Of a stretch of DNA of 61,348 nt, positions 1 to 61,348 are shown one piece after another. The notes under the pieces were generated by a model. It saw nothing but the letters and a program-made list of their open reading frames with translations, made no database searches and was not told the DNA's origin. The DNA lies in assembly GCA_010093705.1 (NCBI GenBank), contig MU006111.1, forward strand, positions 263,244 to 324,591, in the 5' to 3' direction. The translations under genes were made by a program, and so were the position numbers. This stretch comes from Patellaria atrata CBS 101060. Lineage: Eukaryota. The first letter of the stretch is position 1, and the number at the start of each line of letters is the position of its first letter.

Positions 1-138
1 ATTCTATTAAATTGTGGGTTTCGCTATATTAAGCGAAGTATTGTTAAGGTATTATTAAGGTATTTATCGATATCGATCCGATACAATACTAATCCGTATT
101 CGATAGTATCTAATACTAAAGTATTATTGGCCACACTG
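1..138. mobile_element. Probable terminus of a RIP-affected TIR DNA transposon/MITE (hAT-like), truncated by window edge
   Basis: The minus strand begins CAGTGTGGCCAATA at 138, followed by clustered AATAC/GTATT subterminal motifs. The segment is TpA-rich and CpA-poor, unlike the DNA after 139. The other end is not visible. Confidence 0.4.
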
Positions 139-530
139 GCTCATCACAGAGACATGTACACGGTTTATTTCGAGGTAAGACATTACATCAACGCAGGAAA
201 CTATCTACGGCTCAGTTCAGCTCTGTAAATCAGCCTTGCTGCCCTCGACACCGCGTACAAGGATACCGTTGCGAACTATCATACAACTCTATTTCACACT
301 TCCTCCACATTGGATACCTGAATGTTATATGGTGTAAGGCGGGTGGATGACAAGAGTGATAAGGTATACTGTGTAACTGTCGAGTCGAGAGAAAAGAATC
401 GAAAGAACGGGAAACCAACGTCGGGGGGGAGAGAAGGGGGGGGAATCAACCGAATGCACAGACCACACAAGCCAACCCAGAACTCCATACGATGCTCTTC
501 CATCAACACCAGCTATCCTTAGAAACCGCA

Positions 531-2756
531 TTACCTGGCGATAACCCCATAACCAGCCCTTGTCCCATTGGCATTCATCTGCCTTGCGTAAACTCCCTTG
601 GTGAGGAGTTCTTCTGCACGACTATCACTCCTCGAAGTTGACCTGCTACTGTTCTCACTTGAGCTGTTGGAGTTACCGGTACAGTTGAATTCGGCGCTAT
701 TGCTTAGGCCACTCCAACGGCTACCGAATCTCATGCTCCCAGCAACTTCTCGCCCGCCGTCGACTGTGCCGAACCCTAGTACCTCTGGCTTGTCGAGATC
801 AAAAGGATCCGAAATGCCCTTTGCTTGGCGTCCATCTATTGCGAAAGCAGTACCTGGACGGGTGGGGCCTGGTTCACCGATCAAAATATCGGAGAGTCCC
901 GCCGTGGATCCCGAGTCACGGGATGTGGATGGTGTACCGTCACAGCGTAGGCCTCCAGCTGAATTGCCGGCGTATTGTGACGAGAAGAGAGTAGGGTTGC
1001 TGGAAGCAGAACTTCGTCCACTTGAAGAAACTGAACCTAAGATTGATACCCTAGGTAATACTGGTGGAGGCTGTAACGGAGGTAATGAGTCAGGAGGCAT
1101 AGGTGGAGGGTCATATGTAGGGTCGAGGAAAGGATTTATACGTGTTAAATATTGGGATGGGTGATTTGGGGGTTGTGGTGATGGAGGAATGCTTTCCGTC
1201 GATGGGGATGGTGGATGCGAAGCCAACGCTGTCTCTGCTGTTTTTGGAGTTGGCGACGTCCTATTTCGGGCCCAGTCTGGAGTCCTTGGAGGTTGGCTGG
1301 AATAAACGGACAACAGACCAGGATCCGCAAAGGGGTTCTCTGGATCTGCAAAAGGATTTTGCGGGAGTTGTTGACGAGCAGGTGTCTGAGGAGGTCGTTG
1401 CTGGTACAAAAGACCTTGGGTAACTACTTCACGCGGTGTTTGTGGCCACATCGAACTTGATCGGGTTTTGTCAGGATTCGTAACGTGGAGTGATCTCTCG
1501 ACGGGATCGCGGAAGGGGTCATCAGATTCTGGTTCGCCATAATCGTCGGGAAGAATCGGGTAGGGCGATTGCGTCTCTCTAATGACATTTTTCCGCCTGA
1601 ATTTTCCTGGAATTGAGGTACATAAAATTTGTAACCGACCAAAGGGCCCCTGGGAATTTGCATTCCCCGGTACCATCATGGTCGATGAAAGTGGTGAATT
1701 AACAGAACTCGTATCATTTAGAGACTCCCGGTCTGTTCGTCCATTTCTGGCCTCTTCCGGAGAGGCCAAGTTTGATTTCTTCGTAGTCATAAAATTCATC
1801 ATGCGCAGGACCCGCCATTGAACGATGTTCATACCACTTGTTGCGGATATTGTTTTCTGTTCGCCGCCCTCTTCAGAAACCACAGCTCCTTCCACATTCC
1901 GCTTTTTCTTGAGACCCATATTCCGCTTGAATCGCGCCGTAAATGACTGTCCCTTTTCAACATCTTTTTCTGAGGGTGGCCGTTCTGTTGACCGTGCTAT
2001 AGACGGGCGTCTGAAAAGGGACCTTGGAAACGCATCGGAAGGCGATCTTTCCCCTTCTGCGGTGCTGGTCCCCTCGTTTACATCACTCTTTCCCTCGCCC
2101 TTTCTCTTCCATACTGTTAAACCCTCAACCGTCTTCCGCCGCCTGACACAAAACCATATCACAGCGCATATGGCTACAAGGCCAAAAATACTTCCCACGA
2201 CCGCACCTGCAACCGTTCCTACAGAGGGATTGTCTGAAACTGTAGTAGAGAAAGGTTGGTCCCCAGTAGGGACAGGCATCATGCTTTCCATGAAGACATT
2301 CTCCGTTGTCGATGCATCATTTGGGGTCGTGGGAGATTGAGGCGGATCTGTTGAAGCCGTACTAGCTCTGGTTGGGTTGGAACTTAATCTTGACACTCTA
2401 GAGGAAGCTGAAGGACCAGATGTACTCGTTTGGATTAAAGCGGAAGAGCGAAAATCGAGTGGCAAGCCATTGTCATCCGATTCTAAAGGGATGCTGTCTT
2501 GTCCTACGGCTAAAATCGGTGCGGTTGCCGTCGAGCGCCGAGGTGGTACTGGCACCACCGTGGACGGTTGCGGATCAACCGCTGGGGCTGGAGAGACATT
2601 TGGCTGAGCTGTTGGTTCTGCTGGTATAACGTTGGGTGATTCTGCTGGGCCGTCCTCCTGTGCTGCTATTGTAGGTTGCGAGGGGATTGAGGTCCTTGGG
2701 ACTCTGGTACAGCGCCTGCCGCTGACCGTCGTAGTCAACTCTAGTGGTGTTGCCAT
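531..2756 (-). CDS. Fungal hypothetical single-pass membrane protein, Ser/Thr/Pro-rich (741 aa)
   Basis: Long ATG-started ORF. One hydrophobic helix VAGAVVGSIFGLVAICAVIWFCV is followed by a basic RRRK stop-transfer; the N-terminal part is S/T/P-rich and the tail is long and low-complexity. Confidence 0.85.
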   Translation of the reverse strand: MATPLELTTTVSGRRCTRVPRTSIPSQPTIAAQEDGPAESPNVIPAEPTAQPNVSPAPAVDPQPSTVVPVPPRRSTATAPILAVGQDSIPLESDDNGLPLDFRSSALIQTSTSGPSASSRVSRLSSNPTRASTASTDPPQSPTTPNDASTTENVFMESMMPVPTGDQPFSTTVSDNPSVGTVAGAVVGSIFGLVAICAVIWFCVRRRKTVEGLTVWKRKGEGKSDVNEGTSTAEGERSPSDAFPRSLFRRPSIARSTERPPSEKDVEKGQSFTARFKRNMGLKKKRNVEGAVVSEEGGEQKTISATSGMNIVQWRVLRMMNFMTTKKSNLASPEEARNGRTDRESLNDTSSVNSPLSSTMMVPGNANSQGPFGRLQILCTSIPGKFRRKNVIRETQSPYPILPDDYGEPESDDPFRDPVERSLHVTNPDKTRSSSMWPQTPREVVTQGLLYQQRPPQTPARQQLPQNPFADPENPFADPGLLSVYSSQPPRTPDWARNRTSPTPKTAETALASHPPSPSTESIPPSPQPPNHPSQYLTRINPFLDPTYDPPPMPPDSLPPLQPPPVLPRVSILGSVSSSGRSSASSNPTLFSSQYAGNSAGGLRCDGTPSTSRDSGSTAGLSDILIGEPGPTRPGTAFAIDGRQAKGISDPFDLDKPEVLGFGTVDGGREVAGSMRFGSRWSGLSNSAEFNCTGNSNSSSENSSRSTSRSDSRAEELLTKGVYARQMNANGTRAGYGVIAR

Positions 2757-4322
2757 GCGGTAACAGTGGAATACTTCAAGAGAGAATCATCACGAATAGG
2801 TCGCAGAGGGAGAAGAAGCAAGACAGCAAAGGTAGAATAGAGGAGGGACTAGACATTTGAGAGCTTGTAAGAGAGCGCATTGGTAAAACAGCCAGCACGC
2901 ATAAGAACTAGTAGAAACGTAGAGAAGGAAATACTACAGCCTACAGGCTGGTTAAGCTTAGACTGCAGGTCGGATGACCGTGACCCGTATGCATTGGAGA
3001 AATACTTATATGGGGATGAGGCTATTCGAGTTTCATTTCTTCCATTTTGGGTATGGGCCCCAACGCAACTGAAGCGCAGGTGGAGACGGAAAGAGGTCGT
3101 TCTCGACTTAGCGAAGCCAAGATGCTTTTAAACTTTTCATGCTTGTAAACTTCGTCTCAGAATAGACTTGTAAATGGAAACTACGGAGAGGTTTTAGGTA
3201 GGTGAAGAAGGAAAAGGAAACCTGAAAGACTTTTAAATTTGTATGTACGGAGTATACGGAGTAAGTAACCTACCCTAGAACTAGCGGCGCCCAGACGCCC
3301 ACTCCACTTGGCCGTAGGTGCCGGGTACCTAGGATTAACGGAGCCGTTGCGAGGCCTCGGCAGGTACGTAGCTTAGCCGACAGAGTACCATATCATATTG
3401 TACGGAAATCTATAGTGATAATCAATATGTGTGCTTCTAATCGCCGTCTATCAATTAGATACTCTCCAAGGCCATATCTGACCTTGTCCAAAGAGTTTTC
3501 GGCCTTTTGCAGGTACTGTACAGTATAATACAGTACAAGTACCAAAAGATCAAATAGCGGGATTTACTGCATCGCTGTGCCGTATGGGTGCAGAACAATA
3601 CTCCCCCTCTTGATCGTTGCTCTTCGTAAGGCTTCAAACAACAGCCCAGCTTACGTGCTCAGATTTCCGTTGATTGCTGCCCTGCTCTACTACTGGAGTG
3701 CAAAAACATTCAATGAGCCCATTTCTATCTAAGTTCTTCCGACGGACAATACGAGCGGAAGAGCAATCAACCGTAACTTAACGCGTGTTGGCTTTAAGGT
3801 CGCTCAGCACGCTCTTGTTGTGAATGCATTCACCTGATTGATGGGATAGGTGTTTAGTCTTCATAGTAGAAGACTAGGTCAATCGAAGATGTTCGGCTTT
3901 GGAGCCAGCAGCAGTACGTTCCTTAGTTCTATTAGTCTTGGTTTTTCCATCATACTTTCGCGTTGTGTCCGTCTCTGTTTCGTAACGCTCCGTAAAAGTT
4001 CGTGAACCCAGAGTTAAATATCTTGGGACGAGGTTACTGATGAGGAATCCTCTCCGATATTTCTCGGAATCTTCAAATTATTTGTCACTTTTAAAGTTGA
4101 GATTCGATTCGCGTAGACGTGGCGTCGAAAGCCGCATTGATGTTCTCATACGCCAACTGCCTCGCGATCTATTTTACCACCATGTTCCTCACACCAATTG
4201 TGTCTGCAACCCTTTCTCCTAAGACTGGACTAGCCAGCTACCAGCTTATGCATGTTCTTGTGCTCGATATGTCATATGTTACCTATCAAATCTATTGTAA
4301 GTAAATACTTACTGACTCTTTC

Positions 4323-6200
4323 TTGTGCGAACTAGATACTATCCTTGCGGGGAGGCATGATCCGCGAAAAGAACGCCCTCAGCCACCGAAGGCAACTCCA
4401 GTGACCTTCCCTCAGCTGTCCTATAATCAGTTACCCAACTCATGGTCGACTGAGTCTCTTCCAGATCTCGCCTCGAAATATGCGAAAATAAGAAAACAGT
4501 CCGACCTCAAGCTGGAACATTTGACCGATCTTAACGTTACCGTTGAGCCATCATGTGACCTTGAAGATCTCTTGTCCACCTTACCTGATGGATTGTCGTA
4601 CATGCCCCCAGGGTCATGGCTTGAGGAGCCCGCAGCTGATTCTGGCCAACATCCGGGCCGATCAGAGGAGCCGAAACGCCTTCTCCACAATGGCAGACCG
4701 GTTCCAGATCATCGAGAGTTTTATATGAGATTCAAAGAGATCTGCCTCCAAAATCAAGAGGCGTTCTCTTCATTGACACGAATGCCCGAACGAGACCGGA
4801 AACCTCCCCGCCTTGCCTATTTTCGTCGATTTTGGGAGGGCCTTGATAACATGGCTTATTATTGGGACACCAGTCTTGACAAATACATAGACCCAAGACC
4901 AATAGACAGAACAGATACGGAAGATGTTCAATCACTCTCCGAATTGTCGAATGAGGCGGGTCCGGTGAACAATCGAACCCAAGTTCCGGAGGAACGGTTG
5001 CGGGAAATCATCGCTATGCGGTTAGATGAACCCCGGAAGAAGGCGAAATCCTGCTCAGATCTATCCATCATCGAACCAGATCCAGCTCTTTCCTCTCCTG
5101 AGAATAAACCCACAAATCCCGTATCGTCAAGTTCTAAAATCCAAGGTCGTCCCCATCCCCCAAGGGTACCCGGCTCTAAATCAGGAGAGAAAAAGGGTGA
5201 AAAAGAAACCAGTGATAAGCCTGATACCCAGGGTACATACTGTGGTAACCGTGTAGGTAACGGTGCTGGCATGCCTGAGGCTTATAGATATAATGCGGTA
5301 TCGTCTTTTGTAGAAACTATAGCATGGGCGTTCAGTCTTAGCGTGGCTCCGCATCGAAGGCCGCCCGTGGTGGCTTTCAAAAATGTACTTATGCCCGTAA
5401 GAATAAGCACCGTAGTTTGGCAACCCCCCCTGACAAGAGATCGAGCAAAGATGGGGGTCATAAACGGACCCGTGCTCGGTGTACAGTGCAGGAATGAAAC
5501 CGCTTTTAAACAAGGATCAGCTGGCGAAGCAGAAGCACTGTTAGACATTATTAGGGAACTAGGTGCATTGCTCGAGCTAGGCCAAGAAAGGGCTCGAGAG
5601 GGTAAGGAGGAGAGGAAGCCGGGTGAGGGGGAATGGTGGACAACAAAGCCGAGATGGGGCGGGGGCCCCGGTGGTGATCTGGGAGAAGGTAGAGGTGAAG
5701 AAGAAGCCGAGGACGGAAAGGTATCGGAGAAGAAAGAAAAGAAGTTCGGTAGAAGGGAGAGGTTGAAACCTTCGCCACTAGAACTTTGGAAGGCCATGAA
5801 GCCAAGCAGCGGCTACTGGGACCCCCGAGTGACATATCAGGCGATAGGTAAGAACGAAGCTTCAGAATTCGATGATGTAGGTTCTACTTCCTTGACCCGC
5901 GGTGTACGAATACTGACAAATCATATATAGGTCTTCTTGATATCATCTCTGAACCATCATGTAAGTATTCTGAAGCTCAGAGTGCATCCGACCTACCTGG
6001 AAAGTCTCGTTACCGGTAAAGTTCCATCGACGATTCCTTCCGATTTTTCATGGTGCAAGCCTAAATTGAATCGAAGTCGTTGGTACGATCTGCTCTCCTT
6101 GGAGGACCGCATAGCTTTAATGCGAGGGCTATGGTGCTTATTCTCGTACTTGACTCGGCCAGTAGAAAAAGGAGATGTATCAATGGGAAATACAGGATAA
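4323..6200 (+). CDS. Conserved fungal hypothetical protein; exons ~4336-5876 and 5931-6200, true start probably in a small upstream exon
   Basis: The 535-aa and 87-aa ORFs join in frame across a canonical phase-0 intron at 5877-5930 (GTAGGT...TACTGAC...TATAG), giving ...EFDD|VFLISSLNHH.... The ORF-track start is TTG, so the 5' end is uncertain. Confidence 0.85.
5877..5930 (+). other. 54-nt spliceosomal intron
   Basis: GTAGGT donor, TACTGAC branch site, TAG acceptor; removal restores the reading frame. Confidence 0.9.
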
Positions 6201-6383
6201 TAGAAATGATAGACATGGTACTGCCTGAAAAAGAGGCTCTGAGGCTACCATACTGTCTTCTTGCAAAGATTCCAGAGTTAGGATCTCGGCGATAGAAAGT
6301 AGGTCTAGCCTAAGGTAGTCGATGACACTTTCAAGATCTAGAGATGCAAGAAAGTTTCAAATGGCAAACTGTCCTCTGAGAAT

Positions 6384-7709
6384 TCAAGTGCTAACCCTTT
6401 TTTTCTTAAACTCGTCTAACCAACCAGGTACTTTCTGTTTAGGAATCACTTGTATCTTGACTAATTGATCCACAACTTCTACTTTACCACTACCCAAAAC
6501 TCTCGCCAAAGGTAGCTTCTTACCTGCTTTTATGAGGCCTCCAGAGGATGTTTCCATATAGCACTCTACGTTTGCTGTTGTATATTCCTGATCCTGATCC
6601 CATGGTAACGGGAAAATATAAGAGAGGTGATCCGCTAAGGATTCAGTCTCTTGAAATGATTTTACAAAATCGCTTTGTAAGTGAACTGGATAAAGGAAAA
6701 TAGCTGGTAGAGTCAGTGTAGAGGACGAGTCTACTGGATCCGCCAGCTTTATCGCTGCGTCTTCCATCTCGGGAGCTTTTGTCGTCGATCGTGTGGCAAT
6801 ATTTCGATTTTTGAGAGCTTTCTTCAGAGTTAGTTCCTCAGCTCTCAGACATTCATCTCTTTCACGCCGTTTCCGTTCTAAAACGTTAAGGTGGTCTTTC
6901 CTTTTGATAATCTTCGTAGATAGGGTCTTTAACGCAATGTTCTTTTCATCGATCGCTAAGCCCCGTTCACAAGCATCTTGAGCTTCTGCAATCTTGTTCA
7001 GGGCAAGACATGCTGATGCAGAACGGTACCATGCCTTAATATTGAGAGGATTCAGATGGAGAGTTGCAGCACAGTCAAGGTTACAAGATCGATAATTCTG
7101 GCGCTTCAAGTTGCAGAGGGCCCGATTTACATAGCACGCTTCTTCAAGCTCTCTCTCTTTCTTCCTCTCAGCCTCTTCATCAACCTCTACTGCGCTCATG
7201 TCAGCGGCTCCAGCTTCCGAGTCAACCTGTTGAAGAGGGGTTTTCAGCGCGGCTAGAGCTTTAGTGTAGAACTCCTTCGCATCCACCCAGTTCTTTATTT
7301 TGGCAAGCTCATTTGCCTGTTCTCTGAAATTCGCTGCAACCTCAGCTCTTGTCCCTTCAAATACCAATGCTTTCAGCGCTTCTAGTTCGACGTTTTCTCC
7401 TCCCTCGCCGTCCGTCTCGTCGAGTGTCGTCATGAAAAGAGGCGTTCGATTTAGCTCTTGGAGTAACTCGTCCGCGGTACGTTCCTTAACCGAAGCCATT
7501 GCAGGCGGCATTGCCGCAAAAGCGCGTCCAGGATTAGAATCTAGTTTTGAGTCCCGTTTCAGCGGGAAAGGGGTCGATTGTGATAACATATCTTCGAGGC
7601 TGCCACTTGGTGGTTCTCTTACTGCTGTGACCCGTGTAGCATTTGGAGCAGAGTCGTTCAACTTGAGAGACTCATCGAACACATCTGGTAGCTCTTCTAT
7701 TCGGGACAT
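6384..7709 (-). CDS. CNS1: Hsp70/Hsp90 co-chaperone Cns1/TTC4 (TPR protein), ~441 aa
   Basis: Family motifs ELNRTPLFMTTLDETDGEGGENVELEALKAL and NFREQANE, TPR repeats (FYTKALAA, YVNRALCNL, NIKAWYRSASACLAL) and a C-terminal wheel-type domain (FLYPVHLQSDFV). The ATG of MSRIEELPD is at 7709. Confidence 0.92.
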   Translation of the reverse strand: MSRIEELPDVFDESLKLNDSAPNATRVTAVREPPSGSLEDMLSQSTPFPLKRDSKLDSNPGRAFAAMPPAMASVKERTADELLQELNRTPLFMTTLDETDGEGGENVELEALKALVFEGTRAEVAANFREQANELAKIKNWVDAKEFYTKALAALKTPLQQVDSEAGAADMSAVEVDEEAERKKERELEEACYVNRALCNLKRQNYRSCNLDCAATLHLNPLNIKAWYRSASACLALNKIAEAQDACERGLAIDEKNIALKTLSTKIIKRKDHLNVLERKRRERDECLRAEELTLKKALKNRNIATRSTTKAPEMEDAAIKLADPVDSSSTLTLPAIFLYPVHLQSDFVKSFQETESLADHLSYIFPLPWDQDQEYTTANVECYMETSSGGLIKAGKKLPLARVLGSGKVEVVDQLVKIQVIPKQKVPGWLDEFKKKRVST

Positions 7710-8430
7710 ATTGAAGGTTTGTGGAGAATTTTCAGTGACTAGGTAGTACTCCGTACGATACAAAATATATCTGGATGGACATCAACACCTCACGCAGGGA
7801 AGGTGCTAAGATTAATAGATAATCCGTGCGCGATTTCCCTCTTTTTATTTAACTTATAAATAGGATATTTCCTCTTTCTATCGAAAATAAATATAATCTA
7901 AATACTAGATAATATAATGAAATTTTATTTATCTTTTATTTAATAAATATAATAATATAATAATATAAAAATATAATAAAATAAAATAAAATAATTATTT
8001 ATAAATATAATATTTTTTTTTAAATTAATTTCTTTATAAATAATAAAAAATAAAAATAAAAATAAAATAATAATTAATTTATTAATTAATTAATTATAAA
8101 AATAAAAAAATAAAAAATATTAAAAGAAATTATAATTATATTAAATTATTATAATAAAAAAAATTCTTTATTTTATTATTTTTTAAATAATTATTAATAT
8201 AAATTAAAAGAAAAATATATTAAAAATTAAAAATTATTATTATTATATAATATTTTATTTATAAAAATTATATTTTATTTATTTTTTATTAAATAATTTA
8301 AAAAAATATTATTAATATATTTATATTTTATTTTATAATATTATTTATTATTTTTTAAATAAAAATATTAAAAATAAAAATAATTAAAATAATTAAAATA
8401 AATAAATAAATAATATTATAAAATATAAAT

Positions 8431-8493
8431 ATAAATATTTATTTTAAATAATAAATATTTATTTTAAATAATAAATATTTATTTTAAATAATA
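8431..8493. repeat. Tandem repeat, 20-bp unit ATAAATATTTATTTTAAATA x3
   Basis: Three consecutive identical units are visible in the sequence. Confidence 0.8.
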
Positions 8494-8965
8494 ATTTTTA
8501 AAAATAAATATTAAAATATTTTAATATTAAAAAGAAAATTATAAATTATAATAAATTTAATTTATTAAATAAATATAAAAAAAATAATATAATTAATTAA
8601 TTATTAAATTAATTATTTTTTAATTATATTATAATTTTTAATTTTTAATTTTATTATTAAAATTATTTAAAATAAAATATATATTTATTTAAATATTTAT
8701 TATAAAATTTAAAAGATAATTATATTATTTTATATAAAAATATAATTTATAAATAATAAATAATATAAATAATATAAATAAATAATATATTTTATTAAAT
8801 TCTTTTTTTTTTTAAAATATTTTTTTATTTCTTTAATAAATTTATATATTATATTTTATCTTTTTATATTTATTATAATATTATAAATATAATAAAAAAA
8901 AATTTAATTATTATTTAATAATTTTTTTTAATTAATTAAATTTTATATATTTTATATATTAAATA

Positions 8966-9035
8966 ATATAAAATATTATTATATATTATATATTATTAAA
9001 TATTATAAAATTTTTTTTAATAATTATTATCTTAA
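8966..9035 (+). mobile_element. Fot1/pogo element P1: 5' TIR fragment only
   Basis: TA|ATATAAAATATT... TIR with 17-bp internal repeats plus downstream sequence matching the P2 5' end (40259ff); cut by an LTR at 9036. Confidence 0.7.
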
Positions 9036-9570
9036 TATTATAATAGAAATCTATATTTATTAAAATAGAATTAAATAAATTTAGAAATATATTTAACTTT
9101 TTATTTAATATAATTAACTATAAAGATAAATTTAATAAAATAATAAAATATATATAATAAAAATATTTTAAATTAATAATATAATTTATTAACTTTTTAA
9201 TTTTAAGTAATATTTATAATAAAATAAAATATATTATATAGAAATAATATAATAAATAAAGTTAAATTTAAAATTATAATATTTAAATTTATAAATAAAA
9301 TTAATAATAAAAATAATTATAAAAAATCTAAATATATAAAAGAAAAACTATTTTTAAATATTTTTATTCTTTATAATTAATTTAATATATTTATATTTTA
9401 ATTATTTTAATTATTAGTTATTTATAATAATTAATATAATTAATAATTATTATTTAATTATTTTAATTATTAATTATTTATAATAATTAATATAATTAAT
9501 AATTATTATTTAATTATTTTAATTATTAATTATTCACGATAATTAATATAATCGATAATTATTATTTAAT

Positions 9571-12500
9571 TATAATAATATATTATAATATTAATTCTAT
9601 ATTTTCTATATTAAATATTTAATTTATTTATAAAAAATCTTTATTAAATTAAATATAAAAAAGATTTTTAAATATTAATTAATTAAATAAAAGATAATTA
9701 GACTAAAATTTAATAAAATAAAATTATTATATATAAATATTTAATTTATAATATTATTATTTCTTAACTTAATCTTTATATTTAGTAATTAATAATAAAG
9801 ATAATTAAAATATAATTATTATAATTATATTATATTATTATATTAGATTAAATTTATCTTTAATAGTTTCTAAAAAAGTGATATAATATTTTAACTAAAA
9901 TATAATATTAATTTAGCTAATAAATAATTATTAAATTAATTAGAAATTTATAAATAATTAAATTCTATTAATAATAAAATATTTAATATTTAAAAGTATT
10001 AATATTAATAATAATAATAATTTAATATTTAAAAAAAATTAAAATTAATAAATATAAATTATTTAAAAAGTAAATATTATAGTAAATTAAATAAAATAAT
10101 TAAATCTTTAATAATCTTAATAAAATAAATAGATAATAAATTAATTATAAATTTAAAAATAAAGAGTAATATTAAATTAAAAGAAAAAAAAATATATTAA
10201 TATAAATTAATATTAAAAGTAATTAATTAATAAATTACTAATAATATTTTAAAAGCGGATTTATAAAATCTATTAAAAGAAATCTCTAAAATAATAAAAG
10301 AAAGAAAATCTTTTAAATATATTATTATTATAAATAATTAAAACGTTAATATAATCGATAAAATAAAGAAATAGATAATTAAAAATTTAGATTAATTTAT
10401 AATAAAGTATTTTTATATAAAAGTAAAGTTTATAATTTAAAAGATATAATTTAAAAAGATAATAAATCTTATTAATAAGATAATATTTAATTTATAGCTA
10501 AAGCTATAAATATATTAAATAAATAAAGAAATTATAAAATATTTTTAAAATAAAATTAATAATTTAAAAAGATAAATTAAATAGTTTAAATTAAATTAAA
10601 AAAGTATTTAATTTAATAATAAATTTAATAATAAAGAATTATTAATATTATATAATTATAATAATTAAGTTAAAATAGTTAATTTAATTAAAAACTTTAA
10701 AAGTAAAGACGATAATAAGATAAAAAAGTTCCTTAATTTATTAAAATTAATCGATAATAAAAAACTAATCTATAAAAAGTAGAAAAATAAGATAAATAAT
10801 AAACTTTATATTAATAATAATTAGTTTTAAAATAAAAGAGTAAAAACTATCTATATTAAAATATAAATTAATAATAAGATAGTTAAATATATATACTTTT
10901 TCTTAAAATTAGAGAAAAATAATATAATTTTAATAAAATTAATAAGATTTCTAAACTAAATCTATAAAAATTTAAATAAATAATTAAAAGTTAAAGATAA
11001 ATTAAAGAAATTAAAATAAGATTATTTAATAAACTTTTTAAAGTTTTAGTCTATTTTTATTTAGTTAGCTAATAAAGCTAAATTATTATATAATTAATAG
11101 AAAGAGAAACTTTATAATAAATTTTATAATAGTTTAAAATTAATAATAATAGAAATTATAAATAATAACGAAATTAGCTTCTAAAAGTATTATAATAAAA
11201 TTATAATATAAATATAAAAGTTAAAAAGATTAGATAAAGCTAATAAAGTTAATAGAAAAAATTAAAAATATAATAAATTAATTAAAATAATTTTTATTTT
11301 AATAATAATAAATAGAATTTTATATTAATTAAAAAGTAAAGAAACTATCTTATTTATAATATTATAAATAATAAAGTAAATTATAATTATTTAAAAGTTT
11401 ATAGATAATTATTTTAATTATAATAAAGTTAAATATAAAATATTAAAATACTAGAGATTAAAGAAGATAATTAAAAGAAAATTAATTTAAAAAGATAAAT
11501 ATTAGAGTTTAAAGTCTAATTTAAAATTAAATTTAAAAAATAAGAAATTTTAAATAAAAACTTTATATTAAAGTTAATAATAGAAGTATTAATAATATTA
11601 ATTAATAATTTAATATTAGAAAAGTTATTTATAATATTATATTAAATCTTAAAAAATAGAATTATAATATAACTTAAGACCTTAATTAATATTAAAGTTT
11701 AAAAGTATATTTTATTAAATAAAAGATAGTTACCCGCTTTAAAATAATATCTTAGAATTAAAATTAGAAAGATAAACTAAAAGATTAAAGTTAATATTTT
11801 TAATAATTTAAAAATAGTATTAATTAACTAAATATTTAAGATAAGCCTTATAATTAAAGAATAAAAATAATTAATATTAATTATAATAATAAATATAGAT
11901 TATAATAATATATTTATAGATAAAAAGTAATTTTTTAAAATTAATAACTTATTTAATTATAAATATTATCGAATTATTTAACTAAAATAGACTATTATAA
12001 TTAAAAACTAATAATAAAATATCGTGATTTTAAAGAATAAACTATAAATTTAAACTAATTTATAATATTAATTTAATATAAAATAATAAGATAAAGTTAT
12101 TAATAAATAAGAATATAATTAATAGAAAGTATTAATTAATTAAAAAAGAAAACTATAATTATTTTAATAAAAATAATTAAGTTTATAAGCTAAAAATATT
12201 AGCTTTAATCTTTAAAAGATAAAATTAGAATTATCGAATCTAATAAAGAAAAAGATATTAAAACTTTTTAAAAAACTAAAATTAAAGTTAAATAAACGAG
12301 TTAATATTATTAAAATCTATATAAATATTTATTTAATTAATAGAGAAAACTATTTAAGAAATATAAAATATAAAAATATTATTATAAATATTATAAATCT
12401 ATATAAGATTAACTTTTTAATATAAAATTAACTCTTAAAAAATAAAAACTCTTTAAATAAAGATAAAAATATTTATAAAATAATAATTTATAAAAAATTA

Positions 12501-15500
12501 TTTAAGAAATACTATTATTTAGTTTATATATTCTTAAAATTTATATTTAATAAACTATTATTACTTAAAAAAGATATAAATTATAATATAATATTAAATT
12601 AAAATAATAATCTTACTATTAACTTTTTATATAATATATCTATCGAATATTTATAGTTAATAAAAAACTATTTAAAGAAATATTTTTAGAAGAGATTTAT
12701 TATTTTAAATAAAGTATTATATACGTCTTTAGTATTATTTATTAAAAAGTTAAAGGAAGATTAAAAATTTTATATTAATTATAAAAAGCTAAATAGTATT
12801 ATTAAGAAAGATAAGTATTTATTATCTCTAATTAAAGAAATATTAATATATCTTTAATAAGTAAAGATATTTATAAAACTTAATATAAAATAAATATTCT
12901 ATTAAATTTAAATAAAGAAGTTAATTAAAAATCTTACTATCTTTTAAATAAAATATAAATTATTTAAATATAAAATACTATTTTTTAAATTATATAATAG
13001 CTTAACTTTATTCTAATAATTTATTAATAAGGTATTCTTCTAATATTTAAATAATTTCTATATAATATATATTAATAATATATTAATTTATTTTAAATAT
13101 TTACTAGAGTATTAAATCTATATTACGAAAATATTAAAAGTATTAATTAAAATTAATCTATAAACTAATATTAAGAAAAGTAAATTTTATATAATAAAGA
13201 TAAAATTTCTTAACTTTATTATTAGTATTAACGAAATAGTAATAAATTTAGAAAAGATTAAAATAATCTAAAATTAGAAATTATTAATAAATATAAAAGG
13301 AATTTTATTATTTAATAAATTCTATAACTTTTATTAAAAATTCTTAAAGAAATTTAGACGAGTTATATAACTATTAATAATATAAATATAAAAAGGGATT
13401 TAGAAACTATTTAAATAGAAAGAAGAAAAGGTATTTAAGAAAATAAAAGAGTTAATTCTATTAAATTAAATATTAATATATTATAACTCTTTATTTAAGA
13501 TAAAAATTAAGTCTAACTATAATAATTATAATAGTATAACGATTATAAAGAATCGAATTAGATTATAACTAGTATAACTTAACTATAATATAAAGAGATT
13601 AAGTTAAAGAAAAAAGAAGTTATAATCGCGCGATCTATTAGTATTAAGTATATAATAGTAAAACCTTAACGCGACTACTACTAATAAAGGAAAGTAGGAA
13701 ATAATAATCTATAATATTATTATATTATCTCCTCTTCTAAAAGTAGAAATCGCTAATTAGTTACGGATTTCTACGATAATATTCGCCTTATCTATACTTA
13801 TTTTTAATATTTTTAAATTTAAGCTAAATCTTTCTTCTTAACTTTATTATCGTCTAAATATAGTTCTAGTTTATAGTTATCGATCTAATAGACTTTAAGC
13901 TATATATTTAATTAGATTAGAGGTCTAACGTCTAATAATCTCTTATTATAAAACTTCTTTATCTTATATAGGGCTCCGATAAAATTTAAGACTAGATACT
14001 ACGTATTATTAGAGTTATAATCTATTTAGTTTATTTTATATTATAGTTAACTTTATACGATACGGCTAGTTAATATCTTATTAACTTCGTACTTTAGTTC
14101 CCCGTTAATCTTAACTAGTAGAGGTGGTTCTAGTTACTAGTCTAAAAGTGAATTTATAATAGCCTTTCTTAGTTTATCCGCGTGAAACACGTTCGATATC
14201 TTTATATTAGGTGGTAGATCTATTATATAGGAGTATCTCTTTATACTAGTAATTTTATACGGTCTAGCGTTTTAGTAGTCTAGTTTAACGCTTAGTCTAT
14301 CTAAAGTTTAGCTCTTCCGAGTGATAAAGATATAATCGCCCGGCCTAAAGTCTAGCTCTCGATAGTACTTATTAGCTACTTTAGCTTATATTACTTATAT
14401 CTAAGCTAAGTTCTCTCTAGCCTACTTAATAGTATTATAAGTTTATTTTATAAACTATTATATCTCTTCTTAATTTATATAATCCTTAATAGTCTTATAG
14501 CTATCTAGGTTAGTACGTTTATACTAATTAAAGTGTATTTATAGTTTATATCCGAGTTCTAATTTATATAGTGAGATACCCGTTAATTTATAGATTAGCG
14601 TTATTTAAGTGAAGTCTATAGTTAGTATTAATTCCGACTAGTTATCTTAGTAGTAGTTTATAAAAAGGTATAATCTTAAGTTAATATATTAGTTTATAAT
14701 CTCTATACTATTATTTATCTAGAAGTGATATACCGTAGATAGCTTCTACTTAACTCTTATTAGTTTATATAGCTTATCTATAAATATCGAGATAAATTAG
14801 GGTCCTCGGTTAGATATTACTGTTTTAAATATATTATATATTCTCTATACGTATTCGTAATATAGCTTAGCTATTAATTTAACGGATATATCTTATTTAT
14901 AAAGTATAGAGATAGTTTATTTTTTAAGTCTATTAACGATAATAAAGATTATCTTAAATCTATATTTATCTTTTAAAAATAACTTAAAGTCGAACGCTAT
15001 ATACTACTAGTATTTATCTCTAATCGGTAAAAGTTTTAGTAAGCCTAGAGCTTTATCTCTCGATATATATATTCAGCGGTATATATAATAATTTCGTACG
15101 TATCTCTTTATATTAACTATTAGGCCTAGTTAATAGTATTAATCTTTAATTAGATCTTTTATTTTCTATACTTTTAAATATTTAGTTACTAGGGTATTAT
15201 AAATATCTCGGAGTAGGTATATATAAAGGTTACTAATATCTAGTACTATTAACCGGTTAAACTATAATAGTAGATCTTCGCGGATATTCTAGTACTTTTC
15301 TCTTATCTTAGCTTACTTTTAAAAGGGGGCTAGCGATTTATACGTTCTATTCTTTTAGATAATCTTATCGATAAGTTTAATTAATAATAACCGCTTTATT
15401 AGTATTTCTTAAGACCTTAAAACTAGCTATTTATATAATTCGGAATCGCTCTTCTCTATATTAGGTTTTAGCTAATTTATAATAGTTCTAAGTCCTCTTC

Positions 15501-18500
15501 TTTCCTCTCTTCCGATTCTATAATTTCCCGGGTCGGACTAGGGCGAATTAGATATAATACCTACTCGGTTTTAGTTTAATATAATTAGTTTAACTATACC
15601 TTTCTCCTTCCTAGATATATATCTTATCGGTTTTATTATCGTGATAAAAGGTGTTAAGAGCTTAACTAAAGCACCTTTAGGTGTAGTAAAAGTATAAATA
15701 TAAGCTTAATTAAATTTTATAAAAAGAAAGTTTATAGTTACTATTATCTATAAATAAAATAGTATCTAGGTTTATACGATAATATCTTTCTCTTTAATTA
15801 TCTTAAGATTCTTCTATTTTTAAGATAAAGTATTAGCGACTATATTCTCTATTTTAAGCTAATACTTAATCTAGAAGTGAAAGTTAGCTAAAGTCTCGCT
15901 TTAATAAGTTTACCGTACGTTAAGTAACTATTTTATTATAAAGTATTCTAGAGCTTAATAGTTAATAATAATAGTGAAGAGTATTTACTATAATCCTATT
16001 AATATACTCTTTTATTTAGCTAGTACTTTTACGATAGCGAGTATCTTTTTATTATAGATCTTATATCTTAATTTAGACTCCGAAAGCGTTTTAGTCTAAA
16101 AGATAATAAGTCTTCATTTATCGTTATACTTCTATAAGATAGTTATAGCTATTACCCTATTATTATAATTTAATTCGACCTTAATTTCTAGTAAAGAGCT
16201 ATAATACGCTATTACTTAGTCTAATAATATTAGTTATTTTACTCTTTTAAAGACCTTACGTTCTTTTAGCTTAAGCGGTTACTAAAGTACTTCTTTTTTA
16301 ATACGGCTTATTAATAGCTATATTACTTATTTAAACTTATTAAGGAACTTTTAGTAGAAGTTATAAAATTTAATAAAAAATTATATATCTTTAATATTTA
16401 TTAGTAATTATTAATTCCGGATTACTTCTATTTTCTCTAAGTTTATAGCTAAATCGTTTATATTAATAATAAATTTAAGAAATCTTATCTTAATTACGTG
16501 AAACTCGCTTTTCTTAATATTAATCTATAGGCTAGCTTTAGCTAACACTTTTAACACCTTAATAACGTACGCTCTATACTTTATCGGGTATATAAAATAG
16601 ACTAGAATATCGTCTATATAGATTATATAAAAGTTATCTAAATATTTAAAAAGAGCCTTATTAATAAACTATTAAAAAGAGATAAGGCTATTATATAGAC
16701 TAAATAATAATACCTTATATTTAAAGAAGTTATACCGAGTTTAGAACGTAGTAAGATTTTTAGCTAACTCTATTATCTATATCTAATAGAATACTTATTA
16801 TACGTTAAATTTCGTGAATATTTTTACGCGTTATAGCCGGATTAATATCTCTTTTATAAATAGTAATAGGTACTTATCTTTCTTAATAATATTATTAAGC
16901 TTTTAATAGTTTATATAAAATCTTTAACCACTACCTAACTTCTTAATAAATAATACTAGAGATATATATAGTGCCTCGTTTAACTTAATAAATCCTTTTT
17001 AAAGATACTTTTTTAGGTAGTTCTTTATTAACTAAAGATATTTAATCGATATATTATATAACGGGTTTATTACTAGATTATTATCTTACTTTAATATAAT
17101 ATTATAATTAACTCTCTCTTAATAGAAAGATAGCTAGTCTAATATATACTTTAAGAATACGTAAAAGAGATAATAATACTCTATAAGTAGCTTTTCTAAT
17201 ATTATCGCCTTAAGTCTTTTCTCGTTATTTAGTAATAGATCTTTATCTTCCCTAAATCTATTTTAGATTAGAGAATTAATCTTATATAAACTTATAACTC
17301 TAATAATTATATCTAGTCTCTAAGTATTCTATAAGTAATCTTTAGTATTAACTATATAAATATTTAACTTTATTCTAGATATATCGATATATTAACTTAC
17401 TTTTAATTTCTTTAAAAGCTTTAAAGTCTTTTTTTCTATTATATTTAATAGCTTTATCTCTATTCTTTATATACTCGAATTTAGTTCTCGTCTTTATAAT
17501 CTCGATTATTTTTATTTAAATAGTATAGGCTTTTTCTTCTATCTAGTCTTAATCTTTAAACGTTATATCTTTTATTTATTAGATACTTTATCTCTTTATT
17601 CTATATTAATTTAATAGACTAGATTTATTATAATCTATAATTCTTTTTTTAATATTATAATATCTTATTACTAGTCCTTAATCGCTATAGCCTATAGTGG
17701 CTAGAAAATCGCGTTATATTTATAGTCTAGTAGGTCGTCTATTTTTAAAAATTACTCTCTTCTAATTAGTATATTAGTATAACCTATATTAATTATTAAA
17801 ATAGGAGTTTTCTATCACCTATTAATAAGTATAAGATTAACTTTAACTATCTCGTCGATTAATTCTACTATTAAGTTATTAAAACTCTTTATATTAATAT
17901 ATAGTATTTTCTTTAGCTTAATATCTAGTTATTATTTTAATATAGATAACTATTTTCTATTTAAAAGAATATACTTTTAAGCTTCTATATCGATTAAGGT
18001 CTTAAATTATATTATAATTTCGTTTCTTAATACTTAGTATAGTATAGTGAAAGGTTTCTCTATAATTAGATCGTTTATTAATATTCTTAATACTCCTACT
18101 AATAACTTTAAAGCGGAGTCTTTATTTAAGATTTCTTATTTTCTAGTTCTAATTTCTAACTTAATTCGTTTTACTCTACTTAAGTCGATTTAACCTCGGC
18201 TATCTTTCTTTATACTCGATAATTAGCTAATCGGTGCCCCGACTTACTATAGTTAAAGTAATTTCCCGTAAACTTTCGAACTATTATAATACTCTAGTCT
18301 ATTAATTATTATAGAGAAGTAATTATACTTAAAACTTTATTTAATTATTAAATTATAGTTCTATTTATTACTATAATATTTAAAGCTATTTTAATAATTT
18401 TATACTTCTATTACTTTTTTTATCACTTTTTTAACTTCTAACTTTACTTCTCTAGGCCTTATACTTAAAACGTTACTTATTAATAGAACTCTTTAAAACT

Positions 18501-21500
18501 AATATTATCGTTTACTATATTTAACGTTATAATCTATTATAGAGAATTATATAGCTTTTTATAAATCTCTTCTTTCTATTAGTCTTTAGATAATTTAGCC
18601 TTTATAACTAAATAGATAAAATCTAATTAAAATTTTATAAAGTTTATTAAATAATTTTAATTTAGCTTTTTTAGCTTATCTTTAACCTTAAGACGCCTAT
18701 TAAAGTCTTTATAAATTTAATAAATAAATCTAAGTAAATCTTTAAGTATAATAGTTTCGTTATTTTTTATTTTTAACTTTAAATATAGATATATCTAGTT
18801 AGCTAATTATTTATCTATTCTTATCTTAATATATACTACTTAATCTTTATCCTTTAAGTACTAGTTAATATTATACTTAAGTTTATCTATTAATTAACTT
18901 TTCTATATTTAGTAAATTAAATCTTTACTATTAATTAATATAGATAAGTCGGGAAATTTACTTAATTTATTATTTTTAATCTCTAAAGTTCTCGCGCTTT
19001 CTATTATATCTTTCGTTATAGCACGATTAGTTTAATTTTAATTAACCTATACTTATATTAGTTAATTATATAGGGCCTAATTTTTATTTTAAAGGTTCTT
19101 TATAATTTCCTTATTAACTTTATATATAACTATCTTCTATATTATCTCTTTATAATATTATTTAATTATCTTAGCTAATATCTTCACTTATTTCTTATAG
19201 ACTACTAATTATAATAGACTTTATAAATATTTTTCTACGAAATTATCTAAATTATCTTATAGTACTCGTTTAATATCTTTAATATTATTAATATATTCTT
19301 AATTTAAAATAGTTTTATATTCTAGCTTTTACCGTTTATATCTATTCTCGTATTATTATAGTATATCTTAAAGGTTCTCCTTAAATATTTCCTTTATAAT
19401 TAGTACATTAACTAGCGTGACTTTTAAGAAGCGTCGGTTATATCTAATACTTTTCCCTTTTAATTTAGTATTATACTTTATAATAAGGTGATTTATAGGT
19501 CTAATATCTCTTATAATATTTTCTTATATTATTATTTTTAATAGTTTAACTATCTTATAGTGGTTTACTCGTTATTAGTCTTAATACTTTCGAGTATTAG
19601 ATAAACTCGTAATCTTTAGTCTTAATACTTTTAAGTATCGAGTTTCTCTCGTTATTATTAGTCTTAATACTTTTAGGTGTTAGATAAACTTATAATCTTT
19701 AGTTTTAATACTCTTAAGTATTAGGTTTCTCTCGTTATTATCGATCCTAATACTCTTAAATACTAGATAAACTTATAGTCTTTAATCTTAATACTCTTAA
19801 GTACCGGGTTAGAATATTATATTACCTTTTTAAGGTTATAGTGGTAGAACTTAATCTAATATAATAATATAACGGTTATAAAGAATTAAATTAAATTATA
19901 ATTAATATAACTTAACTATAATATAAAGAGATTAAATTAAAGAAAAAAGAAGTTATAGTTACGTGATTTATTAATATTAAATATATAATAATAGAACTTT
20001 AACGCGATTATTATTAATAAAGAAAAGTAGGAAATAATAATCTATAATATTATTATAATAATAGAGTTACTATAATAATTATATTATAGCTTTATAAATA
20101 TATTTAAAGACTAATTACCTTCTAAATTAAGATATTATTAAAAATAAAATTAAGATATAAAATCTATAATAAGAAAATACTAGTTATAATAAAAGTATTA
20201 GCTAAATAGAGAAATATATTAGTAAAATTATAATAAGTTCTTTTTATTATAATTATTAACTATAAAATACTAGAATATTTTACTATAAAATAATTATTTA
20301 ATATTAGATAAATTTAATAGAGTAAAACTCTCTCTAATTATCACTTTTAAATCACGTATTAGCTTAAAACCTAAAATATTATAATAAATATACTCTTCTA
20401 TAAATAAAAAGATTTAAAAATAACGAAAAATAAAGATATTATAATATAAATTTAGATATTAATCGACTTAAATATAATAATAATATCTCTTTAATTTTTA
20501 ATAAAATAATAATTACTATTTAAGAAGATATTTTAGAATAGTAAGAAATATATAACTTTTAAAGAGAAGATAGTAAAAAAGTATATTTTAAAGTTAAGGC
20601 CTAAAATCTAGATAATAATAATTAAGAAGATAGCGATAATCGAGTCTTTATAAAAGATAAAAGAAGCTAAAGCTTAAAACTAAGAATCTATAATAATTAA
20701 AATCTTAAAAGGAAGAAATAATATATTAAAGAAGTATATTAATCTCGATTTTAGATTAAAGTTTATATCTATTTACTTTATAATTCCTATTATAACTAAA
20801 AAAGAAAAGGAAGTTAGATATAAAATAAAAGAAAAAGAAGATATATCTATAAATTTAAAATAATATATTTAAAATAAATTTAATTAGAAATAAAAGTTAC
20901 TAGTAATATACTTATTAATAGATTAAATATTAGAAGTAAATTGAAAATATAACTTTCTATTAATATATTAAAAGTAAATTAAAGTTAAAAAGAGATATTA
21001 AAAATTATAAAATAATTTATTTATTAAATTTAATAGATTTATAGTTTTAAACGTAAATAATCTTAAAATATATTTAATATAAGATATATATAACGTATTA
21101 ATTATAGAATATCTAGGAATTAAGAAGATAAAAGAATTAATTTAAATATAATATTATTAGTCTAGATTAGTAACTAATATAGATAAATATATTTAAAACT
21201 ATTATATCTATTATCGAATATATATATTAAGAGATAAAACTCTCGATTTACTAAAATCACTATTAATTAAAGATAGATATTAATAATATATCGTCTTTAA
21301 CTTTAAATTATTCTTTAAGAATATATATAGATTCGAAATAATATTTATAATAGTAAATTAATTAAAAAAGAAAGTAATCTTATTTCTTTATATTAAAGAT
21401 ATCTCGATTAAGATAGCTATAAAGTTATATTATAAATATATATAACGGATATATAATATACTAGAGATAATAATATTAGATTATAATCTATAATTTATTT

Positions 21501-22839
21501 CTATATTTATAAATAAGCTTTATAAATTAATAAAAATAAAATAAAAACTATTTATAATTTACTATTTATAAATAAATAAAGATATAAAGATTATTAATTA
21601 ATATATAAATTTATAGCTTTAATTCTTTATAAATTACTATTAAAGTAATTAATTAAAGTTATTATTTATAATAGACTTTATTTAAACTATATTAGTTTAT
21701 AAATTAATAGATATCTCTTTTTATAAATTAAAATTTAGTTATTAATTATAAATATATTTTAATTAGTAAGAGTGGATAAATCTTAATATATATAAAATAG
21801 TTTAAAAAAAGATAAGTAAAAAGAAAATTTAACTATTTATAAAATATATCTATAATATTATTAAATAGATAAGGAATAATCTAGAAAAGATATAGATAAT
21901 ATAAATAAAATCGACTAATAAATATCGAAGAGAACTAGATTTTAGATTAAAAGATTATATCTTTATCTTATATAAAGGCTAAATATTAAATAGGCCGAGT
22001 ATTAAACTAAACTATTAAAATATAAGTCTATATAAGATAATAAAAATAAAGAAATACTTTTATATAATTAACTTATTTACTAATATAAAGATATCGAATA
22101 TATTTTATATAAATAAACTTTATAAAGTATCGATAGACTTATTACCTAGATAATAACTAGAATTATCACTATTAATTAAAATAGACGGCGAGCCTAAATA
22201 TAAAATAAATAAAATCTTAGTAAGTTATATCTCTCGCGGTAAGTTATAATATAAAGTAAATTAGATTAAATATAATCTTAATAAGATATAATATCTAGCT
22301 AATAATTTTATTAGAGTATTATATAAGCTTAAAAAATTTTATAATTAAAGATTAACTAATATTAAACTATTAATCTAATTTAAAGAATAACTTTAAGCCT
22401 TTAAATCTAAGATAGAAGTAAAGCTATATAATAATAATAATATAATTAAAAAGAAAGGGCTTATATAGATTTTAAAATATCGTAAATAGATAATAAATCG
22501 CGTTATAAAATATTATTAATATTATTATAAAAATTAAGGCCGATTTCTATTATTAAAAAGGAGATAATATAATAATATATTATAATATTAATTCTATATT
22601 TTCTATACTAAATATTTAGTTTATTTATAAGAGATTTTTATTAGATTAAACGTGAAAAAGATCTTTAAGCGTTAATTAGTTAAATAGAAGATAATTAGAT
22701 TAAAACTTAATAAGATAAAATTATTATATATAAATATTCGACTTATAATATTATTATTTCTTAACTTAATCTCTATACTTAATAGTTAATAATAAAGATA
22801 ATTAAAATATAATTACTATAATTATATTATATTATTATA
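9571..22839 (+). mobile_element. Ty3/Gypsy chromovirus B1, full length (~6.7 kb net), RIP-inactivated, containing A1
   Basis: 272-bp LTRs at 9571-9842 and 22568-22839; TSD TTAAT; PPT AAAAAGGAGATAA; RT remnant near 12720-13100; chromodomain remnant near 22180 (de-RIP VDGEPEYEIDKILASRISRGKLQY). Confidence 0.93.
13527..20057 (-). mobile_element. Ty3/Gypsy chromovirus A1, full length (6531 bp), inserted in the RNase H region of B1
   Basis: 198-bp LTRs at 13527-13724 and 19860-20057; TSD ATAAT on both sides; PPT complement TTATCTCCTCTTCT at 13725; colinear reverse complement of A2 and A3. Confidence 0.95.
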
Positions 22840-23283
22840 TTAATTATATAATTCTTTATTATTTATTTTATTTATAATTTCTTTAAATAGTATTTCTTTC
22901 TTCTCTTTACTTATTATCTATATATTCTTATAATTTATAGCTATAATATAAAGTTTATTTATTATAGAAAAACCTTAAAATAAAATAATTTAATAAGAAA
23001 CTAAATTATAAAAAAATTAATTCTTTTAAAATTAAATAAATTAAAGAAAAAGTTAATTATAAATTAGAATTATTATAAAAAATAAAGATATATTTAATTT
23101 TTTATATATTACTTCTAAAACTAATATATACTAATATTAAACTTTAAATATAATCTATAAAATTTAAGAAAGAAAATATTTATAAAATAAAATAAATTCT
23201 AAATTTATAATAAATAGATAATTAATATAAATATTTAATAAAATAAAAAGATTATAAATATATAAATAATATATAGAAATTAT

Positions 23284-23907
23284 TTAAATATTTAATAAAT
23301 TATAATTAAAAACTTAAATAGTTTTATTATTAAAATTAAGAAATTTTAAATCTTTAAAAATAAAGAAATTTAAACTAAATTAATTAGAAAAAGATATAAT
23401 AATAAAGAAAGAAAAAATAATTAAAAAAACTTATTATTTTTTAATTATTTATTTTAAAGTTTTAAATTTTTTAATAAAATTAAACTTATAATAAAATATT
23501 TTAAACTTTTTCTTTTTAAAAGAATAAAATTATTTATAAAGATAATAAATATAAATATAAATAGTTTTTATTTAAATATTTATTTAAATATAGATTTACT
23601 TTTTATAGTTAAAAGTAAACTTTTTATAGTTAAAAGTAAACTTTTTATTATTTTTAATAATAATTAATTTAAAATAAATTTAAATTTTTAAAATATTAAA
23701 TTTATTTTAATTCTTTTATATTATTATAAGATTATATTTTAAACTATAAACGAGATATTTAAAATAGAAATTAAAGAGAATATCGATAATATAAGAATAA
23801 AAAGAATAATAATAAATAAAATAAAAAGTTAATATAAAATAATTATATAAAATAATATAGATAATATAATAATAATAATAGATTAAATAGAGTTTAACTT
23901 TTAATAT
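23284..23907 (-). pseudogene. RIP-degraded antisense ORF of C1 (208 codons; Zn2Cys6-like plus coiled coil)
   Basis: Six TAT codons at CX2CX6CX8CX2CX6C spacing; in-frame homolog of 36999-37547. Confidence 0.65.
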
Positions 23908-24035
23908 TTTAAAAGAAAGGAAAAAGAGTATTATAACTATAAATTATAAAAATATATAAATAATAAGTAAAAAAAAGAAAAGAAAACTATTTAAAAAAAC
24001 TATAAATAAAATAAATAATAATAAGTTATATAACT

Positions 24036-27000
24036 TATAATAATATTATAGATTATTATTTCTTACTTTCTTTTATTAATAATAGTCGCGTTAAGATTCT
24101 ATTATTATATATTTAATATTAATAAATTATATAATTATAACTTCTTCTTTTCTTAACTTAATCTCTTTATACTATAGTTAGGTTATACTAGTTATAATCT
24201 AATTCAATTCTCTATAACCGTTATATTATTATATTAGATTAAGTTCTACTATTATAGCCTTAAAAAGACGATATAATATTCTAACCTAGTACTTAAAAGT
24301 ATTAAGATTAAAGATTATAAGTTTATCCGGTATCTAAAAGTATTAGAATCGATAATAATAAGAGAAACCTAATACTTAAAAGTATTAAGACTAAAGATTA
24401 TAAGTTTATCTAACACTCGAGAGTATTAAGACCGATAATAAGTAAACTATTATAAGATAATTAGACTATTAAAAATAATAATATAGGAAGATATTATAAG
24501 AGATATTAGATTTATAAACCACTTTACTATAAAGTATAATACTAGATTAAAAGGAAAGAGTATTAGATATAACTAGCGCTTCTTAAAAGTCGCGTTAATT
24601 AGCGTACCGATTATAGAGGAAATACTTAAGGAGGACCTTTAAGATATACTATAATAATATAAAAATAAATATAAATAGTAGGAGTTAAAATATAAGATTA
24701 CTCTAAATTAAGAATATATTAATAGTATTAAAAATATTAAATAAGTATTATAAGATAACCTAGATAACTTTATAAAAGAATATTTATAAAGCTTATTATA
24801 ATTAATAGCCCGCGAGAAGTAAATGAAGATATTAGCTAAGATAACTAAATAATACTATAAAGAGATAACGTAGAAGATAGCTATATATAAAGTTAATAAG
24901 GAGATTATAAAGAACCTTTAAAATAAGAATTAGACTTTATATAATTAACTAATATAAGTACGGATTAACTAGAACTAAACTAACCGTACTATAATAGAAG
25001 ATATAATAAGAAGCGCGAGAATCCTAAAAAATAGAAACGATAAATCGAGTAAATTTCCCGACTTATCTATACTAATTAATAGTAAGAATTTAATTTACTA
25101 AATATAAAAAAGTTAGTTAATAGATAAACTCGAGTATAATACCGACTAGTATCTAATAGATAGAGATTAGATAGTATATATTAAGACGAGGATAGATAGA
25201 TAGTTAGTTAACTAGATATATTTATACTTAAAGTTAAAAATAGAAGATAATAAGACTATTATACTTAAAAACCTATTTAGATTTATTCACTAAATTTATA
25301 AAAACTCTAATAAGCGTCTTAAGACTAAAGATAAACTAAGAAAGTTAAATTAAAACTATTTAATAGATTTTATGAAATTCTAGTTAGACTTTATTTATTT
25401 AACTATAGAGATTAAATTATTTAAAGATTAATAGAAAAAAGAGATCTATAAAAAGCTATATAATTCTTTATAATAAATTATAATATTAGATATAATAAAC
25501 GATAATATTAGTTTTAAAGAGTTCTATTAATAAGTAACGCTTTAAGCACGAGGCCTAAAGAAGTAAAGCTAAAAGTTAAAAAAACGATAAAAGAAGTAAT
25601 AGAAACGTAAAATTACTAAAATAACTTTAAATATTACGGTAATAAGTAAAATCACGACTTAATAATTAAATAAAGTTTTAAGTATAGCTACTCCTCTATA
25701 ATAATTAATAGATTAGAGTATTATAATAATTTAAAAGTTCACGGGAAATTACTTTAACTATAGTAAACCGAGGCACCGATCGGCTAATTACCGAGTATAA
25801 AGAAAGATAGCCGAGGTTAAGTCGGCTTAAATAGAGTAAAATAAGTTAAGCTAGGAATTAGAATTAGAAAATAAGAAACCTTAAGTAAAGACTTCACTTT
25901 AGAATTATTAGTAAAAGTATTAAAAGTATTAATAAGCGATCTAATTATAGAGGAACCTTTTACTATACCGTGTCGAGTATTAAGAAATGGAATTATAATA
26001 TAACTTAAGGCTCTAATCGATATAAGAGCCTAAAGATATATCTTTTTAAATAGAAAATAATTACTTATATTAAAATAATAACTAGATATTAAGTTAAAGA
26101 AAATACTATATATTAATATAAAGGGTTTTAATAGCTTAATAGTAGAACTAATCGACGAGATAGTTAAAGCTAATCTTATACTCGTTAATAGACGATAAAA
26201 AACCCTTATCTTAATAACTAATATAAGCCGTACTAATATACTAATTAGAAGAGAGTAATTCTTAAAGATAGATAGTCTATTAGACTATAAATATAATATA
26301 ATCTTCTAGCTATTATAGATTATAGCGATCGAGGACTAGTAATAAGATATTATAATATTAAAGAGAGAATTATAGACTATAATAAATCTAGTTTATTAAG
26401 TCGATATAAAATAGAGAGATAAAGTATTTAATAAACGAGAGGCGTAATATTTAAAAGCTAGGGCTAAATAAAAGGAAAAGTCTATACTATTTAGATAGAA
26501 ATAATCGAGATTATAGAGGTAAGAACTAAATTTAAGTATATAAAAAATAAAAATAGAACTATTAGATATAATAGAAAAAGAGATCTTAAAGCTTTTAGAG
26601 AAATTAAAAGTAGATTAATATATTAATATATTTAAAATAAAGTTAAATATTTATATAATTAGTGCTAAAGATTACTTATAAAATATTTAAAAACTAGATA
26701 TAATTATTAGAGCTATAAGTTTATATAAGATTAATTCTCTAATTTAAGATAGGTTTAAGAAAGACGAAGATTTATTACTAAACGATAAGGAAGGGCTTAA
26801 AGCGATAATACTAGAAAAGCTATTTATAAAGTATTATTATCTTTCTCACGTGTTTTTAAAGTATATATTAGACTAACTACCTCTTTATTAAGAGAGAGTT
26901 AACTATAATATTATACTAGAGTAAGATAATAATCTAGTAACGAGCCCGCTATATAATATACCGATTAAGTATCTTTAGTTAGTAAAGGACTATTTAGAAA

Positions 27001-30000
27001 AATACCTCTAAAAAGAGTTTATCGAGTTAAGCGAGGCACTATATATATCTTTAGTATTATTCGCTAAGAAACCGGGTGATAGTTAAAGATTTTATATAAA
27101 TTACTAAAAACTTAATAGTATTACTAAAAAAGATAAGTACCTATTACCACTTATAGAAAAGATATTAGTCTAGCTATAACGCGTAAAAATATTCACGAAA
27201 CTTAATATATAGTAAGTATTCTACTAAATATAGATAATAAAGTTAGCTAAAAATCTTATTATATTTTAAACCTAATACGACTCTTTTAAATATAAGATAT
27301 TACTATTTAGTCTATATAATAGCCTCGCCTCTTTCTAATAGTTTATTAATAAGGCTTTCTTTAAATATCTAGATAACTTCTATATAACTTATATAGATAA
27401 TATTTTAGTCTATTCTATATACCTAATAGAGTATAAAGCGTATATTATTAAGATGCTAAAAATATTAACTAAAACTAATCTATAGGCTAATATTAAGAAG
27501 AGTAAGTTCTATATAATTAAGATAAAGTTCCTTAAATTTATTATTAATATAGATAGCCTAGTTATAAACCTAAAGAAAATAGAAGTAATCTAGAATTAAT
27601 AACTACTAATAAGCGTTAAAGGTATATAATCTTTTATTAGATTCTATAACTTCTACCGGAAGTTCCTCGATAAGTTTAGACGAGTAATACGGCTATTAAT
27701 AAGCCGTATTAAGAAAGGAGTACCCTAGTAACTACTTAGGTTAAAAGAATATAAGGCCTTTAAGAGAGTAAAATAATTAATACTATTAGATTAAGTGATA
27801 GTATATTATAGCTCTTTACTAGAAACTAGGGTCGAATTAGACTATAATAATAGGGTAATAGCTATAGCTATCTTATAGAAATACGGCGATAAGTGAAGGC
27901 TTATTATCTTCTAGATTAAAACGCTTTTAGAGTCTAAATTAAGATATAAAATCTATAATAAGAAGATACTCGCTATTATAAAAATATTAGTTAAATAGAA
28001 GAGTATACTAGTAGAATTATAGTAAATATTCTTTATTATTATTATTAACCACTAAGCTCTAGAGTACTTTATAACGAAATAGTTACTTAATATACGGTAA
28101 GCTCGTTAGAGCGAGGCCTTAACTAACTTTTATTTTCGAATTAAGTATCGATCTAGAGTAGAGAATATAGTCGCCGACGCTTTATTTTAGAAGTAGGAGG
28201 ATCTTAAGATAGTTAAGAAGAAAGATATCGCTATATAAATTTAAGTACTATTTCACCTATAAATAATAGTGACTATAAGCTATCTCTTTACGAGATCTAG
28301 TTAAGCTTATACTTATACTTTTACTATACTTAAGGGTGCCTTAATTAAGCTCTTAATACCTCCTACTACGATAATAAAATCGATAAGATATATATTTAGA
28401 AAGAAGGAGGATATAATTAAGCTAATTATATTAAACTAGAACTAGATAGGTATTATATCTATAATAATATAATATAGCTATAGTAATTATATTTTAACTA
28501 TCTTTATTATTAACTACTAAGTATAGAGATTAAGTTAAGAAATAATAATATTATAGACCGAATATTTATATATAATAGTCCCGTCTTATTAAGTCTCGGC
28601 CCGATTATCTTCCGTTTAACTAATTAACGCTTAAAGATCTTTTCCGCGTCCGATTTAGTAAAGATCTTTTATAAATAAATTAAACACTTAATATAAAAAA
28701 TATAGGATTAATATTATAATACGTCGTTATAATATCTAATTCGCTCTAGTCCGGCTCGGGAAATCACGGAACTAGAAAAGAGGAAAAAAGAGGACCTAGA
28801 ACTATTATAAACTAGCTAGAACTCGATATAAAGAAGGGCGATTCTAAATTATATAAATAACTAGTCTTAAGGTCTTAAGAAGCGCTAGTAGAGCGGTTAT
28901 TATTAATTAAACTTATTAATAAGATTATTTAAAAGAATAGAATATATAAGTCGCTAGCTCCTTTTTAGAAATAAGCTAAGATAAGAGAAAAGCACTAAAA
29001 TATCCGCGAAAATCTATTACTATAATTTAACTAACTAATAGTACTAGATATTAGTAACCTCCGTATATATCTACTTTAAGATATCTATAATACTCTAATA
29101 ACCGGGTATCTAAGAGTATAGAAAATAAAAGATTTAATTAAAGATTAATATTACTAGCCGGGCCTAATAGCTAATATAGAGAGATACGTACGAAACTATT
29201 ATATATATTATTAGATATATATATTAAGAGATAAAACTCTAGATTTACTAAAATCTTTATTAATTAGAGATAGATATTAATAGTATATAATATTCGACTT
29301 TAAGTTATTTCTAAAGAATAAATATAAATTTAAGATAATCTTTATTATCGTTAATAAACTTAGGAAATAAACTATCTCTATATCTTATAAACGAGATATA
29401 TCCGCTAAATTAGTAGCTAAGCTATATTACGAATATATATAGAGAATATATAATATACCTAAAACGGTAATATTTAATCGAGGACCCTAATTTATCTCGA
29501 TATTTATAGACGAGCTATATAAACTAATAAGAATTAAATAGAAGCTATTTATAGTATATTATTTCTAGATAAATAATAGTATAGAGATTATAAATTAATA
29601 TATTAACTTAAGATTACGCCTCTTTATAAACTATTACTAAGATAATTAGTTAGAATTAATACTAGCCGTAAACTTCGTCTAGATAACGTTAATTTATAAA
29701 TTAATAAGTATCTTATTATATAAATTAGAACTTAAATATAAATTATAAATACACTTTAATTAGTATAAGTGTATTAACCTAAATAATTATAAGACCGTTA
29801 AGAATTATATAAGTCGAGAAGAGATATAGTAGTTTATAAAATAAATCTATAATACTATTAAATAAATTAGAGGGAACTTAGCTTAGATATAAATAACGTA
29901 AGTTAAAGTAGCTAATAAGCACCGTCGAGAGCCGGATTTTAAACCGGGCGACTATATCTTTATTACTTAGAAAGGCTAAACTTTAGATAGACTAAACGTT

Positions 30001-30760
30001 AAACTAGACTACTAAAACGTTAGACTATATAAAATTACTAGTATAAAAGGATATTTCTATATAATAGACCTACTATCTAATATAAAAATATCGAATATAT
30101 TTTATATAGATAGGCTAAGAAAGGTTATTATAGATTTATTTTTAAATTAATAACTAGAACTACCCCTATTAATTAAGATTAACGGGGAACTAAAGTACGA
30201 AGTCGATAAGATATTAACTAGCCGTATCGTATAGAGTTAATTATAATATAAAGTAAGCTAGATAGATTATAATCCTAATAATATATAATATTTAGCCTTA
30301 AATTTTATTAGAGCCCTATATAAGATAAAGAAGTTTTATAATAAAAGATTATTAGACGCTAAGCCTCTAATTCGATTAAATATATAGCTTAAAGCCTATC
30401 GGGCTAATAATCACGAATTAGAACTATATTTAGATAATAATAAAGTTAAGAAAAAAGGTCTAGCTTAAATTTAAAGACGTCGAAAGTGAGTATAAATAAG
30501 ATAAACGTTACTATAGAAATTCGTAACTAGTTAGCGATTTCTACTTTTAGAGGAGAGGATAATATAATAATATTATAGATTATTATTTTTTACTTTCCCT
30601 TATTAATAGTAATCGCGCCGAGATTCTACTACTACGTGCTTAATACTAGTAGATCACGCGATTATAACTTCTTCTTTTCTTAACTTAATCTCTTTATACT
30701 ATAGTTAGATTATACTAGTTATAATTTAATTCGATTCTCTATAACCGCTACGCTATTATA
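24036..30760 (+). mobile_element. Ty3/Gypsy chromovirus A2, full length, containing a B solo LTR
   Basis: 198-bp LTRs at 24036-24233 and 30563-30760; TSD TAACT; PPT AGAGGAGAGGATAA. De-RIP motifs: RT [21 protein letters not shown] (~27054), integrase SDRGPQF (~29473), chromodomain NGELEYEVDKILASR (30181). Domain order PR-RT-RH-INT-CHD. Confidence 0.96.
28460..28731 (-). mobile_element. Family-B solo LTR (272 bp) inside A2 pol
   Basis: Reverse complement of the B1 LTRs; TSD ATATC (28455-28459 / 28732-28736); the site is empty in A1 and A3. Confidence 0.95.
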
Positions 30761-33700
30761 TAACTTAAATATTTAGATATATAAATATTTTAGTTATAAG
30801 AAAATAATTAAATAATTAAATAACTAAATATTATAGCTATAAGTTATAAGAATATATAGATAATAAGTAAAAGAAAAAAAGAAATATTATTTAAAGAAAC
30901 TATAAATAAAATAAATAATAAAGAATTATATAACTAGATAATAATCGCCGGTCGCGTTAATTATTATAAATAACTAACGATTAAAATAATTAAATAATAA
31001 TTATTAATTATATTAATTATTATAAACGATTAATAATTAGAATAACTAAATAATAATTATCGATTATATTAATCGTTATAAATAACTAACGACTAGAATA
31101 ATTAAGATATAAATATATTAAATTAATTATAAAAAATAGAAATATTTAAAAATAATCTTTTCTTTATATATTTAAATTCTTTATAATTATTTTTACTAAT
31201 AATTTTATCTATAAATTAAAATATTATAGTTTTAAATTTAACTTTATTTATTATATTATTTCTATATAATATATTTTATCTTATTATAAATATTATCTAA
31301 AGTTAAGAAGTTAATAAATTATACTATTAACTTAAAATATTTTTATTATATATATCCTATCACTTTACTAAATTTACCTTTATAATTAACTATATTAAAT
31401 AAGAAGTTAGGCGTGTTTCTAAACTTATCTAATTTTATCTTAATAAGTATAAACTCCTATTATAATATTATAATTATTATATAATAAAAAAGTATATAAT
31501 AGACTTAGATATAATATTATTAATTATAATTAATATAAAGATAGATAAAGAATATATTTAAGTATTATATAAATATATTAATAAATTTAAAAATAAAGAG
31601 ATAATTTAAAAATTTAAAAATTAGCTTAAATAATTTATTATATAATTATTATTACTATAAAAGCGGACCGTAAAAGTTAAAAAACGCGCACTATATAATA
31701 GTAAATAAGATAAGTTAAAAGGATTTTTAATCTAGATAAAAATTTATTATAAAAGAATAAAGTTAATAAATAATAGTAAATATATACTTAATATATTAAT
31801 ATATTTTAAAGAAGATACTTTAAAATAGTTTAAATCTATTATATAAGACTATCTTAAGAATAGTGAAGAATATTAAAAAGACGAAATAATAGAAATCTTT
31901 AAATTATTTTTAAAGTTCGAAGAAATACTTAAAAACGTTTTTAAAGAAGTTAACGAATAATAGATAATTAAAAGAAAGCTTTAAGAACTTAAATAAAAAG
32001 AGTTAACTTTAAAGTATATAATTATATTTTAATAGATAATATTAATATTAAATTAGCCTAATAAATCACTAATAATCGCTTTCTATTAAGGCTTAAAGAA
32101 AGAAGTAAAGAATAAGTAAATTTATTATAAAAGACTAATAATTATATAAAATATAATAATTTTAATAGTTAGAATAGATAATAGATTATATAAATATAGA
32201 TAAAAAAAGGGAGGATAAAAGAATATTATAATTAAATATAAAAAGAAAATAATAAAAGCTATAAATAGATAAAATTAAAAAGATCTAATAAATCTTAACT
32301 AATTATAATAGATAAAATAAAAGAAGTTAAAGAAATAATAATAATTTATTTAAAAAGAAAAGAAATACTTTATAAATAAAATATATTTATAATATAAAGA
32401 AATAGAATATTTTAAGAAAAACTACCTATAAAAAATATAATTATTCTCGCGATATAATCGATATATATAACTTAGAGTTATATATCTAATATTACTATTA
32501 TTAGTCTTATTATTAGAAGAGGAAAAGATTAAAGAAACACTATTATTCTATTAAATAAGAATAAATAGATTACTAATATTATTTTTAATAATAGAAAATT
32601 AGCTAGAAAAGAGGACACTTCGATAATATTTAGATTATTAATAATATTAGACGTATAAAAACGTATATACGTATATAGTATTAAAATATCTAGTATAGAA
32701 CTAGAGTTAAAGAATTAAAGTATAAATATCTAATAAATTAAGCTTTATATACTAGATTATAAAGTAATAACGATAGCTTAAATAAGAATTCTAGAATTAG
32801 AAGTTAATTAAATCTAAATTTAATATTAATATAAGTATTAAAGAGTAATAATTAAATCTTATATTAAAAGTAAAAGATTATTTAACCTTTTAATAAATAT
32901 AATATAAAGAAGATAACTACTTATATTATAAATAGTAGAAAATTATAGTAAAATATAAGAATTAAGATTTTATATATATATATTTATCTAAAAACGAGTA
33001 CTAGGTAAAAGAGTATAAAACCCACGAAGATAAAACGAAAATATTTAAAAAGAATTAAGAACTTAAACTATTAATAGATAATTATAGAAAGTATAATAGT
33101 TTTAATTATATAAATAAACTTAAATATAGATAATACTACTAGATATTAATCTATATAAGATATATATATAGTAGTAATATAGAAAGATTATAAATATAGT
33201 ACGGATTATTAATATTATAAAGAATTAAAGAAAAAGTTCTATAAAATAAAAGTGTTTTTATAGAAAATAGAAATACTTAAAAATAGTAGAGAAACTACTA
33301 AATAAACTACTAAATATAACGTAATAAACTTTAGATAATACACGATTAAAGGAATATAATATAATTACTATACCGTGTAAAGATAAAGAGTAAGAATTAA
33401 AAGTTACCTAAATTATAATATAATTATTAAACGAGAATATCGAGAATTAAAGTGTAAGGAATATTATAAAAGTCTATATTATAATTAATATAATAAACTA
33501 TATTAAACTATATATATAAAATTAAATTACTTAATATATAGTTATATAAAAAATTATTAAGCTATTTAAGATAGAAATAATTAAGAAGTATAATTTCTAA
33601 GTTTTTTAAAACTCTATAAAGTAATAATAGAATATTTTAGATAAATATTATTATATATAGTAAAAGAATAATAGCGTTAATCGATAATAATATTACTAAT

Positions 33701-36700
33701 TTATTTATCTTATCCCGATAAATAAAGAAGAAAAGTATATTTTATATAAAACTTAAAAATCTAATCCTATTATAACTAGAAAATAGTAAAGATATAGATT
33801 ATAGATAAGGTTTAATTAACTTTAAAACTATATTAATAAAAATTAATATATAAGAGAAGATAATTATTTAATATATCTTTATAATTAATTTTAAAGATAT
33901 AAATATAATTCTAGAAATAAACTAATTATAAATAATAAACCTAAATATTAATTAAAAGATAAAAAGTATCTAAATTAATTAAAATATTTTATAAAAAGAT
34001 AAAGTTAAATAAATAAAATATACTAGATAAATAAATATTAATATATTTATAAAAGATATTTTATATTATAAGATAATAAAAATCTATAGAAATAAATCTA
34101 ATAATATAGAAATAATATAATTTAAAAAAGTAAATATTAAGAAGATTTCTAAAGAATCTAAAATATCTAAAAAATATAATAAGTTTAAAGATTTATTTAA
34201 AATAGATATAATAATTATACTTTTAAATTACTAGATATAAGATTATAAAATAGTGTTAAAAAAGAGTATAAAACTATAATTTAGTTCTATTTACCTATTA
34301 TTACGAGAATAATATATAGTACTTAAAGAATATATCCGTATTAACTTAAAAAAAGGATATATACGACCTAATAAAAGTTTAATAGTTTTATTAATTCTAT
34401 TTATATTAAAGAAAAATAGTAAATTAAGATTATATATCGATTATAAATAACTAAATAATATTATAATAAAGAATAAATATTTATTACCCTTAATCTTAAA
34501 AATTTAAGATAAATTATAAAAAGTAAATTAGTTTATAAAATTCGATATTTATAAAAGATACTATCGAATCTATATAAAAGAAGATAAAGAATAGAAAATA
34601 GCTATAAAAATAAGACTTAAATTATATAAATATATAGTAATATTATTTAATTTAATTAATACTTTAATAATATTTTAAATAATAATTAATTATATACTAA
34701 AAGAATATTTAGATATATTTATAATTACTTATTTAAATAATATACTAATATATATAAACGGAACGCTTAAAGAGTATAAAGAATATATAAAGAAAATATT
34801 AATAAAACTATAAGAAAAGAGACTTTTAATATATTTAAATAAATATAAATTCTATATTAAAGAAATAGAATTCTTAGACTTTATTATTACTATTAAAGAT
34901 ATATAAGAAGATTTAAAGAAAATAGCTATAATTAAAGATTAATTAATATTAAAGAATATAAAAGATATATAATTATTTTTAAATTTTATAAATTATTATA
35001 AAAAGTTTATTTAAAGATACTTAAAGATAATAACGCCGTTATTAGAATTAATAAAGAAGGAAAATACCTTTATTTAAATAGAAAAAATATAGAAAGTATT
35101 TAATAAATTTAAGAAGAAATTTATTATAATATCTATCTTAATTATATTTAACTTAGAGAAATCGATAATATTAAAAACTAATATATCTAATTATATATTA
35201 GATATATATATAAGTTAGTTAAATAAGAAAAAATAATTATATCTAATAACTTTTTATTTATAGAAATTTATAGCTATAAAGTTAAATTATAATATATATA
35301 ATAAAGAATTATTAGCGATTATCGATATATTTAAATAATAGAGATTATATCTAAAAAAACTTAAATATATTATAAAAGTTTAGTTAGATTATTAAAATTT
35401 AATAAACTTCCTTATAATAAAGAAATTAAATTAAAGATAAATAAAATAAACGGAAATACTTATATTCTTTAACTTTAAAATATTTTATAAACTAAAAGTT
35501 AAAAATAAACTAGTTAATATTATAAATAGAAAATTTAATTATCTAGAAAAAATAAAACTAATATATAATATAGTATTAAAAAAGGAAAATAACGCGATTA
35601 TCTATAATTAATCGAAATTAGCTATAATACTAATAGTTAAATCTATAAGAAAATAATAGATTTATAATATCTATTAAAAAAATAGTATAATAAAGAAGTT
35701 CTAAAAGAGTAATAATTTTAAAGTAATATAAATAACTTAAAGAATATAATTATATAATAGGTTTATATATATATTAATAATATTATAAAAAACTCTTACT
35801 AAAGAAATCTATAAAGCACTAGTATATAATTATTAAGATATTAATAAAATCTTAAAAAGAATCTTAAAGAACTATTATTTCTTAAAAATAAGAGGTATAA
35901 TAAAGTAAATTATCTTAAAATATAATAACTATATATAGAATAAGAGTATAAGATATATATTTTATAAGTAAATATAATATATTAAATTATTAAAATGAGT
36001 ATAAAATTTAATTATAATAAATTTTATCACTAATTTATTAAGATTTATAGATTTAGTAATAAAAGTAAAGTATAATATAATATTAATAATTATTAAATAA
36101 TTAATAAAGTTTACCTATTTTATATTAGTAAAGATAACGATAATAATACTATAAATAATAGTATTAGTATTAAAAGTAATATTAATTAACTATTAAATAT
36201 TTAAAGAAGTTATCTTAAATTAAGATAAACTATTTATATTAATATTTTAATAAACTTTAGTATAAAGTTTAAAGGTAAACTATAAACTATTAATAAGCTT
36301 TTACTTATAAATAGATAATTAAATTAAGAGAATAAATTAATCTTTAAAGTAATACTTATATAACTATATAAATTATTAATAGAATAACTAGATAGAGTTA
36401 CTATTAATAATATAATTTATATATAATAACGCGAAATTTAATATTATAAAGATTTTACTCTTTTATATAAACTATAGTTTTAAACTAGAAGTATATTATA
36501 AGTTAAAAATAGTTTAAAATATTTTATAAGAAATAATATTAAAAGTTAAGTAAATTAAAGAATTATATATATAATTATTATAAGATATAACTTTCTAAAT
36601 AATAAGGGTTATAAAGTATAATAATTAATATAGATCGCTAAAACTAATCTTTAAAAGAGAGAATAAAGTTTATTTACTATAAAAAAAACTTAAAATAAAA

Positions 36701-36998
36701 TAATTAAGTAAGAAACTAAATTATAAGAAAATTAAATCCTTTAAAATTAAATAAATTAAAAAAAGAGTTAATTATAAGTTAAAATTACTTAAAAAAATAA
36801 AGATATATTTAATTTTCTATATATTACTTCTAAAATTAGTATATATTAACGTTAAACTTTAAATATAATCTATAAAACTTAAAAAAGAAGATATTTATAA
36901 AATAGAATATATTCTAGATTTATAATAAATAAACGATTAATAGAAATATTTAATAAAATAAAAAAGTTATAAATATATAAATAATATATAGAAATTAT

Positions 36999-37547
36999 TT
37001 AAGTATTTAATAAATTATAATTAGAAGCTTAAATAGTTTTATCGTTAAAACTAAAAAACTCTAAACTTTTAAAAATAGAGAAATCTAAACTAAATTAACT
37101 AAAAGAAGATACGATAATAAAGAAAGAAAAAATAATTAAAAAAGCTTATTATCTTTTAACTACTCGTTTTAAAGTCTCTAATTTCTTAATAGAACTTAAT
37201 TTATAATAAAATATTTTAATCTCTTTTTAATTAAGAAAGTAAAGCTATTATATTAACTATTTCTTTTAAATAAAAGCCTTATTATAAATGGAGCGAGTTT
37301 AAACGAGTTAATAATAAAACTTAACTTTTAAAGTATCGAGTTTATTCTAATTCTTTTATAATATTACGAGATTATATTTTATATTACGAGTAAGATATTT
37401 AGAATAGAAACTAAAAGAGATATTAATAATATAAAAATAAAAAGAATAATAATAAATAGAATAAAAAGTTAATATAAAATAATTATATAAAGTAATATAA
37501 ATAATATAATATTAATAATAGATTAAATAAGATTTAACTTTTAATAT
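36999..37547 (-). pseudogene. RIP-degraded antisense ORF of C2 (183 codons; Zn2Cys6-like plus coiled coil)
   Basis: Minus-strand frame from ATA (inferred ATG) at 37547. It back-translates to PC-S-T-C-x6-C-x8-C-SE-C-LARGVK-C-DLVVSQKDWDKL...ELSSIEELE. Internal stops are TAA/TAG, as expected from RIP of Gln/Trp/Arg codons. Confidence 0.7.
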
Positions 37548-37770
37548 TTTAAAAGAAAAGGAAAAAAGATATATATAACTTAATAAATAGGCGATATATC
37601 TATTTTATATTTAAGTAAAAGAAATAAACTCTTAAAATAAAAGTTAAGAAAAGAAAGAATAGTATTATAACTATAAATTATAAGAATATATAAATAATAA
37701 ATAAAAGAAAGGAAGAAATATTATTTAAAGAAATTATAAATAAAATAAATAATAAAGAATCACGTAACTA

Positions 37771-37940
37771 AATAATAATCGCCGGTTATATTAATTATTA
37801 TAAATAACTAACGACTAAAATAATTAGATAGTAATCACCGGTTATATTAATTATCGTGAATAACTAATAATTAGAATAATGAAATAATAATTATCGATTA
37901 CGTTAATTATTATAAATAATTAATAATTAGAATAATTAAG
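37771..37940 (+). repeat. 56-bp x3 tandem repeat within the C2-type LTR (also ~30937-31105 and, reversed, ~9400-9570)
   Basis: Units start at 37771, 37827 and 37883. Confidence 0.8.
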
Positions 37941-39489
37941 ATATAAATATACTAAATTAACTATAAAGAATAAAAATATTTAAGAATAATTTTTCTCTTA
38001 TATATTTAGATTTTTTATAGTTATTTTTACTAATAATCTTATCTATAAATTTAAATATTATAGTTTTAAACTTAACTTTATTTATTACGTTATTTCTATA
38101 TAATATATCTTATCTTATTATAAGTGTTATCTAAAGTTAAAGAGTTAATAAATTATATTATTAACTTAAAGTGCCTTTATTATATATATCTTATTATTTT
38201 ACTAAATTTATCTTTATAATTAACTATATTAAATAAGAAACTAGATATATTTCTAAACTTATCTAGTTTTATTTTAATAAATATAAACTCTCGTTATAAT
38301 ATTAAAATAATTAAAAGATATTATATAATTTAAATATTTAGATATATAGATATTTTAATTATAAAAGAATAATTAAATAATTAAATAACTAAAATAATTA
38401 AAGTATAAATAATTAAATTAATTATAAAAAATAGAAATATTTAAGAATAATTTTTTCTTTATATATTTAAATTCTTTATAATTATTCTTATTATTAATTT
38501 TATTTATAAATTTAAATATTATAGTTTTAAATTTAACTTTATTTATTATATTATTTTTATATAATATATCTTATTTTATTATAAATATTATCTAAAGTTA
38601 AGAAGTTAGTAAATTATATCGATAATTTAAAATATTTTTATTATATATATTTTATTATTTTATTAAATCTATCTTTATAGTTAATTATATTAAATAAAAA
38701 GTTAGATATATTTTTAAACTTATTTAATTTTATCTTAATAGATATAAACTTCTATTATAATAAAAAGATATATATAATTTAATAAATAAACGATATATTT
38801 ATTATATATTTAAATAAAAGAAATAAACTCTTAAAATAAAAGTTAAGAAGAAAGAGGATAATATTATAATTATAAATTATAAAAATATATAAATAATAAA
38901 TAAAGGAAAGAAAAAAATATTATTTAAAAAAATTATAAATAAAATAAGTAATAATAAATTATATAATTTAAATATTTAAATATTTAAATATTTTAATTAT
39001 AAAAAATAATTAAATAATTAAATAATTAGAATAATTAAAGAAGAATTATATAATTTAAATATTTAAATATTTAGATATTTTAGTTATAAAGAATAATTAA
39101 ATAATTAAGCGACTAAAATAATTAAAATATAGATAATTAAATTAATTATAAAGAATAAAAATATTTAAAAATAATCTTTTTTTTATATATTTAAATTCTT
39201 TATAATTATTTTTACTATTAATTTTATTTATAAATTTAGATATTATAGTTTTAAAACTTAATTTCACTTATTATATTATTTTTATATAATATATCTTATC
39301 TTATTATAAGTATTACTCGAAATTAAAAAGTTAATAAGTTATATTATTAACTTAAAATATCTTTATTATATATATATTATTACTTTATTAAATCTATTTT
39401 AATAATTAATTATATTAAATAAAAAATTAAATATATTTCTAAATTTATCTAATTTTATTTTAATAAATATAGACTTTTATTATAATAAT

Positions 39490-40085
39490 AATTAATTAAT
39501 TTTTTTTATTATAACTTTATAATTATAAATATAATTTATATTTTATAATTATAATTATAATTTAAATATATAAAAATTAATTAATTAATTTTAATTTTAA
39601 TTTATATATATATAAATATATTTACTTTTAATTAATATATAAATAATTTTTTAATTTATTAATTTTATTAATAATATTATTATTATAATTAATTTATATT
39701 AAAAGATATTTATTATAATATTTTTATAAAATATATTAAAAAATATATTTAAAAAATTTAAATAAAGAATTTTATTAAATAATAATTAAAGTTAAAAATA
39801 TATTTTTCTTATATTTATAATTTTTAAAAAGCTTTTTATAAAAATTTAAATATAATAAATATATAATTTAAAATATTAATTTTTATAATTTTAATAAAAT
39901 AAATTTTTATAATAAATATTATATATATTAATAAATATAATAAAAATAAATAATTTTAATTTAATAATTATAAATAAATTATAATAATTAAATATATAAA
40001 TAATAATAATTTTATATTATTTTTTTTATATTTTAATATATTAAATATAATTTTCTATTTTTTTTTAATTATTAAAATTTTATTA
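39490..40085 (+). mobile_element. Fot1/pogo transposase fragment R (separate subfamily), heavily RIPed
   Basis: De-RIP motifs ELKTRFSRVYDFQRALCE (~39788), YNFDETGFMMG (~39884) and IQPGNREWATVIECI (~39955). Boundaries are approximate. Confidence 0.7.
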
Positions 40086-40365
40086 AATAATTAAATAAAA
40101 AAAAAGATAATTATAATTAATAATTTATAAAAAATAAATAAAAATATTAATTAAAATAATTAAATAATATTATAAAAAAATAATATAAAAATAATTATAT
40201 ATAAAATTAATAAAAAAAATTATAAAAAATCTTTAAAATAAAAAATAAATTTTATATAATATAAAATATTATTAAATATTATATATTATTAAATAATATA
40301 TATTATTAAATATTATATATTATTAAATATTATAAATTTTTTTTAATAATTATTACTTTTATTAT

Positions 40366-42199
40366 AATATACTTTACTAGTTAATAGAATATATTATTTA
40401 ATAAGATATTTTACTAAGATTAATTAATATTTTTATATAATTATTCTATTATAATAAAATATATTTAAATAAAATTATACTTAAAAACTATTTAAAATAC
40501 TAGTATATTAATATTTTATATAGTTTTAAATATAGTAATTAAAATATATTAATATTATTTATTATTATATTTAATTAGTTTAATTTTAATCGATTTTTTA
40601 TTTTATATTTTTTAACTTTTTAACTATAAACTAAATTTATTAAATCTATAAAATTTCTTTATATATAATATATTTTCGGTAATATTATTATTTTTATTTT
40701 TAATATTAATTTTTTATATAAAGCTTTAAATTCTTCTTTATAAATATAATAATAGAATATATTACTATTTAATATTCTTTAATAAGTTAATTAATTATTT
40801 AGTTAATAAAACTTTATAATTAATATTAAAAAATATTTTATATAAACTTTATCTATTACTTTAACTAGATAATAGTATATAGTGTTTTTAAAGTTTATTA
40901 AAATATTTCTCTATTAACTATATTTAATAAAGTTAAAGTCTTTATAATTAAAAATAATAATATAATATATTTAAAATTATATAATATTAAATTTATAATA
41001 AGAAATTCACTTTTAATATTTTAATTTATAAAGATAAATAATTATATTTTAATATATATTATTAAAAAGTTTTCTTTATTAATATAATAAACTTTATAAT
41101 AAGTGAACTTTTAAATCTTATAATTATATATAATTTTTAAAGAAGAGTAATAGTTTATATTAAATAATTAAAAACGATATAATATATATAATAGTATATA
41201 AAGAATAATAATCTTATTTTTTATATAATATTAATTAAATTTAGATATTATATAGCTACTATAATTATTAAATATAAGTAAATAATAGATTCTCTTTATA
41301 TAAAACTTTATATAATTATTAAAATATTTAATTTATTTAAATTCTAACTTATTTATTATCTAATTATTATTATTAATAATAAATATTTAGTTATTAAATA
41401 GATTTTAATATTAGTTTAATTAATAAAGTTTTTTTAAAAAAATAATAAAAAATGAAATTATCTATTTAATAATATTAATATATTTAATTATTATTAATTA
41501 TTTATAATTATTTAATTATATAAGAATTATTTAGTCTATAATATTAAAGCTTATAATAATTTTTAATATTATAAATATATTTATTATAAATTTAATTTTA
41601 TTAAAATTATAATTATTTTTATCTAAAATATTATATTTCTAGTATATTTTATTTATATATTTATACTACTCGCGAAATATATCTTAATCTTTATATTTTA
41701 TATATTAAAAATAGAATTTTCTATTTTATTTTATTTATAAGTTTAATTAATTATTAATAAAATAATATATTTAATTCTTATTAATAAATATAAAAGAAAA
41801 ATTTTAACTATATATTATAAATAAATAATTTACTATTTATTATATATTAATAATATAAGGCGGAAATTTATATTAATTAAAATTTAAAATCTATTTTATA
41901 AATATTTATTATTTAAATAATTATAGCTTTTATTTTTATAAATTAAATATACTTTAAAATATTATATTATATATATAATAATAAAGAGTAAATTTTAGAA
42001 TATTATATAATTTAATAATCTTTTAAATATTTAAAATTCTATTTTCTTAAAATAATTTAATAGTAATAAATAATTTATTTTCTTATTAAAGCTTTTAAAG
42101 ATTTTATATTAATAATATTATTAATTTTATTAAAAATATAAAGTAATTTTAATAAAATATTCTATTAATTAATATATTCTATTAACTAGTAAAATATAT
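40366..42199 (-). mobile_element. Fot1/pogo element Q, complete (~1.83 kb), inserted just inside the P2 5' end
   Basis: TIR core TTTACTAGTTAATAGAATATATTA at ~40373 and its reverse complement at ~42170-42193. The minus strand de-RIPs to RLLILDGHSSHATPEFDQYC...MPPHTSHRLQPLDVSCYSPLK (~41135-41290). Ends are accurate to +/-3 bp. Confidence 0.88.
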
Positions 42200-42804
42200 T
42201 AATATAAAATTTTTTAATAATAATAAAATTATAAAATTTAATAAAAAGATTAAATAAAGTTTATATTTTAAATTTATAAGAAAGATTAAATTTAAAGTTT
42301 ATAATATATTATTATTATATATAATATATATCTATAAAAGCTTTAATAAAGATATAATTAAATTTTTATTTAAATTAATTATTAATTTAATTATTAGAAA
42401 TTTATTATAATAAAAAAATAAATAATTATTTAATATATTTTTAATTTTAATTTATAAGAATTTATATTTTAATTATATAAAATAGTAAATATAGTAAATA
42501 TAATAAATAAATTATTAAATATATAAAATAAAAAGTAAATAAATAAAAATTAATTTAAAAAATTTATAATATATTTAAATAAATTAAAAATAATTTTTAA
42601 TTAAATAAAAAATTATTAAAGAATATTTTAAAAAGATTTTAAAATAATTAATATATAATTTAAAATTATTAAAAAGATAAAAATTAAATATAATATTTAT
42701 AATAATAATAAATATAATTTTAATAAAATTAACTTTTAAATAAATATAATTAAATTAATAAAAATTATTATAAATATAAAAAAATATATAAAATTTAATC
42801 TTAT

Positions 42805-43434
42805 TATTATAATTATAAAATAAAAAAATAATATTATTAATAAAATAATAATATAAAATATTAAAATAAAATAATTAAAATAAAAATTATATAATAAAAT
42901 TAATAATTAAAGTATTTAAAGATATTAAATATTAAATATTATAAATAAAAAAATTATATAATAAGATTAATAATTAAAATATTTAAAGATATTAAATATT
43001 AAATAATATAAATAAAAAGATTATATAATAAAATTAATAATTAAAATATTTAAAGATATTAAATATAAAATAATATAAATAATATTAAATTAATTATAAA
43101 AAATAAAAATATTTAAAAATTATTTTTCTTTTATATATTTAAATTTTTTATAATTATTTTTACTATTAATTTTATTTATAAATTTAGATATTATAGTTTT
43201 AAATTTAACTTTATTTATTATATTATTTATATATAATATATTTTATTTTATTATAAATATTATTTAAAATTAAGAAATTAAGAAATTATATTATTAATTT
43301 AAAATATCTTTATTATATATATTTTATTATTTTATTAAATTTATCTTAATAGTTAATTATATTAAATAAAAAGTTAAATATATTTTTAAATTTATTTAAT
43401 TTTATTTTAATAAATATAAACTTTAAATATAATA
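42805..43434 (+). mobile_element. Family-C variant solo LTR (630 bp, 67-bp x3 internal repeat) in the P2 transposase
   Basis: The 3' ~350 bp matches the other C LTRs; TSD CTTAT/TTTAT; it interrupts the inferred RPDL|IQPGDREW. Confidence 0.85.
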
Positions 43435-46318
43435 TTTATTTAATTAAATAATTAAAAATAAATTATAATTATTTAAAATATTTATATTATAAAATATATA
43501 ATTTTATTTTTTATTATTTATAAAGATTATATTTATATCTTTATATAATATAAGAAAATAAATATATTATATAATTAAAAGATTTTAATCTTTAAAAATA
43601 ATTAAATAAATAATATATTTAATTTTAAATAATTAAAGTATTTTAATATATATATAAAAGCGTATATAATAAAGATATATTAATTATTTATTCTTAATAA
43701 TTATAAAAATTATCTTAATTAAAATTCTTAAGAATTATTATTTTAAGAATAAAATTTTAATATTTTATATATTTTTTTATTTATTATATATACTTTAATT
43801 ATTTAATATAATTTACTTTTTATTATTAAAATATAAATACTTTTAATATATTTAAGATTTAATATATTTATATATCTTTTATATTAATAAAAAGAATTTT
43901 CTATTAATTTTTAAAAATATATTTTTTAATATATTTATAAAAGAGAATTATTATAAAATTTTTAAAATATTAAATTTTATCTTTATTAATATATAAATAA
44001 TATTAAATTATTTTAAAATATATTTATATATTTTATTAAAATCTTTATTATTATAAATATTATAATAATTAAAAATTTTAAATAATATATTTAAATTATA
44101 ATTATAATTAAAATTTATATAAAATTTTATTATTAAATTATTTATTATAATTTAATTTAAATTTATATAATTTATAAAAGAGATTTAATTAATAATATAT
44201 AAAAATATATTTATAAATATTTATATTATTAAATTTAAAAAATAATTAATAATAATAATTAAAAGAAAAATATATAAATAAAAATAGATTTAATATAATA
44301 ATATAATAAAATATAATAAAGTATTAATAAAAGTAATTATTAAAATATTTATAATATTTATAATATTTAAAAAAGATTTAAAAGAATAATAATTATAAAA
44401 TAAATTAATTAATTATATAATATTATAGAAATTATAAAGAAATTAAATATAATACTTAAATATATAAAAAGAATTTAGAAAAGAATTTTAAATTTAATAT
44501 AAATATAAATTATATAGATTTTTTATTTAATAATAATTAATTTAATATTTTTTATAATAAATTATTTATATTAAGAAATTCTATAATATTTAATAATATA
44601 TAATATTTAATAATATTTTATATTAATTAATTAATATTAATATAAATTAATTAAAATTAAATTAACTATATTATAATAAAAAATATAAGAATTTTAAAAA
44701 TTAAAAATAATAAATTTAATAAATTTTTTAATTTATTTATATTAGTTAATAATAAAAATTTAATTTATTAAATATAAAAAAATTTATTAATAAATAAATT
44801 TAAATATAATATTAATTAATATTTAATAAATAAAAAATAAATAATATATATTAAAATAAAAATAATTAATTAATTAATTAATTAATTAATTAAATATATT
44901 TATATTTAAAGTTAAAAATAGAAAATAATAAAATTTATTATATTTAAAAATTTATTTAAATTTATTTACTAAATTTTAAAAAACTTTAATAAATATTTTA
45001 AAATTAAAGATAAATTAAAAAAGTTAAATTAAAATTATTTAATAAATTTTATAAAATTTTAATTAAATTTTAATTTTTTAATTATAAATATTAAATTATC
45101 TAAAAATTAATAAAAAGAAAAAATTATAAAAAAATTATATAATTTTTTATAATTTTTTATAATATTAAATATAGTAAATAATAATATAAAATATTATAAA
45201 ATATAATATATTATTAAATATTATAGAATTTTTTAATATAAATAATTTATTATAAAAAATATTAAATTAATTATTATTAAATAGAGAATTTATATAATTT
45301 ATATTAATATTAAATTTAAAAGTCTTTTTTAAATTCTTTTTATATATTTAAATATTATATTTAATCTTTTTATAGTTTTTATATTATTATATAAATAATT
45401 AAATTATTTTATAATTATTATTATTTTAAGTTTTCTTTAATTATTAAAATATTATAAATATTTTAATTATTATCTTTATTAATATTTTATTATACTTTAT
45501 TATATTATTATATTAAATTTATTTTTATTTACGCGTTTTTCTTTTAATTATTATTATTAACTACTTTTTAAATTTAATAATATAAATATTTATAAATATA
45601 TTTTTATATATTATGAATTTAATTTCTTTTATAAATTATATAAATTTAAATTAAATTATAATAAATAATTTAATAATAAAATTCTATATAAATTTTAATT
45701 ATAATTTAAATTTAAATATATTATTTAAAATCTTTAATTATTATAATATTTATAATAATATAAATTTTAATAAAATATATAAATATATTTTAAGATAATT
45801 TAATATTATTTATAAATTAATAAAAATAAAACTTAATATTTTAAAAACTTTATAATAGTTTTTTTTATAAATATATTAAAAAATATATTTTTAAAAATTA
45901 ATAAGAAAATCTTTTTATTAATATAAAAAATATACTAATATATTAAATTTTAAATATATTAGAAATATTTATACTTTAATAATAAAAAATAAATTATATT
46001 AAATAATTAAAATATATATAATAAATAAAAAGATATATAAAATTTTAAAATTTTATTCTTTAAATAATAATCTTTAAAATTTTAGTTAAAATAACTTTTA
46101 TAATTATTAAAAATAAATAGTTAATATTCTTTTATAAAATATTTTTTTATATATATATTAAAATACTTTAATTATTTAAAAATAAATATATTATTTATTT
46201 AATTATTTTTAAAGATTAAAATCTTTTAATTATATAATATATTTATCTTTTTATATTATATAAAAATATAAATATAGTTTTTATAAATAATAAAGAGTAA
46301 AATTATATATTTTATAAT

Positions 46319-49300
46319 TATAATAATATTATAAATTATTATTTTTTATTTTCCCTTATTAATAATAGTCGTGTTAAGATTTTACTATTATATATTTAAT
46401 ATTAATAGATTATATAATTATAACTTCTTCTTTTCTTAATTTAATCTTTTTATATTATAGTTAAATTATATTAGTTATAATTTAATTTAATTCTTTATAA
46501 TTATTATATTATTATATTAGATTAAGTTCTATTATTATAATCTTAAAAAGATAATATAATATTTTAATCTAGTATTTAAAAATATTTAAACTAAAGACTA
46601 TAAATTTATTTAGCACCTAAAAGTATTAGAATTAATAATAATAAGAAAAATCTAGTACTTAAAAATATTAAAATTAAAGACTATAAGTTTATCTAGTATT
46701 TAAAAGTATTAAGATCGATAATAATAAGAGAAATCTAATATTTAAAAGTATTAAGATTAAAGATTATAAGTTTATTTAATATTTAAAAGTATTAAAATCG
46801 ATAATAAGTAAATTATTATAAGATAATTAAATTATTAAAAATAATAATACGGGAAAATATTATAAAAGATACTAGATTTATAAATTATTTTACTATAAAA
46901 TATAATATTAGATTAAAAGAGAAAAGTATTAAATATAATTAATACTTTTTAAAAATCGCGTTAGTTAGTATATTAATTATAAAGAAAATACTTAAGAAAA
47001 ACCTTTAAGATATATTATAATAATATAAAAATAAATATAAGCGATAGAAGTTAAAATATAAAATTATTTTAAATTAAGAATATATTAATAATATTAAAGA
47101 TATTAAATAAATATTATAAAATAACTTAAATAATTTTATAGAAAAATATTTATAAAATCTATTATAATTAGTAATTTATAAGAAGTAAATAAAAATATTA
47201 ACTAAAATAATTAGATAATACTATAAAAAGATAATATAAAAGATAACTATATATAAAGCTAATAAAAAGATTATAAAAAATCTTTAAAATAAAAATTAAA
47301 TCTTATATAATTAACTAATATAAATATAGATTAACTAAAATTAAATTAACTATACTATAATAGAAGATATAATAGGAAACACGAGAATCTTAAAAAATAA
47401 AAGCGATAAATTAAATAAGTTTTCTAATTTATTTATATTAATTAATAATAAGAATTTAACTTACTAAATATAAAAAAGCTAGTTAATAGATAAACTTAAA
47501 TATAATATTAATTAATATCTAATAAATAGAGATTAGATAGTATATATTAAGATAAAAATAGATAAATAGTTAATTAATTAAATATATCTATATTTAAAAT
47601 TAAAAACGAAAGATAATAAAACTATTATATTTAAGAATTTATTTAAGTTTATTTACTAAATTTATAAAAACCTTAATAAATGTCTTAAGACTAAAAATAA
47701 GCTAAAAAAATTAAATTAAAACTATTTAATAAATTTTATAAAATTCTAATTAAACTTTATTTATTTAATTATAAAGATTAAATTATCTAAAGATTAATAG
47801 AAAGAAAAGATTTATAAAAAGCTATATAATTCTTTATAATAGATTATAATATTAGATATAATAAATAATAATATTAGTTTTAAAGAGTTCTATTAATAAG
47901 TAACGCTTTAAATATAAAGTTTAAAGAAGTAGAGCTAAAAGTTAAAAAAGCGATAAAAGAAGTAATAGAAATATAAAATTATTAGAGTAACTTTAAATAT
48001 TATAATAATAAGTAAAACTATAATTTAATAATTAAATAAAGTTTTAAGTATAACTATTTCTTTATAATAATTAATAGACTAGAATATTATAATAATTTAA
48101 AAGTTTATAGAAAATTACTTTAACTATAATAAGCTAGAGTACCGATTAGTTAATTACTAAGTATAAAGAAAGATAATCGAGGTTAAATTAGTTTAAATAG
48201 AGTAAAATAAATTAGACTAGAAATTAGAATCGGAAAATAAGAAACTTTAAATAAAGACTTTACTTTAAAATTATTAATAAGAGTATTAAAAGCACTAATA
48301 AATAATTTAATTATAAAGAAACTTTTCACTATATTATATTAAATATTAAGAAATAGAATTATAATATAATTTAGAGTCTTAATTAATATAAAAGTTTAAA
48401 AGTATATTTTTTTAAATAGAAAGTAATTATTTATATTAAAATAATAACTAAATATTAAGTTAAAGAAGATATTATATATTAATATAAAGAGTTTTAATAG
48501 CTTAATAATAGAATTAATTAACGAGATAGTTAAAGCTAATCTCGTACTTATTAATAGATAATAGAAAACCCTTATTTTAATAATTAATATAGACTATACT
48601 AATATATTAATTAGAAGAGAATAATTCTTAAAAATAGATAGTTTATTAAATTATAAATATAATATAATCTTCTAGCTACTATAAGTTATAGCGATTAAGA
48701 ACTAGTAATAAGATATTATAATATTAAAGAGAGAATTATAGACTATAATAAATCTAGTCTATTAAGTCGATATAAAATAAAGAGATAAAGTATTCGATAA
48801 ATAAAAGATATAATATTTAAAGGCTAAAACTAGATAAAAGAAAAAGTCTATACTATTTAAATAGAAATAACCGAGATTATAAAGATAAGAACTAAATTTA
48901 AATATATAAAAAATAAAGATAAAGCTATTAAATATAATAGAAAAAGAGACTTTAAAGCTTTTAAAAAAATTGAAAATAAGTTAATATATTAATATATTTA
49001 GAATAAAGTTAAATATTTATATAGTTAATATTAAAGATTATCTATAAAATACTTAAAGATTAAATATAATTATTAGAGCTATAAGTTTATACGAGATTAA
49101 TTCTTTAATTTAAGATAAATTTAAAAAAGACGAAAATCTATTACTAAATAATAAGGAAAGACTTAAAATAATAATATTAAAAAAGCTATTTATAAAGTAT
49201 TATTATCTCTTTTATATATTCTTAAAATATATATTAGATTAACTATCTTCTTATTAAGAGAAAATTAACTATAATATTATATTAAAGTAAGATAATAATC

Positions 49301-52300
49301 TAGTAATAAGCTTATTATATAATATATTAATCGAGTATCTTTAATTAATAAAAGATTATCTAAAAAAGTATCTTTAAAAAGAGTTTATTAAGTTAAGCGA
49401 GATATTATATATATCTTTAATATTATTCGTTAAGAAGTCGAGTAATAGTTAAAGATTTTATATAAATTATCGAAAATTTAATAGTATTATTAAGAAAGAT
49501 AAGTATTTATTACTATTTATAAAAAAGATATTAGCCCGGCTATAATATATAAAGATATTCACGAAATTTAATATATAATAAATATTTTATTAAATATAAA
49601 TAATAGAGTTAACTAAAAATTTTACTATATTTTAAACCTAGTATAGTTTCTTTAAATATAAGATATTATTATTTAATTTATATAATAGCCCCGCCTCTTT
49701 TTAATAGTTTATTAATAAGACTCTCTTTAAATATTTAAATAACTTTTATATAATCTATATAGATAATATTTTAGTCTATTCTATATATTTAATAAAGTAT
49801 AGAATATACGTTATTAAAATATTAAAAGTATTAGCTAAAGCTAATCTATAAGTTAATATTAAGAAAAATAAGTTTTATATAATTAAAATAAGATTTCTTA
49901 AATTTATTATTAATATAGATAACTTAGTTATAAATTTAGAGAAAATAAAAATAGTCTAAAATTAATAATTATTAATAAATATTAAAAGTATATAATCTTT
50001 TATTAAATTTTATAACTTTTATTAAAAGTTCTTTAATAAGTTTAAATAAGTAATATAACTATTAATAAACTATATTAAGAAAGGAGTATCTTAATAGTTA
50101 TTTAAGTTAAAAGAATATAAAGTTTTTAAAAAAGTAAAATAATTAATATTATTAGATTAAGTAATAACGTATTATAATTCTTTACTAGAAATTAAGGTTA
50201 AATTAAACTATAATAATAAAGTAATAATTATAGCTATTTTATAGAAATATAATAATAAGTGAAAGTTTATCGCCTTCTAAATTAAAATACTTATAAAGTT
50301 TAAATTAAAATATAAGATTTATAATAAAGAGATACTTATTATTATAAAAATATTAACTAAATAGAAAAGTATATTAATAAAATTATAGTAAATACTTTTT
50401 ATTATTATTATTAACTATTAAGCTTTAGAGTATTTTATAATAAAATAGTTACTTAATATATAATAAATTTATTAAAGCGAGATTTTAGTCGATTTTCACT
50501 TCTAAATTAAATATTAATCTAAAGTAGAGAATATAATCGCTAATATTTTATCTCGAAAATAGAAAAATCTTAAGATAGCTAAAAAGAAAGATATCGCTAT
50601 ATAAATTTAAGTACTATTTTACCCGTAAATAGTAATAACTATAAGCTATCTCTTTACGAGATTTAATTAAACTTATATTTATACTTTTATTATATCTAAG
50701 AATATCTTAGTTAAGCTTTTAATATCTTCTATTATAATAATAAAATCGATAAAATATATATTTAAAAAGAAGAAGGATATAATTAAGTTAACTATATTAA
50801 ATTAAAGTTAAGTAAATATTATATCTAATTTACTTTAGTCCGGCCCGGGAAATTATAGAACTAGAAAAGAGGAAAGAAGAGAACCTAAAATTATTATAAA
50901 TTAGTTAGAATCTAGTATAAAGAAGAGCGATTTTAAATTATATAAATAATTAGCTCTAAAGTTTTAAAAAGCGTTAATAAAGCGATTATTATTAATTAAA
51001 CTTATTAATAAGATTATTTAAGAGAATAGAATATATAAATTATTAACCCCTTTTTAGAAGTAAGTTAAAATAAGAGAAAAGTATTAAAATATTTATAAAG
51101 GCTTATTACTATAATTTAACCGGTTAATAATATTAAATATTAATAACCTTTATATATATCTACTTTAAAATATTTATAATACCCTAATAATCGAGTATTT
51201 AAAAGTATAGAAAATAAAAGATCTAGTTAAAGATTAATACTATTAGCTAAGTCTAATAACTAATATAGAGAAATATATACGAAACTATTATATATATTAT
51301 CGGATATATATATTAAGAGATAAAGCTCTAGGCTTACTAAAATCTTTACTAATCGAGGATAGATATTAATAATATATAATATTCGATTTTAAGTTATTTC
51401 TAAAAAATAAATATAAATTTAAGATAATCTTTATTATTATTAATAGATTTAGAAAACGAATTATCTTTATATCTTATAAACGAGATATATCTGTTAAATT
51501 AATAGCTAAACTATATTATAAATATATATAAAGAATATATAATATATTTAAAATAATAATATTTAATTAAAGACTCTAATTTATCTTAATATTTATAAAT
51601 AAGTTATATAAACTAATAAGAGTTAAATAGAAGTTATCTATAGTATATTACTTCTAAATAAATAATAGTATAGAGATTATAAATTAATATATCGACTTAA
51701 GATTATATCTCTTTATAAATTACTATTAAGATAATTAATTAAAATTAATATTAATTATAGACTTCGTCTAGATAATATTAACCTATAAATTAATAGGTAT
51801 CTTACTATATAAATTAGAATTTAAATATAAACTATAAATATACTTTAATTAATATAAGCGTATTAACCTAGATAGTTATAAGACTATTAAAGATTATATA
51901 AATTAAAAAGAGATATAATAGTTTATTAAATAAACTTATAATATTATTAAATAGATTAAAGAGAACTTAGTTTAAATATAAATAATATAAACTAAAGTAA
52001 TTAATAAGTATTATTAAAAGCTAAACTTTAAGTTAAGCGACTATATTTTTATTACTTAGAAGGGCTAGACTTTAAATAAACTAAATATTAAACTAAACTA
52101 TTAAAACACCGAATTATATAAAATTATTAGTATAAAAAGATACTCTTATATAGTAGATTTACTATCTAATATAAAGATATTAAATATATTCTATATAGAT
52201 AAATTAAAAAAGGCTATTATAGATTTATTTCTAAGTTAATAGCTAAAATTATTCTTACTAATTAAAATTAATAGAGAACTAGAGTATAAAGTCGATAAAA

Positions 52301-52849
52301 TATTAGCTAGCTATATCGTATAGGGTTAACTATAATATAAAGTAAACTAGATAGATTATAACCTTAATAATATATAATATTTAATCTTAAATTTTATTAA
52401 AGTCCTATATAAGATAAAGAAGTTTTATAATAAAAGATTATTAAATATTAAATCTTTAATTCAATTAAATATATAGTTTAAAGTCTATTAAATTAATAAT
52501 TATAAACTAGAATTATATTTAAATAATAATAAAGTTAAGAAAAAAGATCTAACTTAAATTTAAAGATATTAAAAGTAAGTATAAATAAGATAAATATTAT
52601 TATAAAAATTTATAATTAGTTAGCGATTTCTACTTTTAAAGAGAGAAATAATATAATAATATTATAGATTATTATTTCCTATTTTCCCTTATTAATAGTA
52701 ATCGCGTCGAGATTCTATCGCTATATATTTAATATTAATAAATTATATAATTATAACTTCTTTTTTTCTTAATTTAATCTCTTTATATTATAGTTAAATT
52801 ATATTAGTTATAATTAAATTCGATTCTTTATAACCGCTATATTATTATA
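46319..52849 (+). mobile_element. Ty3/Gypsy chromovirus A3, full length (6531 bp)
   Basis: 198-bp LTRs at 46319-46516 and 52652-52849; TSD ATAAT; same length as A1 and colinear with A2. Confidence 0.95.
46568..46807 (+). repeat. 83-bp tandem repeat (~2.9 units) in the family-A 5' leader
   Basis: Units start at 46568, 46651 and 46734; same array in A1 (~19570-19810); one unit fewer in A2 (~24285-24440). Confidence 0.8.
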
Positions 52850-53017
52850 ATAATATAAATATTTTAAATAATTATAATTTACTTTTAATTATTTAATTAA
52901 ATAAGATTAAATCTTATATATCTTTTTATATTTATAATAACTTTTATTAATTTAATTATATTTATTTAGATAATATTAATTAATCTTAAATTATAATATA
53001 TTTAATTATTAAAAATA

Positions 53018-54073
53018 ATATAAAATATTATTAAATATTATATTTTATTAAATATTATAGAATTTCTTAATATAAATAATTTATTATAAAAAATATTAAA
53101 TTAATTATTATTAAATAAAGAATTTATATTATTTATATTTATATTAAATTTAGAAATTTCTTTTAAATTCTTTTTATATATTTAAATATTATATTTAATT
53201 CTTTTATAATTTTTATAATACTTTTTAACTAGTTAAATTATTTTATAATTATTATTATTTTAAATCTTTATTAATTATTAAAATATTATAAATATTTTAA
53301 TAATTATTTTTATTAATATCTTATTATATTTTATTATATTATTATTTTAAATTCGCTTTTATTTATATATTTTTCTTTTAATTATTATTATTAATTACTT
53401 TTTAAATTTAATAATATAAATATTTATAAATATATTTTTATATATTATTAATTTAACTTTTTTTTATAAATTATATAAGTTTAAATTAAATTATAATAAA
53501 TAATTAATAATAAAATTTTATATAAACTTTAATTATAATTTAAATTTAAATATATTATTTAAAGTTTTTAATTATTATAATATTTATAATAATAGAAATA
53601 TTAATAGAATATATAAATATATTTTAAGATAATTTAGTATTATTTATATATTAATAAAAATAAAATTTAATATTTTAAAAATTTTATAATAATTCTTTTT
53701 TATAAATATATTAAAAAATATATCTTTAAAAATTAATAAAAAGCTCTTTTTATTAATATAAAAGATATATTAATATATTAAATTTTAAATATATTAAAAG
53801 TACTTATATTTTAATAATAAAAAATAGATTATATTAAATAATTAAAATATATATAATAAATAAAAAAGTATATAAAATATTAAAATTTTATTTTTTAAAT
53901 AATAATTCTTAAAATTCTAGTTAAAATAACTTTTATAATTATTAAAAATAAATAGTTAATATATCTTTATTATATATATTTTTATATATATATTAAAGTA
54001 TTTTAACTATTTAAGATTAAATATATTATTTATTTAATTATTTTTAAAGATTAAAATCTTTTAATTATATAAT
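53018..54073 (-). mobile_element. Fot1/pogo element P4 (3' part), nested in P3 and cut by C3
   Basis: Direct repeat of 45184-46238 beginning TA|ATATAAAATATT. Confidence 0.85.
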
Positions 54074-57000
54074 TATTATAATAAAAGTTTATATTTATTT
54101 AAATAAAATTAGATAAATTTAGAAATATATTTAACTTTTTATTTAATATAATTAACTATAAAGATAAGTTTAGTAAAATAATAGAATATATATAATAAAG
54201 ATATTTTAAATTAATAATATAATTTATTAACTTTTTAACTTTAGATAATATTTATAATAAGATAAAATATACTATATAAAAATAATATAATAAATAAAGT
54301 TAAGTTTAAAACTATAATATTTAAATTTATAAATAAGATTAATAGTAAAAATAATTATTAAAAATCTAAATATATAAAGAAAAAACTATTTTTAAATATT
54401 TCTATTCTTTATAATTAATTTAATATATCTATATTTTTTTTTAAATATAATAACTATTTTAGATATAAATCTTTTTCTATATTCTTTATATTTATTATAT
54501 TTATAATCTAAATATTTTAAATATAATAAATATAAATTTTTTCTTATATTTTTTATATTTATTATATTTATAATCTTTTAATTATATAATCTTTAATTAC
54601 TAGTTTTATCTATAATTTTCTTAAATAGTATTTCTATAATTTATAATTATAATATTATTCTTTTTCTTTTTAATTTTTATTTTAAAAGTTTATTTCTTTC
54701 TTTTATTTAAATATAAAGTAGATATATTATCTATTTATTAAATTATATATATATTTTTTCTCTTTTTTCTAAAATACTTTAAATTAAATCTTATATAATT
54801 TATTATTAATATTTTATAACTTAAATTATATTTTTTAATTAATTAATATTTACTCTTTATTTTATTTATTATTATTAATTTTATATTTATTATTTTAATC
54901 TTTTTTCTAGTTTTTATTTTAAATATATAGCTTATAATTCTAAATAAAATCTCGTAATAATATAAAAGGATTAAAATAAATTAAATACTTTATAATTTAA
55001 ACTTTATTATAAATTTATTAAGGTCTAAATTTCTTATAATAATATATATATTTAAATATTAAAGGCTTTTATTTATAAAGAGTAATTAATATAATAGCTT
55101 TAATTTTTTAATTAAAAAAAGAGTAAAATAATCCACTATAAACTAGATTTTATTAAAAAACTTAAAACTTTAAAATAAATAATTAAAAAATAATAAATTT
55201 CTTTAATTATTTTTTCTTCTTTTACTATTATATTTTCTTTTAATTAGTTTAGTTTAGATTTTTCTATTCTTAAAAATCTAGAATTTTCTAATTTTAATAA
55301 TAAAACTATTTAAATTTCTAATTATAATTTATTAAATATTTAAGTAATTTTTATATATTATTTATATATTTATAATCTTTCTACTTTATTAAATATTTAT
55401 ATTAATTATTTATTTATTATAAATTTAAAATTTATTTTATTTTATAAATATTTTCTTTTTTAAGTTTTATAAATTATATTTAAAGTTTAATATTAATATA
55501 TATTAATTCTAAAAATAATATATAAAAAATTAAATATATTTTTATTCTTTATAATAATTTTAATTTATAATTAACTTTTTCTTTAATTTATTTAATTTTA
55601 AAGAATCTAATTTTCTTATAATTTAGTTTTTTATTAAGTTATTTTATTTTAAAATTTTTCTATAATAAATAAACTTTATTCTTTTTTTTAAAGATTAATT
55701 CTAATAATTTATATTAATTATTATACTTTATAACTTTTATTATTTAAAAAGTTATATTTTTTAATAATTAATTATATAATTCTTTAATTTACCTAACTTT
55801 TAATATTATTTTTTATAAAATACTTTAAACTATTCTTAACTCGCGATATACTTTTAACTTAAAACTATAATTTATATAAAAAAGTAAAATCTTTATAATA
55901 TTAAATTTTATATTATTATATATAAATTATATTATTAATAGTAGTTTTATTTAATTATTTTATTAATAATTTATATAATTATATAAATATTATTTTAAAA
56001 ATTAGTTTATTCTTTTAATTTAATTATTTATTTATAGATAAAAGCTTATAAATAATTTATAATTTATCTTTAAACTTTATATTAAAGTTTATAAAAATAT
56101 TAATTTAAATAGTTTATTTTTATTTAAAATAATTTCTTTTAATATTTAATAATTTATTAATATTATTTTTAATATTAATATTATTATTTATAATATTATT
56201 ATCTTTATCTTTATTAATATAAAGTAAATAAACTTTATTAATTATTTTATAATAATTAATATTATATTATATTTTATTTCTATCACTAAATTTTTAAATT
56301 TTAATAAATTTATAATAAAGTCTATTATTATTAAATTTTACATTTATCTTAATAGTTTAATATATTATATTTATCTATAAAATATATACTTTATACTTTT
56401 ATTTTATATATAATTATTATATTTTAATATAATTTATTTTATTATATTTCTTATTTTTAGAAAATAGTAATTTTTTAAAATTCTTTTTAAGATTTTATTA
56501 ATATTTTAATAACTATATATTAATACTTTATAAATTTTCTTAATAAAAGTTTTTTATAATATTATTAATATATATATAAGTTTATTATATAATTATATTT
56601 TTTTAACTATTTTTATTATTTTTAAATTATTATCTTTTTAAAATTTCTTTATTATATTATTCTTTTAATAAATATTATAAATTTATTATTCTTTTATAAA
56701 TTCGATTATTAGTATTATAGTTAATTTTAATTAATTATATTTAATCGCGTTATTTTCTTTCTTTAATATTATATTATATATTAGTTTTATTTTTTTTAAA
56801 TAATTAAATTTTCTATTTATAATATTAGTTAATTTATTTTTAACTTCTAATTTATAGAATATTTTAAAGTTAAAAAATATAAATATTTCTATTTATTTTA
56901 TTTATTTTCGATTTAACTTTTTTATTATAAGAAAGTTTATTAAATTTTAATAATTTAATTAAATTTTTATAATATATTTAAGTTCTTTAAAATATAATCT

Positions 57001-59495
57001 TTATTATTTAAATATATTAATAATTATTAATAACTCTTTATTATATATATTATAGTTTAACTTTATAATTATAAACTTTTATAAATAAAAGATTATTAAA
57101 TATAATTATTCTTTCTTATTTAATTAACTTATATATATATTTAATATATAATCTAATATATTAATTTTAAATATAATCTTTTTTTTTAAATTAAATATAA
57201 TTAAAATAAATATTATAATAAATTTTTTTTTAAATTTATTAAATATTTTTTATATCTTTTTTATTTAAATAAAGATATTCTCCTTTTTTATTAATTTTAA
57301 TAATAGTATTATTATCTTTAAATATTTTTAAATAAACTTTTTATAATAATTTATAAAGTTTAAAAATAATTATATATTTTTTATACTTTTTAAAATAGAT
57401 TATTTTACTATTATTTTTATCTTTTTTAAGTTTATTTATACTTCTTTTATAATAATAATAAAGCTTAAAAATTTATATTTATTTAAATATATTAAGAGCT
57501 TCTTTTTTTATAATTTTCTTAAAATCTTTTTAATATATTCTCTATATTTTTTAAATATATTATTTATATATATTAATATATTATTTAAATAAATTATTAT
57601 AAATATATCTAAATATTCTTTTAATATATAATTAATTATTATTTAAAATATTACTAAAATATTAATTAAATTAAAAAATATTATTATATATTTATATAAT
57701 TTAAATTTTATTTTTATAACTATTTTCTATTTCTTATCTTCTTTTATATAAATATAATATTATTCTTTATAAATATTAAATTTTATAAACTATTTTACTT
57801 TTTATAATTTATCTTAAATTTTTAAGATTAAAAGTAATAAATATTTATTTTTAATTATAATATTATTTAATTATTTATAATTAATATATAATTTTAGCTT
57901 ATTATTCTTTTTTAATATAAATAGAATTAATAAAATTATTAAATTTTTATTAAATTATATATATCTTTTTATTAAATTAATATAAATATATTTTTTAAAT
58001 ATTTTATATTATTTTTTTAATAATAGATAAATAAAATTAAATTATAATTTTATACTTTTTTTTAATACTATTTTATAATTCTATATTTAATAATCTAAAA
58101 ATATAGTTATTATATCTTTTTTAAGTAAATTTTTAAACTTATTATATTTTTTAAATATTTTAAATTCTTTAAAAATCTTTTTAATATTTATTTTTCTAAA
58201 TTATATTATTTTTATACTTTTAAATTTATTTTTATAAATCTTTATTTTATTATAATATAAAATATATTCTATAAATATAATAATATTTATTTATTTAATA
58301 TATTTTATTTATTTAACTTTATTCTTTTTTAAAATATTTTAATTAATTTAAATATTTTTTATCTTTTAATTAATATTTAAATTTATTATTTATAAATAAT
58401 TTATTTTTAAAATTATATTTATATTTTCTAGATTAATTATAAAAATATATTAAATAATTATTTTCTCTTATATATTAATTTTTATTAATATAATTTTAAA
58501 GTTAATTAAATTTTATCTATATTTTATTTCTTTATTATTTTCTAATTATAATAAAACTAAATTTTTAAATTTTATATAAAATATATTTTTCTTTTTTATT
58601 TATCGAGATAAAATAAATAAATTAGTAATATTATTATTAATTAATATTATTATATTTTTATTATATATAATAATATTTATTTAAAATATTTTATTATTAT
58701 TTTATAAGATTTTAAGAAATTTAAAAATTATACTTTTTAATTATTTCTATTTTAAATAATTTAATAGTTTTTTATATAATTATAAACTAGATAATCGAGT
58801 TTTAAATATTTAATTTAATATAATTTATTATATTTATTATAATATAACTTTTTATAATATTCTTTATATTTAAACTCTTAATATTTTTATTTAATAATTA
58901 TATTATAATTTAAGTTATTTTTAATTTCTATTTTTTATCTTTATATTATATAATAATTATATTATATATCTTTTATTATATATTATTTAAAGTTTTATAT
59001 ATTATATTTAATAATATATTTAAATATTTTATTATTATTTTAAAATATTTTAATTTTTTATAAAAATACTTTTTTTTTATAAAACTTTTCTTTTAAATCT
59101 TTATAATATTAATAATCTATATTATATTTATAGTTTTTCTATATTATTATTATATATTTTATATTAATTAATATTTAATAATATTATTTATATTTAAATT
59201 TATTTATATAATTAAAATTATTATATTTTCTATAATTATTTATTAATAATTTAAATCTTTAATTTTTTTTAAATTTTCTTATTTTATCTTTATAAATTTT
59301 ATATTCTTTTATCTAATATTTATCTTTAAGTAAATATATATATATAAGATTTTAAATTTTAAATTTTATTATAACTTTTTATTATTTATAATATAAGTAA
59401 TTATTCTCTTTATATTATATTTTTTAAAATATTAAATAATCTTTTATTTTTAATATATAATTTAATTATTATTCTTTATTAATTATATTAATATT
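54074..59495 (-). mobile_element. Chromovirus C3, 5'-truncated; 3' LTR at 54074-54654
   Basis: Reverse complement of C2 ~32820-38301 with a different LTR centre; PPT complement at 54655ff. Confidence 0.88.
54774..55343 (+). pseudogene. RIP-degraded antisense ORF of C3 (190 codons)
   Basis: In-frame homolog of 36999-37547; five of six putative Cys codons are TAT and the sixth is TAA. Confidence 0.65.
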
Positions 59496-59633
59496 AAAAT
59501 TTAATAAAATAAAATTATTATATATAAATATTTAATTTATAATATTATTATTTTTTAATTTAATCTTTATATTTAATAATTAATAATAAAGATAGTTAAA
59601 ATATAATTATTATAATTATATTATATTATTATA
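59496..59633 (+). mobile_element. 3' half of a family-B LTR
   Basis: Matches 9705-9842. Confidence 0.8.
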
Positions 59634-61348
59634 CTATTATTATAGATAATTAAAATTTCGATATAATTAATAAAGTAAAGAAATAAATAATTAAAAATCT
59701 AGATTAATTTATAATAAAATACTTTTATATAAAAGTAAAACTTATAATTTAAAAAATATAATTTAAAAAGATAATAAATCTTATTAATAAAATAATATTT
59801 AATTTATAATTAAAGTTATAAATATATTAAATAAATAAAGAAGCTATAAAATATTTTTAAAATAAAATTAATAATTTAAAAAAGTAAATTAAATAATTTA
59901 AATTAAATAAAAAAAATATCTAATTTAATAATAAATTTAATAATAAAGAATTATTAATATTATATAATTATAATAATTAAATTAAAATAATTAATTTAAT
60001 TAGAAATTTTAAAAGTAAAGATAATAATAAAAATAAAAAATTTCTTAATTTATTAAAATTAATTAATAATAAAAAGTTAATTTATAAAAAATAGAAAAAT
60101 AAAATAAATAATAAATTTTATATTAATAATAATTAATTTTAAAATAAAAGAATAAAAATTATTTATATTAAAATATAAATTAATAATAAAATAATTAAAT
60201 ATATATATTTTTTTTTAAAATTAAAGAAAAATAATTTAATTTTAATAAAATTAATAAAATTTCTAAATTAGATTTATAAAAATCTAAATAAATAATTAAA
60301 AGTTAAAAATAAATTAAAAAAGTTAAAATAAAATTATCTAATAAACTTTTTAAAGTTTTAGTTTATATTTATTTAATTAGCTAATAAAATTAAATTATTA
60401 TATAATTAATAGAAAAAAAAACTTTATAATAAATTTTATAATAATTTAAAATTAATAATAATAGAAACTATAAATAATAATAAAATTAGCTTTTAAAAAT
60501 ACTATAATAAAGTTATAATATAGATATAAAAGTTAAAAAAGTTAAATAAAGTTAATAAAATTTATAAAAAAAGTTAAAAATATAATAAATTAATTAAAAT
60601 AATTTTTATTTTAATAATAATAAATAGAATTTTATATTAATTAAAAAATAAAGAAATTATTTTATTTATAATATTATAAATAATAAAATAAATTATAATT
60701 ATTTAAAAGTTTATAAATAATTATTTTAATTATAATAAAATTAGATATAAAATATTAAAATATTAAAAATTAAAGAAAATAATTAAAGTAAAATTAATTT
60801 AAAAAAATAAATATTAAAGTTTAAAGTTTAATTTAAAGTTAAATTTAGAAAATAAGAAACTTTAAATAAAAATTTTATATTAAAGCTAATAATAGAAATA
60901 TTAATAATATTAATTAATAATCTAATATTAGAAAAATTATTTATAATATTATATTAAATTTTAAAGAATAAAATTATAATATAATTTAAAGCTTTAATTA
61001 ATATTAAAGTTTAAAAGTATATTTTATTAAATAAAAGATAATTATTCGCTTTAAAATAATATTTTAAAATTAAAGTTAAAAAGATAAATTAAAAGATTAA
61101 AATTAATATCTTTAATAATTTAAAGATAATATTAATTAATTAAATATTTAAGATAAACTTTATAATTAAAAAATAAAAATAGTTAATATTAATTATAATA
61201 ATAAATATAGATTATAATAATATATTTATAAATAAAAAATAGTTTTATAAAATTAATAATTTATTTAATTATAAATATTATTAAATTATTTAATTAAAAT
61301 AAATTATTATAATTAAAAATTAATAATAAAATATTATAATTTTAAAAA
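59634..61348 (+). mobile_element. Family-B internal fragment B2 (gag to protease), running off the window
   Basis: Colinear with B1 ~10322-12035. Confidence 0.9.

Follow-up and report, generated by a model that had tools for sequence, protein, structure and literature searches.

The window considered here, a 61,348-nucleotide stretch of contig MU006111.1 from Patellaria atrata CBS 101060, combines ordinary genic sequence with a much larger block of transposon remains. About 8 kb is normal gene-bearing DNA (GC 0.47-0.49) with three long intact ORFs (Table 1), in none of which a zinc-cluster motif was found. The other 53 kb consists of nested, extremely AT-rich LTR-retrotransposon debris with a GC content of 0.03-0.26. 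The lowest values belong to 8000-10000 and 42000-46000, where GC is only 0.03, far under that of the other RIP-mutated elements and extreme even for RIP. Two chromovirus families can be told apart in the debris. One of them is less RIP-mutated (GC 0.20-0.26), gives Pfam matches to RVT_1, RT_RNaseH and SH3_Tf2-1, and occupies 13500-20500 on the minus strand and 24000-30900 and approximately 46300-52950 on the plus strand. Its pol ends near its LTR and therefore leaves no room for an additional antisense ORF.

The other, family C, is a RIP-degraded Ty3/gypsy chromovirus, as the original prediction had proposed, and is represented by three homologous copies termed C1, C2 and C3. The pol frame of C2 matches Pfam RT_RNaseH_2 and RT_RNaseH despite its many stops, and a search with it returned 23 pol homologs, with Ty3/gypsy pol proteins among the matches. 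The C-terminus of pol aligns with a Tf2-type protein carrying a Pfam chromo domain (P0006; PF00385), the alignment covering the end of the integrase and the chromodomain of that protein. An LTR pair and a polypurine tract complete the element. The RIP index, (CpA+TpG)/(ApC+GpT), is 0.06 in the element compared with 1.08 in the genic flank, and the 7.6-kb copy C2 retains 23 CpA+TpG and 84 CpG. RIP at CpA/TpG is essentially at saturation in this element, and an ancestral TGT codon is consequently expected to read TAT today. An apparent fourth copy at 42530-42760 was rejected because its ORF region fails to align. Beyond the 3' LTR of C2, further LTR pieces follow head to tail (38374-39486): 38374-38761 is a partial LTR, and a nearly complete one begins at 38762. 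Such an arrangement points to LTRs in tandem or on their own, or to a nested insertion.

Table 1. Positions, in window coordinates, of the family-C copies, their parts, the antisense frame and the genes of the flank.
Feature	Positions	Strand	Basis and remarks
Long intact ORF, 741 codons	531-2756	-	normal-GC flank, up to the edge of the RIP block
Long intact ORF, 442 codons	4602-5930	+	normal-GC flank, up to the edge of the RIP block
Long intact ORF, 441 codons	6384-7709	-	normal-GC flank, up to the edge of the RIP block
Copy C1 with the region	22948-24056	+	homologous copy
Putative antisense frame in C1	23437-23907	-	motif from 23823 downward, 6/6 TAT; 54-nt insertion
5' LTR of C2	30735-31661	+	approximate ends; aligned to 37663-38497, 83% identity
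pol of C2, RT to likely end	34478-37081	+	heavily RIP-mutated, stops read through
Chromodomain at the C-terminus of pol	36887-37060	+	BLASTP of 36524-37081 against P0006, E=3e-8
Putative antisense ORF of C2, 133 codons	37149-37547	-	translation and codon table; 15 RIP-type stops
Candidate Zn2Cys6-like motif, six TAT codons X2-X6-X8-X2-X6	37374-37463	-	frame scan and codon table
Polypurine tract	37551-37568	+	sequence reading; 3' LTR adjoins directly
3' LTR of C2	37569-38497	+	approximate ends; LTR pair alignment
Copy C3 with the region	55941-54075	inverted	homologous copy
Putative antisense frame in C3	54774-55190	+	5/6 TAT, sixth is TAA

In family C, a gap of about 470 nt separates the pol stop, put near 37079 from a less-mutated loose end with some uncertainty in its placement, from the polypurine tract. 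The strand opposite to gag-pol carries the frame of interest in this gap, between the end of the chromodomain and the 3' LTR, where it had been predicted. In C2 it starts with ATA (possibly a former ATG) within twelve bases of the polypurine tract and ends at a double TAA (37151-37146) common to all copies. The frame therefore fills the gap, running from the edge of the polypurine tract to the double TAA. It is present in all three copies with 13-22 stops per copy, and some of the stops show their origin in RIP, as at codon 128, where C2 still has CGA while C1 and C3 have TAA. The 'CT-rich leader' that had been placed next to the 3' LTR proves to be the complement of the polypurine tract itself.

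Counted from 37463 downward, the minus-strand translation has Tyr at relative positions 0, 3, 10, 19, 22 and 29, which is the spacing X2-X6-X8-X2-X6 of the original prediction. All six codons are TAT in C2 and C1 and five are in C3. The Zn(II)2Cys6 spacing is CX2CX6CX5-12CX2CX6-8C (Pfam PF00172/PROSITE PS00463), so the question is whether the six Tyr codons are former Cys codons or a product of composition. A regular-expression search of all six frames of the whole window finds the strict pattern Y-x2-Y-x6-Y-x8-Y-x2-Y-x6-Y at 37463(-) and 23823(-) only. The generic Zn2Cys6 spacing in Tyr is less selective: a six-frame scan also places it at 8879(+) and 41634(+), two unrelated sites, and two further overlapping matches lie just upstream at the motif locus. 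Tyr accounts for 10-11% of codons in every frame of the window and for 27% locally. Random placement of Tyr yields the generic spacing in 8.8% of trials when 17 Tyr are spread over 64 codons, and in 3.7% when 24 are spread over 133. Once the five Tyr codons that resolve to CGT in less-mutated copies (see below) are taken out, random placement gives the spacing with a chance of 0.9%. The spacing had also been taken as conserved between copies, which is correct in that 17 of the 18 motif codons are TAT; this share is no higher than background, 29 of 33 other Tyr codons in residues 1-63 being kept as well. The spacing pattern is thus real, yet not beyond chance on window data alone. The openness of the frame carries no weight, because RIP can make any stop from a sense codon and because the motif sits in a purine-rich stretch beside the polypurine tract where every frame is open.

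Is there any sign of past coding in the gap? A single frame is kept in the three copies over 400-470 nt, with indels of only 21 and 54 nt, both multiples of three. The longer one is an insertion in C1 (23553-23606, read on the minus strand) made of two 27-nt units in the variable middle of the putative ORF; the shorter one is a stretch that C1 and C3 carry and C2 does not, near the site of the C1 insertion. The copies differ by more than transitions, as had been stated, with 7.3-9.5% transversions in the ORF region. Between C2 and C3 the value is 9.5%, and the 90-nt motif window alone contains 12 transversions; the LTR stands at 7.0%, pol at 2.2% and the chromodomain with its tail at 0.8%. The rate of change in the ORF region is thus no lower than in the LTR. 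Codons 76-106, the segment following the motif, where a dimerising coiled coil would be expected and into which both indels fall, are unconserved and contain stops beyond what RIP explains; the last 27 codons are the only well-kept part of the antisense frame. A very conserved block, 37061-37230, comprises the pol tail, the double TAA and these last 27 codons, and 37061-37148 has no transversion between C2 and C3. This block could be a cis-acting element instead of coding sequence.

Statistics that RIP leaves unchanged give a mixed picture. In purine/pyrimidine coding, the purine fraction of the motif window by codon position is 0.37/0.50/0.10 (p=0.003), a periodicity partly built in because the window was picked for its TAT codons. 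Periodicity of this strength occurs in none of 112 LTR windows, in 0.6-1.1% of other RIP-mutated windows and in 2.2% of pol windows, and fits a Lys/Glu/Arg/Gln-rich reading of the sense strand equally well. Transversion columns among the three copies distribute over the codon positions as 24:13:28, with position 2 depleted (one-sided p=0.013, post hoc). The pol control is enriched at the third position instead (22:25:46); the gap has one depleted phase, so the two patterns differ. A codon-class score trained on pol in purine/pyrimidine space ranks the antisense frame worst of six (LLR -24.9), although the power of this score is poor and wrong-frame windows reach +24. Position 1 of the antisense codons is only 47% purine.

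The most direct evidence comes from less-mutated copies in the contigs of one public sample (runs X1 and X2), which contain many family-C fragments of all mutation grades. These fragments differ from the window mainly by A>G and T>C. Their loose-end consensus strings were decoded by hand against the window; 40 of the 242 differing places are listed, and among the motif codons they cover 1, 2, 5 and 6. In one contig, the antisense codons at relative positions 0-8 read TAT-TCC-GCT-TAT-CGT-CGT-TTC-TCT-CGT. The non-motif Tyr codons at relative positions 4, 5 and 8 are therefore former Arg codons, which bears out the original prediction. Motif codons 1 and 2 are still TAT although three CGT close by are intact; they were therefore not Arg, and Cys, Tyr or His are the residues possible there; a TGT in this piece would have been converted, because no CpA or TpG remains in it. 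Further upstream, Tyr codons 7 and 11 read CGT in less-mutated contigs, codon 10 reads CAT and codon 14 TAC.

Motif codon 5 adds a constraint of another kind. From this codon onward the reading is TGT-CTC-GCT in six contigs, four from X1 and two from X2, which excludes Tyr and His at this position and leaves Cys or Arg. Motif codon 6 is still TAT in the less-mutated contigs. Taking the codon readings together, Cys is the sole residue that fits both the constraints on codons 1 and 2 and that on codon 5, with the caveat that TGT may be a step in the decay of CGT to TAT, since relative codon 25 is found in all three states (CGT in C2, TGT in an X1 contig, TAT in C1 and C3). Of the six ancestral Cys that had been predicted, codon 5 is seen as TGT, while codons 1, 2 and 6 read TAT in these contigs as well. 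Behind Cys2, one less-mutated contig has Arg (CGT) in the first, second and fifth places. The PROSITE zinc-cluster pattern wants Lys, Arg, His or Gln at the fourth position after Cys2; there, all copies have TCT or TTT (Ser/Phe).

Searches for relatives of the putative protein returned nothing. The raw antisense translations of the three copies, with stops written as X, gave 3216 word-sharing candidates and no match at E<=10; a three-copy profile found no match in 1.84 billion representatives. These null results say little, because RIP hides all but near-identical intact relatives. Chromoviruses were also collected through pol, giving 3 IMG/VR and 80 metagenome loci, of which 44 have at least 700 nt downstream of pol. 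None of the 83, including those 44, has a Zn2Cys6-spaced Cys motif antisense downstream of pol, and they share no common antisense ORF family. The loci had, however, been chosen by an ECNYEIY pattern where family C apparently read ERNYDIY, so they represent another lineage and have no bearing on family C. One of them (L063) carries, upstream of pol at 1475-1720 on the plus strand, a 160-codon ORF built from repeats that are rich in Cys and Gly and some 24-31 residues long. When the gap was compared with the fetched loci by BLAST in purine/pyrimidine coding, the only matches were to purine tracts. In five AT-rich metagenomic chromoviruses such a tract directly follows the pol match (L025:7236-7312, L033:7064-7140, L051:7226-7302, L068:7225-7301 and L070:4256-4332). 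These tracts are 87% like window positions 37399-37475 in this coding, probably a low-complexity similarity.

The reading preferred here, with a probability of roughly 0.45, is that family C once had an antisense gene with a Zn2Cys6-like domain. In the ancestor of the family, a small added gene of about 130 codons would have lain opposite to gag-pol and taken up the whole interval from the pol stop to the polypurine tract. The product of this gene would have begun with a basic N-terminal tail, followed by six Cys in Zn(II)2Cys6 spacing with Arg between Cys2 and Cys3, a variable linker and a conserved C-terminal segment rich in Lys, Glu and Leu. RIP would then have changed every TGT to TAT and made Tyr codons or stops out of codons for Arg and Gln, leaving the gene dead in all three copies. 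The frame, its spacing, the Arg codons and one TGT can be read from the DNA; the other five Cys would be ancestral states, and the putative protein might have bound zinc, dimerised and acted as a small nuclear DNA-binding regulator. Its transcription may have started from an antisense promoter in or adjoining the 3' LTR, by analogy with the antisense accessory genes of LTR elements and retroviruses.

Could the gap instead be a non-coding spacer? A purine-rich tract would give, on its complement, YRY triplets (former CGT, CAT, TAT and TGT), and these may have fallen into a Zn2Cys6-like spacing by chance. We regard this as a serious possibility, though one that falls short of even odds. It would account for the two other occurrences of the generic spacing in the window and for its appearance in 4-9% of simulations at local Tyr density, and it suits the fastest-evolving part of the element, the last rank of the antisense frame in the pol-trained test, the purine-rich tracts directly after pol in the five metagenomic loci and the lack of homologs of the antisense frame in searches that RIP had blunted. 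It does not anticipate that motif and non-motif Tyr codons part ways in the less-mutated contigs, with TGT at codon 5, nor that both indels are multiples of three. The periodicity of the motif, in the top 1% or so of windows, also speaks against a plain spacer, as does the length of the gap, which is long beside the distances of 72 and 246 nt from the pol stop to the contig end in two of the loci (L001 and L002).

Two further explanations accept that the region once coded for something, or derives from something that did. In the one, the sense strand would be responsible for the three-base periodicity, either as a Lys/Glu/Arg-rich extension of pol reached by a frameshift or as a separate ORF. 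Charged peptides do appear in the sense frames of the less-mutated loose end, NNR codons agree with the purine-ending habit of pol (position 3 is 61% purine), and the mirror sense frame scores best in the codon-class test, at an unremarkable LLR of +5.7. The frame in question differs from that of pol, however, the first two thirds of the gap would encode a peptide rich in Phe, Leu, Ser and Tyr, and the transversions lack the enrichment at one position, the third, that pol shows, so that sense-strand coding appears very improbable. In the other, the six Cys codons would be real but part of a piece of a host zinc-cluster transcription factor that was captured, has no function and is carried along passively. 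High divergence and an unconserved linker would suit such a passenger, and PMC7264820 treats the transduction of genes by LTR elements. Yet the sequence is present in all three diverged copies, its start and end coincide exactly with the gap between pol and the polypurine tract, and its frame is kept across the indels; we consider capture of this kind an outside chance.

GAL4-type Zn(II)2Cys6 factors (PF00172) would have the same CX2CX6CX8CX2CX6C spacing if the TAT codons of family C were TGT. The likeness extends to Arg right after Cys2, to a Gly/Ser-hydrophobic-Lys run before Cys6 and to the location near the N-terminus. On the other side, TGT is seen for one of the six Cys codons and no basic residue stands in fourth place behind Cys2. 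The putative protein would also differ from Zn(II)2Cys6 transcription factors in its size of about 130 residues, the lack of a regulatory domain and its being encoded by a retrotransposon. A second parallel is offered by HBZ of HTLV-1, a bZIP factor whose antisense transcription starts from the 3' LTR and which is a dimerising regulator of the DNA-binding type. HBZ belongs to an animal retrovirus, has a bZIP instead of a zinc cluster and shares no sequence relation with the family-C frame, and it serves as an analogy only. The antisense promoter of the HTLV 3' LTR is mentioned in PMC7264820 as well.

In plants it is relatively common for an antisense ORF to lie between pol and the 3' LTR, as in the elements Grande, RIRE2, Retand and PvRetro13, and one occurs likewise in Boty of Botrytis cinerea and Sclerotinia sclerotiorum, the gene brtn (Zhao et al., 2011, Virology 417:248, as cited in PMC7264820). 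In the passages of PMC7264820 that treat these ORFs, a clear likeness to known proteins is described for none of them. The plant genes, termed aORF-3R (gene23 of maize Grande and those of rice RIRE2, Silene Retand and Phaseolus PvRetro13), have the same position and orientation as the family-C frame, are present in most copies of their families and are suspected of a nuclear or regulatory role, with a promoter upstream of the aORF in Grande (PMC7264820). They differ in belonging to non-chromovirus lineages, and the same account reports no zinc-cluster domain in them. They are moreover conserved like the other proteins of their elements (PMC7264820), whereas the family-C frame is not, its transversions of 7.3-9.5% standing against 2.2% in pol.

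Boty brtn, by its description, is likewise an antisense gene between pol and the 3' LTR, in this case of a fungal chromovirus. It is placed within the BcGypsy1 subfamily in PMC8365987, the text supplements of which do not mention it, and PMC4227169 presents an element resembling Boty that has brtn and a pol with chromodomain. In Monilinia, a transcript resembles truncated Pol and BRTN alike (PMC5987419), and for certain fungal elements a figure legend in PMC2864245 refers to an 'additional ORF with unknown function'. The Boty copies behind BRTN are intact and transcribed, whereas the family-C copies are all RIP-dead, and the putative zinc-cluster gene of family C may or may not be related to brtn. 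Full-text searches that paired Zn2Cys6 or antisense ORF with retrotransposon terms returned no paper. The original prediction had left open whether such a gene had been described: an antisense gene at this spot has been, in brtn, while a zinc-cluster domain in one does not figure in the account of PMC7264820. With brtn and the plant aORFs as precedents, the antisense architecture is not new; a zinc-cluster domain in an antisense gene of an LTR element would be new, unless BRTN has one.

Should the motif be due to chance, the gap is an ordinary spacer without wider meaning. A broader proposal, which we put forward as tentative and with some doubt, is that a fungal chromovirus lineage encodes its own GAL4-type zinc-cluster DNA-binding protein, antisense beside the 3' LTR, as a fungal counterpart of HBZ. 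Such a putative protein could act on the LTR of the element or on host silencing. Accessory genes of LTR retrotransposons are rare and their function is mostly not known, and the antisense ORFs of plants and Boty are presented without recognised domains (PMC7264820). If the antisense gene of family C is real, a zinc-cluster domain in it would offer a first mechanism open to testing, namely binding to specific sequences, of which the LTR may be one, and would mean that transcription factors of a class specific to fungi can form part of fungal elements. Genes erased by RIP are still approachable through less-mutated copies in raw sequencing data together with RIP-invariant purine/pyrimidine statistics.
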